Origin: Patescibacteria group bacterium
GTDB taxonomy: Bacteria > Patescibacteriota > Patescibacteriia > Patescibacteriales > UBA12465
Length of the DNA: 64,000 bases
Assembly: GCA_050949525.1 (NCBI GenBank)
Contig: JBMNFW010000001.1
Coordinates: 207,890 to 271,889 of the forward strand
Direction: 5' to 3'
Both the position numbers and the translations under genes were made by a program. Of the stretch, positions 1-64,000 are shown piece after piece. The notes under the pieces are model-generated. The model was not told the origin of the DNA, searched no databases, and worked only from the letters and a program-made list of their open reading frames with translations. Position 1 is the stretch's first letter. Each line of letters begins with the position of its first letter.

Positions 1-1194
1 GTTGATACGGTTAAGGTTATGACCATTCATTCGGCTAAGGGTTTGGAGTTTAAATATGTTTTTTTAGTTAACTTAAATGAGCGACATTTTCCTTCAGATA
101 ATAGGGCGGATCGAATTTCGCTTCATCCTAGTTTAATTAAGGACAAATTTTCTGATGAAAAATCTTTTCATATTGAAGAGGAACGTCGATTATTTTATGT
201 TGCTTTAACTAGAGCTCGTGAAGCTTTGTTTTTGAGTAATTTCAAAGATCTTGGAGCTAAAAGAGAGAAGCGACCTTCAGCTTTTATTAAGGAAGCTGGT
301 ATAGAAATGATGGAAAGTTCTGAGATTAATTTTGCGGAGTTAGAGTTTTTAAAAGATTTAAAAATTTTGAATGAAAAACCGGAGGATAAAGAGGAAAATA
401 TTGATTATAAATTACCAAGTTATTTTTCGTTTTCTCAGTTGGCTGCTTTTAGTAGCTGTCCTTTACAGTATAAATATGCTCATATTTTAAAAGTACCATC
501 TTTTTTAGATAAACCTAGTATGACTTTTGGTCGATTAATTCATAATACTTTATATAATTTTCTTTTACCTCTTTTAGCTAATAATAATTTACAAGCTGAT
601 TTATTCTCTGATTTAAAAAGTGAAGAGGATATAAAAAAGAATTTAAGTTTTGATAATCTTTTGTTTTGGTATAATAAATTTTGGCAGGATGATGGTTATG
701 GAAGTCAGGAAAGGCGAGATGAATATCGAGCTCGGGGTTTAAGTATTATGAAAACCTTTCATCAAGATTTATTTAATAATCCTTGGCCTAATATTTATTT
801 TCTAGAAAAAGATTTTCGTTTTAAGTTTCAAGATTTTTTAATTAAGGGAAAGATTGATCGAGTTGATAAAATAGCTGATAATAGCTTTGAAATTATTGAT
901 TACAAAACTGGGGAATCTAAGAATAAATTAAAAACTGAGGATAAACGACAATTGATTTTGTATAAAGTGGTAGCAGAAGCTTCTTTTGGTATTAAGGTTG
1001 ATAAATTAAGTTATTATTATCTAGAAGATGGAAATAAATTAAGTTTTACGGCTCAGGAGAAAGATATTGAAAAAATGGAGAAATGGTTAATTGATAGTGT
1101 GGCTGAGATTAGAAAAAAACAATTTTTACCTAATCCAGGTGATTATTCTTGTGGTTTTTGTGATTTTAATACTATTTGTGAGTTTCGGCAGTAA
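1..1194 (+). CDS. UvrD/PcrA-family helicase C-terminal part fused to a Cas4/AddB-like PD-(D/E)xK nuclease domain with Fe-S Cys ligands (5' end outside window)
   Basis: Frame is open from base 1 (VDTVKV-MTIHSAKGLEF = helicase motif VI). C-terminal GKIDRVD...IIDYKTG nuclease motifs. One Cys in SSCPLQY plus C-x2-C-x5-C (CGFCDFNTIC). Confidence 0.75.
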   Translation, partial: VDTVKVMTIHSAKGLEFKYVFLVNLNERHFPSDNRADRISLHPSLIKDKFSDEKSFHIEEERRLFYVALTRAREALFLSNFKDLGAKREKRPSAFIKEAGIEMMESSEINFAELEFLKDLKILNEKPEDKEENIDYKLPSYFSFSQLAAFSSCPLQYKYAHILKVPSFLDKPSMTFGRLIHNTLYNFLLPLLANNNLQADLFSDLKSEEDIKKNLSFDNLLFWYNKFWQDDGYGSQERRDEYRARGLSIMKTFHQDLFNNPWPNIYFLEKDFRFKFQDFLIKGKIDRVDKIADNSFEIIDYKTGESKNKLKTEDKRQLILYKVVAEASFGIKVDKLSYYYLEDGNKLSFTAQEKDIEKMEKWLIDSVAEIRKKQFLPNPGDYSCGFCDFNTICEFRQ

Positions 1195-1196
1195 TT

Positions 1197-1225
1197 TTGA
1201 CTAACAGTTCAGTTTTTGTTAAACT
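1197..1225 (+). promoter_or_regulatory. Candidate sigma70-type promoter for ruvB (TTGACT-17 nt-TGtTAAACT)
   Basis: TTGACT at 1197-1202, 17-nt spacer, TG-extended TAAACT at 1220-1225. The -10 ends 8 nt before the ruvB ATG (1234). Confidence 0.4.
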
Positions 1226-1233
1226 AAAAGCCT

Positions 1234-2229
1234 ATGAGTACTAAAGATAGAATTATTAGTCCGAGCGAAGTTAATAATGATCGAGCTTTTGATTTAAGTT
1301 TACGACCTAAGTTTTTTTCTGAATATATTGGTCAAGAAAGTGTTAAGACTAATCTAAATATTACTATTAAAGCGGCTTTAAAACGACAGGAGACGATTGA
1401 TCATGTGCTTTTTTATGGAGCTCCGGGTTTGGGAAAGACAACCCTGGCTCATGTTTTAGCTAATGAATTAAAGGCTAATATTAAAATTACTTCTGGTCCG
1501 GCTATTGAAAAGAGTGGTGATTTAGCTGCTATTTTAACCAATTTAGGTGAGGGGGATGTATTGTTTATTGATGAAATTCATCGTCTTAATCGAAGCATCG
1601 AAGAAATATTATATCCAGCTATGGAGGATTATGCTTTGGATTTAATAATGGGAAAGGGTCCTGGGGCTCGAATTTTACGTTTAGATTTACCTCGATTTAC
1701 TATTATTGGAGCTACTACTAAAGCTAGCTTATTATCAGCTCCGTTACGGGATCGTTTTGGTATTATTCACCATCTTGATTTTTATGAACCTGAAGATTTG
1801 GAGAAGATTATTAAACGAAGTGCTGGAATTTTACAAGTGGAGATAGAGGAGAAGGCTATGTCTTTAATCGCGGAACGATCTCGACGGACTCCGCGTATTG
1901 CTAATCGATTATTAAAACGAGTTCGTGATTTTTCGGAAGTTGAGGGTAATGGCTCTATTGATGCTAAGATTTGTCTTCAGGCCCTTGAAGTTTTAAAGGT
2001 TGATAAATTTGGTTTAGATTATGTTGATCGTAAAATATTAAGAACTATTATTGATAAATTTTCTGGGGGACCAGTAGGTTTAAATACTTTAGCGGCTGCT
2101 ACCGGAGAAGATACGGCCACTATTGAGGATGTTTATGAGCCTTATTTAATGCAAATTGGTTTTCTAGATAGATCACCTCGAGGTCGGATAGTAACTCATC
2201 GAGCTATTGAGCATTTAAAAGAAGATTAG
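1234..2229 (+). CDS. ruvB: Holliday junction branch migration ATPase RuvB
   Basis: Walker [10 protein letters not shown], Walker [11 protein letters not shown], sensor and winged-helix C-terminus colinear with the RuvB family. Confidence 0.95.
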
Positions 2230-2232
2230 TTT

Positions 2233-3300
2233 ATGAATTTATCTGATTTTGATTATGATCTGCCACGGCATTTAATAGCTCAAAAGCCACTTAGAAAGCG
2301 AGAGCAATCTCGTCTTTTAGTTTATAATCGAGCTAATAAAGATATTAGTCATTGTCATTTTTTTAACCTAATTGATTACCTAAAAGCTGGTGATCTTCTT
2401 TTTTTAAATAATTCTAAAGTTTTTCCAGCTCGAATTAAAACTTTTAAAGATAGTGGTGGAAAATTAGAGATTTTTTTATTAAAAAACATTGATCAAAAAA
2501 ATAATATTTGGCAAAGTCTGATTGGTGGTCGGATTAGAGTTGGGCAGGAGTTGTCTATTAACGAAAATTTGAAGGTTAAAATTTTATCTCAATCAGAAAA
2601 CTTATGGACCATATCTTTTAGTCAGCCTTATAATGTATTTATAGGAAAATTAGATGAGTTAGGGGAAACTCCTTTACCTCCTTATATTAAAAGGAGTAAA
2701 AAAGATTTGCGAGATAAAGAATCATATCAAACAGTTTATGCTCGAGCTGATAAATTAGGTTCAGTAGCAGCTCCAACTGCTGGTCTTCATTTTACTCCTG
2801 AATTGTTAGATAGAATAAAAGCGAAGGGAGTAGAAGTGGTGAGTGGAAGTTTACATGTTGGCTTGGGCACTTTTGCTCCGATTAAAGTTGATAAAATTGA
2901 GAATCATATAATGCATAGTGAAGAAGTAGAATTGAGTCAGGAAGTAATTAATGCTGTTGTTAAGGCTAAAAATGAAGATCGTCGTATTATAGCTGTTGGC
3001 ACTACCTCAGTTCGAATTTTAGAGAGCTTGGGCTCTTATTTAAAAATTGATGAATCTAGTGGGAGATATTTAGAATTTAAAGAACCTGAGCTTAAATTTT
3101 CTACTGATATTTTTATTTATCCTCCTTATGATTTTAGAATGGTATCAGCTTTGATTAGTAATTTTCATTTACCTAAATCTAGTTTATTAGTTCTACTTAG
3201 TGCTTTAATAGGTTTGGGGGAATTGAAGAAAATTTATCAAATAGCTATTTCAGAGCAGTATCGATTTTTTTCTTATGGCGACGCTCTTCTGGTGATTTGA
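2233..3300 (+). CDS. queA: S-adenosylmethionine:tRNA ribosyltransferase-isomerase QueA
   Basis: N-terminal DFDYDLP..LIAQ.P, PLPPYIKR, AAPTAGLHFT and GTTSVR motifs typical of QueA. Ends with TGA. Confidence 0.9.
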   Translation: MNLSDFDYDLPRHLIAQKPLRKREQSRLLVYNRANKDISHCHFFNLIDYLKAGDLLFLNNSKVFPARIKTFKDSGGKLEIFLLKNIDQKNNIWQSLIGGRIRVGQELSINENLKVKILSQSENLWTISFSQPYNVFIGKLDELGETPLPPYIKRSKKDLRDKESYQTVYARADKLGSVAAPTAGLHFTPELLDRIKAKGVEVVSGSLHVGLGTFAPIKVDKIENHIMHSEEVELSQEVINAVVKAKNEDRRIIAVGTTSVRILESLGSYLKIDESSGRYLEFKEPELKFSTDIFIYPPYDFRMVSALISNFHLPKSSLLVLLSALIGLGELKKIYQIAISEQYRFFSYGDALLVI

Positions 3301-3359
3301 TTTTTCCTTTATTTTTTGCTATTTTCTTAATAGCTTTATAATATATAATTTACTACTTT

Positions 3360-3923
3360 ATGTTGAGAAATTTTTTGGAGTTTATTAAAATTGTTATTAT
3401 TTCTTTATTAATAATTTTACCGATTCGCTATTTTATTATTCAACCTTTTTATGTTAAGGGAGCTTCGATGGAGCCCAGTTTTCATGATCATGAATATTTA
3501 ATTATTGATGAAATTTCTTATCGCTTTCGAAGTCCGAATCGGGGAGAGGTGGTTGTTTTTCGATATCCGGAAAATCCGCAAGAATATTTTATTAAAAGAA
3601 TTGTAGCCTTACCTGGTGAGAAAATTGAGATTATTGATGGTAACGTTTTTATTTTTAATCGAGAGCATCCGGATGGATTTAAATTGAATGAAACATCTTA
3701 TTTATCAGATAATATCAAGACTTATAATGTGGAAGATGGTCCAGTGGAGTTAATGGATAATCAGTATTTTGTTTTAGGAGATAATCGTTATGCCTCTAAA
3801 GATTCTCGTAGTTTTGGTCCCTTAGATCGGAGTTTTATAATCGGTAAGGTTTTACTTCGAGGTTGGCCTTTTAGTCGCTTTACTACTTTTAGTTATGGCG
3901 ATGTTTATAATACTATTAATTAA
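3360..3923 (+). CDS. lepB: Signal peptidase I (S26)
   Basis: N-terminal TM helix, GASMEPS (Ser nucleophile), KRIVALPGE (Lys), GDNRYASKDSR box. Confidence 0.9.
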   Translation: MLRNFLEFIKIVIISLLIILPIRYFIIQPFYVKGASMEPSFHDHEYLIIDEISYRFRSPNRGEVVVFRYPENPQEYFIKRIVALPGEKIEIIDGNVFIFNREHPDGFKLNETSYLSDNIKTYNVEDGPVELMDNQYFVLGDNRYASKDSRSFGPLDRSFIIGKVLLRGWPFSRFTTFSYGDVYNTIN

Positions 3924-3929
3924 TTATTT

Positions 3930-5279
3930 ATGGAGAGAAAAAAAACCACTGCTCCTAGTAAAAAGGTAGCAAAAAAACCTAAATCTTCCAGTAAAGTCAT
4001 TTCTTATCCATTGGGGATGAAGGATGTTTTAGCTAATGATTATAAATTTTTAGATCCGGTTTTAAAAAAGATTGATGAAACAGCGCGAAATTATAGTTTT
4101 ACTAAGATTAACACTCCAATTTTCGAGGATTTGGCTTTATATCGAAAATTTTTTGATAAAGATAGATTAAAAAGTCTTTTTGTGTCAGAAGTTTCTACTA
4201 CTGAAAAATTAGCTTTACGTTTTGATTTGATTCATGGTTTAATTCGATCTTTAGAGCAACATTCTGTTTTTAATAATTTAGAAAAACCATTAAAATTTTT
4301 TTCTGTTGGACCAGTTTTTCGTCAAGAGAAAATTCGCAGCGGAACCTATCGCCAGTTTAATCAATTTAATTTTAGTATTGTTAATGATCCTAAGCCAGTA
4401 AGTGATGCTTTTCTAATTTATTTAGTTTATAATATTTTCAAAGAACTTCAAATTGATGTTCAGATTCAAGTTAATACTTTAGGAGATGATGCTTGTCAGA
4501 AAGATTTTCTAAATCATTTTTCTCGTTTTCTAAAAGAGAGAGGCCAGAAAACTAAACTTTGTAATGAGTGTAAAAAGAATTTATTAAAAAATCCAAAATT
4601 AATTTTGGAGTGTAATGAAAAGTCTTGTTTAGAACTTCGAAGCGAAGCTCCTCAGATTGTTGATTTCTTATCTGAAGAAAGTCATAGTCGTTTTTATAAA
4701 ACCATTGAATTTTTAGATGAATTAGAAGTTAATTATAATTTTAATCCTTCCTTAATTAAAGATTTGTCATATTATAATGATTTAATTTTTGAAGTTTGGC
4801 CTTTTGATAAAAATGGAAAAACTAACCCTTATTTAGCTTTAGGTAGAGGGGGGCATTATGATAAGGCCTTGAGTAAGGTTAGTGGAAAAAATATTTCTTT
4901 CTTGGGTTTTAGTGGTGGTTTAGAAAGAACTTTAATTAAAACCCGAGAGAATAATTTATTCATTGATGATAGTAAGGATATTATATTTTTAGCTCAATTA
5001 GATGTGAGTGCTAAGGCTAAATCCATGTTCTTATTTAAAGAACTTTTGAGTAAGGGTTATAACGTTAGACAGGCTTTTCATCTTGATGCCTTAAAAGCTC
5101 AATTAGAGGAAGCTAAAAGTCATAAGGCTAAAATAATTTTAATATTAGGTAAGAAAGAGTTAAGTGAAGAAACTATTTTATTCCGGGATACTGAATCGGG
5201 GGTACAGGAAATTATTGCGCAAAAAGATTTAATTTCTCGTTTAGAAAAATTTTTAAGTCAGGAGGGGAGCTTGAAATAA
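3930..5279 (+). CDS. hisS: Histidyl-tRNA synthetase with Lys-rich N-terminal extension
   Basis: GMKDVL N-terminal motif, class II motif 2 FRQEKIRSGTYRQFNQF, Cys-containing insertion (CNECKKNLLKNPKLILEC), C-terminal anticodon-binding domain. Confidence 0.85.
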   Translation: MERKKTTAPSKKVAKKPKSSSKVISYPLGMKDVLANDYKFLDPVLKKIDETARNYSFTKINTPIFEDLALYRKFFDKDRLKSLFVSEVSTTEKLALRFDLIHGLIRSLEQHSVFNNLEKPLKFFSVGPVFRQEKIRSGTYRQFNQFNFSIVNDPKPVSDAFLIYLVYNIFKELQIDVQIQVNTLGDDACQKDFLNHFSRFLKERGQKTKLCNECKKNLLKNPKLILECNEKSCLELRSEAPQIVDFLSEESHSRFYKTIEFLDELEVNYNFNPSLIKDLSYYNDLIFEVWPFDKNGKTNPYLALGRGGHYDKALSKVSGKNISFLGFSGGLERTLIKTRENNLFIDDSKDIIFLAQLDVSAKAKSMFLFKELLSKGYNVRQAFHLDALKAQLEEAKSHKAKIILILGKKELSEETILFRDTESGVQEIIAQKDLISRLEKFLSQEGSLK

Positions 5280-5338
5280 AAAAATATTGTGTTATATTAT
5301 AATATATTAAAATTAATAAACTAGAAAGGTGGTTATTT

Positions 5339-5566
5339 ATGGCTGATCTAAAAAGAAAAAAGGGTGAAAGTTTTGAGTCATTTCTTCGTCGTTTTCGAAG
5401 TAGTTTAAAGAATAATAAGAGATTAGAGACTTTTAGAAGTAAAAGAGCTTTTACTAAAGATAAAACCAAAACTCAGTTAAAGAATTCAGCTTTAGCTAGA
5501 ATTAAATTGGGAAAAAAGTTTGAATATCTAAGAAAAACTGGAAAAATTACAGATAATAGAAGATAG
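5339..5566 (+). CDS. rpsU: 30S ribosomal protein S21
   Basis: 75 aa, basic. ESFESFLRRFRSSLKNNKRLETFRSKRAFTK matches the S21 E-x-ALRRFK-type core. GGTGG Shine-Dalgarno 8 nt upstream. Confidence 0.75.
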   Translation: MADLKRKKGESFESFLRRFRSSLKNNKRLETFRSKRAFTKDKTKTQLKNSALARIKLGKKFEYLRKTGKITDNRR

Positions 5567-5582
5567 ATTTTGAATATAATAT

Positions 5583-5611
5583 AAAAGAAGGAGGTTGAAC
5601 CTCCTTCTTTT
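5583..5611. terminator. Bidirectional rho-independent terminator between rpsU (+) and rel (-)
   Basis: Perfect 12-bp stem AAAAGAAGGAGG / CCTCCTTCTTTT with loop TTGAA. A- and T-runs on both sides. Confidence 0.8.
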
Positions 5612-7064
5612 ATTTATGAAACATTTTCTTTATTTTATCCATGGTTTTATTTTTGGAGTATTGTTTTATTCTTTCACGAGCATGTCTTGTTTTAGCGAAA
5701 TTAAGCCATTGACTATTAGGTCCTTTACGGTTTCTGTCAGTAATTATTTCTACTAAATCACCATTTTTTAATTCGGTATCTAGGCTTGATATTTTTTTAT
5801 TAATTAGAGCTTGGGTGGCCTTATTACCAATATCAGTATGAATAGCATAAGCGAAGTCTATAGGGGTTGATCGGTCGGGCAACTCAATAACATCACCTTT
5901 AGGGGAGAAAACAAATATACGATTTTGAAAAATATTGGCGGTAATCTCATTAACAAATTCTTTTGTTTCTTGGTTTTCTTTTTGAATTTCTAATATATCT
6001 TTAATCCAACCCGGTTTTTCACTTTTTTCCATATCTCCCTTATAGTTCCAATGAGTTTGTAATCCATATAATGATTCTTGATGCATCTCTTCTGTTCTGA
6101 TTTGAAATTCCGTAGCTTTATTATCAATGCCTATTATAGTGGTATGAAGACTACGATATCCATTGGGTTTAGGAACTGCAATATAGTCTTTAAAGCGATG
6201 TGGGATTGGTTTCCAAATAGCATGAATTACTCCTAGAACTTTATAGCAATCCTCAATATTTTTGACTACTACTCTTAAGGCGAAAACATCATAAATCTCA
6301 TCAAATTTTCTGTCTTTGCGCTGCATTTTTTGCCAAATACTATAAAGGTGTTTAAAGCGGGCTGTAATTTCGTATTTTTCAATTTTAGTTTTTTTAAGTT
6401 CTTCTTCTAGCTTATCTTTAGTTCTTTGAAAAAATTGATTTCTTTCTGATTTTTTTTCAATTTCATATTTATATTCTATTTTTTTAAATTCTTTTGGATA
6501 AAGATATTTAAAGCAAATATCTTCCATTTGCCATTTAAGTCGCCAAATACCTAGAAGGCCAGCAATTGGAGCATATATTTCTAAGGTTTCTTTTGCGATT
6601 CTTTGTTGTTTATTTTCCGGTAAAGCATCTAGGGTTCTGAGATTATGTAAGCGATCACAGAATTTTATGTAAATAATTCTAATATCTCCAACCATGGCTA
6701 AAAACATTTTTCGAAGATTTTCTCGGTATCTTTCAATGCCACGATATTTTATTTTCCCCAACTTAGTAATACCCTCAACCAAAGAGGCGACATCGGCTCC
6801 AAAATTTTCTCTAATATCTTCAATAGTATAATTAGTGTCCTCAGGAACATCATGAAGTATCCCAGCTAAGATAGTACTAAGATCAGCCCTGATTTGTACT
6901 AAGTTATAAGCGGTGTGTAGGGGGTGTTGAATATATGGTTCACCACTTTTTCTGGTTTGTTCTTGATGAGCTCGGTCAGCAAATTGATAAGCTTTCATTA
7001 TTAAATCAGTGTTTATATTGGGATTTATTTCTTGAGCTTTTTTAATAAGCTTTTCAATGGTCAT
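5610..7064 (-). CDS. rel: RelA/SpoT-homologue (p)ppGpp synthetase/hydrolase, short form (HD-SYNTH-TGS only)
   Basis: HD motif ILHDVPEDT, RelA_SpoT synthetase core (YRSLHTTI, EFQIRT), TGS domain (IFVFSPKGDVIELP..GDLVEIIT). The protein ends about 60 aa after TGS. Confidence 0.85.
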   Translation of the reverse strand: MTIEKLIKKAQEINPNINTDLIMKAYQFADRAHQEQTRKSGEPYIQHPLHTAYNLVQIRADLSTILAGILHDVPEDTNYTIEDIRENFGADVASLVEGITKLGKIKYRGIERYRENLRKMFLAMVGDIRIIYIKFCDRLHNLRTLDALPENKQQRIAKETLEIYAPIAGLLGIWRLKWQMEDICFKYLYPKEFKKIEYKYEIEKKSERNQFFQRTKDKLEEELKKTKIEKYEITARFKHLYSIWQKMQRKDRKFDEIYDVFALRVVVKNIEDCYKVLGVIHAIWKPIPHRFKDYIAVPKPNGYRSLHTTIIGIDNKATEFQIRTEEMHQESLYGLQTHWNYKGDMEKSEKPGWIKDILEIQKENQETKEFVNEITANIFQNRIFVFSPKGDVIELPDRSTPIDFAYAIHTDIGNKATQALINKKISSLDTELKNGDLVEIITDRNRKGPNSQWLNFAKTRHARERIKQYSKNKTMDKIKKMFHK

Positions 7065-7144
7065 AGGTTTATTTATTTTAGACTTTATGATATAATAATA
7101 ATATAAAAAAAATAAATTAGCAATTTATAAATAAGTTATTTTTT

Positions 7145-9700
7145 ATGTTTAAGAGTAAAAAAATATTTCTTTTATTCTCTTTATTTTTCTTGTTTTCTAG
7201 CTTCTTGATAGTGAAAGGAGCTTTGGCCAATAATGTTGATGCCACTTTTGGTATTGATTATGTCGAGGGAAATGTTACTGGTATGAATCCGGAAACTGAT
7301 GGTATTAAATTAAGTAGCGCTGATCCTCGAACAGTCGCTGTCAAGATTATTAATGTTTTTTTAGGTTTATTGGGAATAATAGCCGTTAGTCTCATTATTT
7401 ATGGTGGCTTTATTTGGATGACCTCTGGTGGAAATGAAGAAAAAGTCACACAAGCTAGGAGAATTTTACGCAATGCGACTATTGGTTTAGCTATTATTTT
7501 AGCTTCTTGGGGCATTGTATCATTAATCTTTAGAAAAATGGCCGATACTGGATCTATGGGTTCTCCTCAACCTTCGGCTGGATCAATTAGTGCTGGTTTA
7601 GGAGCTATGGGTAATTGCTCTTTAGAAAGTGTTTATCCAGAGCCAGGACAAAAAGCTGTACCTCGTAATACTATGATCGTAGTTAATTTTAAAGAAGCTG
7701 TTAGTTCTAGTACTATTAATAATGAGACAGTTACTATTTGTCCTAAAGATAAATTTAATGATCAGAATAAAGAATGTTCTGAATTGCTGGACTTTAATGT
7801 AAGTACTAATGATGATAAAATTTTTGTTTTATCTCCTGATTCCTATTTAGGTAATGAAAACGGATTTTCTGATTATGTTGTTTATTTAAGCTCTAATATT
7901 TTAAAACTAGATGAGAATGTCAGTATTTTTTCTACCTGTTCTAAAGATAGTTTTTGGTGGGAGTTTGAAGTTAGTAATATTTTAGATTTAACTCCACCGA
8001 AAATTGAAAGTATTTTTCCTCAAGCTGATAATGAGGCTGATACTAGTAATATTGAAGCCCAATTAGCCTTCGCTGTTGCTAAGATTGGGGTTATTAATCA
8101 ACCTCAAGTTTATCAAGCGGCTCAGGTTTTATCTAATAATCCTGGTTCTGGTACTACTGCTACTACTACTATAAATTTAGGGTCAAATTATAATGGTCAA
8201 TACAGTAAATTTAAAATAGTGGTATCACATGCGGATGTTGATATGGATCCTCCTATTAGAGTTCAGTTAAGTGGAGTAAATAGTAATAATACTCTAAGTT
8301 TAATTGGATCTTTTGATTCAGTTGGTGATCAGATTAATTTTCCTGGATTCTTTTCTTTAAAATTTAATTCTATGCCAGTGGCTGGTAATTATTGGAATAT
8401 TGAAGTACAGAAAAAAGTTTCAGCTGATACTATTAAGGTAGGCCCTTATCTTTATACTTTTGTTGATGATGAGACTAGTGGTTATAACATTAAGTCTAGT
8501 AGTAATTATTCAGAAGTAGCTGAACAAATTCAAATCGCCCTAAGTTCTCATCCTAGTGTTAATGCTGAAGCTAATACTGCTTTTGTTAATTTAACCGCTA
8601 AAGTTGGGGGGGTAAGCGGTAATAATATTCATTTATCATCTTCCAATCCTGATATCATTAGTATTACCCCTTTTACTGGTGGTTCAGATTTTGTTGAAAC
8701 TATTCAAATAAAGGATAAAAAAGATAAACCAATGAATACCGTAATTCAAATTAATTTTAATGAAGCTGTTAATCCGGCTATGATAGTTGGTGAAAGTCAT
8801 GAGGTGGAGGATAAAATTAGGGTGGTGGATGTAGATAGTGGAGATTATATCGAAGGTTCATTTTCTATTTCATCTAATTTTAAAACTGTCGAGTTTAAAT
8901 CTAGTAATAAGTGTGGTGTAAATGGTTGTGGTGAAGATATTTTCTGTTTACCTCCTTTATCTAATATTAAAGTCGAATTAATAGCTGCTGGATTATATAA
9001 TTGTAACGATAATATTGATTGTAGTAATAAAGCTCCGTTTTCTACTTGTTCTAATAATTTTTGTGTTAATGCGGATAATAAGCGTTACCCATTATCAAAT
9101 CTTAATCAACCGGGAGTGATGGATATGGCGGCTAACTCTTTTGATGGTAACTCGGATGGTTATGCTTATGGACCAGCTACTTTTTATAACAAGAATGAAC
9201 CTCATGATCCTAATACCGGAGATAATTTTAAATGGTTTTTTTGGACTAATAATAAAATAGAGACTGCTCCACCAGAAATTGAATCTGTTAAGCCTAGGGT
9301 GGGAGAAACTGGTGCTAATATTTTTGAACCGATAGTTATTGATTTCAATAAATTAATGATGGCTAGTACTTTAAGAACTGGTCAAACTATTATTGGTAAT
9401 AAAACCCATCACTTAATTACACTTTCTGGTAACCAGTTAGTTGGTTATTGGATTTCTGCTGAAAATAAAGATGTTTCACCAATAGATGGGGAGCCTGATA
9501 AAACCACTGCCTATATTAATCATGATAGATTTTTTGAGTTAAGCAATTATACTAGTCAGGTGGGCTCTGGGGTTCGAGATATTTATCAGAATTGCTTTAA
9601 GCCTAGCGCTGGTCCTGGTTCTGATGAAAATACTTTTTGTACACCAACAGCCATAGAACCATTCTGTTGTAATGGGGTTGTTTCTAGTTCTTGCGAATAG
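7145..9700 (+). CDS. Large secreted/anchored Cys-rich surface protein with N-terminal VirB2/TrbC-pilin-like two-helix module and Ig-like (SbsA/Big_5-type) repeats
   Basis: Signal peptide, two hydrophobic helices around a basic loop (…IIYGGFIWMTSGGNEEKVTQARRILRNATIGLAIILASWGIV…), repeated P..G..V..N..I.V.F.EAV segments, Cys-dense C-terminal blocks. Confidence 0.6.
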   Translation: MFKSKKIFLLFSLFFLFSSFLIVKGALANNVDATFGIDYVEGNVTGMNPETDGIKLSSADPRTVAVKIINVFLGLLGIIAVSLIIYGGFIWMTSGGNEEKVTQARRILRNATIGLAIILASWGIVSLIFRKMADTGSMGSPQPSAGSISAGLGAMGNCSLESVYPEPGQKAVPRNTMIVVNFKEAVSSSTINNETVTICPKDKFNDQNKECSELLDFNVSTNDDKIFVLSPDSYLGNENGFSDYVVYLSSNILKLDENVSIFSTCSKDSFWWEFEVSNILDLTPPKIESIFPQADNEADTSNIEAQLAFAVAKIGVINQPQVYQAAQVLSNNPGSGTTATTTINLGSNYNGQYSKFKIVVSHADVDMDPPIRVQLSGVNSNNTLSLIGSFDSVGDQINFPGFFSLKFNSMPVAGNYWNIEVQKKVSADTIKVGPYLYTFVDDETSGYNIKSSSNYSEVAEQIQIALSSHPSVNAEANTAFVNLTAKVGGVSGNNIHLSSSNPDIISITPFTGGSDFVETIQIKDKKDKPMNTVIQINFNEAVNPAMIVGESHEVEDKIRVVDVDSGDYIEGSFSISSNFKTVEFKSSNKCGVNGCGEDIFCLPPLSNIKVELIAAGLYNCNDNIDCSNKAPFSTCSNNFCVNADNKRYPLSNLNQPGVMDMAANSFDGNSDGYAYGPATFYNKNEPHDPNTGDNFKWFFWTNNKIETAPPEIESVKPRVGETGANIFEPIVIDFNKLMMASTLRTGQTIIGNKTHHLITLSGNQLVGYWISAENKDVSPIDGEPDKTTAYINHDRFFELSNYTSQVGSGVRDIYQNCFKPSAGPGSDENTFCTPTAIEPFCCNGVVSSSCE

Positions 9701-9791
9701 GATTAATTTATTTAAGTTTTAAAAAATGGTTAAATTTTAATTAAGATGCTTTAATTAAGATATATAAATATTAATTATTAAATTTATTTTT

Positions 9792-10817
9792 ATGTCAAAA
9801 GATAAAAAGACTAAAGAATTAAAAAATGATAAATCTGAAGCGGCAGCTTTAGCTATGCAACAGATTAAAACTAAATTTGGTGATGGAGCTATAATGAAAT
9901 TTGGTGAAGCTCGAAAGGTTAATGTTGACGCTATTTCTACTGGTTGTTTATCTTTAGATTTAGCCTTTGGTATTGGTGGTGTGCCTCGAGGTAGGATTAT
10001 TGAAATTTTTGGACCCGAATCTTCTGGAAAAACTACTCTAGCTCAACACATTGTAGCTGAGGTTCAAAAAACAGGTGGAATTGCTGCTTTTGTGGATGCA
10101 GAGCATGCTTTAGATCCAGATTATGCTGAGAAAATTGGTATCAATGTTAAGGAAATGTTAATTTCTCAACCAGATACCGGAGAACAAGCCTTAGAGATTG
10201 TTGAAACTTTAGTTCGATCTAATGCGGTGGATGTTATTGTGGTTGATAGTGTGGCGGCGTTAGTGCCTCAAAAAGAAATTGAAGGTGATATGGGAGATCA
10301 GCACATGGGTCTTCAAGCTCGTTTAATGAGTCAAGCTTTAAGAAAGTTAACTGGTATTGTAGCTAAAACTAAAACAGTAGTTATCTTTATTAATCAAATT
10401 AGAAATAAAATAGGAGTATTCTTTGGTAATCCTGAAACTACTAGTGGAGGGAATGCTTTAAAATTTTATTCTTCAGTTCGGGTAGAGGTTCGACGCAGTG
10501 CTCAAATTAAACAAGGTGATCGGATTATTGGAAATCGAGTTAAAGCTAAGGTGGTTAAGAATAAGGTCGCTGCTCCTTTTAAGTCCACTGAGTTTGATAT
10601 TATGTATAATGAAGGTATTTCTGTAGCCGGTGATTTAATAGATTTAGGAGTTGAGTATGCGGTGATTAAAAAATCAGGTAATTCTTATTCTTTTGGGAGT
10701 AATAAATTAGGGGTGGGACGAGAAGCTGCTAAAAATAATTTAAAAACTCAAGAAAAATTAATGAAGGAAATTAGAGCCAAAATATTAGAGGAGTATAATA
10801 AGTCAGATAAAAAATAA
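9792..10817 (+). CDS. recA: Recombinase RecA
   Basis: Walker [23 protein letters not shown]1/L2 loop regions. Full-length colinearity with RecA. Confidence 0.97.
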
Positions 10818-10819
10818 TT

Positions 10820-11500
10820 ATGCTTCATGTTTTATCTTTAGGTGGTTCCTTATTTTCTTTAGCTGATGGCTTAAATTTAAAATTTTTAAAGGAGTTTAAA
10901 AAATTGATTATAAAGCGAGTTGCCCTGGGAGATAAATTTATTATTGTGGTGGGCGGAGGAGCTTTAGCTCGTAGTTATATAAAAGTAGCTGGTGATTTAA
11001 ATCCTAGTTTAACGGATGAAAATAAAGATTATCTTGGTATTGATGCTACTATTATTAATGCTAATTTATTTAAGATGATTTTTTCTGAGCTTGCTCGTCC
11101 ACAACTTTTAAGTAATCCTAATAAAAAAGAAAGATTAAATAAGGCTTTAAATTTTTCTGGGGGTTATAAACCTGGAGCTTCAACTGATTTTGTAACAGCT
11201 AGATTAGCCAAAACTTATCAAGTCGATACTATTGTTAATCTATCTAATATTGATTATGTCTATGATCGAGATCCTAATAAATTTCCTGAAGCTCAAGTTA
11301 TAAAAAAAATGAGATGGTCGGAATTTCTAAATATTAGTGGAGATAAGTGGTCCGCTGGTTTAAATCTTCCTTTTGATCCAATTGCTTCTAAGTTTTGCCA
11401 GAAGAATAATAAAAAAGTAATAATTCTTAATGGTCGGAATATCAGAAATTTAGAAAATTATTTTCTTAATAAAAAATTTAAAGGAACGGTAATATATTAA
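10820..11500 (+). CDS. pyrH: UMP kinase, archaeal-type (amino-acid kinase fold)
   Basis: 226 aa. LGGS...VVGGGALAR.Y, GGYKPGASTD and NIDYVYDRDP motifs parallel archaeal PyrH. Confidence 0.65.
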   Translation: MLHVLSLGGSLFSLADGLNLKFLKEFKKLIIKRVALGDKFIIVVGGGALARSYIKVAGDLNPSLTDENKDYLGIDATIINANLFKMIFSELARPQLLSNPNKKERLNKALNFSGGYKPGASTDFVTARLAKTYQVDTIVNLSNIDYVYDRDPNKFPEAQVIKKMRWSEFLNISGDKWSAGLNLPFDPIASKFCQKNNKKVIILNGRNIRNLENYFLNKKFKGTVIY

Positions 11501-11511
11501 TTTAAAAAAAT

Positions 11512-11841
11512 ATGAGTAAAGAAAAAAAGTCTTTTTCTTTTTTTAAGGGGCTTATTGCTTTCTTAAAAGAATATTCAGTTTTAGGCTTGGCCATCGGTTT
11601 AATAATTGGACAAGCTTCTAAGGATTTAGTTGACTCCATTGTTAATGGTCTTTTTATGCCTTTAATTCAGTTAATAATATCAAAAGATAATTTTGCTGAT
11701 CTTAGCGTTAAGATTGGTGATGCTAGCCTAGAGTTTGGTTTAGTTTTAAGCTCTTTTTTAACTTTTGTTATTGTTATGAGTTTGCTTTATTTTATTGTTA
11801 AGAAGATTATAAAAAATGATCAACTCTTATCAAAAAAATAA
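11512..11841 (+). CDS. mscL: Large-conductance mechanosensitive channel MscL
   Basis: 109 aa, FKEYSVLGLAIGLIIGQA TM1 signature, second TM helix, basic C-terminus. Confidence 0.8.
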   Translation: MSKEKKSFSFFKGLIAFLKEYSVLGLAIGLIIGQASKDLVDSIVNGLFMPLIQLIISKDNFADLSVKIGDASLEFGLVLSSFLTFVIVMSLLYFIVKKIIKNDQLLSKK

Positions 11842-12310
11842 AATTATACTTGGTTTAGATCCTGGAATTGCTGATACTGGTTTTGGTGTTATTTCAGTGG
11901 CTGGAAGTAAGATTAGTAGCCTGGATTATGGTTCTATAAAAACTAGTCCGAAGGATGATTTTTTAGATCGGCTTTTAAAATTAGATCAAGAACTAAAGAA
12001 AATTATTGATAAATATCAGCCTGATTTAGTTTGCATTGAAAAACTTTTCTTTAATAATAATGCTAAAACTGCTTTAATAGTTGGTCAAGCTCGAGGGGTT
12101 TTAATGTTACGAATTAAGAAAAGTGGTGCGAAGTTATTAGAACTTACTCCTCTACAGATTAAGCAGGGTATTAGCTGTTTTGGTCGAGCTGATAAAAATC
12201 AAGTTAAAAAAATGATAAAATTAATTTTAAATTTAAAAGAAGTTCCTAAGTCTGATGATGCGGCTGATGCTTTAGCGGCGGCTATCTGTGCTTCTAATTT
12301 AAAAATATGA
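11816..12310 (+). CDS. ruvC: Crossover junction endodeoxyribonuclease RuvC
   Basis: ILGLDPG..TGFGVI catalytic Asp motif, C-terminal DAADALAAAIC. 26-nt overlap with mscL. Confidence 0.85.
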   Translation: MINSYQKNKIILGLDPGIADTGFGVISVAGSKISSLDYGSIKTSPKDDFLDRLLKLDQELKKIIDKYQPDLVCIEKLFFNNNAKTALIVGQARGVLMLRIKKSGAKLLELTPLQIKQGISCFGRADKNQVKKMIKLILNLKEVPKSDDAADALAAAICASNLKI

Positions 12311-13770
12311 AAAAAATGAAAATAGTTCATGTAGTGGCCGAAGTATCTCCTTTTTCAAAAACCGGCGGTTTAGGAGATGTGGCTCGAAGTTTACCTAAAG
12401 CTTTATTTCGTTTAGGTCACGAAGTTTCAGTTATTACTCCCTTATATGGTCGAATAATTGATAAGAAAAAACATAATTTAAAACTAATTTTTAAGGATAT
12501 TAATTTAGTAGTTGATACTGAAACTTCAGTTAAAATTAATGTTTGGCGAGGGTCCTTAATTGATGGTTTAGCAGTTTATTTTATTGAAAATAAAGAGCAT
12601 TTTTCTAAGTATAAAAAGATATATGTTTCTTCTAAGGATAATCTTCGTTTTTTGATTTTTAATTTAGCGGCTTTAAGGCTTTTAAATTTATTAAATAATA
12701 AGCCTGATATTATTCATTGTCATGATTGGCACACTGGATTAGTCCCTTATTTTATTAAAAATAAACATCGTTATACTAAAAATCTAGGATCAGTCAAAAC
12801 TATTTTTACTATTCATAATTTAGCTTTTCAAATGGGGCGTTCTTGGTATAGTATCCCATCGGAAAAAAAGGATTATGGTCGTCGTAAATTACCTTTAAGT
12901 ACTGATGATGATATTTATAATATTAACTTTGCTAAGCGAGCTATTCTAACAGCTGATATTATTAATACAGTTAGTGAACGGTATCGAGAGGAGATTATGA
13001 CTAAAAAATTTGGTCAAGATCTTCATCGAATTTTAAGGAATCGAGAAAATCGTTTATTCGGCATTATTAATGGTATTGATTATAATTCCTATAACCCTAA
13101 AAAGGACCAGGCTTTATATAAACGGTATAGTTTTGATGATCATCATTTAAAAAGTGAGAATAAAAAATATTTACAAAAAAAGTTAGGCTTTACGATTGAT
13201 GAAAATATACCATTTTTTTGTTCCACTTCTCGTATTGCTTATCAAAAAGGCTTTGATATTATTCTAGCCACCTTACCTCATTTATTAAAACTGGATGTTC
13301 AAATTATTTTTATAGGTGATGGTGATCATAATTATATTAAGGAGATTAAAAAATTAGTTAAGAAGTATCCTAAAAAAATTGCTTGGTGGCCATTTTTAAA
13401 GAATCAGAAAAAAGAAACCTTACTTTATGCGGCTTCTGATTTTTTTATTCTTCCTTCTTATTATGAGCCTTGTGGTATAAATCAAATGATTGCTATGAGA
13501 TATGGAGCTATACCAATTGTTCGAGATATTGGTGGCCTTTATGATACGGTTAGTAATTTTAGCCCCTTAACTAATAAGGGAACTGGTTTTGTATTTAAAC
13601 CAGCCGATGAGTTTGCCTTTTTCTGGGCTATTACTAGAGCTTTAGAGAATTATAAATACAAAAAAGTTTGGGCTAATTTAGTTAGTCGAGCGATGCGTCG
13701 TTCTAGTAGTTGGGAGATTCCAGCTCAAAAATATGTAAAATTATATAAGAGAGCTTTAAAGTTAAAATAA
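12307..13770 (+). CDS. glgA: Glycogen/starch synthase (GT5)
   Basis: N-terminal E.SPFSKTGGLGDV motif, C-terminal PS.YEPCG..Q. ATGA overlap with ruvC. Confidence 0.9.
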   Translation: MKKMKIVHVVAEVSPFSKTGGLGDVARSLPKALFRLGHEVSVITPLYGRIIDKKKHNLKLIFKDINLVVDTETSVKINVWRGSLIDGLAVYFIENKEHFSKYKKIYVSSKDNLRFLIFNLAALRLLNLLNNKPDIIHCHDWHTGLVPYFIKNKHRYTKNLGSVKTIFTIHNLAFQMGRSWYSIPSEKKDYGRRKLPLSTDDDIYNINFAKRAILTADIINTVSERYREEIMTKKFGQDLHRILRNRENRLFGIINGIDYNSYNPKKDQALYKRYSFDDHHLKSENKKYLQKKLGFTIDENIPFFCSTSRIAYQKGFDIILATLPHLLKLDVQIIFIGDGDHNYIKEIKKLVKKYPKKIAWWPFLKNQKKETLLYAASDFFILPSYYEPCGINQMIAMRYGAIPIVRDIGGLYDTVSNFSPLTNKGTGFVFKPADEFAFFWAITRALENYKYKKVWANLVSRAMRRSSSWEIPAQKYVKLYKRALKLK

Positions 13771-13775
13771 TTTTT

Positions 13776-14936
13776 ATGTTAAAGTGGATTAATTTTTTAC
13801 ATTTATATCAACCAGTAAACTCTGATGCTTATAAAATAGAGGAGGCTTTAAATTTAAGCTATCGTCGCATTTTTCAAGCTCTAGAAGATAATAGAAACAT
13901 AAAATTTACTTTTAATATTTCCGGAGGATTGATTAGTCGTTTAGCTGATTTAAAAGAGGGGAGGAAATTAATCACTAAGATTAATAAATTAATTAATCGG
14001 GGTCAGGTAGAGTTAGTCGGTTCCGCTGCTTATCATGCTTTATTACCATTAATAAGTGAGGCTGAGGTTATTGATCAAATAAAGGAGCAAGAGTTGATTA
14101 TAAAAAAACATTTTCCTCAGGCTAAATTAAAAGGGTTTTTTTTGCCAGAAATGGCTTTTAGTTCTAAAGTTGCTAAGATTATTAAGGCTCAATCTTATCA
14201 ATGGTTAATATTAGATGAAATTTCTTATGCTGGGAAAGAAAAAATTAATTATCAAGAAACTTATTTAGATTCGTTTAGTAATTTAAAAATTATTTTTCGT
14301 TCTCGTCGTTTTTCAAATTCCTATATTCCTGAAACAGTCGAAACTTTACTCAATAATGATATGGTATTAATAACGGCTAGTGATGGAGAGCTTCATGGTC
14401 TTCGGCATCATGATTTGAATGGATCTTTAGAGCGAGTTTTGAAAAACTCTAAAATTGAAACTAGATTAATTTCTGATTTTATTAAGAACTTTAAAAATCC
14501 GAAGAAAATTAATCTCAGGTCTAGTAATTGGGAGTCCACTATTGATCAGCTTAAAGCTCGAAAACCTTTTTATCTTTGGTATAATAAAGATAATGAGATA
14601 CAAATGAAATTATGGAAATTAGCTCAATTGAGTGAAAAAATGATTAATAAATATCCTAAGGATATTAATCATTCTTGGGCTCGTTGGCATTTTGTTAGAG
14701 GTTTAGCTAGTTGTACTTTTTGGTGGGCTAGTGCTTATGATTTTAAACATAATTTTGGTCCCAAGGCTTGGAGTCCTGATGAAATCGAGCGGGGGGTCGA
14801 TGAGTTTATTCGAGCTATTCGATCTTTAGAAAATTCTACTACTTTAAGGGAAAAAAGATCTTCTGAAGAGTTATTAATATTAATTAAGAGATTGGTCTGG
14901 TTAGAGCACTGGACTTATCAGAAAAAATATGAATAA
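13776..14936 (+). CDS. Glycoside hydrolase family 57-like protein
   Basis: LHLYQP N-terminal signature, FFLPEMAF (nucleophile-region-like) and SDGELHG motifs. Position directly after glgA. Confidence 0.6.
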   Translation: MLKWINFLHLYQPVNSDAYKIEEALNLSYRRIFQALEDNRNIKFTFNISGGLISRLADLKEGRKLITKINKLINRGQVELVGSAAYHALLPLISEAEVIDQIKEQELIIKKHFPQAKLKGFFLPEMAFSSKVAKIIKAQSYQWLILDEISYAGKEKINYQETYLDSFSNLKIIFRSRRFSNSYIPETVETLLNNDMVLITASDGELHGLRHHDLNGSLERVLKNSKIETRLISDFIKNFKNPKKINLRSSNWESTIDQLKARKPFYLWYNKDNEIQMKLWKLAQLSEKMINKYPKDINHSWARWHFVRGLASCTFWWASAYDFKHNFGPKAWSPDEIERGVDEFIRAIRSLENSTTLREKRSSEELLILIKRLVWLEHWTYQKKYE

Positions 14937-15963
14937 AGCTAGAAAATTATTAGATAAGGATTACGTCCTCAGTCTTTTTAAGAGAAAGATTTTACCGCTT
15001 TATCCTGATTTTAATAAAATTGATAAAATAAAAATAATTTCACATAAGAAGAATATTTGGATTAGTACTTATCACATAGTTTTTGAGTATCGAGTTTCTT
15101 TTTCTAATAAAAATTATCCTCAAAAAAGAGCTAAGAGTTTTTCTTTTTTTGTCACAGCTCATTCTAATGAACCTCGAAAAAATGTTCATGATGTATTAAC
15201 TTATCTTTGGGACCAAGGTTTTTCTAAGGGTTATTTATTAATTCCTAAACCTCTGTTTTATTCTAAGTATTTTAATGCGTCTTTTTATCGCGGAGTTCAA
15301 GGTGAGAATCTTTTACAGATTATTAAAAGGGGAAATAAAATAGAGATAGAGGATATGGTAAAAAAGACGGCTCAATGGTTGGTTAAACTTCATCGCTTAA
15401 AAGTTCCTTCCGATTTATCTTATAATAAAAAGAATAATAAGATTAAGACTGTTTTACCTGGTTATCAAGAAGCTTTAAGAAATTTAAAAGAAAAACATGA
15501 GGGAAAATATTTTACTGAAGTTAAAAAAATTTATGATTGTTTAATTGAATTAGAGGAAGATTTTTTTAATTTAAGTCATAAGAGATGGTTGGTTCATGGT
15601 GATGTTCATCCTGAGAATATTATTAAAATGAGTGATCGAAAAATAGCTTTTATTGATTTTGCTGATTTATGTGTATCTGATTTTGCTCGAGATTTAGGAA
15701 CCTTTGTTCAGCAACTTGATTATAAATTAAGTCAAAATAATTATTCCAAGGTTTTTATTAACAAAGTTAATAAAGTTTTTTTGGAAATTTATTGTCAGGG
15801 AGCTAAAATTAAGTATAATGCTAGACTGGAAGAGAGAATTAAGCTATATTATTCTTGGACAGCTTTAAGATCAGCCTTATACTGGCTATTAAAACATGAG
15901 CCTCAACCTGATCGAGTGGATTCTTTATTGCTGGATATAAAGAAGAAAGTAAAAATTAAATAA
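14929..15963 (+). CDS. Phosphotransferase of the APH/choline-kinase-like protein-kinase fold
   Basis: Catalytic loop HGDVHPENI and metal-binding IDFADL motifs. 8-nt overlap with the GH57 gene. Confidence 0.6.
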   Translation: MNKARKLLDKDYVLSLFKRKILPLYPDFNKIDKIKIISHKKNIWISTYHIVFEYRVSFSNKNYPQKRAKSFSFFVTAHSNEPRKNVHDVLTYLWDQGFSKGYLLIPKPLFYSKYFNASFYRGVQGENLLQIIKRGNKIEIEDMVKKTAQWLVKLHRLKVPSDLSYNKKNNKIKTVLPGYQEALRNLKEKHEGKYFTEVKKIYDCLIELEEDFFNLSHKRWLVHGDVHPENIIKMSDRKIAFIDFADLCVSDFARDLGTFVQQLDYKLSQNNYSKVFINKVNKVFLEIYCQGAKIKYNARLEERIKLYYSWTALRSALYWLLKHEPQPDRVDSLLLDIKKKVKIK

Positions 15964-15969
15964 AATAAA

Positions 15970-16884
15970 ATGCTGATTGATCTACAATTACATTCTACAT
16001 TTTCTGATGGTTATTTAAGTCCTAGTGAGTTGGTTGATTTTGCTAAAGAGAGAAGTATAAAAGTTATTTCCTTAACCGATCATCATACTACGGCTGGTTT
16101 AGAAGAGTTTCGGCAAGCCGCTAAAAGAGCTAATATTAAAACTATTGATGGAGTGGAGCTTTATCTTAAATATCGAGGCCGAGGATTTAATGCAGTTTGG
16201 TATAATTTTTCTTTAAATAATGAAAAATTAGAACGAGTATTATCTGATGTTCGCCGTCGCCGCATCATTTTAGTTAGAAGAAGTTTAAAAAGGTTAAAAG
16301 AGGCCGGTTATAAAATAGATATTGAGAAGATTTTATCTAGCTTTGATAATTATATTCCGGTTAACCGTTTGGCCGAGATGGTGATGAGTGATAAACATAA
16401 TTATGATTTAGTGGTTAAGAGCTTAAGAGCTAAGACTCCTAAGGGAACTAGATTAATATTACCTCTTAGAGAGGAGAGTGTTTTATCAGAATTATTTTTT
16501 AATCGTAAAAGGGGAGTTTTAAAAGAAGCTTATATTAGCGCTGAAAGAATAGTAAAGATAAAAGCGGAGGTTGGAGGGCAGATTGTATTTGCTCACCCTG
16601 GGAAGTATAATAAATATACTAATAATATGACTGAGAGATTACAAAAAATAGGGTTAATTGATGGAATTGAAGTTCTTTCTCCTCATCATAATATTGGGGC
16701 TATTATGTATTCTCAATTTTTAGCTGAGAAATTAGATTTAATTGCTACTGGTGGATCTGATTTTCATCTTTTTGAAAAAGATGTTCCTATTAATGATGCT
16801 TGGGATTGGTTTAAAATTGATGATCAATATTTAAGACGAATAGATGAAATTATAAATTATAAAAAATATGGCCAAAAAAAATAA
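15970..16884 (+). CDS. PHP-domain metal-dependent phosphoesterase (TrpH/YciV-like)
   Basis: IDLQLHSTFSDG and LTDHHT N-terminal PHP His/Asp motifs, AHPGKY, GGSDFH C-terminal motif. Confidence 0.7.
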   Translation: MLIDLQLHSTFSDGYLSPSELVDFAKERSIKVISLTDHHTTAGLEEFRQAAKRANIKTIDGVELYLKYRGRGFNAVWYNFSLNNEKLERVLSDVRRRRIILVRRSLKRLKEAGYKIDIEKILSSFDNYIPVNRLAEMVMSDKHNYDLVVKSLRAKTPKGTRLILPLREESVLSELFFNRKRGVLKEAYISAERIVKIKAEVGGQIVFAHPGKYNKYTNNMTERLQKIGLIDGIEVLSPHHNIGAIMYSQFLAEKLDLIATGGSDFHLFEKDVPINDAWDWFKIDDQYLRRIDEIINYKKYGQKK

Positions 16885-19117
16885 TAAAGAGAAAAACATA
16901 GACAATGATAACAGAATTAAGCTTAGTATTATTTCTTGGATAATATTTGTTTTAGGTTTGATTAGTTTTTTATCCATTTTATCCTTAGCCGGATCTTTTG
17001 GAGTTTTTTTAGATCGTTCTTTGTCTTTAGGTTTTGGTTGGGGAAAGTGGCTTTTTCCAGTTTTTTTAGTGGTTTTAAGTTTAGCTTTATATCGTCGCCA
17101 GAATTTTTTCTCTAAAAAATCTAATTATATTGGATTATCTTTATTTTTTGTTTTTTTATTAGCTCTTTTTCATTTCTTTTTTGAGAGTAGTATTAGTTTA
17201 GAAAAAGCTAAAGATGGTGTTGGGGGTGGCTATTTAGGTTATGGATTAAGTTATTTATTAAATAGTATCTTTGGTTTTTGGGGTGGACTTTTAATTATTT
17301 TAGCTATCATGGTTTTAGCTGTTATTCTACTTTTTAATATTACTTTATCTGAATTATTTTTTATTAGAAAGATAAAAATAAAAAAGCCTCAAATTCTTTC
17401 TGCTAAAGAAAAAGAGATTGATTCAGTTGAGGTTGAAGAGGAGGTTCCTGATTTAAATCTAGAATCGGAAGAATTAGTAGAAGAGGTTTTATTTTCTAAA
17501 AAAGAAATTGGAGCTAAAGAAGAAAAAAAGGAAAAAATTGAGAAGCCTCAATGGAAAACTAAGGGGATTAAAACTGATTTACCTCTCGATCTCTTAAGTA
17601 GTAAAAAAGATCGAGCGACCAGTGGTGATATTAATAAAAATTCTTTAATTATTCAGAGAACTTTAGAAAATTTTGGTATCTCAGTTGAGATGGGAGATGT
17701 TAGTGTCGGACCAACTGTAACTCAATATACTTTTAAGCCCTCCGAAGGAATTAAGCTTTCTCGTATTACTAGTTTAAATAATGATCTTTCTTTAGCTTTG
17801 GCAGCTCATCCCATTAGGATTGAAGCCCCCATACCGGGTCAAGCTTTAGTAGGAATTGAAGTGCCTAATAAGGCTAAAGCTATTGTTGGTTTACGAGAAA
17901 TATTAGAAGATGACAGCTTTAAAAATCGATCTAGTAATTTGATGGCGGCTTTAGGTAAAGATGTTTCTGGTTGTAATATTATCTATGATATTAGTAAAAT
18001 GCCTCATTTATTAGTAGCTGGGGCGACTAATTCAGGAAAGTCGGTGTGTTTAAATACTATTATTGTTAGTTTATTATATCAAAATAGTCCGGAGTCCTTA
18101 CGTTTTATTATGGTTGATCCTAAAAGAGTTGAGTTGCCAGTATATAATGGTATTCCTCATTTATTAACTCCAGTTATTACTGAGGTTAGTAAAACTATTA
18201 ATGCTTTAAGATGGTGTTTAAATGAAATGGATCGTCGTTATGAACTTTTAAATCAAGCTGGTAAGAAAAATATTCAAAGTTATAATCAATCGTCTAATGA
18301 AAAATTACCCTATATTATTTTTATTATTGATGAATTAGCTGATTTAATGGTAGCGGCCGCTAAAGATATTGAGGCTAGTGTAATTAGATTAACTCAAATG
18401 TCTCGTGCAGTCGGTATACATTTAATTTTAGCGACTCAAAGACCAAGTGTTGATGTTATTACTGGCCTTATTAAAGCTAATACTCCTTCTCGAATTGCTT
18501 TTTTTGTAGCTTCAGCGGTGGATTCTAAAACTATTCTAGATTCTTCTGGAGCTGAAAAATTATTAGGTAAGGGTGACATGCTTTTTTCAACGGCGGAACT
18601 TTCTAAACCTAAAAGAATTCAAGGAGCTTATGTTGATGATAATGAAATTTTAAATATTACTAATTATTTAAAAGATAAATATGGTCCGGTTGATTATTTA
18701 GAGGGTATAGTAGAGCGACAAAAAGTAAGTGGTATTGGTGGGGTTGGTTTAGATGGTTTAAGAGGGGATGAAGATGAATTATTAGAAGAAGCTAAGGATA
18801 TAGTTATTAGTTCTAAAAGAGCTTCAACCTCTTTATTACAACGAAGACTTCGAATCGGTTATTCTCGAGCAGCTAGTATTTTAGATATGTTAGAAGAGGC
18901 TGGTATTGTTGGGCCACCGAATGGCTCTAAGCCTCGAGAGATATTAGTTTCGGCTGAATCTAATTTGGCTGGAGCTAGTCTTCATAAAAGGGAAGAGTCA
19001 GAGGCTCCAGATCGCTATCTTTATGAAGAAGAAGAGAGTCCTCTAGTTTTAGATGAGGAAGAGCCACCAGAGGATGAAGAGGAGGAAGAGGATATAGCTC
19101 GATATTATTCTCGTTAA
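16868..19117 (+). CDS. ftsK: DNA translocase FtsK/SpoIIIE with acidic C-terminal tail
   Basis: N-terminal TM helices, Walker A GATNSGKS, Walker B IFIIDELADL, gamma wHTH (STSLLQRRLRIGYSRAASILDMLEEAGIV), then a 54-aa Glu/Asp-rich tail. Confidence 0.9.
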   Translation: MAKKNNKEKNIDNDNRIKLSIISWIIFVLGLISFLSILSLAGSFGVFLDRSLSLGFGWGKWLFPVFLVVLSLALYRRQNFFSKKSNYIGLSLFFVFLLALFHFFFESSISLEKAKDGVGGGYLGYGLSYLLNSIFGFWGGLLIILAIMVLAVILLFNITLSELFFIRKIKIKKPQILSAKEKEIDSVEVEEEVPDLNLESEELVEEVLFSKKEIGAKEEKKEKIEKPQWKTKGIKTDLPLDLLSSKKDRATSGDINKNSLIIQRTLENFGISVEMGDVSVGPTVTQYTFKPSEGIKLSRITSLNNDLSLALAAHPIRIEAPIPGQALVGIEVPNKAKAIVGLREILEDDSFKNRSSNLMAALGKDVSGCNIIYDISKMPHLLVAGATNSGKSVCLNTIIVSLLYQNSPESLRFIMVDPKRVELPVYNGIPHLLTPVITEVSKTINALRWCLNEMDRRYELLNQAGKKNIQSYNQSSNEKLPYIIFIIDELADLMVAAAKDIEASVIRLTQMSRAVGIHLILATQRPSVDVITGLIKANTPSRIAFFVASAVDSKTILDSSGAEKLLGKGDMLFSTAELSKPKRIQGAYVDDNEILNITNYLKDKYGPVDYLEGIVERQKVSGIGGVGLDGLRGDEDELLEEAKDIVISSKRASTSLLQRRLRIGYSRAASILDMLEEAGIVGPPNGSKPREILVSAESNLAGASLHKREESEAPDRYLYEEEESPLVLDEEEPPEDEEEEEDIARYYSR

Positions 19118-19125
19118 ATAATATT

Positions 19126-20574
19126 ATGAAAGTATTTTTATCTTATCTTAAAAAATTTATTCCTAAAAAAATCTTTAATAGTCTTCAAAGACCTTATCAT
19201 TATTTTTTAAGTTTTTTAGCTAATTTAATTTATGCTCGACCCAGTTCTAAGATTGTAGTTATTGGTGTAACTGGTACGACAGGTAAGACCAGTTCTGTTT
19301 ATTTAATGGCTAAAGCCTTAAATGAGGCTGGTTATAAAACTGGGTATACATCTACAGCGATGTTTGGTGATGGAAAGACTGAGTGGTTGAATGATAAAAA
19401 GATGACCATGATTGGTCCTTTCTTTACTCAAAGAATTATTAAACAGATGTTAAAAAATAATTGTCGCTATGCTATTATTGAAACGACTTCAGAGGGTATC
19501 CGACAATTTCGTCATCGCTTTATTAACTATGACATTTTGGTTTTTACTGGTCTTTATCCAGAGCATATTGAATCACATGGAGGTTTTGAGAATTATAAAA
19601 AAGCGAAAGGGGAATTATTTAGACATCTTCAATCTTGTAGTCCTAAATTTTTAGATTCTGATAATAAGGTTATTAAAGTTAAAAGTAATTTAGCTAAGAT
19701 TAGTTTAAATCGTTTGAAAAAATCCATTATTATTAATGGTGATGATGAGCACGCTCCTTATTTTTCATCTTTTTGGGCGGAAGAGTCCTGGCAATATATT
19801 AGGGGAGATTTAGATAGTTCTGAAGATTCAAAAGTTTCTTTTAAAAATATTGATAGTAGCTTAGGTGGAGTTTCTTTTTCTTTTTTCTATCCTAATAAAT
19901 TAAGTAATCAAATTATTGAGAAGCCAGTATCTTTAAAGTTATGGGGTGATTTTAATGTTTCTAATACTATTCCTCTTCTTTCTTTACCTTTGTTAATTAC
20001 TAATTTAGATTTAGATAAAATTATTAAGGCGTTAGAAAGTATTAAAAGTATTCCCGGTCGAATGGAGTTGATTGATATTGGACAGAAGTTTTTATCTATA
20101 GTTGATTATGCTTATGAACCTCGAGCTATGGATAAATTATATGAATTAATATCTTTTTTAAGAGAAGAATTAATTCAAAATGGTTATCAAGGTAAAATTA
20201 TTCATATTTTGGGTTCAGCTGGTGGTGGTCGTGATAAATCTCGTCGAGAGGTTATGGGTCGTTTAGCTGGGAAAAAAGCCGATATCGTTATTATCACTAA
20301 TGAGGATCCCTATGATGAAAATCCTCTAGAGATAATTAATCAAGTAGCTTCAGGTTCTCGAGAAGTTGGAAAAAAAGAGGGTTTTAATCTTTTTCGAATA
20401 TTAGATAGGCGAGGAGCTATTAAAAAGGCTTTAAGTTTGGTTAAGGAGGGCGATATTTTAATTATTACTGGTAAGGGTTGTGAACAAGCTATTTGTGTGG
20501 CTAATGGCAAGAAGATTCCTTGGGATGATCGCTTGGTGTTGAAAGAGGAAATACTTAGTATATTAAAGAAATGA
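19126..20574 (+). CDS. murE: Mur ligase family protein, most likely UDP-MurNAc-L-Ala-D-Glu:diamino-acid ligase MurE
   Basis: P-loop GVTGTTGKTS, central and C-terminal Mur ligase domains (ITNEDPY, GKG.E, WDDR). Confidence 0.7.
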   Translation: MKVFLSYLKKFIPKKIFNSLQRPYHYFLSFLANLIYARPSSKIVVIGVTGTTGKTSSVYLMAKALNEAGYKTGYTSTAMFGDGKTEWLNDKKMTMIGPFFTQRIIKQMLKNNCRYAIIETTSEGIRQFRHRFINYDILVFTGLYPEHIESHGGFENYKKAKGELFRHLQSCSPKFLDSDNKVIKVKSNLAKISLNRLKKSIIINGDDEHAPYFSSFWAEESWQYIRGDLDSSEDSKVSFKNIDSSLGGVSFSFFYPNKLSNQIIEKPVSLKLWGDFNVSNTIPLLSLPLLITNLDLDKIIKALESIKSIPGRMELIDIGQKFLSIVDYAYEPRAMDKLYELISFLREELIQNGYQGKIIHILGSAGGGRDKSRREVMGRLAGKKADIVIITNEDPYDENPLEIINQVASGSREVGKKEGFNLFRILDRRGAIKKALSLVKEGDILIITGKGCEQAICVANGKKIPWDDRLVLKEEILSILKK

Positions 20575-20581
20575 TTTTTTC

Positions 20582-20609
20582 TTGACAATTATAGGTTATT
20601 TGCTAAGAT
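20582..20609 (+). promoter_or_regulatory. Candidate sigma70 promoter for rplU (TTGACA-16 nt-TGcTAAGAT)
   Basis: Consensus -35 TTGACA at 20582-20587. TG-extended -10 TAAGAT at 20604-20609. 32 nt upstream of the rplU ATG. Confidence 0.5.
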
Positions 20610-20641
20610 GTATTTATTAAATTAAAGATAATATAAAAAAT

Positions 20642-20956
20642 ATGGGGAAAATTGCGGTAATTAGAACTGGTGGAAAGCAGTATAAAGTTAAAGAAGGTGA
20701 TACTTTAAAAGTAGAGAAGCTTTCTGTTGAACCAGGAAAAAAGATAAAATTAGAGACCTTAATGACTGCTAATTCTGATGGATCAGCTTTAGATTTAGGT
20801 CGCCCTTCTTTAGGAGAAAAAGTGGAAGCTGAGCTTCTTTCTCATGGTAAAGATAAGAAGGTTTTAGTAGTTAAATATAAAAGTAAAACTCGTTATAAAA
20901 GAAGTATTGGACATCAACAAGAGTTTAGTCAGATTAAAATTAGTAAAATATCTTAA
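20642..20956 (+). CDS. rplU: 50S ribosomal protein L21
   Basis: AVIRTGGKQYKV.EGD N-terminus and KYKSKTRYKR.IGHQQ core typical of L21. Confidence 0.9.
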   Translation: MGKIAVIRTGGKQYKVKEGDTLKVEKLSVEPGKKIKLETLMTANSDGSALDLGRPSLGEKVEAELLSHGKDKKVLVVKYKSKTRYKRSIGHQQEFSQIKISKIS

Positions 20957-20967
20957 ATTTAGATAAC

Positions 20968-21001
20968 AAAAAAGAAGTCTTAAAAACAAGACTTCTTTTT
21001 T
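20968..21001. terminator. Bidirectional rho-independent terminator between rplU (+) and recR (-)
   Basis: AAAAAAGAAGTCTT-aaaaac-AAGACTTCTTTTTT hairpin flanked by an A-run and a T-run. Confidence 0.8.
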
Positions 21002-21010
21002 TTATTTTAT

Positions 21011-21622
21011 TTATTCTAAATATCCTCGAAATTTAAAAGCGTTAGATAGAGTGTTTTGATCGGCGTATTCTAGGCTTAGTCCTGTAGATAATCCCTGAGC
21101 CAATTTACTTATCTTTATTTTCTTATTTTTTAAAATATTTTGTAAATAAAGGGAAGTTGTTTCTCCTTCTAGAGTAGGACTAAGAGCTAATATTATCTCT
21201 ATTTGACTATATTTTTTTAAACGTTCATTAATTTCTTTAGCTAATTCTTTGAGTTTTAGTTTTTCTGGACCCAAACCTTCAATAGAGCTTAATAGTCCCC
21301 CTAATATGAAATATTTTCCAGAATATAGTTTAGTATTTTCGATAGCTAAAAGATCTTGAAAATTAGCTATTAAACATAGTTGATCATTTTTTCTTTGAGG
21401 ATTAGAGCAAATCTCACAAGGATTAGTTTCGCTGGGAGAAAAACAATGTTGACAAAAAACCAGATCGTGATTTAAATCTAAAAGATGTTTAGAAAAAATT
21501 TTAAGATAGCTAGGTTTTTGTTTTAGTAAATAAAAAACATAGCGTTCAGCTGTTTTTCGTCCTACGCTTGGTAGAGAAGAAAATTGTTTAATTAAATTTT
21601 CGATTGATTGAGGATAATTCAC
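21011..21622 (-). CDS. recR: Recombination protein RecR
   Basis: HhH N-terminus (LPSVGRKTAERYVFYL), C4 zinc finger CQHC..x..CEIC, Toprim domain. Confidence 0.9.
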   Translation of the reverse strand: MNYPQSIENLIKQFSSLPSVGRKTAERYVFYLLKQKPSYLKIFSKHLLDLNHDLVFCQHCFSPSETNPCEICSNPQRKNDQLCLIANFQDLLAIENTKLYSGKYFILGGLLSSIEGLGPEKLKLKELAKEINERLKKYSQIEIILALSPTLEGETTSLYLQNILKNKKIKISKLAQGLSTGLSLEYADQNTLSNAFKFRGYLE

Positions 21623-21626
21623 AGGT

Positions 21627-21902
21627 TTAATTTAGACCAGGAATACCACCCATGGCTTGCATTTTTTTAGCCATAACTCGTTGGGTCTTTTTAATTCCTT
21701 CATTGAATAAATCTTTGCAATATTTAGCTATATCATTAGGTTTAAGATCGGAATTAATACTTAATTCTAATATTTCCATATTACCATTCATAACCATTTT
21801 AATACCATTTTTATCGAGCTCTATTTTTTCTTCCGCTAGAGCACTTTGCATGGTCTTAGCTTGATTACGTAAGTCTTTAAATTGTTTTAATTTACTGAAC
21901 AT
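21627..21902 (-). CDS. ybaB: YbaB/EbfC nucleoid-associated protein
   Basis: 91 aa, MQ.A...E...GG.V.V..NG......I pattern. The classic ybaB-recR pair. Confidence 0.8.
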   Translation of the reverse strand: MFSKLKQFKDLRNQAKTMQSALAEEKIELDKNGIKMVMNGNMEILELSINSDLKPNDIAKYCKDLFNEGIKKTQRVMAKKMQAMGGIPGLN

Positions 21903-21912
21903 AAAATTATTA

Positions 21913-23295
21913 TTAATTATTATTTTTAGCTAAATTTTTAAAACTGGCTGTTTCTTCAGAAAAATAAAGATCAATCTTTCCGGTGGGACCGTTACGATGT
22001 TTAGCGATATGTATTTCGGCTTTATATCTTTCATCCATTGATAAATCTTGAACATTAAAGGATCGATCAGTAGCTTTACGGTAAATGAACATTACTACGT
22101 CAGCATCTTGTTCAATTGATCCAGAATCTCTTAAATGAGATAGCTTAGGAATAGAGGCCCCAGATTGTTGTTCAGTGGCTCGAGATAATTGGGCTAAAGC
22201 TAAAACTGGGATATCTAATTCTCGGGCAATACCTTTTAAGCCTCGACTAATTTCTGATATTTCTTGAACTCGATTATCACTATATTTACCGCGTCCTTCC
22301 ATTAATTGTAAATAATCAATAACTATGAGACCTAACCCTTTTTCAGCTTGTAGACGACGGCACTTAGCTCTAATTTCCATCACTGAAACATTAGGGGAAT
22401 CATCAATATATATTGGAGCTTCTGATAGTAATCCCATAGCTTCATTTATTTTAACAAAATCATTATCCTCTTCTTTGTCTGATAGATTACCAGTTCTCAT
22501 TTTCCATAAATTCACATTAGCTTGAGCGCAAATCATTCGATCAACTAATTGTTCTTTACCCATTTCTAGAGAAAAAATACCTACACCTACTTTGTTTTTA
22601 ATAGCAGCTTGTCTAGCTATATCTAAAGCTAGGGATGTTTTTCCGACACTGGGACGAGCAGCGATGATTATTAAATCTGATTTTTGTAGACCAGCTAAAA
22701 GATCATCTAAATCGTAGAATCCAGTAGATAAGCCACGTAGATTGCCACTTTTTTTATGAAGTTCATCAATTCTTTCAAAGGCTTCTGATAATAGGCTGTC
22801 GATTCCAATGAAGGAGTTTTTTAAGAATTTTCTAGAGACACTAAAAATTTCTTTTTCAGCTTGATCTAATATTTCATCAATCTCTCTTTCTTCTTCAAAA
22901 CCTAAACTCATAATTTGGCTAGCGGCTAATTGTAATCTTCTTAAGGTAGCTTTTTTTTGTATTAAATTAGCATAAAAGACAGCATTAGCTGTAGTAGCGA
23001 CAGTATTAGATAGTTGGGCTAAATAACTTCGTCCACCAATTTCTTTTATTTGATTTTTTTCTTCTAATTTATTAGATAAAGTAATAATATCAATAGGTTC
23101 TCGACTATTAAAAAGCTCAATCATGGCTTGAAAGATTTTTTGATGATTGCTTTGATAGAAATCTTCAGCGGCAATAACATCGCTCACTTTATAGATGGTT
23201 TCTTTATCTAATAATAGGCATCCGAGTAATGATTGCTCAGCTTCAATATTTTGAGGTGGCATTTTCCCCTCTATATTTTTTTCTTTTTTTGACAT
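21913..23295 (-). CDS. dnaB: Replicative DNA helicase DnaB
   Basis: PPQNIEAEQSLLG N-terminus, Walker A ARPSVGKTS, IVIDYLQLM, RecA-like C-terminal domain. Confidence 0.95.
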   Translation of the reverse strand: MSKKEKNIEGKMPPQNIEAEQSLLGCLLLDKETIYKVSDVIAAEDFYQSNHQKIFQAMIELFNSREPIDIITLSNKLEEKNQIKEIGGRSYLAQLSNTVATTANAVFYANLIQKKATLRRLQLAASQIMSLGFEEEREIDEILDQAEKEIFSVSRKFLKNSFIGIDSLLSEAFERIDELHKKSGNLRGLSTGFYDLDDLLAGLQKSDLIIIAARPSVGKTSLALDIARQAAIKNKVGVGIFSLEMGKEQLVDRMICAQANVNLWKMRTGNLSDKEEDNDFVKINEAMGLLSEAPIYIDDSPNVSVMEIRAKCRRLQAEKGLGLIVIDYLQLMEGRGKYSDNRVQEISEISRGLKGIARELDIPVLALAQLSRATEQQSGASIPKLSHLRDSGSIEQDADVVMFIYRKATDRSFNVQDLSMDERYKAEIHIAKHRNGPTGKIDLYFSEETASFKNLAKNNN

Positions 23296-23301
23296 GATTA
23301 T

Positions 23302-23330
23302 ATCATATCTTAATCAGCGTTATTTTTCAA
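23302..23330 (-). promoter_or_regulatory. Candidate promoter for dnaB (TTGAAA-17 nt-TATGAT on minus strand)
   Basis: Minus-strand TTGAAA (23330-23325), 17-nt spacer, TATGAT (23307-23302). The -10 ends 6 nt before the dnaB ATG. Confidence 0.4.
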
Positions 23331-23488
23331 GATTGATAATTCACTTTTTTTCCCCGAATTATTAAGGGTATTAGTATTTGGATATTTAAAAATCTTATCG
23401 AGATTAATTAATAGTGGTTAAGGTGAGATTTTAAATATCTCAATTAATAGGAATAAAGTAAGATTATTTATGACTCAATGCGATATCC

Positions 23489-23517
23489 TTGCCAAATATA
23501 TTTTTTTTGTTTATAAT
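23489..23517 (+). promoter_or_regulatory. Candidate promoter for the tRNA-Lys/tRNA-Thr pair (TTGCCA-17 nt-TATAAT)
   Basis: TTGCCA at 23489-23494, 17-nt spacer, consensus TATAAT at 23512-23517. About 48 nt upstream of tRNA-Lys. Confidence 0.5.
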
Positions 23518-23564
23518 AAAATTAATCATAAGCATTTCAGTATTATGATTATTTTTTTTCATTT

Positions 23565-23637
23565 GCGCTCATAGCTCAGTCGGTAGAGCAGCTGCCTTTT
23601 AAGCAGAAGGTCGCAGGTTCGAATCCTGCTGGGCGCA
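23565..23637 (+). tRNA. tRNA-Lys (anticodon UUU)
   Basis: Hand-folded cloverleaf: acceptor GCGCTCA/TGGGCGC, D arm GCTC-AGTCGGTA-GAGC, anticodon loop CTTTTAA, T arm GCAGG-TTCGAAT-CCTGC. No encoded CCA. Confidence 0.9.
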
Positions 23638-23643
23638 CTTTTA

Positions 23644-23720
23644 GCCGCCTTAGCTCAGCTGGCTAGAGCGACTGTCTTGTAAACAGTAGGTCGTCGGTTC
23701 GAACCCGACAGGCGGCTCCA
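23644..23720 (+). tRNA. tRNA-Thr (anticodon UGU), 3' CCA encoded
   Basis: Acceptor GCCGCCT/AGGCGGC, anticodon stem ACTGT/ACAGT with loop CTTGTAA, T arm GTCGG-TTCGAAC-CCGAC, discriminator T followed by CCA. Confidence 0.9.
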
Positions 23721-23723
23721 GGA

Positions 23724-23751
23724 AAAACGTTTTTAGATAAACGTTTTTTTT
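23724..23751 (+). terminator. Rho-independent terminator after the tRNA pair
   Basis: AAAAACGTTT (23724-23733) pairs with AAACGTTTTT (23739-23748), 5-nt loop, trailing T-run. Confidence 0.55.
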
Positions 23752-23759
23752 GATATAAT
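23751..23759 (+). promoter_or_regulatory. Extended -10 element TGaTATAAT upstream of mtaB
   Basis: TGATATAAT at 23751-23759. Only 6 nt separate it from the mtaB ATG at 23766. Confidence 0.45.
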
Positions 23760-23765
23760 TAAAGA

Positions 23766-25004
23766 ATGAAAAAGGTGAAATTTAAAATATATACCACTGG
23801 TTGTAAAGTTAATCAATATGACTCAGCTTTTCTGGCTCGACTCTTAAAAGAGGAAGGATTAATTGAAGCTGAGAGTGATTTAGATTTAATTATAATTAAT
23901 TCTTGTTCCGTAACTCAAAAAGCTATCTTAAAGAATCAGAGGCTAATCAGGACTCTGAGACGAGATCATCCTAAGGTTAAGATAGTTTTAATTGGTTGTT
24001 GGCCTAAAGTATATTCAGTTCAGGATTCTAATGTAGATTTAGTTTTGTCTTCTAAAGAGGTTTCTGATATTGTTTTAGATATAAAAAAGGCTTGGCCGGA
24101 GATTTTTTTAGGATTGAGAAAAGCTATTGTTGATCCACTTAATTTAATCGAAGATCGTAGTCGGTATTTTATTAAAATTCAGGATGGTTGTCAGCAGTTT
24201 TGTTCTTATTGTATTATTCCTTTAGCTCGAGGTCCTTTAAGTAGCCGATCATTAAATGAAATTACTTGTGAGATTAGGGCAGCTTTAGATTATGGCTTCT
24301 CTGAAATTGTTTTATCCGGAATTCATTTAGGGCTTTATAGGGATAGAGAGGGGAATGATTTATATCAAGCTTTAAAAACAATATTAAATCTAAAATCTTT
24401 AGGGAGACTTCGTTTAAGTTCAATTGAAGCTACTGAGATAAGTTCCGATATTATTAAATTATTTGATAATGATAAATTTTGTCGTCATTTACATATTCCT
24501 TTACAATCTGGGAGTGATAAAATACTATCATTAATGAATAGGCCATATCAAAAAGAATATTTTTTAAATAAAGTACAAGAACTTCGACAAAAAAGTCCCG
24601 ATATTGCTATTAGCACTGATTTAATAGTTGGTTTTCCTGGAGAAAGTGAAGATGATTTTTTAGAAACAGTAGATTTTTGTCGACAAATTAATTTTTCTAA
24701 AATTCATGTTTTTTCTTTTTCGGATCATGAGAAAGCTGCTGCTTTTAATTTTCCTGATAAAGTGGAGCCTCAAGAAATAAAAAGAAGATCGGAAATAGTT
24801 CGAGCTTTATCTAAGGATTTAGAGAGAAATTATCGAGATCAAATATTAAAAAAAAGTAAAACTCTTAATCTTTTAGTAGAAAATATTAATGATAAAATTG
24901 TTAAATTAAAAACTGAGTTTTATTTTGATCTTTATCTTGATTTCTCGAAATTAAAGCCTTATGGTGATTTAAAGCCCGGTCAAATTATTAAGTACAAATT
25001 ATAA
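23766..25004 (+). CDS. mtaB: Radical-SAM tRNA methylthiotransferase (MtaB/MiaB family)
   Basis: N-terminal UPF0004 domain with conserved Cys (TGCKVNQYD, NSCSVT), radical SAM CQQFCSYC, SGSD..L..M.R motif. Confidence 0.75.
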   Translation: MKKVKFKIYTTGCKVNQYDSAFLARLLKEEGLIEAESDLDLIIINSCSVTQKAILKNQRLIRTLRRDHPKVKIVLIGCWPKVYSVQDSNVDLVLSSKEVSDIVLDIKKAWPEIFLGLRKAIVDPLNLIEDRSRYFIKIQDGCQQFCSYCIIPLARGPLSSRSLNEITCEIRAALDYGFSEIVLSGIHLGLYRDREGNDLYQALKTILNLKSLGRLRLSSIEATEISSDIIKLFDNDKFCRHLHIPLQSGSDKILSLMNRPYQKEYFLNKVQELRQKSPDIAISTDLIVGFPGESEDDFLETVDFCRQINFSKIHVFSFSDHEKAAAFNFPDKVEPQEIKRRSEIVRALSKDLERNYRDQILKKSKTLNLLVENINDKIVKLKTEFYFDLYLDFSKLKPYGDLKPGQIIKYKL

Positions 25005-25011
25005 TTTATTT

Positions 25012-25038
25012 AAGCTATCTTTAGGATAGCTTTTTTTC
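25012..25038 (+). terminator. Rho-independent terminator after mtaB
   Basis: AAGCTATC-tttag-GATAGCTT followed by TTTTTT. Confidence 0.7.
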
Positions 25039-25092
25039 AAGTTTATTTTTAACTTGTTAATATTTTAATATCATATTATTAAATATTTTAAA

Positions 25093-25857
25093 ATGAATTT
25101 AGTAGTTTTAATTTTAGTAATTTTGAGTTTTATTTTAAGTTTGGTGGTTATAATTTTGTTGCGATTTAGAATTAGGGCTAAAAGATGTCTTTTTAATTTG
25201 TCCAAACTAGCTGAAGCTGGGAAGCTTTCTTTAGAGGTTTATCATGATTTAGCTAATATTGTTAGTTTGGTTAATTTAACGCTTGATCAAATCGAGAATC
25301 CTCAGGAATTATCCGATAGTCTAAGTGAAATAAGTCATCGAGCTAATTTGTTACTTCAATCCTTTAAAAATCAATGTCGTGATGGTGGTGAAAAGCAGAA
25401 GTTTAATGTTCTCTCAGAAATTAAAAGTAGTTTATTAATCTTGAATTGTGTTTTAATTAAAAACAAAGTAAAATTAGAACTTTTAGTGGATGAGAATATT
25501 GAAATAGTTGCTAATCCTATTAGATTTGGTCAATTAATGATTAACTTGCTCAATAATGCTATTGAGGCTTTTCCGGATCATCAGAAGAATAAATTAATTT
25601 CTATTTCTAGTCAGGTACGAGATAATAGTGTTAGTCTGATTATAAAGGATAGTGGTGGCGGGATACCAGCTTGTGTTTTAAAGAATATTTTTAAACCATT
25701 TTTCTCATCCAAAACTCGATCTAAGGAAAATTGTGGGCTAGGTCTTAGTATTGCTAAGAAGATAGTTGAAGATGAGTTTTTGGGTAAAATTAAAATTAAG
25801 ACTTGTTTGGGTCAAGGGACTACGTTTATAATTGAAATTCCGTTTTCTAAAATTTGA
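25093..25857 (+). CDS. Minimal membrane-anchored sensor histidine kinase (no cognate regulator adjacent)
   Basis: One N-terminal TM helix, candidate H-box EVYHDLANI, N box LMINLLNNAIEAF, G1 DSGGGIP, G2 GLGLSI. Confidence 0.75.
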   Translation: MNLVVLILVILSFILSLVVIILLRFRIRAKRCLFNLSKLAEAGKLSLEVYHDLANIVSLVNLTLDQIENPQELSDSLSEISHRANLLLQSFKNQCRDGGEKQKFNVLSEIKSSLLILNCVLIKNKVKLELLVDENIEIVANPIRFGQLMINLLNNAIEAFPDHQKNKLISISSQVRDNSVSLIIKDSGGGIPACVLKNIFKPFFSSKTRSKENCGLGLSIAKKIVEDEFLGKIKIKTCLGQGTTFIIEIPFSKI

Positions 25858-25900
25858 ATAATTTTGATAAATATAAGATATTTTTCTTTAGATTTACAGT

Positions 25901-25923
25901 AATTACAATTTTAAATTGTAATT
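25901..25923. promoter_or_regulatory. Perfect 23-bp palindrome AATTACAATTT-T-AAATTGTAATT
   Basis: Checked base by base: 11-bp arms around a central T. Lies 44 nt after the kinase stop codon. Confidence 0.5.
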
Positions 25924-25956
25924 TATAGACCATTGTTTTATAAATTTATTATAATA

Positions 25957-26013
25957 TATGGAGTTAGACTCCATAAATTTAGCTTAATTTATGGAGTTGG
26001 ACTCCATAAATTT
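25957..26013. promoter_or_regulatory. Two tandem about 23-bp palindromic operator-like sites (TTATGGAGT-n3-ACTCCATAA)
   Basis: TATGGAGTTAGACTCCATAAATTT (25957-25980) and TATGGAGTTGGACTCCATAAATTT (25990-26013). Centres are 33 bp apart, and the second abuts the -35 hexamer. Confidence 0.6.
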
Positions 26014-26040
26014 GACAAAAATCATTAAAAACTGTATTAT
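26012..26040 (+). promoter_or_regulatory. Near-consensus sigma70 promoter (TTGACA-17 nt-TATTAT) for the AAA+/DUF4143 gene
   Basis: TTGACA 26012-26017, 17-nt spacer, TATTAT 26035-26040. A second TATAAT at 26049-26054. ATG at 26068. Confidence 0.55.
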
Positions 26041-26067
26041 ATATGGTGTATAATTAATTCATAAATT

Positions 26068-27192
26068 ATGATTAAACGCATCTATGACAATTTAAATGAT
26101 TATATTAAACCTAATAAAGCTTTGATAATTTATGGACCACGACGAGTTGGTAAAACTACTCTTTTACAGGATTATCTGAGTAAAACTAATTTTAAATATA
26201 AATTAGATAATGGTGATAATATTAGATTACAAAACATTTTAAAATCGCAAGATTTCAAAAAAATATTAGCTTATGCTGAGAGTTATGAGTTAATAGCTAT
26301 AGATGAAGCTCAGCAAATTCCTAATATTGGTATGGCCTTAAAAATTCTAGTAGATAATATTCCTAATATTCGTGTTATTGCTACTGGTTCATCTTCTTTT
26401 GATCTTTCTCAGCAAATCGGAGAGCCTCTAACCGGAAGGAAAAAAACTATAGTTCTCTATCCTTTTTCTCAGAAGGAATTATTGTTTAAATTTAATAAAT
26501 ATGAACTTGAAGAAAATTTGGGAGATTTTTTACTTTTTGGTTCTTATCCTGATGTTATTTTATCTAAAAGCAGAAAAGAAAAGTTAAGTTTTTTAGAAGA
26601 ATTAGTTAATTCATATTTACTTAAAGATATATTAAGCCTGGATAAAGTTAAGTCTAGCAGTGTCTTATTAAATTTACTTAAATTATTATCTTTTCAAGTT
26701 GGTAGTTTAGTTTCTTTGAATGAATTATCAAACACTCTTAAAATAGATATAAAAACAGTTGATAGATATTTAGATCTTTTGGAAAAAAGTTTTATTATAT
26801 TTAGATTGGGTGGCTTTAGTCGAAATTTAAGAAATGAAATTAATAGTAAAGCTAAGTATTATTTTTTAGATAACGGTGTTCGTAATGCCGTTATTTCCAA
26901 GTATAATACTTTAGAAAATAGGGATGATATTGGTCAATTATTTGAAAATTTTATAATCTCAGAAAGAATTAAAAAATGTGCTTATGAACAAATTTATGGT
27001 AGCAGTTATTTTTGGAGAAATTATGCCGGTCAGGAAATAGATTTAATAGAAGAAAGAGATGGAAAATTATTAGCTTATGAAATTAAGTGGTCAAAGGAAA
27101 AAGTAAGTCCTCCTAAGGATTTTGTAGAAAATTATAAAAATAGTGAGTACCAGGTAATTAATAAGGATAATTATTTGGGCTTTATTTTATAA
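26068..27192 (+). CDS. AAA+ ATPase with C-terminal DUF4143-type PD-(D/E)xK-like domain
   Basis: Walker A GPRRVGKTT, Walker B LIAIDEAQ, central wHTH-like region, C-terminal EIDLI...(x13)...YEIKW matching the D...ExK nuclease-fold motif. Confidence 0.75.
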   Translation: MIKRIYDNLNDYIKPNKALIIYGPRRVGKTTLLQDYLSKTNFKYKLDNGDNIRLQNILKSQDFKKILAYAESYELIAIDEAQQIPNIGMALKILVDNIPNIRVIATGSSSFDLSQQIGEPLTGRKKTIVLYPFSQKELLFKFNKYELEENLGDFLLFGSYPDVILSKSRKEKLSFLEELVNSYLLKDILSLDKVKSSSVLLNLLKLLSFQVGSLVSLNELSNTLKIDIKTVDRYLDLLEKSFIIFRLGGFSRNLRNEINSKAKYYFLDNGVRNAVISKYNTLENRDDIGQLFENFIISERIKKCAYEQIYGSSYFWRNYAGQEIDLIEERDGKLLAYEIKWSKEKVSPPKDFVENYKNSEYQVINKDNYLGFIL

Positions 27193-27332
27193 TTAATTTT
27201 AAACAAAAGAAAAGATTTTTAATTAATAAAATTAAGAAAGTATAGTATTTTTGTTTAGGGCTTCTTGTTTTAAAGAGTTGAAGTTTGTGATTCTTTTTTG
27301 TATAATATTAAAATAATAATTTCATTTTTTAT

Positions 27333-29873
27333 ATGGAAATTTTAAATTTAGCTAAAAAAGATATTAATGAGGTGATTTTAGATTTAAAAACTGATTTAGA
27401 ATCAGGTTTAAGTCAAGAGGAAGCTCAAAAAAGATTAAAAAGGGATGGATTAAATATATTACCTGATCATAGTCTTAAATGGTGGAAGATATTTTTAAGA
27501 CAATTTAAATCAGCCTTTGTTTATTTATTATTATTTGCTGCTGTCTTATCTTTTGTTTTAAAACAACCCCTAGAGGGTTCCATGATTTTGATTTTTATTG
27601 TTATTAATACTTTATTGGGTTTTTTTCAAGAGTTTCGTTCGGAAAATACAGTTAAGCTCTTAAAGAAATTTATTAAAATACAGTCTAAGGTTATTAGGGA
27701 TGGACAGAAAATGGCTATTGATAGTGAAAATTTGGTAGTTGGAGATATTGTGGAGCTAGATACTGGGGATAAGATTGGAGCTGATATGAGAATAATTAAA
27801 GCTCAAGATTTATTAATCGATGAATCAATTTTAACTGGAGAATCTATTGAGATTAAAAAACAAGCTGAGAAAATAATAAATCATGAAGATTTGAATCATT
27901 TTTCAGCTAATAATATTTGTTTTTCAGGAACATCAGTTGTGAGCGGTAAAGCTCAAGCGGTAGTTTTAGCCACGGGTAAAAATACTTTTATTGGCGGTAT
28001 ATCTAAAATCACTTCTCAGACGACTAAGGTTAGTAATTTTGAAAAAGGTGTCTCTCAATTTAGCTCTTTTATTCTAAAGTTAGTTTTAGTAACCTTAATT
28101 TTCATTTTCATTTTCAATGCTTTTTTTAAGGATGGTTTAGATATTTTGGAATTAACTATTTTTTCAATTGCTTTAGTTATTTCTGTTATTCCTGAGGTTT
28201 TACCTTTAGTTATGACCTTCTCTTTTTCTAGTGGGGCGCGAAATTTAGCTAAACATCAGGTGGTAGTTAAGAGATTGTCCTCAGTAGAAGATTTAGGTAA
28301 TATTGATATTTTATGTTCTGATAAAACTGGAACTTTAACTGAAAATAAATTAACCATTATTGATTTTTATAATTCTATTTGTTCATCAGAAAGGGTATTA
28401 CGATATGCTGCCTTAGCCGTTTCTCAATTAAGAGAAAAGGTTGAGCCTTTTGATATTGCTATTATGGATAAGTTAGATGATAGTGATAGGGAGGCTATAA
28501 AAAAATATGAATATATTATTGATACTCCATTTAATCCAGCTCGACAACGAAATAATGTTCTAGTTCGTTCGGATGAAGGTTTAGAGTTGATTGTGCGAGG
28601 GGCGGTTGAAACTTTATTTAACTTAAGTTCTAATCTTAGTTCAGAAAAAATGGAAGATATGAGGCGATGGATATCAGAACAAGGATTTTTAGGGCGACGA
28701 GTTTTAGCTATTGCTAAAAAGAAAATTAGCGACACTGATATTGAAGTTCTTAAAAAGAATTTAATTGAAGCAGAAAGTGATTTAGAGTTTTTAGGTCTTT
28801 TTTCTTTAGCTGATCCTATAAAAGAATCAGTCAAGAAGGCTGTAGTTGATGCTAATGAACTGAAAGTTGGTATAAAGATTATTACTGGCGATAGTTCGGA
28901 GATAGCCGGATCAGTAGCTTATCAAATTGGTTTAATTGATGATCCTAAAAAAGTTATATTAGCTTCTGATTTGTTAAAATTATCAGAAGAAGACAAAAGA
29001 AAAGCTCTAGATGAATATCAGGTTTTTGCTCGAGTTTTGCCCGAGCAAAAATTTGAAATTATTAAAATTTTACAAGAAAAATATAATGTTGGTTATTTAG
29101 GTGATGGTATTAATGATGCTCCGGCTTTAAAAGTCGCTGGTGTTTCTTTAGTGGTAGCTAATGCTTCGGATATAGCTCGGGAAGCGGCGGATATTGTTCT
29201 TTTGAAAAATGATCTTAATGTTATTGTGGAAGGAATAAAAGAGGGGCGAACAATTTTTGCTAATAGTAGTAAATATATTAAGGCTACCTTAGCTTCTAAT
29301 TTTGGTAATTTTTATGCAGTTGCCATTGCTTCTTTAATAATAGATTTTTTACCGATGTTACCTTTACAAATTCTATTGTTAAATCTTTTGTCAGATTTTC
29401 CAATGATTGCTATTGCTACTGATAGGGTTGATAAAGAAGAACTATTGTCACCCAAAAAATATCAAGTTAAAAATATTATTATCGTTGCCACTATTTTTGG
29501 AATATTGAAATCAGTATTTGAGTTTATTTTCTTTGCTATGTTCTATCGGATGTCCCCTGAAATTCTCCAAACTAATTGGTTTATAGCTAGTGTTTTAATC
29601 GAGTTAATTTTCTTATTCTCTATCCGAACTAAAAAACCGGTTTTTAAGGCTCAGCGTCCATCAAAATTAGTAGTGGGATTAACCTTAGGGGCGGTATTGT
29701 TAACTATTCTTACTCCTTTAACCACTTGGGGACAAAAAATATTTCAATTTATAAAGCCTAGTTGGTCACATTTAGGAATAATAATAATTTTAACTATAGT
29801 CTACTTCATTTTCTCTGAAGTTGTTAAATTCTTTTATTATCGAAACAAGAAAGGTGATTATGTCGTATCATAA
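27333..29873 (+). CDS. mgtA: P-type cation-transporting ATPase, MgtA-like (Mg2+ type)
   Basis: CSDKTGTLT phosphorylation site, TGES actuator motif, GDGINDAPAL, TM segment DFLPMLPLQILLLNLLSD resembling the MgtA FLPMLP motif. Confidence 0.7.
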   Translation: MEILNLAKKDINEVILDLKTDLESGLSQEEAQKRLKRDGLNILPDHSLKWWKIFLRQFKSAFVYLLLFAAVLSFVLKQPLEGSMILIFIVINTLLGFFQEFRSENTVKLLKKFIKIQSKVIRDGQKMAIDSENLVVGDIVELDTGDKIGADMRIIKAQDLLIDESILTGESIEIKKQAEKIINHEDLNHFSANNICFSGTSVVSGKAQAVVLATGKNTFIGGISKITSQTTKVSNFEKGVSQFSSFILKLVLVTLIFIFIFNAFFKDGLDILELTIFSIALVISVIPEVLPLVMTFSFSSGARNLAKHQVVVKRLSSVEDLGNIDILCSDKTGTLTENKLTIIDFYNSICSSERVLRYAALAVSQLREKVEPFDIAIMDKLDDSDREAIKKYEYIIDTPFNPARQRNNVLVRSDEGLELIVRGAVETLFNLSSNLSSEKMEDMRRWISEQGFLGRRVLAIAKKKISDTDIEVLKKNLIEAESDLEFLGLFSLADPIKESVKKAVVDANELKVGIKIITGDSSEIAGSVAYQIGLIDDPKKVILASDLLKLSEEDKRKALDEYQVFARVLPEQKFEIIKILQEKYNVGYLGDGINDAPALKVAGVSLVVANASDIAREAADIVLLKNDLNVIVEGIKEGRTIFANSSKYIKATLASNFGNFYAVAIASLIIDFLPMLPLQILLLNLLSDFPMIAIATDRVDKEELLSPKKYQVKNIIIVATIFGILKSVFEFIFFAMFYRMSPEILQTNWFIASVLIELIFLFSIRTKKPVFKAQRPSKLVVGLTLGAVLLTILTPLTTWGQKIFQFIKPSWSHLGIIIILTIVYFIFSEVVKFFYYRNKKGDYVVS

Positions 29874-31023
29874 ATCTATTTTAGCTGATTCACTTCGCCC
29901 TCAAAGTTTAAAAGATTTTGTGGGGCAGGAAAAAATTTTAGGACCCCAGTCTTGGCTTCGTGATTCCATTAAAGAGGATCGTATTCCATCAATGGTCTTT
30001 TGGGGGCCCCCAGGTTCTGGTAAAACTACTTTAGCTCGTATTATTTCTCGAGAAACTAAGGCTGATTTTGTAAATTTATCAGCTGTTGAAAGTGGTCTTA
30101 AAGATTTGCGAGATATAGTTCAGAGAGCTAAGACGAACAAACGTTTAGGCACTAAGACTATTTTATTTATTGATGAAATTCATCGTTGGAATAAATCACA
30201 ACAAGATGCTCTTTTGCCACATCTTGAACAAGGTTTAATTATTTTGATTGGAGCTACTACTGAGAATCCCAGTTTTGCTGTGAACGCCGCTCTTTTATCT
30301 CGTTTAAAAGTTCTAAGTTTTAGTCGTTTAAGTGAAAAAGATTTAATAAAAGTTTTGAATCGAGCTAAGAAGGAGATTTCTTATAATATTAAACCCGAGC
30401 TTTTAAAGGTAATAGCTTCATTAAGTGATGGCGATGCTCGACAAGCTTTAAATACTTTAGAATTGTTAAGTAATTCTCAGAAAGAAGCCAGTCTTGATGC
30501 AATTAAGGATATTTTTGGTCAAGGATATTTAAAATATGATAAAAAGGGGCAAGAGCATTATAATTTGATTTCCGCTTTACACAAAACTATGCGAGCTGGA
30601 AATGATAAAGCGGCAGTTTATTGGTTGAGTCGAATGATTGAAGCTGGTGAAGATCCTTTGTTTATAGCTAGACGAATGATTCGTTTTGCTAGCGAAGATA
30701 TTGGTTTAGCTAATAATACCGCTTTAGTTTTGGCTGTTTCGGTTTATCAGACCTGTAAATATATTGGTTTACCAGAATGTAATTTAGCTTTAATTCAAGG
30801 GGTTATATATCTGGCACGATCTAAAAAAAGTCGCTTAACTGATGAAGCTTATGAGGCTAGTATGGATGAAATTAAGTCTAGCGGATCTTTACCAGTTCCT
30901 TTAAGTTTAACTAATATTTCGGGGGAGTGGGCTAAAGACTTATTTTCAGATCCTGATCAGAAAGATAAAGATGGTTTACCTCCAGGTTTAAAAAGTAAAA
31001 AGTTTAAAAATTTAAAGATATAA
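29860..31023 (+). CDS. rarA: Replication-associated recombination protein RarA/MgsA
   Basis: Walker A GPPGSGKTT, Walker [17 protein letters not shown], MgsA C-terminal helical domain. Start placed at MSYHKS (the 29821 start would overlap mgtA by 53 nt). Confidence 0.9.
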   Translation: MSYHKSILADSLRPQSLKDFVGQEKILGPQSWLRDSIKEDRIPSMVFWGPPGSGKTTLARIISRETKADFVNLSAVESGLKDLRDIVQRAKTNKRLGTKTILFIDEIHRWNKSQQDALLPHLEQGLIILIGATTENPSFAVNAALLSRLKVLSFSRLSEKDLIKVLNRAKKEISYNIKPELLKVIASLSDGDARQALNTLELLSNSQKEASLDAIKDIFGQGYLKYDKKGQEHYNLISALHKTMRAGNDKAAVYWLSRMIEAGEDPLFIARRMIRFASEDIGLANNTALVLAVSVYQTCKYIGLPECNLALIQGVIYLARSKKSRLTDEAYEASMDEIKSSGSLPVPLSLTNISGEWAKDLFSDPDQKDKDGLPPGLKSKKFKNLKI

Positions 31024-31026
31024 AAT

Positions 31027-32244
31027 ATGGGATATTATATAATATTATTAATTGTGTTAATTTTCTTTTCGGCCTTTTTTTCATCAGCTGAAGTGGCTTT
31101 TTTATCGTTAAGTGAAGCGAAGTTGAGTGTATTAGCTAATGAAAAAAGAAGAAATAGTCGGATGATTATAAAGCTCAAATCTGATCCTCGATCTTTATTG
31201 GTTACTATTTTAATTGGCAATAATATCGTTAATATTAGCGCGGCTTCTTTAGCTACAGTGGTCTTTTCACATTATTTTGATTCGGCTGTTATTGGAATTA
31301 CTACTGGAATTATGACTGCTGTCATATTAATCTTTGGCGAAATTATACCGAAAGCTTTTGCTTCTTCTAAGGCTCTATCTTTAGCTAGGCTTTGGGCGGG
31401 ACCCTTAACTTTTTTAAAAATTGTTTTCTCTCCTATTATTGTAATTATGAATACCATTACTAATATTTTAGTTGGTAAGCATCAGAGTGAAAAAATAAGT
31501 GAAGAAGAGTTAAAGGCTTTAGCTATGACTGGAGTGGAGCAAGGAACTATTGATCGGAGTGAGGGAGTGATGATAGAAAATCTTTTTAGTTTAAATAATA
31601 TTACAGCTGAGGACATTATGACTCCTCGAGTAGAAATTGTTTATGTTTTAGAAGGAGACTCAATTGAAAAATGCGCTGAAGAAATTGAGCGTTTTGGTAC
31701 TACTAGATGTCTAGTAGTAGATAATAATCCTGATAAAGTAAAGGGATTTGTTCATGCTCAAGATGTATTATTAGCTTTTAGACAGGGGCGAGAAAATGAT
31801 AAGGTTTCTTCTTTAATTCGTCCCATTGCTTTTGTGCCGAAGCAAATGATAGTGAGTAGTATTTTAAAGGAGCTTCAGCGACGTAAAATGCATATTGCTG
31901 TTGTTATGGATGAATATGGTGGAACCGATGGTATAGTAACTTTAGAAGATATTTTAGAAGAATTAGTGGGTGAGATAATAGATGAGCATGATGTCGATGA
32001 TACTTTAATAAAACGAATTGGAAAAAATGAGATTATGGTTTCTGGAATTACCGAAGCTCGGGATATTAATAGGTTTTTAAATATTAATATTTCGGATAAT
32101 GGTTTAGATACGATAGCTGACATTATTTTAAATCAGATTAAAAAAATACCTAAAGAGGGAATGAAGATTAAGGTTAAGGATTATGAATGTACTATCAAAA
32201 AAGTGGAAAATAGGGTTATAAAGCTGGTAAATATTAGAAAATAG
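31027..32244 (+). CDS. corC: CNNM/CorC-HlyC family transporter (DUF21-CBS pair-CorC_HlyC)
   Basis: N-terminal four-helix DUF21, CBS pair (IMTPR...), C-terminal transporter-associated domain. Confidence 0.8.
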   Translation: MGYYIILLIVLIFFSAFFSSAEVAFLSLSEAKLSVLANEKRRNSRMIIKLKSDPRSLLVTILIGNNIVNISAASLATVVFSHYFDSAVIGITTGIMTAVILIFGEIIPKAFASSKALSLARLWAGPLTFLKIVFSPIIVIMNTITNILVGKHQSEKISEEELKALAMTGVEQGTIDRSEGVMIENLFSLNNITAEDIMTPRVEIVYVLEGDSIEKCAEEIERFGTTRCLVVDNNPDKVKGFVHAQDVLLAFRQGRENDKVSSLIRPIAFVPKQMIVSSILKELQRRKMHIAVVMDEYGGTDGIVTLEDILEELVGEIIDEHDVDDTLIKRIGKNEIMVSGITEARDINRFLNINISDNGLDTIADIILNQIKKIPKEGMKIKVKDYECTIKKVENRVIKLVNIRK

Positions 32245-32309
32245 TTGATTTGTTTTTTCTGTTTCTTTTTGTTATAATATTAATACTTATAATTAATTAA
32301 AATATTCTT

Positions 32310-32876
32310 ATGTCTACAGCATTATGGATTGTTTTAATAGTTTTATTTGTTTTAATTTTCTTCATCGTTTCTCTGTATAACGGCCTAATTCGTTTGAAAA
32401 ATAGAGTAGAGGAGGCCGGGAGTGATATTGATGTTCAATTAAAACGACGACATGATTTAATTCCTAATTTAGTGGAAATAGTTAGGGGTTATGCTAGTCA
32501 TGAAAAAGAAACTTTGGAAAAAGTAATTCAGGCTAGAAATTCAGCTATCTCAGCTCAAAGTGGTTCAGATTTAGAGGCTAAACTTAAGGCGGAGAATAAT
32601 CTATCTTCAACCTTAAAGTCAATCTTTGCTCTTAGTGAGAGTTATCCAGATTTAAAAGCTAATCAGAATTTTTTAGAATTACAACGAGAATTATCTGATA
32701 CTGAGAATAAAATTCAGGCTTCTCGTCGTTTTTATAATTCAAATGTTCGTGATTTTAATACTAGGATTCAAGTTTTTCCTAGTAATATTATTGCTAAGCA
32801 ATTAGGCTTTTCGTCTCGTTCATTTTTTGAACTTGAGGATGATTCTGAAAGAGAGAATATAAAAATTAAATTTTAG
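32310..32876 (+). CDS. lemA: LemA family protein
   Basis: N-terminal TM helix plus YN.L......V.EA.S.IDVQLKRR.DLIPNLV signature. Confidence 0.9.
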   Translation: MSTALWIVLIVLFVLIFFIVSLYNGLIRLKNRVEEAGSDIDVQLKRRHDLIPNLVEIVRGYASHEKETLEKVIQARNSAISAQSGSDLEAKLKAENNLSSTLKSIFALSESYPDLKANQNFLELQRELSDTENKIQASRRFYNSNVRDFNTRIQVFPSNIIAKQLGFSSRSFFELEDDSERENIKIKF

Positions 32877-32880
32877 TTGT

Positions 32881-32994
32881 ATGGATTACATATCTTCTAG
32901 TGCTTCAACAACTTCTTTTCCAATTTCTATATTAATTATTATAGTTGTAGCTAGCTTAGCGGTAATTATTTTTTATAATAAATTTTTCAAATAA
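32881..32994 (+). CDS. Unannotated 37-aa single-TM miniprotein (MDYISSSASTTSFPISILIIIVVASLAVIIFYNKFFK)
   Basis: Hand-translated ATG ORF filling the lemA-htpX gap. Its TAA overlaps the htpX ATG (TAATG). Below the ORF-track length cut-off. Confidence 0.4.
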   Translation: MDYISSSASTTSFPISILIIIVVASLAVIIFYNKFFK

Positions 32995-33893
32995 TGACTT
33001 TATATAATCGTAGTGATTCTAACAGGAAAAAAACCTGGTTTTTACTTAGCCTCTTTTTTATCTTAGTTATCTTAATTGGATATTTTTTTAGTTGGTATTT
33101 CGGCGAGCCTTTAATATTATATTTGGCGGTTTTTTTTAGTATTTTTTCTTCTTTTTTCTCTTATTGGTTTAGTCATAAAATTGTTTTATCAATGAGTGGG
33201 GCCTCTGAATTAAAGATAGAGGATAATAAGGAGTTGTATCGTTTAGTAGAAAATTTATGTATTAGTACTGGTCTTCCAGTACCGAAAATTTATATTATTT
33301 CTGATCCTTCACCTAATGCTTTTGCTACTGGTCGAAATCCCGAGAAGGCAGTTATAGCAGTTACTACTGGCTTATTAGCTAAGCTTGATCGATCGGAGTT
33401 AGAAGGAGTTATAGCTCATGAATTAGCTCATATTAAAAATCGTGATATTTTATTATCAACCTTAGTGACAGTTTTGTTAGGTATGGTAGTATTGTTAGCT
33501 GATTGGTTTCGGCGTTGGGCTTTTTATTCTCGTGGTGGGGATAATGATAATAAAGGACAACTAGGGGTTATTAGTCTTATTTTAGCTTTAGTTTTTTCTA
33601 TTTTAGCTCCTATTTTTGCTACTTTGATGCAATTAGCTATTTCAAGAAAGAGAGAGTTTTTAGCTGATGCGGATGGAGCTTTAATGACTCGATATCCTGA
33701 AGGTTTGGCTCGAGCTTTAGAAAAGATATCAGCTGATCCTTATGATTTAGCTCGACCTAATCGGGCTACCGCTCATTTATACATTTCTTCACCTTTGAAA
33801 GAAAAAACTACTAAACCCAGTCTTTGGGCTAGAGCTTTTATGACTCATCCACCTGTTTCTGAACGAGTTAAAGCTTTAAGGGACATGTCTTAA
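32994..33893 (+). CDS. htpX: Zinc metalloprotease HtpX (M48)
   Basis: HELAHIKNRD HExxH motif, four TM segments, C-terminal THPP.SERV. Confidence 0.9.
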   Translation: MTLYNRSDSNRKKTWFLLSLFFILVILIGYFFSWYFGEPLILYLAVFFSIFSSFFSYWFSHKIVLSMSGASELKIEDNKELYRLVENLCISTGLPVPKIYIISDPSPNAFATGRNPEKAVIAVTTGLLAKLDRSELEGVIAHELAHIKNRDILLSTLVTVLLGMVVLLADWFRRWAFYSRGGDNDNKGQLGVISLILALVFSILAPIFATLMQLAISRKREFLADADGALMTRYPEGLARALEKISADPYDLARPNRATAHLYISSPLKEKTTKPSLWARAFMTHPPVSERVKALRDMS

Positions 33894-33919
33894 TATTTTT
33901 AATAATTTAAAATAAACAA

Positions 33920-34969
33920 ATGAACGCTAAAATTATTGCCACTATTGGACCTAAATCAGAGGATTATGAAATTTTAAAGTCGATGGCTTTAGAGGGCATG
34001 AATATGATTAGAGTTAACTTTTCTCATGCTACTTATGATCAGTATTATAAAATAAAGGAAAACCTAGAGAGGATAAATCAAGAATTAGGATTAGATATAA
34101 AAATTATTTTTGATTTACAAGGTCCTAGAATTCGAGTTGGTGAATTAAGTTACGAAGTGAAAATAGTAGAAGGGGAGACTTATGTTTTTATGCCTAATCA
34201 AGGTAATATTGACAATTTAGAGATACCTTTTGATGATCCTGATTTGATTAATGATCTTAAAGTGGGCGATCCTATTTTTATTGATGGTGGTTTGTTAGAG
34301 TTTAAAATTATTGACATTAATTTAGAAGATCAGAAGATTATTAGTCAGGCTGAGCGAGGGGGGATATTGTTATCTCGTAAAGGTATTAATGTTCCTAAAA
34401 CTATTTTAAAGAGAAATATTTTAACCCCTAAAGATTTATCAGATATTGAGTTTGCTAAAAAGGTTAAACCTGATTTTATTGCCGCTTCATTTGTACAGAA
34501 TCCAGAAGATATTATTAATCTTAAAAAAGTGATAGCTGATGATAATATTAAGATTATTTCTAAAATTGAACGAGGGGTGGCTTTAGATAATATTGATGGG
34601 ATTATAAAAGTATCAGATGGAATTATGATTGCTCGAGGTGATTTAGGAATTGAAATTCCGATGGAGGATTTACCAATTATTCAGAAAAATTTAATTCGCC
34701 ATGCTCATTGGCATAGTAAGCCAGCGATTGTAGCCACTCAGATGATGGCTTCTATGATGGAGCATTATCGTCCCACTCGAGCTGAAGTTAGTGATGTGGC
34801 TAATGCTATTTTTGATGGTGCCGATGCTTTGATGTTATCAGATGAAACAGCTATGGGTGCTTATCCTTTAGAAGCCATTATTAATATGAGAAAAATAATT
34901 ACTCGAACCGATCAGTATTTTAGTCATCGAAATTATTTTGAAGATTTAGAAATTATTTATAAAAAATAA
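33920..34969 (+). CDS. pyk: Pyruvate kinase, short form lacking the C-terminal (allosteric) domain
   Basis: TIGP, MIRVNFSH, MIARGDLGIEIP, ATQMM.SM, MLSDETA.G motifs. The protein ends about 25 aa after the last A-domain helix. Confidence 0.85.
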   Translation: MNAKIIATIGPKSEDYEILKSMALEGMNMIRVNFSHATYDQYYKIKENLERINQELGLDIKIIFDLQGPRIRVGELSYEVKIVEGETYVFMPNQGNIDNLEIPFDDPDLINDLKVGDPIFIDGGLLEFKIIDINLEDQKIISQAERGGILLSRKGINVPKTILKRNILTPKDLSDIEFAKKVKPDFIAASFVQNPEDIINLKKVIADDNIKIISKIERGVALDNIDGIIKVSDGIMIARGDLGIEIPMEDLPIIQKNLIRHAHWHSKPAIVATQMMASMMEHYRPTRAEVSDVANAIFDGADALMLSDETAMGAYPLEAIINMRKIITRTDQYFSHRNYFEDLEIIYKK

Positions 34970-34973
34970 TAGC

Positions 34974-36206
34974 ATGAATAAAGTTGAATTATTAGCTCCG
35001 GCGGGAAATTTTTTAAAAATGCAAACAGCTTTAGCTCATGGAGCTGATGCAGTTTATCTTGGTATTCCTGATTTTTCTCTTCGAGTTAGGATTAATGATT
35101 TTAATTTAGAATCTTTAGCGACTGCTATTAATTATGTTCATAATAAGAAGAAAAAAATCTATATTACGGTTAATATTTTTGCTCATAATCATCATTTAAA
35201 GAGTTTACCTAGCTATTTAAAGAAAATAAATAAATTATCACCGGATGCTTTAATTATTTCTGATCCCGGAATTATAACTTTAGTACAAAAATATTGCCCT
35301 AAGATAGATATTCATTTGTCTACTCAAGCTAATTGTACTAATTATGAGGCGGTTAAATTTTGGTATCGTCAGGGGGTGCGACGAATAATATTAGGACGTG
35401 AAGTTTCCTTAGAGGAGATTAGAGAGATTAAGGAAAAATGTCCTAAGATGGAGCTCGAATACTTTGCTCATGGAGCGATGTGTATGGCTTATTCTGGACG
35501 TTGTTTTTTATCTAAGGAGTTAGTTGATCGTAGTGCTAATTTAGGTGATTGTGTTCAACCTTGTCGTTGGGAATATGATGTTATTTTACGAGCTAGCGGG
35601 CATCAGGAAGAATTTGAGTTAGTTAATGAGACTCATGGATCATATTTATTAAACTCTAAGGATCTTTGTTTAATTCAATATTTAAAAGATCTTAAGCGGG
35701 CTGGAGTTACTAGTTTTAAAATTGAGGGCCGGGCTAAAAGTGTTTATTATCTAGCTAATGTGGTTGGTATTTACAAAAAAGCTTTAAAAGAGCCAACTAA
35801 AGCTAAAGCTTTAGAACGAGAATTAAAAGAAAAGTTAACTCATCGAGGTTATACTACCGGATTTCTTGTAGGGAAGAAAGGAGAGCAGAATATTAATAAC
35901 TCTCATTTTATTCCTAGTTGGGAATTCTGCGGTCAGGTGATGAAGAGTCAAGTTAAAAAAACTAGTAAAGCTTATTTGAATAATATTTTAGTAAAAGTTC
36001 ATAATACTATTAAAGTTGGTGATACAGTGGAGATAGTTTCGCCGTATTATAAAGTGCTTAAGGTAAAAATTAAGAAGATTTTAGATTCAATTACTAAGAT
36101 TGAACTTCCGAAGGCTCATGGTGGCGGTGGGGGACAAGAAATAATACTTGAAGTTTCAGCTCCTTATAAAATAGCGGAGTTATCAGTTTTAAGAAGAAAA
36201 TTATGA
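34974..36206 (+). CDS. Peptidase U32 family protein
   Basis: U32 signature EYFAHGAMCMAYSGRCFLS, N-terminal ELLAPAG. Confidence 0.85.
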   Translation: MNKVELLAPAGNFLKMQTALAHGADAVYLGIPDFSLRVRINDFNLESLATAINYVHNKKKKIYITVNIFAHNHHLKSLPSYLKKINKLSPDALIISDPGIITLVQKYCPKIDIHLSTQANCTNYEAVKFWYRQGVRRIILGREVSLEEIREIKEKCPKMELEYFAHGAMCMAYSGRCFLSKELVDRSANLGDCVQPCRWEYDVILRASGHQEEFELVNETHGSYLLNSKDLCLIQYLKDLKRAGVTSFKIEGRAKSVYYLANVVGIYKKALKEPTKAKALERELKEKLTHRGYTTGFLVGKKGEQNINNSHFIPSWEFCGQVMKSQVKKTSKAYLNNILVKVHNTIKVGDTVEIVSPYYKVLKVKIKKILDSITKIELPKAHGGGGGQEIILEVSAPYKIAELSVLRRKL

Positions 36207-36775
36207 TTTCATATTTAAAGGGAAAAATTATTTTTAAACTAAAGGATCGAATTATTATTGAGGTAAATGACGTTGGTTATGCTGTTTTCTTAAGTGATAA
36301 TTTTTTACGGACAATAAAAGTTGGTCATATTCAAGAAATCTTTACTTATCAACATGTTAAAGAAGATATTTTAGCTTTATATGGCTTTAAAACTTTAGAT
36401 GAATTGGAGTTTTTTAATTTACTTTTAACAGTTTCTGGTATTGGCCCTAAATCAGCCATCGCTATCTTAGCCATTGCTTCTTTAGATGATATTAAAGAGT
36501 CTATTGTTAGAGGTGATTCTCATTTATTGGTTCAAGTTTCTGGTGTTGGTAAAAAAACAGCTGAGAGGTTAATTTTAGAATTAAAGGATAAAGTATATAA
36601 AATGGGGGGTGATTATGATTTATCAGGACCAGTTGTTCTTTTAGATGAAATTGAAGCTTTAGTAGCTTTGGGTTATAGTAATTTAGAGGCTCGCGAAGCT
36701 TTAAAGCAGGTCGATAATAGTGTTGTTGATAGTTCTGATCGAATTCGTCAAGCTTTAAAAAAATTATCTAAATAG
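36203..36775 (+). CDS. ruvA: Holliday junction DNA-binding protein RuvA
   Basis: MI.YL.G N-terminal OB domain, tandem HhH (VSGIGPKSA, VSGVGKKTAERL), C-terminal domain III. Confidence 0.9.
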   Translation: MISYLKGKIIFKLKDRIIIEVNDVGYAVFLSDNFLRTIKVGHIQEIFTYQHVKEDILALYGFKTLDELEFFNLLLTVSGIGPKSAIAILAIASLDDIKESIVRGDSHLLVQVSGVGKKTAERLILELKDKVYKMGGDYDLSGPVVLLDEIEALVALGYSNLEAREALKQVDNSVVDSSDRIRQALKKLSK

Positions 36776-36777
36776 TG

Positions 36778-36806
36778 TTTACAAAGGGATTTTTTTTGGT
36801 TATAGT
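36778..36806 (+). promoter_or_regulatory. Candidate promoter for proS (TTTACA-17 nt-TATAGT)
   Basis: TTTACA 36778-36783, 17-nt spacer, TATAGT 36801-36806. The -10 ends 8 nt before the ATG at 36815. Confidence 0.4.
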
Positions 36807-36814
36807 TATTTCAT

Positions 36815-38053
36815 ATGAAACAGTCTTTTTTATTTACTAAAACAATTAAAGATTTACCTAAAGATGAGAGTTCTTATAACGCTCAGATTTTAATTCAGGG
36901 TGGTTTTATTGATAAACTAGGGGCGGGAATTTATACTTTTTTACCTTTAGGATTGAGAGTTTTAAATAAAATTAATAATATTATCCGGGAGGAGATGGAG
37001 CGAGTGGGGGGGCAGGAAATTTTAATGCCCGCTCTAACCCCTAAAGATATTTGGCAAAAAACTGATCGTTGGGATAATTTCGATGCTTTATTTAAACTTT
37101 TAGGTTCAGATAATAAGGAGTATGCTTTAGGGGCTACTCATGAAGAGGTAGTGACTCCTTTAGCTCAGAATTTTACTCATTCTTGGCGTGATCTTCCTTT
37201 GTCTATTTTTCAGATTCAAACTAAGTTTCGTAATGAAAAAAGGGCTAAGGCCGGATTAATTAGAGGTCGAGAGTTTTTAATGAAGGATCTTTATTCTTTT
37301 CATAGTTCTGAAGAAGATTTGAATCAATATTATGAACAACTTATTAAAGCCTATTTTAAAATCTTTGAAAGATTAGGTTTAAAAGATATCACTTATTTAA
37401 CCTATGCCTCAGGTGGAGCTTTTTCACCTTATTCTCATGAATTTCAGACTTTATGTTCTTCAGGAGAGGATTTGATATATATTTGTGATAAATGTTCTAT
37501 AGCTATTAATCAAGAAATAATTGATGAACAAAAAATTTGTCCTGAATGTGGTGGATCTGACTTTAAAGAGGAAAAAGCAGTGGAGGTGGCTAATATTTTT
37601 AAATTAGGTACCAAATTCTCTAAAGCTTTTAGTCTTCATTATATTGATCAAGCTGGAGAAAAACAGGATGTTATTATGGGTTGCTATGGTATTGGTCCGA
37701 GCCGAGTTATGGGAACTATCGCCGAGGTTTGTCATGATGAAAAAGGAGTTAAATGGCCTCGAGAAATTGCGCCTTTTTCAATTCATTTAATATCATTAAA
37801 AGAAAATGAATCGGCAGAAAAAATTTATCAGGAATTAATGTCTAATAATTGGGAGGTTTTGTATGATGATAGAGATAATGTTTCTCATGGAGAAAAATTT
37901 GCTGATGCTGATTTGATTGGTTGTCCTCTTAGAATAGTGTTAAGTTCTAAAACTTTAGCTAAAAATCAAGTTGAGCTTAAATTTCGAGATCAGGATGAAT
38001 TAATTATGCTTGATATTAAAGAGTTATTAGATTATTTAAAGAAATATGTTTAA
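36815..38053 (+). CDS. proS: Prolyl-tRNA synthetase, bacterial-type core without the INS editing domain
   Basis: N-terminus and motif 2 (IFQIQTKFRNEKRAKAGLIRGREFLMKDLYSF) colinear with bacterial ProRS. Only about 60 aa lie between motifs 2 and 3, containing CDKC...CPEC. C-terminal anticodon-binding domain. Confidence 0.85.
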   Translation: MKQSFLFTKTIKDLPKDESSYNAQILIQGGFIDKLGAGIYTFLPLGLRVLNKINNIIREEMERVGGQEILMPALTPKDIWQKTDRWDNFDALFKLLGSDNKEYALGATHEEVVTPLAQNFTHSWRDLPLSIFQIQTKFRNEKRAKAGLIRGREFLMKDLYSFHSSEEDLNQYYEQLIKAYFKIFERLGLKDITYLTYASGGAFSPYSHEFQTLCSSGEDLIYICDKCSIAINQEIIDEQKICPECGGSDFKEEKAVEVANIFKLGTKFSKAFSLHYIDQAGEKQDVIMGCYGIGPSRVMGTIAEVCHDEKGVKWPREIAPFSIHLISLKENESAEKIYQELMSNNWEVLYDDRDNVSHGEKFADADLIGCPLRIVLSSKTLAKNQVELKFRDQDELIMLDIKELLDYLKKYV

Positions 38054-39089
38054 GATTTTTAATAAAATTGGAAAATTTGGTCAAGATGTCGTAATTGATT
38101 TAGGTACTAAAAATACCTTAGTTTATGTTAATAAAAAGGGAATAGTGGTTAATGAGCCGAGTGTGGTGGCTATTAATACCAAAACTGCTGAAATATTAGA
38201 GATTGGGCATGAAGCTAAAAAAATGGTAGGAAAAACTCCGGCCCATATTCAGGCTGTTAAGCCTTTAGTTGATGGGGTTATTTCTGATTTTGAGGTTACT
38301 GAAAAAATGCTTAAACATTTTATTAATCAGGTTCGAGGTGAGGGTTTTTCTTTAGCTCCGCGTCCTCGAGTTATTATTGGTATTCCTTTAGATATTACTG
38401 AGGTAGAAAAGAAGGCTGTAGAAGATGCGGCTAAATCAGCTGGGGCTCGAAAAGTCTTTTTAATTGAGGAGGTGATGGCAGCAGCTTTAGGAGCTGGATT
38501 ACCAGTGGATTCTCCGCGAGCTAATATGATAGTTGATATTGGGGGTGGAACTACCGATATCGCAGTTATTTCTTTGTCTGGTGTGGTTTCTTGGAAATCT
38601 TTGCGTCTAGCTGGAAATGAGTTGGATAATAATATTACTGATTATGTGCGAGATAATTTTAATGTTTTAATCGGAGAACAGTTAGCTGAGAGAGTAAAAA
38701 TTAATTTAGCTTCAGTTCTTCCTTTTGATGAAGATCGTTCTATGGAGATTAGAGGTCGAGATTTAATTAATGGTTTACCGACAGCTATTGTTATTACTGA
38801 TGTTCAAGTTCGAGAAGCTATTAAGAGAACTATTATTAAAATAATTGAGAATATTAAATTAACTTTAGAAGAAACTCCACCGGAATTAGTTGCTGATATT
38901 TATGAGCATGGTTTGTATTTAAGTGGTGGTGGAGCTCTGCTTTATGGTTTAGATAAATTAATATCTAAAGCTACTAAAATACCAGTAATTTTGGTTGAAG
39001 ATCCCTTGTCAGCTATTGTTCGAGGAGCGGGGGAGCTTTTTTCTAATGAAGAATTATTAAAGAAGATTAGCTCTAATGTAAGTGTTTAG
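38046..39089 (+). CDS. mreB: Rod-shape-determining actin homologue MreB
   Basis: IDLGT.NT, EPSVVA, DIGGGTTD, LSGGGALL motifs. Followed by mreC and mreD. Confidence 0.95.
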   Translation: MFKIFNKIGKFGQDVVIDLGTKNTLVYVNKKGIVVNEPSVVAINTKTAEILEIGHEAKKMVGKTPAHIQAVKPLVDGVISDFEVTEKMLKHFINQVRGEGFSLAPRPRVIIGIPLDITEVEKKAVEDAAKSAGARKVFLIEEVMAAALGAGLPVDSPRANMIVDIGGGTTDIAVISLSGVVSWKSLRLAGNELDNNITDYVRDNFNVLIGEQLAERVKINLASVLPFDEDRSMEIRGRDLINGLPTAIVITDVQVREAIKRTIIKIIENIKLTLEETPPELVADIYEHGLYLSGGGALLYGLDKLISKATKIPVILVEDPLSAIVRGAGELFSNEELLKKISSNVSV

Positions 39090-39095
39090 TCGATT

Positions 39096-39902
39096 ATGAG
39101 TTTTATAAAGAATAAAAAGTTTTATAAATTTTTTTTAGCAGTGATAGTACTGCTTGTTTTTTTAAATATTATCGGATTTTCTTCTTGGGGACAACGGATT
39201 TTTTTTAAGATAGTTTATCCAGAAAGTTTTTTTATTAAAAATTTTACTTCTTTCTCTTTATTAGATACTAAATCTCGAAAATCTTTAATTAAAGATTTAA
39301 GAGAATTAGAAAAAAAAGTAGAGTCCAACCAAGTAGATTTAGCGCAACTTGATTCCTTGAGAAAAGAAAATGAAAAATTACGACAATATCTAAATTTTTT
39401 TGAAGAAAAGAATTATGATTATGTTTTAGCTCGAGTTTTATGGTCGGAAAATTTATTAAATTTAAGTACTTATAATCAAAATATAGTAATTGATAAAGGG
39501 AAAAAAGATGGACTTCGGGCGGGCTTAGTAGTTATTAATGAGTCTGGGGTAGTAGTAGGTAAGGTTATTGAGGTTAATGATAGTAGCTCTCGGGTTTGTT
39601 TGGTTAATAATAATTTTTGTAAAATAGCCGTTAGTATAAATAATCCTAGCTCTAGTTCTGGATTAGCGGAAGGAGATTTGGGTTTATCTATTAAACTTAA
39701 TTTTATTCCTCAAAATGAAGAAGTTCAGGTGGGTGATTTATTATTAAGTTCTGGGTTAGAGAGAGATATTCCTGCTGGATTAGCGGTAGCTCGAATTAAT
39801 AATGTCGAACAGAAGGTGAATGATATTTGGCAAAAAATTAATGCTGAAGCTCTTTTTAATATTAATAATTTAAATATAGTTTCAGTAATTATTCCTAGAT
39901 AA
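39096..39902 (+). CDS. mreC: Rod-shape-determining protein MreC
   Basis: N-terminal TM helix, coiled coil (LRKENEKLRQ), beta-barrel region (GKKDG...G..V....G.VGKV). Confidence 0.8.
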   Translation: MSFIKNKKFYKFFLAVIVLLVFLNIIGFSSWGQRIFFKIVYPESFFIKNFTSFSLLDTKSRKSLIKDLRELEKKVESNQVDLAQLDSLRKENEKLRQYLNFFEEKNYDYVLARVLWSENLLNLSTYNQNIVIDKGKKDGLRAGLVVINESGVVVGKVIEVNDSSSRVCLVNNNFCKIAVSINNPSSSSGLAEGDLGLSIKLNFIPQNEEVQVGDLLLSSGLERDIPAGLAVARINNVEQKVNDIWQKINAEALFNINNLNIVSVIIPR

Positions 39903-39903
39903 C

Positions 39904-40440
39904 ATGAATCAATACAAGAAAATCATTTATTTTTTTATTTTATCATTATTGGTGGTGGTTTTACAGTTTTCATTTTTTAATACTTTAAGTTTTTCTTTGT
40001 TTAGAATAAATTTAGCGCTTTTTTTAGTTATTTGGTATTTTATTTTTAAGGATTTTAATTCCAGTGTTTTATTAGCTTTATTTTTAGGTCTTTTTTTAGA
40101 TCTTTTTTCTTTTTCTTTTTTTGGTGCTTATATTATATCCTTTTTATTAACTCTAATTATAGCTAAGTTGGCCTGGAATAACCTTTTTACTAATCGTTCA
40201 GTTTATTCTTTTTCTTTAATGACAGTTATTTTTGCTTTATTTTTCAATCTTTTTCTTTATTTATTTATTTTTTTGGGCGAGAGTAGTTTTTTTGGTCTTT
40301 GGTGGTTTAATAAATTTTTTTGGTTTAATCTTTTAGTAGAGATTTTTTATTTAAATCTTGGGATTATTATCTCCTTTTATCTTATTGGTTCTAAGCAAAG
40401 TTTCCGTGGGACTTTAGTTTTTGATAAAAATAAATTTTAA
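39904..40440 (+). CDS. mreD: Polytopic membrane protein in the MreD position
   Basis: 178 aa, five hydrophobic segments, immediately after mreC. Assignment is mainly by synteny. Confidence 0.55.
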   Translation: MNQYKKIIYFFILSLLVVVLQFSFFNTLSFSLFRINLALFLVIWYFIFKDFNSSVLLALFLGLFLDLFSFSFFGAYIISFLLTLIIAKLAWNNLFTNRSVYSFSLMTVIFALFFNLFLYLFIFLGESSFFGLWWFNKFFWFNLLVEIFYLNLGIIISFYLIGSKQSFRGTLVFDKNKF

Positions 40441-40455
40441 TGGTATAATTATCAT

Positions 40456-41436
40456 ATGAAATATGATTTTTTAAGTATTGGGGGAATGACCGAAGATTTA
40501 GTTTTTTTTACTGATGAAGGCATTCTTCTAGATAATAAAGATGATATTTTACGGCAGAAGCTTTTAGCTTTTGAGTATGGAGCTAAGATAAACAGTCAGA
40601 ATCTTTTTTCTTATTTTGGCGGTGGAGCGTCTAATACTGCTGTTAACTTTGCCGGCTTAGGGTTTAGAGTAGCCTGCTTAGCTAATTTAGGTAAGGATGA
40701 GAGGGCTAAGTTGATAATTAAGAATTTAAAAGATAAAGGGATTGATACTAGTTTGATTAGTTTTGATCAGAAAAAATCTTCTGGCCTTTCTTTTATTGTG
40801 AATAATAAGAAAGATCGAATTATTTTTACTTATCGAGGCGCTAATGATAGTTTGGTTATTTCCAGTCGTCAAGCGGCGATTATTAAAAAAGCTGAGTGGA
40901 CCTATTTAAGTTCTTTACCATTAAAGCCTAAAAGTAATTTAGAGGTGATATTTAAGAATAAGAATAAGATAGCTTGGAATCCGAGCTTATCTCAGTTATC
41001 TAAAGGCTTTAGTTTTTTGGCTAGTTTTTTAAAGAACACTGATATTTTTATTGTTAACAAGGATGAGGCTTTAGAGATTATAACTAAAAGCCAGGGTTTT
41101 TCTCATTTTACTAATGATTTTTTGAATCGTCCCCGAAATTTAGTGAAGATATTAAAAGAACAGGGACCTGATAAAATTATTTTAACTGATGGAACTAAGG
41201 GGGCCTATTTTTTTGATGGCTCTAATTTTCATCATCAAGGAATTATTAAAAATCAGAATAGAGTTGATTCAACCGGAGTTGGGGATGCTTTTGCTTCCAC
41301 AGTGGTAGCTACTTTATTTAAATATCAGGGTGATTATAAAAAGGCGATGTATTTGGGGGTAAAAAATGTAGCTTCTATGATATCTCAGCCGGGAGCTCAG
41401 AATGGATTATTAAAATTAAAAGATTTAATAAAATAA
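40456..41436 (+). CDS. PfkB-family carbohydrate kinase (ribokinase-like)
   Basis: GGGASN N-terminal motif and DSTGVGDAF ATP-site motif. Confidence 0.8.
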   Translation: MKYDFLSIGGMTEDLVFFTDEGILLDNKDDILRQKLLAFEYGAKINSQNLFSYFGGGASNTAVNFAGLGFRVACLANLGKDERAKLIIKNLKDKGIDTSLISFDQKKSSGLSFIVNNKKDRIIFTYRGANDSLVISSRQAAIIKKAEWTYLSSLPLKPKSNLEVIFKNKNKIAWNPSLSQLSKGFSFLASFLKNTDIFIVNKDEALEIITKSQGFSHFTNDFLNRPRNLVKILKEQGPDKIILTDGTKGAYFFDGSNFHHQGIIKNQNRVDSTGVGDAFASTVVATLFKYQGDYKKAMYLGVKNVASMISQPGAQNGLLKLKDLIK

Positions 41437-41457
41437 TTATAATTAACTTATAGTATT

Positions 41458-41895
41458 ATGAAAAGTGTTTTTATTATCGAAGATGATATTAATATCCTTT
41501 ATGGTTTAAGGGATCTTTTTGCTTCTAATGACTATGAAGTTAGAACTAGTGACGCCAATGATAGTTTGGAGAACTTATTGGATCAAATGAGGAAGTTTAA
41601 GCCCCGAATTATTATTTTAGATTTAGTTTTACCTAAGTTAGATGGTTTAGAAATAGTTAGAAAAATAAAAGAAGATGATGCTTTAACTTCTTCTGAAATA
41701 TTTATTTTTACTGATTTAAGTGATGAAGATGGTCGAAGTCGAAGTGTTGGTTTAGGGGCCAATTATTATTTTGTTAAAAATGAGTTTGATATTTATTCTT
41801 TTGCTAATCGTATTATGAGAATTATGGATAGAGACGATAAGCATTTTGAAGAAGAGGATCAAGATGATAATTTTGATGATTTAGTAATGAATTAA
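41458..41895 (+). CDS. Stand-alone response-regulator receiver domain with acidic tail
   Basis: IIEDD acidic pocket, phospho-acceptor context IILDLVLPKLDG, FIFTD, YYFVK. No output domain. Confidence 0.8.
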   Translation: MKSVFIIEDDINILYGLRDLFASNDYEVRTSDANDSLENLLDQMRKFKPRIIILDLVLPKLDGLEIVRKIKEDDALTSSEIFIFTDLSDEDGRSRSVGLGANYYFVKNEFDIYSFANRIMRIMDRDDKHFEEEDQDDNFDDLVMN

Positions 41896-41896
41896 A

Positions 41897-43801
41897 ATGA
41901 AAAGATTTAAAAAAATTATTTTTATTGTTTTACCTTTGGTTTTAATAATAGCTTTTTTTCTTTTTTCTTATTTTAAAAAAGAAAAGCCTGAATATTTAAC
42001 GGTAGTATTAGAGCGAAATGATTTAAAACAAAGTGTTAGTGAAATTGGAACAGTTAAGGCTAGTCAGGAACTAGCTTTAAGTTTTTCTCAAGTTGGTCAA
42101 TTGAAGGAACTTTATGTAGCGGTGGGGGATTTAGTGGAAGAAGGGCAAGTTTTAGCTGAACTTGATTATGGGTCTTGGTTAATAAAAAGAGATGAGGCTC
42201 AAGCGGCTCTTAATATTGCTCAAATTAATCAAGATAAGTTAATTAAAGGAGCTTTACCAGAGGATATTGCTGTTTTGGAATCTCAACTTAGACAGGCTGA
42301 GAGTGCTTATCGCTCTGCTCAAGTCGATTTAGATCAAAGTAAAAAAATTGTTTCTGAAAATAGGCGTCAAGCTGAAAAAACTTTAAATGATCTTCGGGCT
42401 AGTGAATCTGAGGTTCCGATGCCGATTAAACAAGCTATTAAAATTGCTGAGACCAATTTAGACAACACTAAGAAAAATGGTCAGCAAACTATTAATAATA
42501 GTAAAGAGTTGTTGTTATCTTCTTTGGATTATAATTTATCAGTACTTCGTTCTTCTTTAGATTCGGTTCAAAGAATTGTAAGTGATGAGGATATAAAACA
42601 TGTTTTTAGTGTTCAAAATTATGTTTATAAAACCGAAGTTTTTAATTTATATCAACAAGCGATAGATCATTGGCCTGAAATAGAATCAAAGGTTAGAGCT
42701 CTTCGATCTAATTCCGATAATATTGAAGAAGTTTCTAATCATTTATTATCTTCTCTACAAGATACTTTTTATTTATTAGAAGTTTGTTTTTATGCTTTAG
42801 AAAATACTATTACTTCTTTTGATTTTACTCAGATAACTTTAGATAATTTTAAAAATATTATTAATACTAATAAAAATCAGATTAATGCTTCGATTTCTAA
42901 TTTACAGAATTCTAATTTTAATTATAGTAATTCAATTTTAGCTTATCACACGAATTTATCTAGTGCTCAAGATGCTTTAAGGCAGGCTCAGGTGAATTTA
43001 AGCGATGCGATTTCTAAGGCGGAAGATAATTTAAGATTAATTATAGTTAGTGGGGAACAACAAACATCTTTAGCAGAGGGAAGATTAGATTCAGCTCAGA
43101 AAGCTTATGATCTAGCTCGGATTAATTTAAATAGATTAAAGACTCCAGCTAATATTGATGATAGGAAATTAGCTCAATCTCAATTAGATCAAGCTATGTC
43201 TAATTTAGAGATGATTGAAAAACAAATTGAGGAAAATCAAATTAAAGCTCCAATTGTTGGCCAGGTGACTAAAATTAATTATGAAATTGGTGAACAGATT
43301 AGTGGTTTAGATCCAGTCATTAGTTTGTTAACAGAAAATAATTTTGAAATTGAGATATATGTTGCCGAATCTGATATATCTAAGTTAGAAATTAATAATG
43401 AAGCTTTAATTACTTTTGATGCTTTAGATGATGATTATCAATTATTAGGTAGGGTTTATTTTATTGAGCCAGCTGCTACCTCTATTTCTGATGTGATATA
43501 TTATAAAGTAAAAATTGAGCTAGATTTAAGCGATTCTGATTTTTCTTTAATTAAATCTGGCATGACAGCTAATGTTGATATTATTACTAATTTTAAAAAG
43601 CAAGTCTTTACTTTACCACTTCGAGCTGTTTTGAGTCGTGATAATGGTGATCGATATGTTCGAGTCTTAGAAAGTAAGGATCTTAAAGAGGTTTCAGTTC
43701 AAGTGGGCTTATCTGGTGATCAAGGTCTAGTTGAAGTTATTTCTAATGAATTACAAGAGGGAGATTTGATTGTGACTTTGATTAAAAACAACGGTTCTTA
43801 A
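41897..43801 (+). CDS. HlyD/MacA-family membrane-fusion adaptor with about 355-aa helical insert
   Basis: N-terminal TM helix. Split lipoyl-like domain (VGDLVEEGQVLAELD at about aa 76-90 and IKAPIVGQVTKI at about aa 449). Beta-barrel and membrane-proximal domains at the C-terminus. Confidence 0.75.
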   Translation: MKRFKKIIFIVLPLVLIIAFFLFSYFKKEKPEYLTVVLERNDLKQSVSEIGTVKASQELALSFSQVGQLKELYVAVGDLVEEGQVLAELDYGSWLIKRDEAQAALNIAQINQDKLIKGALPEDIAVLESQLRQAESAYRSAQVDLDQSKKIVSENRRQAEKTLNDLRASESEVPMPIKQAIKIAETNLDNTKKNGQQTINNSKELLLSSLDYNLSVLRSSLDSVQRIVSDEDIKHVFSVQNYVYKTEVFNLYQQAIDHWPEIESKVRALRSNSDNIEEVSNHLLSSLQDTFYLLEVCFYALENTITSFDFTQITLDNFKNIINTNKNQINASISNLQNSNFNYSNSILAYHTNLSSAQDALRQAQVNLSDAISKAEDNLRLIIVSGEQQTSLAEGRLDSAQKAYDLARINLNRLKTPANIDDRKLAQSQLDQAMSNLEMIEKQIEENQIKAPIVGQVTKINYEIGEQISGLDPVISLLTENNFEIEIYVAESDISKLEINNEALITFDALDDDYQLLGRVYFIEPAATSISDVIYYKVKIELDLSDSDFSLIKSGMTANVDIITNFKKQVFTLPLRAVLSRDNGDRYVRVLESKDLKEVSVQVGLSGDQGLVEVISNELQEGDLIVTLIKNNGS

Positions 43802-43805
43802 TTTT

Positions 43806-44519
43806 ATGTTAATTAAAGTTTCGAATTTAAAAAAAGAATATCATTCTGGAGATTTGGTGACCAAAGTTTTACGAGGGGTTTCTTTTGTGGTTGAAAAAGG
43901 TGAATTTGTTTCTATTATGGGTCCCTCTGGTTCAGGAAAGTCAACTTTGATGCATATTTTAGGGCTTTTAGATCGCCTTAGTAGCGGCTCTTATTTTTTT
44001 GCTGGTCAAGATGTTAGTTCTATGAACGATAATGAGTTAGCGTCTTTTCGTAATGAAAAAATTGGTTTTGTATTTCAATCTTTTAATCTTTTAAGTCGAA
44101 CTAGCGTTTTAGATAATGTTATATTACCTTTGAGTTATTCGAATAATAGGAAGAATATGACAGAACGAGCTAAGAAAGTTTTAGTAGAGGTGGGACTAGG
44201 TCATCGTTTAAATTATTATACTAATCAAATTTCAGGTGGTGAAAAACAACGAGTAGCTATTGCTCGAGCTTTAGTTAATGAGCCTTCTATTATTTTAGCT
44301 GATGAGCCTACGGGAAATCTTGATTCTAAGTCTGGAATTCAGATTATGCAGATATTGCAGAGATTAAATGATGCGGGTAATACTATTATTTTAGTTACTC
44401 ACGAAACCTATACCGCTGAACATGCTAAAAGGATTATTCAAATTAGAGATGGATTAATTGTGGGTGATGAAAAGGTAAAGGATAGGCGAATAGCTCAGAT
44501 TGGATCTAAGCTTAAATAA
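43806..44519 (+). CDS. MacB/LolD-type ABC transporter ATP-binding protein
   Basis: Walker [10 protein letters not shown], signature [15 protein letters not shown], Walker [12 protein letters not shown]. Confidence 0.9.
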
Positions 44520-45776
44520 ATGAACTTTTTATCTTTTCAACAAGCTTTAAAAACTTCTTTTCAAGCTCTTAAGGTTAATAAAATTAGGAGCTTTTTAACT
44601 ATGTTGGGGATTATTATTGGTGTTGCCGCTGTTATTATTATCATTGATCTGGGAGCTGGAGCTCAAGGAATGATAGTAGGTCAAATTGAGAATCTAGGAT
44701 CTAATTTAATATCTATTACTCCAGGAAAATCTGATGATAAAAGTTTGCCCACTTCACTTTTTGGTATTACAGTTACTTCGCTTAGCTTAGATGATTTAAA
44801 AAGTTTAGAAAGAAGTAAAGAGAGTTTAGGAATTGAGGCTGTCACTGCTTATGTTAATGGGGTTGGTACGGCTTCTTTTAGAGATAATTCTTATGATACT
44901 AACTTGGAAGGGACTACTCATAGTTATTTAGATGTCGAAGGAGGGGAGTTATCGGCCGGTCGTTTTTTCTCTGAAGAAGAAAATTCTAATTTAGCTCGAG
45001 TAGCTATTTTAGGACATACAGTTAAACAAGAATTATTTGGTGATGGTGAGGCTATAGGTCAGAGAATAAAAATTAAACAAGGTATTTTTGAAGTTATTGG
45101 AGTCTTGGAAGAGAGAGGGCAAGTTACTTTCCGGGATTATGATGATAAAATTATTTTGCCTTTAAAAACTATGCAAAAAAATATTTTATCTATTAATTAT
45201 TTAAATATAATTAATATTAAGGCCCAAAGTGGGGTTGATATTGAGGAGCTAGTTTTTCGGGTGGAGGATTTGATTCGATCTAATCATGGCATTAGTGATT
45301 TAAGTGGGGCGAGTGATGATTTTTCGGTTAAAAGTTTAACTGAGTTTTTAGATTTAGCTAAAACTGTTACTGATGCTTTGAAGTATTTTTTAGTTTTAAT
45401 GGCTAGCTTGTCTTTAATTGTAGGGGGAATTGGTATTATGAATATTATGTTGATTAGTGTTAATGAGAGGACTCGAGAAATAGGATTGCGTAAAGCTTTA
45501 GGAGCGACTAATCTTGATATTAGTCAGCAGTTTTTATTTGAGTCTATTTTTCTAACATTATTTGGTGGAATAATTGGGATTTTAAGTGGTATATTTTTTT
45601 CGTGGTTAGTATCTTTTATTATGATTAATTTGGGTTATGATTGGGTGTTCTTAGTTACTCCTTTTTCAATTATACTAGCCATTAGTGTTTCGGCTTTAGT
45701 TGGCTTTGTTTTTGGTTGGTATCCAGCCAGGCGAGCTAGTCAATTAGAGCCAGTTCAAGCTTTAAATTATGAATAA
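44520..45776 (+). CDS. MacB-type ABC permease (MacB_PCD + FtsX domain), paralogue 1
   Basis: N-terminal TM helix, about 230-aa extracytoplasmic domain, C-terminal FtsX three-helix module with RTREIGLRKALGA motif. Confidence 0.85.
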   Translation: MNFLSFQQALKTSFQALKVNKIRSFLTMLGIIIGVAAVIIIIDLGAGAQGMIVGQIENLGSNLISITPGKSDDKSLPTSLFGITVTSLSLDDLKSLERSKESLGIEAVTAYVNGVGTASFRDNSYDTNLEGTTHSYLDVEGGELSAGRFFSEEENSNLARVAILGHTVKQELFGDGEAIGQRIKIKQGIFEVIGVLEERGQVTFRDYDDKIILPLKTMQKNILSINYLNIINIKAQSGVDIEELVFRVEDLIRSNHGISDLSGASDDFSVKSLTEFLDLAKTVTDALKYFLVLMASLSLIVGGIGIMNIMLISVNERTREIGLRKALGATNLDISQQFLFESIFLTLFGGIIGILSGIFFSWLVSFIMINLGYDWVFLVTPFSIILAISVSALVGFVFGWYPARRASQLEPVQALNYE

Positions 45777-45781
45777 AATAA

Positions 45782-47038
45782 ATGAGAATTAGAGAAGTTG
45801 TTAATTTATCATTGAAATTAATGTTAAGGAATCGCCTTAGAAGTGCCTTAACAATTTTAGGTATAGTAATTGGTATTGCTAGTATTATTATTGTTTTTTC
45901 AGCCGGTGAGGGTATTCGTTCTTTAATTACGAGCCAAATTGAATCTTTTGGAACTAATATTGTTCATACTCAGAGCAAAATTCCTAATCTCAAAAAAAGT
46001 TCGGAAGCTTCTGGTCAAGGTGTTAGTGCGATGGCTAGCGGAATTCAGATTACTACTTTAAAAGAGAAAGATTTAGAGGATGTTAAAAAATTAGATAATA
46101 TTGATGGTGGTTATGGGGTTATCTTAAGTCAGGAAACATTAACTTATTTGAATGAAACTAAAAAAGTTTTTTTATTTGGTGTTGGGGCAGATTATATCAG
46201 GATTGATAAGAGTGAACTTATTTCCGGTTACTTTTTTTCCGAAGCTGATAACAAGAATATGTCAGCGGTAGCTGTTTTAGGTTATAAAATAGCTCAAGAT
46301 TTTTTTGGTGAGGAAAGTCCAATTGGAAAAACGGTGGTAATAAAAAACAAGCGTTTTGAAATTATTGGTGTTTTAGGAGAAAAGGGTTCAGCTGGCAGTA
46401 TTGATTTTGACTCTATGGTTATATTACCAGTTAAAACTTTACAGAAAAAAATTATGGGGATAGATCATTTTATGTATATGATCCATAATTTGAAGGATGT
46501 GGATTTATCAGAAGAAACAGCTTTAGCTATTGAAGATATTTTACGAGAAAATCATCATATCAGTGATCCAGATCGAGATGATTTTCGAGTTAGTACCATG
46601 AAAGAAATGCTTAAAACTTCTGAAGAGGTGACTGACACTTTAACTATTTTTTTATTGTTAATTGTGGCTGTTTCTTTAGTGGTGGGGGGAGTTGGAATTT
46701 TGAATGTGATGTATGTAATAGTTTCAGAGCGTACTCCTGAAATTGGTTTACGTAAAGCTTTAGGGGCTAATTTTTATGATATTATGCAACAATTTTTAAT
46801 TGAATCAGTTTTAATTACTTTAATTGGTTCGTTTATTGGGATAATTGTTGGGGTTTTTGTTTCCTGTTTGATTTATTGGGGAGCTAATCGTTCTGGTTTA
46901 GATTGGCAATTAATTATACCTCTTAAAGCATTTATAGTAGCTATTATTTTTGCTTTATTTTTTGGTATAATATTTGGACTTTTTCCAGCTCGTAAAGCAG
47001 GACGTCTTGATCCAGTGGAGGCTTTAAGGAAGGAATAA
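45782..47038 (+). CDS. MacB-type ABC permease (MacB_PCD + FtsX domain), paralogue 2
   Basis: Same architecture as the preceding gene. RTPEIGLRKALGA motif. Confidence 0.85.
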   Translation: MRIREVVNLSLKLMLRNRLRSALTILGIVIGIASIIIVFSAGEGIRSLITSQIESFGTNIVHTQSKIPNLKKSSEASGQGVSAMASGIQITTLKEKDLEDVKKLDNIDGGYGVILSQETLTYLNETKKVFLFGVGADYIRIDKSELISGYFFSEADNKNMSAVAVLGYKIAQDFFGEESPIGKTVVIKNKRFEIIGVLGEKGSAGSIDFDSMVILPVKTLQKKIMGIDHFMYMIHNLKDVDLSEETALAIEDILRENHHISDPDRDDFRVSTMKEMLKTSEEVTDTLTIFLLLIVAVSLVVGGVGILNVMYVIVSERTPEIGLRKALGANFYDIMQQFLIESVLITLIGSFIGIIVGVFVSCLIYWGANRSGLDWQLIIPLKAFIVAIIFALFFGIIFGLFPARKAGRLDPVEALRKE

Positions 47039-47044
47039 TCATTA

Positions 47045-47073
47045 TTGACTAAAAGTCAATAACAAGTTAATAT
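47045..47073 (+). promoter_or_regulatory. Candidate promoter for the second mreB (TTGACT-17 nt-TAATAT) overlapping a hairpin/palindrome
   Basis: TTGACT 47045-47050, 17-nt spacer, TAATAT 47068-47073. TTATTGAC-taaaa-GTCAATAA inverted repeat at 47042-47062. Confidence 0.4.
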
Positions 47074-47097
47074 ATTGGTATTATTTAATCTATTTTT

Positions 47098-48111
47098 ATG
47101 ATGGTAAAAAGAATTGGAGTTGATCTTGGAACTACATATACTTTGGTATATCTACCTAAGCGTGGTGTTATTATCAATGAGCCTAGTGTAGTAGCAGTGT
47201 CGATTGAGGATAATAAAGTTTTAGCAGTGGGGAATGAAGCTAAAGATATGCTTGGTAGGACTCCGGATACTATTATGGCTCTTAAACCTTTAAAAGAGGG
47301 AGTTATTGCTGATTACAAAACCACCGAAGCTATGGTTCGTTATTTTATTAATAAAACGTTAGGGAAAATTAGATTTTTTCGTCCTGAAGTTATGGTAGCT
47401 GTTCCAGCTGGAATATCATCAACTGAGAGAAGAGCAGTAATTGAAGCTACTATTGCTGCTGGATCTAAAGCCGCTTATATTATTAAAGAACCGATTGCGG
47501 CGGCTATCGGAGCTAATATTCCTATTAGTTCGGCTACTGGTCATATGGTTATTGATATTGGTGGTGGGACTTCAGAGATGGCAGTTATTTCTTTAGGTGG
47601 GGTAGTGTCTTCTACTTCAGTTCGGGTTGGTGGAAATAAATTAGATTTAGCTATTTTAGAGTTTATTAGAAAAAAATATTCTTTAGTTATTGGAGAACGG
47701 ACAGCGGAAGAGATGAAGATTAAAGTTGGATCCGCTTTATTTTTAGATGATGATAATGTATTAACTGTGGAAATTAATGGTCGTGATGCGGTTTCTGGAT
47801 TACCCAAAACTATTGAAGTTAATAGTAATGATGTTACTTCAGCTATTTCTGGTGAATTAGAAACAATTTTAAATACAGCTAAAAAAATACTTCAACAAAC
47901 CCCACCTGAATTAGTGGCTGATATTATTGATAAAGGTATTGTTTTAACTGGTGGTACCGCCTTACTTCGAAATATTGATCAACTTTTTATGCAGGCTATT
48001 GGCGTGTCAGCTTATGTGGCTGATGACCCTTTATTATGTGTGGCCAAGGGAACTGGTATTGCTTTAGATAATCTTGATTCCTACAAAAGAAGTATTTTGG
48101 CTACTAAATAA
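47098..48111 (+). CDS. Second MreB-family actin homologue (paralogue outside the mreBCD operon)
   Basis: VDLGTTYT, EPSVVA, DIGGGTSE, LTGGTALL motifs. Colinear with the 38046-39089 product but clearly diverged. Confidence 0.9.
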   Translation: MMVKRIGVDLGTTYTLVYLPKRGVIINEPSVVAVSIEDNKVLAVGNEAKDMLGRTPDTIMALKPLKEGVIADYKTTEAMVRYFINKTLGKIRFFRPEVMVAVPAGISSTERRAVIEATIAAGSKAAYIIKEPIAAAIGANIPISSATGHMVIDIGGGTSEMAVISLGGVVSSTSVRVGGNKLDLAILEFIRKKYSLVIGERTAEEMKIKVGSALFLDDDNVLTVEINGRDAVSGLPKTIEVNSNDVTSAISGELETILNTAKKILQQTPPELVADIIDKGIVLTGGTALLRNIDQLFMQAIGVSAYVADDPLLCVAKGTGIALDNLDSYKRSILATK

Positions 48112-48112
48112 T

Positions 48113-49327
48113 ATGGTTATTGGAATAGATGCTTCGCGGGCTAATAAAAAATTTAAAACCGGAACGGAATGGTATTCCTATTATTTAATTATTAATTTAA
48201 TTAAATTAGATTCGGAAAATAAATATATATTATACTCCGACCAGCCTTTAAGCTCGTCGTTTTTATTTGATTTAGATTTAGAGAAAAATACTCATGTTCG
48301 GGTTAAGGTTTTAAAATGGCCCAGTAAATATTTATGGACTTTAGGTCGTATGAGTTTAGAAATGATTTTTTGTCGGCCTGATGTTTTATTTGTACCGGCT
48401 CATGTTTTGCCATTTTTTAGTCCCAAAAAAACTATTAATACTATTCATGACGTTGCTTTTTTAAAGGATGACCTTCTTTATTCTCCAGATATGTCTTCTA
48501 GTAATTCTAGATGTGTTGATTCTTGGCTTAATATTTTAGTTAAGATTTTTACTTGTGGTCGTTATAGGTTTAGGTCAGTTGATTATCTTGATTGGTCAAC
48601 TCGTTTTGCCTTAAAAAAAGCTAAGAAGATTATCGCGGTATCCAATACTACTAAACAAGAGATTTTAAACAGTTATCCTAAGGCTAAAGAAGATAAAATT
48701 TCAGTGGTTCATAATGGTTATAATAATAATCTTTATCGTGTTATAGATGATAAATCAGTTATTAATTCGATTTTAAAGAAGTATGGACTAAATTTTAAAT
48801 TTTTTCTTTATGTTGGTAGGTTAGAAAAAAAGAAAAACCTCCATACTTTAATTGAGGCTTTTGCTAGTTACAAAGAAAAAACAGCTGGAGAGGAGAAGTT
48901 AGTTTTGATAGGGAAAATTGGTTATGGCTGTGATGAAATTAAATATTTAGTTAGTGAACTAGATCTAGAGTCTGAGGTGGTGGCTTTAGGATGGGTGGAT
49001 GAGAAAGATTTAGCTTCAATTTTTAATCAAGCTGAAATATTTATTTTTCCTTCTTTGCATGAAGGTTTTGGTATTCCGGTAATTCAGGCGATGGCTTGTA
49101 ATACTCCCGTCATTGCTTCTGATATTCCAGTTTTAAAAGAGGTAGCTCAAGAGGCTGCTTTGTTTTTTTCTTGTCATGATTCTGGTGATTTAGCTGAGAA
49201 GATAGAAAAAATTCAAAATGATTTAATTTTAAAAGAGGAGCTAAGGAAAAAAGGCTTAGCACATAGTCAGAATTTTTCTTGGGTTAAGTGTGCTCAAGAA
49301 ACTTTAAATGTTATTAAGTCTTTGTAG
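48113..49327 (+). CDS. Glycosyltransferase family 4 (GT-B, GT1-type C-terminal domain)
   Basis: C-terminal FIFPSLHEGFGIPVIQAMA E-x7-E-type motif. Start placed at MVIGIDAS just after the mreB2 stop. Confidence 0.8.
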   Translation: MVIGIDASRANKKFKTGTEWYSYYLIINLIKLDSENKYILYSDQPLSSSFLFDLDLEKNTHVRVKVLKWPSKYLWTLGRMSLEMIFCRPDVLFVPAHVLPFFSPKKTINTIHDVAFLKDDLLYSPDMSSSNSRCVDSWLNILVKIFTCGRYRFRSVDYLDWSTRFALKKAKKIIAVSNTTKQEILNSYPKAKEDKISVVHNGYNNNLYRVIDDKSVINSILKKYGLNFKFFLYVGRLEKKKNLHTLIEAFASYKEKTAGEEKLVLIGKIGYGCDEIKYLVSELDLESEVVALGWVDEKDLASIFNQAEIFIFPSLHEGFGIPVIQAMACNTPVIASDIPVLKEVAQEAALFFSCHDSGDLAEKIEKIQNDLILKEELRKKGLAHSQNFSWVKCAQETLNVIKSL

Positions 49328-49330
49328 TTT

Positions 49331-50287
49331 ATGTCTAAGAAGTTGGTGATTATAATTGGAGCAATTTTAATTAGTTTATTATTTTTTTTCTTTTTATTTT
49401 TTAAAAAAAATTCTGTTTATAATCTTAGTAATTTTAATAGTTCTAATATTGAAATTGAAAATGATATTCCTAATCCTTTTCTAATTGCGGCTATTATTGA
49501 TAATCATCCTGATGCTCGTCCTCAATTTGGTTTATCTCAAGCTAGCATGGTGTTTGATGTGCCAGTTGAGGGGGGTATTACTCGTTTTTTAGCTTTTTTT
49601 CCGGTTAATTTATCGGAAGACTTTAAAATCGGACCAATTAGAAGTTTGCGTCCTTATTTTTTAGATATTGCTCTTGAATATCAAGCTTTATTACTTCATT
49701 GTGGTGGTAGCCCTGAGGCTTTGGCTCGAGTAGTGAAAGAAGAGGTTAAAACTTTTAATGAGTTTTATGATCAAGAATATTTTTCTCGTTATTCATCCTA
49801 TCAAGCTCCACATAATATTTTAGCTTCTTATACTTTAATTTCGGAGTACTTAAATGAAGAAAATTTTTTGATTGGTGATTATGAAGATTGGGCAACTAAA
49901 AAATCGGAATCTAATTATTTTACTGATAATTCTAGTATTGAAATAAAGAGAAGTGGCTCGCAGTATAATATTTCTTGGATTTATGATTTTAATCAGGTTA
50001 AATATCGACAAGAAAAGACAGGTCTAGAAGCTGATAATATTATTATTCGACCTATTTCTACTAAAGTATTAGATGATGATTTAAGATTAGAGATTGGTTT
50101 GATAGGTAGAGGGGAGGCTATAATTTGTCAAGATTCTTATTGTCAGGAAGTGGTTTGGGAGAAGAAAGATAAAGATGATCAAACTCGTTATTATTTTAAA
50201 GATGGTCGTGATTTTGTTTTTAATATTGGAAAAACCTGGATTCATTTCATTGATCAAAACTCTTCTTTTTCTATTAAAAACTGGTGA
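49331..50287 (+). CDS. DUF3048-family secreted/membrane-anchored protein (YerB-like)
   Basis: N-terminal TM/signal anchor. DNHPDARPQFGLSQASMVFDVPVEGGITRFLAFF matches the DUF3048 N-domain signature. Confidence 0.7.
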   Translation: MSKKLVIIIGAILISLLFFFFLFFKKNSVYNLSNFNSSNIEIENDIPNPFLIAAIIDNHPDARPQFGLSQASMVFDVPVEGGITRFLAFFPVNLSEDFKIGPIRSLRPYFLDIALEYQALLLHCGGSPEALARVVKEEVKTFNEFYDQEYFSRYSSYQAPHNILASYTLISEYLNEENFLIGDYEDWATKKSESNYFTDNSSIEIKRSGSQYNISWIYDFNQVKYRQEKTGLEADNIIIRPISTKVLDDDLRLEIGLIGRGEAIICQDSYCQEVVWEKKDKDDQTRYYFKDGRDFVFNIGKTWIHFIDQNSSFSIKNW

Positions 50288-51143
50288 TTATTAAACGATC
50301 TTGTTGACTTAAATCTTTAATGACTTCATTTTTATGACTAGTTGATACTAGTTTTTCTTTTATTATTTTTAACAAAAGATTTTTTTGATGTGGATTTATT
50401 TCTTGATAGACAGTCCATTTATTATTATTTAAGGGAAAATGACTAATTTTTTTCCATAAATCTTGATAGATTTCTAATCCCTCTAATCCACCGTCTAGGG
50501 CTAGCCTAGGTTCAGCTTTAATACTAGGTGAGTTTTTCATTTCTTCTTTTGTTAAGTATGGCAGATTAGCTAATATTATTAATTGAGTATTTTTTGTTTT
50601 ATTTATTAAGTTTGATAATGGATCTAAAAGGTTACCTAAGCATAGTTTTATTACCTTATCCATCTGATGTCTTTTAGTATTTTTTTTAGCTATTTTCAAA
50701 GCTTGATGACTGATATCTACTCCCCAGAAGGAGTAGTTTTTTTTATGTTGCAGTAAATGAGCTAAGGTGATGATTAGACAGGCTGAACCAGTTCCGAGAT
50801 CAATTATTATTTTCTTTTTTTCATCATCTACTTTTTTTAAATTTAATAGAACTTGATCTATAATTAATTCACTTTCTGGTCGGGGAATTAGAGTATGATG
50901 ATTAACAAAAAAGTCTAAATGATAAAAACTTTTTTCTCCACTTAAATAAGCTAAGGGTTTTCCAGATAATCTTTGTTTTAAAAGTTGGTTTATATTTTTT
51001 TCTTCTCGAGATGTTAAAATTTTATTAAATTTAGTGATTAGTTTTTCTCGACTAATTTTTAGAGATAAGGAAAGAATTAACTCAGCTTCTAAGGCTGAGT
51101 TTAACTTTTGACTAAGTTCTTTAATTTTCTGTTGAATAGTCAT
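50274..51143 (-). CDS. prmC: Release-factor glutamine N5-methyltransferase PrmC/HemK
   Basis: SAM motif [11 protein letters not shown], substrate motif present as NLPY (ILANLPYL). 23-nt overlap with prfA. Confidence 0.8.
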
Positions 51144-52173
51144 GTTCTTTTAGGTCTTTAATAATTTCATTTAAATTTCCTTCCATTATTTCATTAATAT
51201 TGTGCCAAGATTTATTAATTCGATGATCAGTAAGGCGACTTTGGGGGAAATTATATGTTCTAATTTTATCACTTCGATCACCTTTACCAATTTGACCTTT
51301 TCTTTCTAAGGTTTCTTTTTCAGCTCGTTCTTCCTCTATTTTAGCTAAAAGACGAGATCTTAGAATCTGCATAGCTTTTTCTTTATTTTGGTGTTGGGAT
51401 TTTTGATCTTGACAGCTAACTACTAAGCCAGTAGGTAAGTGAGTAATACGAATTGCCGAATAAGTAGTATTAACACTTTGTCCGCCTGGCCCAGAAGAGC
51501 AGAAAGTATCAACTCTAATCTCATTTGCATCAATTTTAAGGTCAATTTCTTCGGCTTCCGGCATAACAATTACAGTGGAGGTTGAAGTATGAACTCGTCC
51601 TTGTTTTTCAGTTTCTGGAACTCGCTGAACACGATGAGTTCCAGCTTCATATTTTAAATCTCCATAAACATTAGAGCCCTTAACTGAAAATATGATTTCT
51701 TTATAGCCACCAATACCGATAGCGTTAGAGCTTAGAACTTCAGTTTTCCAACCTTTATTCTCCGCGAACTTTAAATACATTTTACTAAGTTCGGCGGTGA
51801 ATAAAGCTCCTTCATCACCACCAGCTCCTGCTCTAATTTCCATGATTACATCTTTTTTATCATTAGGATCAACTGGTCGTAACTCTATATCTAGTTCTTT
51901 TTTTATTCTCTTTTGTTCTTCTTCTAAAAGTTTTAAATCTTCTTGAGCTAATTCTAATAATTCAGTGTCGGATTCATTTTTTATGATTTCTTGATTATTA
52001 GTGATGTTTTCTTCAATTTTTTCTAAGGATATTATTAAATCATAGACTTTTTTTAAAGTCGCATGATCTTTAGCAATTTGACTAAATTCTTTAGGATTAG
52101 ACATTAATTCTGGATCAGAGATTTTTTTTTCTAATTCTTGAAATTCTTTTTTTATTTCTGAATATTTATTCAT
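51121..52173 (-). CDS. prfA: Peptide chain release factor 1
   Basis: GGQ motif ([11 protein letters not shown]), P-x-T recognition motif as PET ([14 protein letters not shown]), RF-1 N-terminal coiled region. Confidence 0.95.
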
Positions 52174-52180
52174 ATTTTGT

Positions 52181-52210
52181 GTAAAATAAAAGCCCCGAGA
52201 TGGCGCTTTT
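52181..52210 (-). terminator. Terminator-like hairpin after rpmE (minus strand)
   Basis: Minus-strand AAAAGCGCC-atctc-GGGGCTTTT (one mismatch) followed by ATTTTA. Confidence 0.45.
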
Positions 52211-52225
52211 ATTATTTCTATTTAT

Positions 52226-52501
52226 CTATTTATTTGTTTTTTTAGCTTTTTTTTCAGCTTTTTCAGCTCGTTTCTGTGTTTTTCCTTTACGATTTTCGTC
52301 TTTTTTCTCTAATCTAGCTTTAAATTTACCTACTCGATTAGCAGTATCAACTAATTTTTGTTTTCCAGTATAAAAAGGATGACAATTGGAGCATAGTTCA
52401 GTTTTAAGTTCATTCTCAATAGATCCAGTTTCCATAGTAAAGCCACAAGCGCAACTAACTTTAATATTATTATTATACTTAGGATGAATATCTTTTTTCA
52501 T
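52226..52501 (-). CDS. rpmE: 50S ribosomal protein L31 (Zn-binding type) with Lys-rich C-terminal extension
   Basis: MKKDIHPKY start, C-x-C...C-x2-C (CAC...CSNC), HPFYTGKQK motif. Confidence 0.9.
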
Positions 52502-52571
52502 ATTTTATTTTTATAATTATATAAAACAAATCATTCGGAAAAATGACTTACTGCTTGATAATATCATAAGG

Positions 52572-53705
52572 TGAAAAATAAATCAATAGTTTGTATTAGT
52601 CCACGTCATTTTGGAAAAAAAATTATTATTAACCAAATAATTCATCGGAGATACTAATTCAAGGCTCCAATGTGGTCTATCGGTATTATACCAAAGAAGC
52701 CAATCAATTAACAAATTATTAAAATCATCTAAATTATCAAAGTATTTTTCACCACTCCAATCAATGAATTCTTCTTGAATAGTCCTATTAAATTTCTCAA
52801 TATGACCCTGTTTGTATGGTCTACCTGGATAATTGAAATAATGCTCAATTTTTCTCTCTTCTAAGTATTTTTTAAAATAGAGATGGAATTCTAAACCATT
52901 ATCAGTCTGAACAGCCTTAATATTAAAGGGCATGACTTCTTCTAATTTTTTAAAAAAATCTTTAGCATTAGAGCTACTAATTCTGTTATAGGCATAAGCG
53001 AAAGCTGTTCGGCTAAAAGTATCAACAGCGGTAATAATATATCTCTTTAATCCATTGTGAAATCTAACAACAGTATCTATCTCTATTAAATCCCCAGGAT
53101 TATTTACTTGTAATTCCTTAGGTTTTCTTTTCTTTTTAGTTTTTTTAATTTTTTTAATCTTACCAAAATGAGATATTTTCTGTCTATGATGATATATATC
53201 TTTATCTTTAATAATTCTACCTATCTTTGATTCTGAGTATATTGGTAAATTATTAATTTCACAAAATTTATCTAAAAATTTTTTAACTTTAGTTTTATCC
53301 ATATTAGGACAAATCTCTAGTCTTAAACGTCTAATCTCTTTTAATATCAGAGGATGTATTTCTCTTTTATTCTTGTTAATCCTAGCTTGGGATTTAGGAT
53401 TGAGAGCTTCTATCTTGCCACCCCCTTCTCTAAATATTTTTTGCCAATTGTATAGGGTAGATTTTTTAACCCCAAAGGCATCAGTAGTGGCTTGAAGGCC
53501 ATATTGCTTCCAAAATTCTAATATTTTGAGTCTTTGTCTAGCTTCTTTGGTAATCATATATTTTTGCTTAATTGCATCATTATATAATGTACCAAATCCG
53601 GGACAATTATAGTACTTAAACTTTATCTGCATACATTTTGGGCTTTTTATTTTCCAAAATGTATCTGAACTTATTCATAGTTTATAGTAGATTGATTTTT
53701 TCTCA
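52572..53705 (-). mobile_element. IS481-like insertion sequence (outer plausible limits; ends not resolved)
   Basis: Single DDE/rve transposase ORF. Best inverted repeat is CATTTTGGAAAAAAAA (52607-52622) vs its complement at 53646-53661 (15/16). Weaker outer pair is TGAAAAATAAATCAAT (52572-52587) vs 53691-53705. No target duplication seen. Confidence 0.55.
52583..53632 (-). CDS. DDE transposase with N-terminal HTH and integrase-core (rve) domain, IS481-family-like
   Basis: HTH region (KSTLYNWQKIF), catalytic D (LIEIDTV), D (VQTDNGLEF), E (GHIEKFNRTIQEEF), YNTDRPHWSL tail motif. Confidence 0.85.
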   Translation of the reverse strand: MQIKFKYYNCPGFGTLYNDAIKQKYMITKEARQRLKILEFWKQYGLQATTDAFGVKKSTLYNWQKIFREGGGKIEALNPKSQARINKNKREIHPLILKEIRRLRLEICPNMDKTKVKKFLDKFCEINNLPIYSESKIGRIIKDKDIYHHRQKISHFGKIKKIKKTKKKRKPKELQVNNPGDLIEIDTVVRFHNGLKRYIITAVDTFSRTAFAYAYNRISSSNAKDFFKKLEEVMPFNIKAVQTDNGLEFHLYFKKYLEERKIEHYFNYPGRPYKQGHIEKFNRTIQEEFIDWSGEKYFDNLDDFNNLLIDWLLWYNTDRPHWSLELVSPMNYLVNNNFFSKMTWTNTNY

Positions 53706-53755
53706 TTCTATGTTAGAATAGGATAGGATATATAACTAATAATTAAAATATAAAT

Positions 53756-54208
53756 ATGATTGAAGGTCTTTTAATTAAGAAAATAAATCAATATCATGAT
53801 GACCGAGGTTGGCTAGGAGAGGTTTATCGCCAAGATGAAGGTGATTATCGTCCTGCTATGGCTTATATTAGTATGACTAAACCGGGAGTGATAAGAGGTC
53901 CTCATGAACATAAATTTCAAAGCGACGCTTTTGTTTTTTTAGGTCCCGGATCTTTTGAGCTACATCTTTGGGATGGAAGAGATAATAGTTCTAGTAAGGG
54001 AAAATATTTAAAGATAGAGGTGGGGGAAAATAATCCATCATTAGTGATAGTGCCACCGGGGGTGGTTCATGGTTACAAGGCTATTGGTGATAAAGATGCT
54101 TATTGTTTAAACTTGCCTGATAAATTATATAAGGGGGAGAATAAATTAGAAGAAGTTGATGAAATTCGTTGGGAGGAAGATCCTAATTCGCCTTATAAAA
54201 TAAATTAA
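53756..54208 (+). CDS. rfbC: dTDP-4-dehydrorhamnose 3,5-epimerase (short form)
   Basis: Cupin fold with D.RG...E, RG.H.H and VP.G..HG motifs. First gene of the rfbCBDA block. Confidence 0.8.
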   Translation: MIEGLLIKKINQYHDDRGWLGEVYRQDEGDYRPAMAYISMTKPGVIRGPHEHKFQSDAFVFLGPGSFELHLWDGRDNSSSKGKYLKIEVGENNPSLVIVPPGVVHGYKAIGDKDAYCLNLPDKLYKGENKLEEVDEIRWEEDPNSPYKIN

Positions 54209-54212
54209 AATT

Positions 54213-55181
54213 ATGAAGATATTAGTAACCGGTGGAGCTGGCTTTATTGGCTCCAATTTTATTAGACAATGGCTTAAGAATAATCCAAATGATCAGATTG
54301 TTAATTTAGATAAATTAACCTATGCTGGTAATTTAGAAAATTTAAGCGATTTAGATTCTCAAGATAATTATAGCTTTGTTCAGGGGGATATTTGTGATTC
54401 TGATTTAGTTCAGAGTTTAGTAGATGATATTGATCTTATAGTTCATTTTGCGGCTGAAAGTCATGTTGATAGGTCTATTAAGAATAGCTTTGATTTTATC
54501 AAAACTAATGTTGAAGGAACTCAGGTTCTTTTAGAGGCGGCTAAAAATAAAGGGGGAGTAAGATTTCATCATGTTTCTACTGATGAGGTTTTTGGTTCAT
54601 TGGAACTAGGTCAAGCTAAATTTAATGAAAAAACACCTTATGATCCTCGTTCTCCTTATAGTGCGTCTAAAGCTGCTTCTGATCATCTTGTTCGAGCTTA
54701 TTTCCATACTCATCAAGTTCCGATTACCATCTCTAATTGCTCAAATAATTATGGTCCTTATCAATTTCCGGAAAAATTAATTCCCCTCTTTATCACTAAT
54801 TTGATTGAAGGAAAGGATTTGCCAGTTTATGGTCAAGGTTTAAATATTCGTGATTGGATACATGTTGATGATCATAATCGAGGAGTAGAAATGATTATTA
54901 AAAAAGGAAAAATTGGTGAGACTTATTGCTTAGGAGCTAATCATGAGCTTAGTAATATTAAAATTACTAAAACAATTTTAAATTTAATGGGACAAGGAGA
55001 AGATAAAATTAAATATGTTAGTGATCGTTTAGGACACGATTTTAGATATGCCATTGATGCCTCTAAAGCTCAAAATGAACTAGCTTGGTCACCTGAAATT
55101 AAGTTTATTGATGGTTTACAGGCTACGATTCAATGGTATCAAGATAATCCTAGTTGGTGGAAGAAATTAAAAAATAATTAA
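54213..55181 (+). CDS. rfbB: dTDP-glucose 4,6-dehydratase
   Basis: GGAGFIGSNF Rossmann motif, STDEVFG, YSASKAASDH (YxxxK), DKLTYAGN. Confidence 0.95.
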   Translation: MKILVTGGAGFIGSNFIRQWLKNNPNDQIVNLDKLTYAGNLENLSDLDSQDNYSFVQGDICDSDLVQSLVDDIDLIVHFAAESHVDRSIKNSFDFIKTNVEGTQVLLEAAKNKGGVRFHHVSTDEVFGSLELGQAKFNEKTPYDPRSPYSASKAASDHLVRAYFHTHQVPITISNCSNNYGPYQFPEKLIPLFITNLIEGKDLPVYGQGLNIRDWIHVDDHNRGVEMIIKKGKIGETYCLGANHELSNIKITKTILNLMGQGEDKIKYVSDRLGHDFRYAIDASKAQNELAWSPEIKFIDGLQATIQWYQDNPSWWKKLKNN

Positions 55182-55183
55182 TT

Positions 55184-56101
55184 ATGAAGAAAGTATTAGT
55201 TTTAGGAGCTCAGGGAAACTTGGGAAGTCAAATAATTTTAGCTTTGGATAAATCTAGCTATGAAGTGATAGCTTGGGATCAAGATGATTTAGATTTAAGT
55301 GATTTAAAATCTATTGTTGATAAAGTTTCTAAACTTAAAGTTGATATTATTATTAACACCTCAGCCTATAACTCAGTTGATTTATGCGAAGAATCAGAGA
55401 AGGAGTTCATTTTAGCCAAAAAAATTAATGGTCAAGCTTTGCGATATTTATCTCAAGCCGCTTTAGAAAATAACTCTATTTTGATTCATTATTCCACTGA
55501 TTATGTTTTTGGTGGTGATCTAATTCAATTTGATATTCATCTTAGTGAGGGATTTTTAAGACTACAAGAGCAAGGTGGATTTACTGAAGATAGTTCACCT
55601 TATCCGATTAATAATTATGGTTATAGTAAAAGATTGGGTGAGATTGAAATTCAAAGATTAGCTAAGAAGGGTTTAAAGTATTATATAATTAGGACTTCTA
55701 AGCTCTTTGGTCCTCCTGGAACTTTTGCTAAAGCTAAAGAGAGCTTTTTTGATTTAATGTTACGTTTAGCGCAGGACAGGGAAGAGGTTCAGGTTGTTAA
55801 TGAAGAATTAAGTTGTTTTACCTATACGCCTGATTTAGCTCAAGAGAGTATTAGATTATTAGAAAGTCAACAGGATTTCGGTATTTATCATATAGTTAAT
55901 AGTGGTCCAGCCATTTGGTATGATGCGGCTCGGGAATTGTTCAGATTAAAAGAGGTTAATACTAGAATTAAACCAGTTTCAGCTGAAATGTTTCCTCGTC
56001 CCGCTAAAAGACCTAAATATTCAGTTTTAGCTAATACTAAACTTCCTGATTTAAGGCCTTGGAATGAAGCTTTAGCTCAATATTTAAAAGAGTATAAGTA
56101 A
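55184..56101 (+). CDS. rfbD: dTDP-4-dehydrorhamnose reductase
   Basis: GAQGNLGS Rossmann motif, STDYVFGG, YGYSKRLGE (YxxxK), RPKYSVL C-terminal motif. Confidence 0.85.
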   Translation: MKKVLVLGAQGNLGSQIILALDKSSYEVIAWDQDDLDLSDLKSIVDKVSKLKVDIIINTSAYNSVDLCEESEKEFILAKKINGQALRYLSQAALENNSILIHYSTDYVFGGDLIQFDIHLSEGFLRLQEQGGFTEDSSPYPINNYGYSKRLGEIEIQRLAKKGLKYYIIRTSKLFGPPGTFAKAKESFFDLMLRLAQDREEVQVVNEELSCFTYTPDLAQESIRLLESQQDFGIYHIVNSGPAIWYDAARELFRLKEVNTRIKPVSAEMFPRPAKRPKYSVLANTKLPDLRPWNEALAQYLKEYK

Positions 56102-56110
56102 TTTTAATAT

Positions 56111-56836
56111 ATGAAAGGAATAATTTTATCTGGTGGCAGTGCTACTCGACTTCGTCCTTGTACTAAGGTCACCTCTAAACAACTTCTCCCTGTTTATAAT
56201 CGGCCGATGATTTATTATCCTCTTAATACCTTAATTCGAGCTGGTATCAAAGATATTTTAGTCATAGTCTCTCCGGAGCAAGCCGGTCATTATTTGAATT
56301 TATTGGGCAGTGGTCGAGATTTTGGCATTCATTTAACTTATGAAATCCAAGATAAACCTGAAGGATTAGCCCAGGCTTTTATTATCGGACAAGAATTTGT
56401 TGGTTCGGATAATGTGGCTATGATTTTAGGGGATAATATTTTTGAAGATGATTTCTCTCAGGATATCAAGAATTTTACTAGCGGAGCTAAGGTGTTTGCC
56501 AAGGAGGTACCTGATCCTCATAGATTTGGAGTGATTGAGTTTGATGAGCAGGGCCGAGCTATTTCTATTGAAGAAAAACCCCAGAACCCTAAATCTAATT
56601 ATTGTGTTACCGGTCTTTATGTTTATGATAATAGGGTAGTGGATTTTGCTAAGAATTTAAAACCATCTAATCGAGGTGAGTTAGAAATTACTGATATTAA
56701 TAGGATATATTTAGAAAAGGGTGAATTAGAGGTGGCGTTAGTAAAGGGGGCTTGGATTGATGCCGGAACTTTTGATAGTTTATTGGAGGCTCAAATTTTA
56801 GCCAAAGAAAAATTACAAGATAATATGATGATATAA
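56111..56836 (+). CDS. rfbA: Glucose-1-phosphate thymidylyltransferase (short form)
   Basis: [17 protein letters not shown]...[17 protein letters not shown]-terminus, LGDNIF, EKP motif. Confidence 0.9.
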
Positions 56837-56840
56837 TAAA

Positions 56841-56867
56841 AAGGACCTTTAAAGGTCCTTGTTTTTT
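56841..56867. terminator. Bidirectional rho-independent terminator (rfbA on +, 57971-56877 operon on -)
   Basis: AAGGACCTTT/AAAGGTCCTT perfect palindrome with TTTTTT downstream on + and TTTTT on -. Confidence 0.8.
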
Positions 56868-56876
56868 AATGTTTAA

Positions 56877-57125
56877 TCAATCTGGTATTTTTTTAATCAT
56901 TATTGATTTTAGCTCCCTGGTGCAATTGTGACAACCTGTTACTTCTATGTAACATTTGTCCCAGGGCTCTTCTCTCGTTTTCTCTATCTCCTCTTCCGGA
57001 GCTAGAATTAAGAGAAGTGTACTGGTTTGAAAGTCTATTGGAGTGACTTCCAAGCAGTTTCTGCAAAATAGTCGATTCGAAGCCCATTTTGGTAAGGGGC
57101 TTTTCAGTTTTTTCTTTAATTCCAA
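56877..57125 (-). CDS. Possible 82-aa zinc-ribbon miniprotein (TTG start); alternative is a structured RNA
   Basis: CRNC...x33...C-x7-CHNC Cys pattern. The first codon is TTG (reverse complement of 57123-57125 = caa), 9 nt after the upstream stop. The region is G+C-richer and highly self-complementary. Confidence 0.4.
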   Translation of the reverse strand: MELKKKLKSPLPKWASNRLFCRNCLEVTPIDFQTSTLLLILAPEEEIEKTREEPWDKCYIEVTGCHNCTRELKSIMIKKIPD

Positions 57126-57134
57126 TTTTTAATG

Positions 57135-57971
57135 TTATTTTCGGTTTGTTTTTCTTTTTTTCTTTTTTTTAAATATTTCGATTATTTCATCGGAATATTT
57201 ATCAATTAATTTTTTTGCTTTGTCGTCTGATCTTCTGTAGTTCTCGCTTTCCACAAAAACAACTAAATCTGATGAAATGGTGGTATAACCCTTAGCATCT
57301 AGTTGCTCTCGTTTTTTATCTTCGGTATTTATGGTGATATCAAAGGAGACTCGAACAAAATCCGTTTCCCCTTGTTCATTTTTAAAATAGAATTTAAAAA
57401 AGGCATCAATTCCACCGCAATAATCAAGATGAGTATCAACAGCGCTATAATACTCTAAATCTTCACAGCCCATATCTAGTTTTTCCATAATAGTAGCGTG
57501 TAGATCATTAGCAAATTTTTTTTCTGGATCTCTAGCAACATCATATTCTCTATCCTTAAATTCTTCGTTTTTATCGATATCATCTTTATCTTTATCTTGA
57601 TTTTGTCTTGTATAATTATATTGTTTCTGACTTTTTTCAACTATTTCAAATTGTTCATCATTGTATAATTCTGATGAAAATTTACCTTTTTTTCCTAATC
57701 TAGATAATATTTCTTTCTCTATTACATCTTTATATTCTTTTTTATATCGTTTATATTGTTCAGGATGATGTTCTTTGCAATGTTTTAGCATGGCCCGAGG
57801 ATCTTCAGTAAGTTTTCCATAAAGTTTATAGGCTAATATAGGATCAAACATGATTTCTTTATATTTTTCAACGTATAAATCTGAATCAATGTTACCCAAA
57901 TAGTTTTCTTCGACTATTTTTCCGGAACCTCCATCTATTCTTTCTAATAATTTATTTTCGTACCAATTCAT
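57135..57971 (-). CDS. Hypothetical 278-aa cytoplasmic protein, highly charged, with poly-Lys C-terminus; no family recognised
   Basis: Long ATG ORF with the local codon/AT bias, no TM segments. C-terminal alpha/beta-looking region (YYSAVDTHLDYCGGIDAFFKFYF...VRVSFDITIN) then KKKKKRKTNRK. Confidence 0.6.
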   Translation of the reverse strand: MNWYENKLLERIDGGSGKIVEENYLGNIDSDLYVEKYKEIMFDPILAYKLYGKLTEDPRAMLKHCKEHHPEQYKRYKKEYKDVIEKEILSRLGKKGKFSSELYNDEQFEIVEKSQKQYNYTRQNQDKDKDDIDKNEEFKDREYDVARDPEKKFANDLHATIMEKLDMGCEDLEYYSAVDTHLDYCGGIDAFFKFYFKNEQGETDFVRVSFDITINTEDKKREQLDAKGYTTISSDLVVFVESENYRRSDDKAKKLIDKYSDEIIEIFKKKKKRKTNRK

Positions 57972-58017
57972 ATTTTTAAAAATTAATTAAAAGTAAGTGA
58001 ATTATATAATAAAACAA

Positions 58018-59061
58018 TTATTTTGTCAATAAATTTATTTTTTTTATTAAATCATTTTTATCTAGAGGTTGGAAACTAAAATCTATATTAGGTCTTAGTA
58101 TTTCTGGTATTCCACCTAAATTTGAAGCAATGACGGGTCGATCAAGAGCTTGAGCTTCGTAGATAACGGTTGGAGAGTTTTCATAACAATAAGAGGGAAC
58201 AATTAAAGCTAAGCTTTTTTCTATTTCTAGAAAAACTTCATTTGAATTTTTTTGTCCCAATATTTCAATGTTTGATTCTGAGGCGCTTATTTTTTTTATT
58301 TTTTCCAAGAGGGGCCCTTGTCCAATTATTTTTAATGTATAATTTTTATTATTCAATTTTTTCCAAGTTTCAATTAGAAAAATAATACCTTTATGTTTAG
58401 CGATTTGCCCCACAAAAACAAAGCTAGCCTCTGGTTTTAGATTTTTTTTATTTACTATTGGATATGGATTTTTTTGTATTTTGGTGTGACTATTTTTAAA
58501 ATAGTTTCTTTTTTGATGCTCGTTTAATAACCAAGCTGAAGGAGAAATAATTAGAGCGGGGGATTGAGTTAGTTTTCTGGTTAGCTTTTGATACAATTTA
58601 GCTAAAATGGAGTTCAATTTTTTTTCTTGACCAAAAAACATTAAGCCGGAGGGGTGTAGTAGTTGTAAATCATGGAGTATATGATGATGCTTTACTCCTG
58701 TTTCTCTAATTGTCTTAAAGGATAGCCAACCAAAACCCATCAGGTTATTAGATACGATTAAATCAGCTTTTTCGTTTTCTATAATTTTTTTTAGTTGTTT
58801 ACTTTTTTTAAATTGAAAAAAAGATGAAAAATGCCAAAATAATCGATAAAACCAAGTTTTTTTATCAAGATTAAAATATTCAGAATTAATATAATAGGTT
58901 TTAAGGTGGGGTGTTTTTCGTTGGCTTTTCTTGGGCTTGGTGGTAATTAAAATTACTTCATGACCTTGTTGTTGGTAATTTTTAATTAAGGTTTCGCAAA
59001 CTTTTTCAGCGCCACCTTTATGATAAGGATAGTATAGATTGTTGATTATTATTATTTTCAT
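58018..59061 (-). CDS. Glycosyltransferase family 4 (GT-B)
   Basis: N-terminal YYPYHKGGAEK, C-terminal VPSYCYENSPTVIYEAQALDRPVIAS E-x7-E region. Confidence 0.8.
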   Translation of the reverse strand: MKIIIINNLYYPYHKGGAEKVCETLIKNYQQQGHEVILITTKPKKSQRKTPHLKTYYINSEYFNLDKKTWFYRLFWHFSSFFQFKKSKQLKKIIENEKADLIVSNNLMGFGWLSFKTIRETGVKHHHILHDLQLLHPSGLMFFGQEKKLNSILAKLYQKLTRKLTQSPALIISPSAWLLNEHQKRNYFKNSHTKIQKNPYPIVNKKNLKPEASFVFVGQIAKHKGIIFLIETWKKLNNKNYTLKIIGQGPLLEKIKKISASESNIEILGQKNSNEVFLEIEKSLALIVPSYCYENSPTVIYEAQALDRPVIASNLGGIPEILRPNIDFSFQPLDKNDLIKKINLLTK

Positions 59062-60149
59062 TTAAATAATTCTAAGATTTTTTTATTAACTATATTATCA
59101 TCATATTTTTCTAAGGCTAAACGTCGAGCCGCTTGACTCATTTTTTGATGAAGTTCATCATCTTCTAATATTATTTTTATTTTTTCTTTTAGATCAGAAA
59201 TATTTCCACTTTGACTTAATAGACCTGAAACACCGTCCTCAAATACTGCTCGAACCCCAGGAAGATCAGAGGCAATAACAGGCGTGCCACAAGCTAGAGC
59301 TTCGATTAAAACAATACCAAAGGCCTCGTTACTATTAATGGAGGGAAGTACGAGAACTCTAGCCGATTGGTAATTTTTTACTAATTCTTCTAAACTAAGT
59401 TGACCTAAGAATTCGCTTCGGTTAATTATTTTTAAATCAGTAGCTAGTTTAATAAGGTCTTTTTTTAATTCTCCTTGGCCAATTATTTTTAAATTCCAGT
59501 CTAAATTTTTGATCTGACTTAGGGCTTTAATTAAAATATCAACTCCTTTAAAATAGTGAGCTTTATCTAACCCGCCAACAAATAATATAGTCTTATCTTT
59601 TTTTTCGTTTTCGGAGGTCTTAAAAATATTAGTGTTGATAGAAAAAGGAATTTCTTGAAATTTATCGGGATTTTTTTGATAGAAATTTTTTATTTGACTA
59701 TGTTTAATGTAGTCTAGAGAGGCACTAATAATAGTATCAGCTTTTTTAAAAAGAGAGTTTCTAATTAATTTTTCTGGCCAAGAAAGTATTTGGTAGATTA
59801 TGTTTTGTTGCTTAACATCCATATGATAATGGATGATTAGTTTTTTTTGAGGATTTAATATTTTAAAAAGATAAACTAAAAAGCTGGTTCCAAAAAATGG
59901 ATAATGTAGATAAATATAATCATAGTTTTTTAATTTTTTTAATAGAGGCCATAAAATAGCTCCATGTCCTAAACGTGGTTTTCCATTTATTCGAATAATA
60001 TTATTTTCTTCTTTAAGTTCACCTTTATTTTTTATGGTAAAAACAGTGCTATGATGATGTGGTTCTAATATTTTTTGAATTTTTTGAGCGGAGTTTCCGA
60101 TACCGCCCGAGTAGGGAGGGTAGGCGCAAACAACTTGGGCAATTTTCAT
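59058..60149 (-). CDS. Glycosyltransferase family 4 (GT-B)
   Basis: N-terminal YPPYSGGIGN, C-terminal LPSINSNEAFGIVLIEALACGTPVIASD E-x7-E region. ATGA overlap with the downstream GT. Confidence 0.85.
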   Translation of the reverse strand: MKIAQVVCAYPPYSGGIGNSAQKIQKILEPHHHSTVFTIKNKGELKEENNIIRINGKPRLGHGAILWPLLKKLKNYDYIYLHYPFFGTSFLVYLFKILNPQKKLIIHYHMDVKQQNIIYQILSWPEKLIRNSLFKKADTIISASLDYIKHSQIKNFYQKNPDKFQEIPFSINTNIFKTSENEKKDKTILFVGGLDKAHYFKGVDILIKALSQIKNLDWNLKIIGQGELKKDLIKLATDLKIINRSEFLGQLSLEELVKNYQSARVLVLPSINSNEAFGIVLIEALACGTPVIASDLPGVRAVFEDGVSGLLSQSGNISDLKEKIKIILEDDELHQKMSQAARRLALEKYDDNIVNKKILELFK

Positions 60150-60171
60150 ATTTTTGCTATATTATATTAGT

Positions 60172-62055
60172 ATGAATATTGATATTTTAAGAAAACTTAA
60201 GTCTAATTTTTGGTTGTTTTTTATACTTTTTTTATCTATTAGTCTTAATCTGATTTCAATTTTTTATTATCTCTTTAAGATCAATACTTTAATATTGGTT
60301 ATTTCAGGTTTAGTAGCTTTATTTTTAAGCTATTTATTTATTCATTTTAACACTTCTGAGAGTTCTCAGCAAGTTGATAATCAGCCTTTTTCATGGTTAG
60401 AGCGAATTTTGGGAGGCTTAATTATAGTTATTTTTATCTTTTTATTTAGAATTTTAGCTAAATCTCAAAGTTTTTTGGCCATTGATTCTCCTTGGAGTTT
60501 TATATCTCCTTTATTTTTTATTTTATTGTCCCTACTTTTGATTTTAATATTTTTGCTTTTCTATTTTAAGAATAAACGTTCCTATTTTTTTATTTCAATT
60601 CTTTATTTTTTGTTTTTTTCTATTTCTTTTTTTGTTTACGGTATCGCTTTTGGTTATGATCAATTACTTCATCAACGAGCCTTGAGGGAGATATTAAAAG
60701 ATGGTTTTATTTTACCTAAGACTTTATATTATATTGGGCAATATTCTTTAGAATTATTTATTTTTAAAATTTGGCCTTGGTCTTTAGAGCTTTTAGATCG
60801 ATTATTAGTTCCAGTTTTAGCTTCAATTTTAATACCAGCTACTTTAATTTTTAATTTTAAAAAAAGAGACTTTAATTTTATAGTTTGGCCACTTATTTTT
60901 TTATTAGCTGGGATAAGTTCTATTTTTAGTTATACTGTTCCGCAAAATTTATCATTTTTATTTCTTTTAATTTTATTATTTTTTTCTTGTAATCGAGATT
61001 TTGTGGCTGTGAGGTACAATTATTTTTTTCTATTTTCTCTAGTGTTAAGTATTGGCTTTATTCACCCCCTTAGTGGAGTGCCAGCTTTTCTGTTTTTAGT
61101 GATACTTTATGTTTCTAAGTTTAAGTTACTAGGGCATCGTTTAATTAAAGTTTTAGCTTATTTAGGTCAGGTTTTAATTTTGCCTTTACTTTTACTCTTA
61201 ATTGGTGGTCGTTTTAGTATCGGGGTTTTTGATTTTAGTTCTTGGTGTTTACGTTTCTTGGGTCAAGAAAATATTTTTTTAAATGCCGTTTATTTTTTTG
61301 GATTTAATAAAAATATTTTATTATTAATTTTAGCTATAGCAGCTAGTATTTTTGTTTTTAAATATCGACGATTTGATTTAAGGATTTATTATTTTAATTT
61401 TTTAGCTCTTTTGGGGGCTTATGGCTTAAGTTGTTTAATTGATTTTCCTTTTTTAAGTTCAGTAGATAAGAGTAGTTATGCTAATAGGATCTTGATTTTA
61501 GCCGGACTTTTTTTAGTTCCAGTTTTATATGAATTATCTGTTTGTTTATTAAGAAAAATTCAGATAAAGAGTGTGTGTTTTAAGATTTTAGCTTCGATAT
61601 TGTTGATTATTTTTATCTTAAGTTCTCTTTATTTATCTTATCCCCGTAAGGATAATTATTTTAATTCTCGTTCTTTTTCTATTTCTAATTATGATTTAGA
61701 GGCCGTTCGATTTATTGAGAATCATAAAGAAAATGATAATTATATAGTATTAGCTAATCAGCAATTGGGGGCCGGGGCTATTAAAGAATATGGTTTTAAG
61801 AGATATTATGGTCCTTGGTTTTATTATTCTAATCAAACTGGAGGATTGCCATATAGTTATTATTTAAAAATAATAGCTGAACCTAAAAAAGAAACAGCTC
61901 AGCGTTTATTGGCTGAGCTGGGAGCTGATAGTGTCTATTTAATATTAAATGATTATTGGTGGGGTTTTGATAAGATTTCTCAAGAGTTACAAGTTATTTC
62001 TGATCAGGTTTATGATATTGGCTCTGGAAGTATTAAGATTTTTCATTTAAAGTAA
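60172..62055 (+). CDS. Large polytopic membrane protein with C-terminal soluble domain (possible GT-C-type glycosyltransferase/polymerase)
   Basis: More than 12 hydrophobic segments over about 480 aa, then a about 140-aa hydrophilic C-terminus. Start placed at the ATG at 60172 (the ORF track's 60154 start is TTG). Confidence 0.6.
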   Translation: MNIDILRKLKSNFWLFFILFLSISLNLISIFYYLFKINTLILVISGLVALFLSYLFIHFNTSESSQQVDNQPFSWLERILGGLIIVIFIFLFRILAKSQSFLAIDSPWSFISPLFFILLSLLLILIFLLFYFKNKRSYFFISILYFLFFSISFFVYGIAFGYDQLLHQRALREILKDGFILPKTLYYIGQYSLELFIFKIWPWSLELLDRLLVPVLASILIPATLIFNFKKRDFNFIVWPLIFLLAGISSIFSYTVPQNLSFLFLLILLFFSCNRDFVAVRYNYFFLFSLVLSIGFIHPLSGVPAFLFLVILYVSKFKLLGHRLIKVLAYLGQVLILPLLLLLIGGRFSIGVFDFSSWCLRFLGQENIFLNAVYFFGFNKNILLLILAIAASIFVFKYRRFDLRIYYFNFLALLGAYGLSCLIDFPFLSSVDKSSYANRILILAGLFLVPVLYELSVCLLRKIQIKSVCFKILASILLIIFILSSLYLSYPRKDNYFNSRSFSISNYDLEAVRFIENHKENDNYIVLANQQLGAGAIKEYGFKRYYGPWFYYSNQTGGLPYSYYLKIIAEPKKETAQRLLAELGADSVYLILNDYWWGFDKISQELQVISDQVYDIGSGSIKIFHLK

Positions 62056-62359
62056 TGTCTCGACTAAGTTTAGTTAAGTCTTTTTCTATTTGTACTAATC
62101 TAATTCTCATTCGGAAAATTAAGTAGAAAAGAAAAAGCACGGCTAGATAGAAGATAAGATTAATACCAGAAGAAGAGAATCCAATATATTTTAAGAGTTG
62201 ATCGAGAGGTTTGATTAGTATGATTGATAATAAACCTAAGAGCCAAAAGATTAACCAAAAGACAAACTCATTAGAGCTAATATGTTTTCTCTTTTTAGCT
62301 CGGAAGAGTTTAAGGATGAAGAAGAATAAAATTAGTGATGCTAGTATTTGTTGAATCAT
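62033..62359 (-). CDS. DUF2304-family small membrane protein
   Basis: 108 aa, four hydrophobic segments plus a C-terminal amphipathic helix. Classic pairing downstream of a GT2 gene. Confidence 0.6.
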   Translation of the reverse strand: MIQQILASLILFFFILKLFRAKKRKHISSNEFVFWLIFWLLGLLSIILIKPLDQLLKYIGFSSSGINLIFYLAVLFLFYLIFRMRIRLVQIEKDLTKLSRDITLNEKS

Positions 62360-62363
62360 ATTT

Positions 62364-63035
62364 TTATTTACTTATTTTTTTAAAAAATAAATCTTTAATA
62401 ATTTTAAAACTACCAGAAAATTTTTGTCCAAATTCGGAATAAAGAACAGTGATAGCTACTTCCTTCATTTTTAGTTTTTTTTGATGAACTTTAGCTAGAA
62501 TTTCAGTGCAATGAGCCATGCGATTATTTTCTATTTCTATTTCTGAGGCTACTCTAGCTTTAAAAACTCGAAAGCCACTTTGTGGATCACTGGTTTTGAT
62601 ACCGAAGAATAATCGATTAAAGATTCGGGCTAAAGGCATAATTAAGTTTTTTTTCAGTGGGGGTAAGTCTGATTTTATTTCTAAGAAACGAGAGCCAAAA
62701 ACAATATCTAAATCTTCTTCTATCAGGACTGTAACTAATTTCTTTATTTCTTGAGATAAAAATTGTCCATCAGCATCAAAGTGTACAATAATATCCGCCC
62801 CCTTTTTTAGTGCATATTCATTACCAGTTTGTAGGGCAGCGCCTTGTCCTAAATTGATAGGATGTTGTAAAACTTTGAGTTTATCTGATATTATTTCATT
62901 AGCTACTTGATAGGTTTGATCACTGGAGCCATCGTCAACAATAATTAAGAAATCAACCAAATCAAGTACTTCATTAATTACCTTTTTAATGTTGTTTTCT
63001 TCTTGATAGGCTGGGATGACGCAAAATATTTTCAT
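62364..63035 (-). CDS. Glycosyltransferase family 2 (polyprenyl-phosphate sugar transferase-like)
   Basis: VIPAYQEE..I, VDDGSSDQT, HFDADGQ (DxD-type) motifs. Confidence 0.85.
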   Translation of the reverse strand: MKIFCVIPAYQEENNIKKVINEVLDLVDFLIIVDDGSSDQTYQVANEIISDKLKVLQHPINLGQGAALQTGNEYALKKGADIIVHFDADGQFLSQEIKKLVTVLIEEDLDIVFGSRFLEIKSDLPPLKKNLIMPLARIFNRLFFGIKTSDPQSGFRVFKARVASEIEIENNRMAHCTEILAKVHQKKLKMKEVAITVLYSEFGQKFSGSFKIIKDLFFKKISK

Positions 63036-63088
63036 AAGAAAATCATAACATATTTTATATTATATTCAAATATGTTAGAATTAGTTAT

Positions 63089-63502
63089 ATGGGATTTTTT
63101 ATTAAAATTTACGAAGGAGTATCTAATTTTTTTAAAAGGATTAAACTAGGTCTTAAAGTTTTATTTCAAGAAAGATTTATTAAGATCTATTTTATTTTTA
63201 TTTATTTTTTTAATTTTTTATTATGGCTTGGTTTTTATTTGATAATTAGAAAGAGTTCTCAAAATATCTTGATTTTACATTATAATACTGATTTTGGTAT
63301 TGATTTATTAGGACCTCGTATTTCTTTTATAAAATTTCCTTTACTTAGCTTATTTTTTATTATTTTGTATCAAATTGTTTTAGTTAAGGTTAGGCCTCGG
63401 GAATCTTTTAAGTTTTTAGCTTATTTTCTTTTAAGTTTTTTGCTTTTATTTAATATCTTTTTAGTTTTATCCATGTCTTCATTATACTTTATTAATTTTT
63501 AA
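63089..63502 (+). CDS. Small polytopic membrane protein, unknown function
   Basis: 137 aa, three to four hydrophobic segments. Precedes mraY by 3 nt. Confidence 0.5.
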   Translation: MGFFIKIYEGVSNFFKRIKLGLKVLFQERFIKIYFIFIYFFNFLLWLGFYLIIRKSSQNILILHYNTDFGIDLLGPRISFIKFPLLSLFFIILYQIVLVKVRPRESFKFLAYFLLSFLLLFNIFLVLSMSSLYFINF

Positions 63503-63505
63503 GTT

Positions 63506-64000
63506 ATGGAAATTCAAGTTATAAAAATTATTATTTTCTTTATTTTATCTTTTGCTTTAACTATTTTATGGACCCCACTTTTAACTAATTTTTTGTATAA
63601 ACATAAATTAGGTAAGCAAATTAGAAATTCAGGTCGGACGCCTATTTTTTCTAAACTTCATGCCCATAAAGCCGGCACACCGACTATGGGAGGAATATTG
63701 ATTTGGGGAGCTTTGTTAGCTTTAATATTAATTTTTTATTATTTATCATTAATTTTTCCTAATAGCTCAATAGCTAAGCTTAATTTTTTAAGTCAAAAAG
63801 AAACTTTATTACCCTTAGGAGCTTTAATGGCCTCCGCTTTGATTGGTCTTTTTGATGATTGGTTAGATGTTAGAAAAAAGGGAACTTCCGGAGGTGGGGG
63901 GCTTAAAATGCGTCATCGTTTATTAATTTATACTTTGATTGCTATTATTGGATCACTATGGTTTTACTTTAAATTAGATTGGAGCACTATTCATATTCCT
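63506..64000 (+). CDS. mraY: Phospho-N-acetylmuramoyl-pentapeptide transferase MraY (3' end outside window)
   Basis: Hand-translated open frame to the window edge. Contains HAHKAGTPTMGGILI and GLFDDWLDV MraY signatures. Absent from the ORF track because it has no stop. Confidence 0.85.
   Translation, partial: MEIQVIKIIIFFILSFALTILWTPLLTNFLYKHKLGKQIRNSGRTPIFSKLHAHKAGTPTMGGILIWGALLALILIFYYLSLIFPNSSIAKLNFLSQKETLLPLGALMASALIGLFDDWLDVRKKGTSGGGGLKMRHRLLIYTLIAIIGSLWFYFKLDWSTIHIP

Follow-up and report, generated by a model that had tools for sequence, protein, structure and literature searches.

The gene under study lies in a 64,000-nucleotide stretch of Patescibacteria DNA (hereafter the window), in which an ORF with an ATG start extends over positions 7145..9700 of the plus strand and encodes a product of 851 aa. 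Its coordinates and strand, as well as its placement between rel and recA, agree with a preliminary description of the region. The genes and the parts of the protein can be listed as follows:

5610..7064, minus strand: rel (RelA/SpoT), divergent and conserved upstream neighbour; context, outside the protein.
7145..7228, plus strand: predicted signal peptide of the signal peptidase I type, aa 1-28 (MFKSKK...IVKGALA/NN), from sequence, hydropathy and AF2.
7229..7318, plus strand: acidic, variable, presumed extracellular N-terminal segment, aa 29-58, followed by a DPR motif (aa 60-62), from pLDDT, identity and charge.
7319..7546, plus strand: putative VirB2-like pilin module, aa 59-134, with helix 1 (61-92), loop WMTSGGNEEK and helix 2 (98-134), from PF18895 and AF2.
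7547..7603, plus strand: flexible Gly/Ser/Ala/Pro-rich linker, aa 135-153, from pLDDT and low identity.
7604..8002, plus strand: Big_5 Ig-like domain 1, aa 154-286 (PF13205, 32.6 bits at aa 159-258).
8003..8704, plus strand: unclassified middle domain, aa 287-520, modelled by AF2 as a beta-sandwich plus an alpha/beta subdomain (aa ~430-520).
8705..9259, plus strand: Big_5-like domain 2 with a Cys-rich insert, aa 521-705 (PF13205, weak, 13.6 bits at aa 526-590).
9260..9700, plus strand: Big_5 domain 3 with a C-terminal Cys block, aa 706-851 and stop (PF13205, 23.8 bits at aa 707-816).
9792-10817, plus strand: recA, downstream of the 851-aa gene.

The 851-aa gene is real and old. Species-level Patescibacteria genomes with homologues of the same architecture number at least 577, and in nearly all of them the gene adjoins rel. 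Such a distribution indicates that the architecture did not arise by chance, and the presence of the gene family in related genomes, on which the preliminary description had made its reading depend, was thereby established. Alignment of 85 homologues of independent origin showed the architecture to be uninterrupted over lengths of 820-940 aa, and a copy 99% identical to the window gene was present on an independent ENA contig (P0001). These data refute the idea that an error of assembly or gene calling, or a frameshift, had fused the genes of a small pilin and a surface protein, for which nothing speaks beyond the general risk of metagenome-derived sequence and whose probability we regard as negligible. 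The median identity of the protein was 38%, as compared with 44% for HisS, revealing a slightly faster divergence, and the gene has the appearance of a core gene that is passed on vertically in Falkowbacteria-type ultra-small bacteria.

The conserved neighbours of the gene in related loci are housekeeping genes. The rel gene was located immediately upstream in 74 of 84 loci, with its syntenic copies matching Pfam HD_4/RelA_SpoT/TGS, and lepB, encoding signal peptidase I, was kept three genes upstream in about 60 of the 84. No genes for T4SS or type IV pilus machinery flank the 851-aa gene, as had been described, and none were found in the whole 64-kb window; in the search for secretion machinery, 40 ORFs between 16.8 and 63 kb were scanned with Pfam, with housekeeping genes as the only result, and T4SS genes were also absent within 10 kb of the orthologs in four Pfam-annotated relatives (L001-L004). 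A 749-aa ATPase encoded in the window was considered as a coupling protein and rejected, since its 4TM, alpha and gamma domains identify it as a genuine FtsK. Searches of the window for paralogues or stand-alone pilins, carried out by phmmer with the module and the full protein and with a module HMM, gave no match, and a scan for promoters and terminators at the locus yielded no signal exceeding shuffled expectation.

Analysis of the N-terminus confirmed the predicted signal peptide, MFKSKKIFLLFSLFFLFSSFLIVKGALA, in which a basic n-region is followed by a hydrophobic core and N29 is preceded by an ALA site; its hydrophobic segment was placed at aa 4-22 by a hydropathy scan and its helix at aa 5-27 by AF2. 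The two hydrophobic helices reported earlier were recovered as hydropathy segments at aa 61-79 and 107-125, at a distance from the signal peptide of about 35 aa instead of 40. AF2 modelling resulted in the two helices listed above with pLDDT values of about 87-92, preceded by a stretch of pLDDT below 50 (aa 23-58), in which the acidic N-terminal segment showed a mean identity of 0.23. The charge of the loop region (aa 92-110, +4/-2) and of the pre-helix segment (aa 29-62, +2/-6) would fit a topology with both ends outside and the loop inside once the signal peptide has been cleaved.

The likeness of this module to conjugative pilins, proposed in the preliminary description, held for one family profile and failed for the other. 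T4SS_pilin (PF18895) was matched at 39.0 bits against a curated cut-off of 26.6, and at 42.3 bits by the N-terminal 140 aa alone, the match spanning aa 63-128 of the protein and positions 7-71 of the 71 in the profile, whereas TrbC/VirB2 (PF04956) was unmatched at E<=1. Scores with NCBIfam NF045849 (30.1-34.4 bits) were under its curated cut-off of 40. Solved pilins similar in sequence were not found by phmmer, by the family profile or by the module alone, and the two solved structures that did turn up in the family-profile and module searches, an antibody heavy chain and ND1, were dismissed as chance matches. N_methyl (IPR012902) was unmatched by the window protein, whose signal peptide is of the signal peptidase I type and not of class III. 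As judged from sequence, the hairpin would belong to the VirB2-like family, with an indirect tie to the classical conjugative pilins.

Our tentatively preferred reading is that the 851-aa protein is a modular VirB2-like (T4SS-type) pilin made up of a carrier unit, a short flexible linker and a large displayed ectodomain. It draws support from the above-cut-off match along the full PF18895 profile, and from the AF2 model of the whole protein (mean pLDDT of 88.3), in which the hairpin is followed by a disordered linker and a confident ectodomain; the failure of PF04956 and the sequence dissimilarity of solved pilins count against it. Among the orthologs, the pilin module showed the highest mean identity (0.58), followed by the domains of the ectodomain (0.33-0.50) and the linkers (0.21-0.23). 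This conservation includes the presumably cytoplasmic loop, when in a generic anchor one would expect hydrophobicity alone to be preserved, which argues for a modular pilin. It is left unexplained if the pilin-derived hairpin was co-opted as a plain double-pass anchor, so that the protein would be an unpolymerised adhesin or fibril of the cytoplasmic membrane of a monoderm cell, independent of any T4SS. We consider such a static anchor somewhat unlikely, even though it would agree with a gene unlinked to T4SS genes in a housekeeping neighbourhood conserved in at least 74 loci; these same features, together with the lack of a stand-alone pilin in the window, speak against the modular pilin.

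The recurrence of the module at the N-terminus of Patescibacteria proteins, another element of the earlier account, was borne out on a large scale: at E<=1e-3 the module was found in 28,980 cluster representatives, of which many are 600-4,410 aa long and have a single module at aa ~40-130. All 50 module-bearing relatives tested matched PF18895, and only 13 of the 50 reached PF04956, with a best E of 3.2e-7. Stand-alone pilins of 115-135 aa have the same signal-peptide layout as the 851-aa protein, and their chain ends within about 10 residues past helix 2, whereas 717 residues lie beyond helix 2 in the window protein. The module is 51-64% identical to those of stand-alone pilins and shares their conserved positions, a likeness that is inflated by the fact that the stand-alone and giant comparison sets are the best matches to the query. 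The DPR motif before helix 1 is kept in orthologs, stand-alone pilins and giants alike. The same module also heads unrelated giants of up to 4,410 aa with TIG, fn3, SUEL-lectin and ConA-like lectin domains, and it occurs in two to eight copies in tandem polypilins. Both the closeness to stand-alone pilins and the presence of the module in giants and polypilins favour the modular-pilin reading, and a static anchor accounts neither for that closeness nor for the polypilins. It is true that extraction of proteins of up to 4,410 aa from the membrane is hard to picture, which is a point in favour of the anchor.

Examination of the related loci revealed that a second giant with a near-identical module directly follows the gene in 68 of the 84, an arrangement that also supports the modular pilin; in most relatives this neighbouring giant is of 1,500-3,500 aa. 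The neighbours of the gene in most relatives form a cluster for envelope proteins (a giant, a He_PIG protein and a TSP3 protein) and are not ATPases, which speaks for the static anchor, and in the window clade the gene is present without its partner genes. At one locus (L089), a Fib_succ_major domain is carried by two N_methyl carriers and one T4SS_pilin carrier within 25 kb, the copies on the different carriers being 31% identical (E = 1e-17) and the type IV pilin neighbours matching N_methyl at 29-34 bits. This swap of cargo between carriers is a further argument for a modular pilin. Other module genes had no VirB4 within reach at six loci (P0191, P0213, P0263, P0171, P0200, P0122), whose surroundings were pilin arrays or envelope-protein clusters. 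A published VirB4-positive listing covers three ortholog-bearing Falkowbacteria genomes, with VirB4 unlinked to the ortholog (Table S1, PMC12102498), and a cultivated Saccharibacterium cannot do without its VirB2-like pilins (PMC10633639); both observations lend support to the modular-pilin reading.

The linker immediately after helix 2 is disordered (pLDDT below 50 at aa 134-148), rich in Gly, Ser and Pro and poorly conserved (mean identity 0.21). These properties would also suit a module acting as an export or retention leader, with a cut within aa 135-153 and an ectodomain freed or passed on. Classical VirB2/TrbC pilins undergo C-terminal processing, and the conserved lepB upstream could be taken as a further hint at such release, which we nevertheless judge very improbable: the linker has no conserved cleavage motif, no dedicated protease gene is linked, and lepB is a housekeeping gene whose proximity may be a coincidence.

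Regarding the ectodomain, three of the four Big_5-type segments of the preliminary description open Big_5 matches, and the fourth, IESIFPQADNE (aa 287-297), opens a domain without a Pfam match. The whole protein scored 51.5 bits with Big_5 (PF13205) against a curated cut-off of 23.6. The two Cys-dense blocks described earlier were confirmed, with seven Cys in aa 590-640 (nt 8912-9064) and five in aa 817-850 (nt 9593-9694). The protein contains 16 Cys, all in the ectodomain, and its Cys content is 1.9%, in comparison with 0.67% in the other 56 ORFs of the window (binomial P = 2.8e-4 overall, and 5e-8 and 3e-6 for the first and second block, respectively). The 12 Cys of the blocks are invariant or 99% conserved in the 85 orthologs: six are invariant in the first block and four in the second, and C635 and C832 are each conserved at 99%. 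In Big_5 domain 1, C158 and C265 are each conserved at 91%. This domain and the Big_5-like domain 2 segment, in which D660, N664 and D667 are invariant, were modelled by AF2 with pLDDT above 90.

Among solved structures, the whole model was matched best by two S-layer proteins, SbsC (4uj6, E = 1.5e-7) and Sap (8rw9). Big_5 represents the SbsA type of Ig domain, the gene looks core and vertically inherited as stated above, and ultra-small groundwater cells show periodic envelope layers (PMC7906910), all of which would be compatible with an S-layer-like coat of Ig-like chains tethered by hairpins, the modules lying side by side in the plane of the membrane. However, the TM-scores with SbsC were only 0.12-0.14, values that correspond to generic strings of Ig domains, and neither SLH nor other wall-binding domains were found by Pfam in the 851-aa protein. 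Its conserved Cys and overall Cys content also set it apart from SbsA/SbsC-type proteins, as does the hairpin; to our knowledge, high Cys content is atypical for S-layer proteins. Since the window clade, in addition, has the gene without its partners, we hold an envelope lattice to be distinctly improbable.

The middle domain had no Pfam match over aa 287-520. Modelled alone, it reached an AF2 pLDDT of 96, and among the folded regions of the protein it varies most (mean identity 0.33). Its fold matches were outer or accessory domains of flagellin, FlgL and phage tail sheaths, along with uncharacterised phage proteins, and this likeness to the accessory outer domains of helical filament proteins favours the modular-pilin reading. 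A phage origin of the domain was rejected, as the likeness is one of fold only and 50,697 phage records contained no matching sequence. Fold matches to LdtMt2 had rmsd values of 17-31 Å and TM-scores of about 0.3, consistent with mainly its Ig-like domains being matched, and an L,D-transpeptidase ectodomain was also discarded.

Comparison with known systems places the N-terminal part of the protein close to the PF18895 VirB2-like pilins of the same phylum, with which it shares the signal peptide, the DPR motif, the hairpin and a WMTxGGNEEK loop (PMC10633639, PMC12102498). Described members are of about 110-140 aa and often arrayed or near virB4, whereas the window protein has an extra 700-aa C-terminal ectodomain and stands alone among housekeeping genes. 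By gene position, the ortholog at L023 apparently lies outside the six components given for GCA_000999715.1 in Table S3 (PMC12102498). The protein also shares the topology class of TrbC/VirB2 (PF04956) and F-type TraA, in which a leader peptide is followed by two hydrophobic helices with a short loop between them in the cytoplasm. TrbC/VirB2 and TraA have both termini outside, so that a C-terminal extension would face outward. It differs from TrbC/VirB2, apart from the lack of profile and solved-structure matches, in the monoderm organism, the very large C-terminal fusion and the absence of linked VirB4 or other mating-pair-formation genes in the 64-kb window and within 10 kb in the four annotated relatives. 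We know of no VirB2-type pilin with a large C-terminal fusion, experimental filament formation by a PF18895 member was not found in the literature examined, and both points count against the modular-pilin reading; large PF18895 fusions are likewise not described in the literature searched, the coverage of which was incomplete.

A precedent for a carrier plus effector, which supports the modular-pilin reading, is provided by the modular type IV pilins PilB/PilC of Streptococcus sanguinis, CofB and ComZ (PMC8179133). They have in common with the window protein an N-terminal carrier, a short linker and a bulky module, with lectin, Ig and vWA-type cargos, and the cargo at L089 is found on both carrier types. 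Falkowbacteria and Magasanikbacteria are among the published examples (Raynaud et al. 2021, PMC8179133). The carrier families are unrelated, with a two-helix hairpin in the window protein in place of a single alpha-1 helix, and the assembly machinery would be a T4SS and not a type IV pilus; the likeness is an analogy in architecture, not membership. PrgB of pCF10, a Gram-positive conjugation adhesin, is similar in its monoderm setting and its chain of Ig-like domains, to which the fold search gave a weak and generic match (8beg, E = 5e-5, probability 0.23). PrgB is reportedly wall-anchored and not fused to a pilin. Homologues of PrgB were not detected in Patescibacteria (PMC12102498).

According to the modular-pilin reading, the protein would be exported via Sec and cleaved by signal peptidase I after Ala28. 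The model, the charges and the position of all Cys distal to helix 2 suggest that its two helices enter the membrane as a hairpin whose basic loop faces the cytoplasm, leaving the N-terminus and the 700-residue C-terminal part outside, where the ectodomain is predicted to fold into a disulfide-stabilised structure of three Big_5 Ig-like domains and a variable middle domain and might serve as an adhesin or contact structure. The pilin module may associate with other module-bearing proteins, such as stand-alone pilins and, in most relatives, the neighbouring giant, and an unlinked VirB4/TrsD system would probably be able to handle the 851-aa protein through this module. The result would be a low-stoichiometry display on a VirB2-like filament or at its end, and not an inert monomeric anchor; association of the module, handling by VirB4/TrsD and display make up the least certain step. 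Adhesin activity, host contact and polymerisation are putative properties of the 851-aa protein. The interpretation in the preliminary description is supported in part: its checks by pilin and Big_5 profiles, by recurrence of the module and by presence of the gene family in related genomes were all positive, and neither of the outcomes that it named as refuting was observed.

Monoderm conjugation systems are normally without a pilus. In the sole genetically tractable Patescibacterium, the T4SS and the VirB2-like pilins are essential, with a role that has been called completely unknown (PMC11665869, PMC10633639). The present data indicate that a VirB2-like pilin may act as carrier for a large surface protein, as described until now for the unrelated type IV pili only. 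A wider proposal, which we regard as unlikely at present, would be that the VirB2-like T4SS pilin is a general surface-protein carrier and that filaments of chromosomal, relaxase-less T4SSs are capped or decorated by giant Ig- and lectin-bearing modular T4SS pilins, the 851-aa protein forming part of a host-contact organelle in the role of the VirB5-type tip adhesin, which is almost absent from these systems. If true, modular pilins would have their first class beyond the type IV filaments, and the T4SS of Patescibacteria, essential and unexplained, would gain a concrete function. Should the modules carry large adhesin-like cargos, an attachment or contact organelle would become a more natural reading of this T4SS, the modular principle would reach a second filament family unrelated to type IV pili, and the variable middle domain of the 851-aa protein and the lectin domains of its paralogues would be candidates for host recognition. 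If the module is an anchor only, one domain family, with the number of cluster representatives given above, would be the standard tether of the phylum for giant surface proteins, and counts of VirB2 homologues in genome surveys would mix pilins with anchored surface proteins.

Finally, the most conserved motif of the ectodomain is QVGSGVRDIYQNCFKP (aa 805-820), with a conservation of 0.83 for aa 801-820. A Ser-His-Cys site composed of the invariant S808, H755, H793 and C817 was unsupported, as no enzyme families were matched even at E<=10. The C-terminal domain, in which H755, H793 and S808 are all invariant, possibly holds a conserved binding site.

The window protein, the 851-aa product of a single ORF, was found to carry all the features listed in the preliminary description, including the signal peptide and the two Cys-dense blocks. 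Its segments are as follows.

Window 7145..9700 (+), single ORF of 851 aa
aa 1-28, signal peptide: basic n-region, hydrophobic core and Ala-Leu-Ala site
aa 59-134, module: VirB2-like pilin hairpin
aa 159-258, Big_5 unit, 32.6 bits (piecewise scan)
aa 526-590, Big_5 unit, weak, 13.6 bits (piecewise scan)
aa 590-640 (nt 8912-9064), Cys block, 7 Cys
aa 707-816, Big_5 unit, 23.8 bits (piecewise scan)
aa 817-850 (nt 9593-9694), Cys block, 5 Cys

Hydropathy analysis placed two helices around a basic loop, as described previously, at aa 61-79 and 107-125, starting about 35 residues past the signal peptide and not about 40; in the AlphaFold2 model they span aa 61-92 and 98-134 (pLDDT about 87-92). The loop carries charges of +4/−2 and the segment preceding helix 1 of +2/−6, so that after signal-peptide cleavage the loop should lie inside and both termini outside. 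All 16 cysteines are distal to helix 2, their share being 1.9% vs 0.67% in the other window ORFs, and across 85 orthologs 12 of them are either invariant or 99% conserved. The odd number in each conserved block implies either one inter-block disulfide or a free conserved Cys in each. C817 lies within the most conserved motif, QVGSGVRDIYQNCFKP, close to invariant H755, H793, and S808.

Comparison of the hairpin with Pfam T4SS_pilin (PF18895) gave 39.0 bits (cut-off 26.6), the match covering positions 7-71 of the 71 in the profile, in agreement with the pilin-like module originally proposed, and the whole protein scored 51.5 bits against Big_5 (PF13205; cut-off 23.6). Three of the four segments read earlier as Big_5-type correspond to Big_5 units; aa 287-520 had no family match in the piecewise Pfam scan, so the remaining segment, aa 287-297, marks the start of another domain. 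On these searches, the window protein is tied to classical conjugative pilins only indirectly: it did not match TrbC/VirB2 (PF04956) at E<=1, scored under the cut-off of NCBIfam NF045849 (Mycoplasma ICE pilin-like protein), and matched no solved pilin by sequence search, while 13 of 50 module-bearing relatives reached PF04956 (best E = 3.2e-7).

The full-length model, built from an 85-sequence alignment, had a mean pLDDT of 88.3 and a pTM of 0.71, with pLDDT <50 confined to aa 1-4 and 23-58 and to the linker (aa 134-148). Its whole-chain fold matches were strings of Ig-like domains with low TM-scores (S-layer SbsC, E. coli alpha-2-macroglobulin, the Ig domains of PrgB and LdtMt2, CopC, and Sap). 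Modelled by itself, the middle domain reached pLDDT 96. Its fold resembled the outer, accessory domains that helical filament proteins carry, with matches to a Geovibrio flagellin, to FlgL, to phage tail sheaths, and to an uncharacterised protein of phage RcTitan (92 columns, rmsd 1.5 A, 33% identity); these fold comparisons revealed no signs of an enzyme, and no phage relatives of the domain were found at the sequence level among 50,697 phage records. Altogether, the data support a protein exported through Sec, with an Ig-like, disulfide-rich ectodomain of adhesin type that is held outside the cell by the pilin-family hairpin.

At a mean identity of 0.58 to the window protein, the hairpin is the most conserved region of the family; the ectodomain domains reach 0.33-0.50 and the two linkers 0.21-0.23. 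Searched exhaustively, the 86-residue module retrieved 28,980 cluster representatives at E<=1e-3 (4,843 at E<=1e-10), in line with the suggestion that such modules recur at the N-terminus of Patescibacteria proteins. Among the 146 top representatives not previously collected, 66 were tandem proteins of 2-8 modules, about 15 were true stand-alone pilins (115-135 aa, ending just past helix 2), and 59 were fusions of 223-4,410 aa with one module each, which in all but one of them lay at about aa 40-155. In sets formed by the best matches to the query, the window module was 51-64% identical to stand-alone pilins and 53-62% to giants, the very large proteins with the same N-terminal module, and all three kept DPR, the LG.LGIIAV stretch, and the WMT.GGNEEK loop.

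The tandem proteins, or polypilins (P0121-P0146 and others, 208-820 aa; for example at L017:3948-4703 (−)), have one signal peptide followed by 2-8 hairpin modules with short external linkers. The survey PMC12102498 describes separate-gene pilin arrays, and we noticed no fused ones in it. Stand-alone relatives occur in arrays of 5 genes at locus L085 (3006-5219) and 16 at L092. The latter (5145-14393; also L093) consists of consecutive T4SS_pilin genes of 109-427 aa, including one four-module polypilin, and exceeds the 2-11 genes reported for such arrays in PMC12102498. A gene for an SBP_bac_1 solute-binding protein adjoins both arrays, and no VirB4 was found within reach of either locus.

Directly after the ortholog, 68 of 84 loci encode another large protein (1,500-3,500 aa) whose module is near-identical and whose ectodomain is unrelated (TIG, Big_5, fn3). 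It is followed by genes for a Cys-rich He_PIG protein of ~1,050 aa, a single-pass protein of ~105 aa, and a protein of ~250 aa bearing calcium-binding repeats of the bacterial TSP3 type, and in most relatives the ortholog thus heads a conserved five-gene envelope cluster:

L054:9998-22945, five-gene cluster
L010:10016-23014, five-gene cluster
L002:10001-22682, five-gene cluster
L091:1688-13769, five-gene cluster

In the window clade, genes 2-5 are lost or moved, none being present at the ortholog site or within the 64-kb window. At L089 (121-18050; also L090), a 2,758-aa T4SS_pilin giant bears a Fib_succ_major domain that matches those of two nearby type IV pilin (N_methyl) proteins (31% identity, E = 1e-17, all within 25 kb), and one cargo is therefore found on two unrelated pilin-type carriers. 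After this giant come a Flg_new protein (1,516 aa) and a TSP3 protein. At L001:1-2465, diversity-generating-retroelement-like genes (bAvd accessory protein, then RVT_1 reverse transcriptase) lie right after a type IV pilin-like gene (N_methyl, faint Fib_succ_major), which may be the variable target of the retroelement.

We tentatively prefer a modular-pilin reading, in which the module keeps pilin-type interactions and does not act as an inert tether. In favor of it are the sequence constraint on the module, cytoplasmic loop included, the module's close match to stand-alone pilins, its recurrence both in polypilins and on many different cargos, and the swap of carriers seen with type IV pilins. 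The nearest functional precedent is the modular type IV pilin, probably located at the tip (PMC8179133), by analogy only since the carrier family differs.

The genomic context bears on a static membrane tether. The gene lies between rel (−) and recA (+), as previously placed; rel is directly upstream of the ortholog in 74/84 loci, and lepB-hisS lie upstream in about 60/84. The absence of flanking T4SS machinery noted before extends to the whole 64-kb window, which holds housekeeping genes only, and no T4SS genes were found within 10 kb of the ortholog in four Pfam-annotated loci. That the gene is not linked to a T4SS, lies among housekeeping genes, and has envelope proteins as partners favors the main rival, a static anchor, which we consider rather unlikely and place behind retained pilin-type interactions. 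Below both stand an S-layer-like lattice, which is improbable, release of the ectodomain, which is very improbable, and an artefact, whose likelihood is negligible. It has to be noted that in those ~60 loci lepB (signal peptidase I, Peptidase_S26 by synteny with L001 and L003; window 3360-3923 (+)) keeps its place three genes upstream of the gene for the pilin fusion; the arrangement may be coincidental, a product of housekeeping synteny, or may have a bearing on pilin processing.

Of 8,000 candidates scored in the protein database, 293 were homologues at E<=1e-3; the top 120 of them (788-1,086 aa, 35-59% identity) carry both Pfam domains with few exceptions, and one further copy is 99% identical to the window protein. 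The family is present in related genomes, a relative being encoded in at least 577 species-level genomes, whose informative record titles read Falkowbacteria, Patescibacteria or Parcubacteria; the lineage is class ABY1 in GTDB (Table S1, PMC12102498). It is an old core gene, whose product diverges only a little faster than HisS (median identity 38% vs 44%, with Rel and LepB at 64%). At L005, L011, L012, L015, L016, and about 30 further loci with this Patescibacteria-type gene and its synteny, many MAG records are titled 'uncultured Gammaproteobacteria bacterium', one 'Candidatus Nanoarchaeia archaeon', and one 'Candidatus Saccharimonadales'; the Gammaproteobacteria and Nanoarchaeia titles are at odds with that synteny and probably represent placeholders or taxonomic mislabelling.

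Three ortholog-bearing genomes are VirB4-positive according to Table S1 of PMC12102498:

GW2011_GWF2_43_32 (L023)
RIFOXYA2_FULL_47_19 (L042)
HGW-Falkowbacteria-1 (L003, window clade)

In GW2011_GWF2_43_32, genes 572-573 encode VirB4 and TrsD, apparently at a distance from the ortholog. For this assembly (GCA_000999715.1), Table S3 of the survey gives six components (two T4CP, Tfc7, VirB4, TrsD, and one VirB2), from which, judged by gene position, the ortholog and its giant neighbour, both with PF18895, are apparently absent; T4SS surveys may under-count or filter out large PF18895 fusions. VirB2-like pilins occur in 1,948 VirB4-positive assemblies, close to virB4 in 1,135 of them (PMC12102498), and a pilin array is essential in Southlakia epibionticum (PMC10633639). 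It is already known that this pilin family exists, abounds in Patescibacteria, and is essential, and in NCBI some orthologs bear the name 'pilin' or 'Ig-like domain-containing protein'; in the literature searched we found no description of the class of large C-terminal fusions on the PF18895 carrier or of this conserved core-genome member. The evidence is solid and offers a testable handle on an open question, but the key mechanistic step is putative.

Elsewhere in the window, a lone rve-type integrase or transposase (HTH and rve domains; 52583-53632 (−)) lies amid housekeeping genes, in a stretch of about 50-54 kb where genes turn to the minus strand and GC skew falls to ~0. Three sizeable ORFs had no Pfam match at E<=1e-3: 60154-62055 (+) of 633 aa and 57135-57971 (−) of 278 aa, both in a glycosyltransferase/rhamnose-synthesis region, and 39904-40440 (+) of 178 aa, found with two MreB paralogues and MreC (38046-40440 and 47098-48111). 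An HlyD-like protein and an ABC transporter of the MacB type, with two permeases and a single ATPase (41897-47038), show a tripartite-efflux layout in a presumed monoderm.
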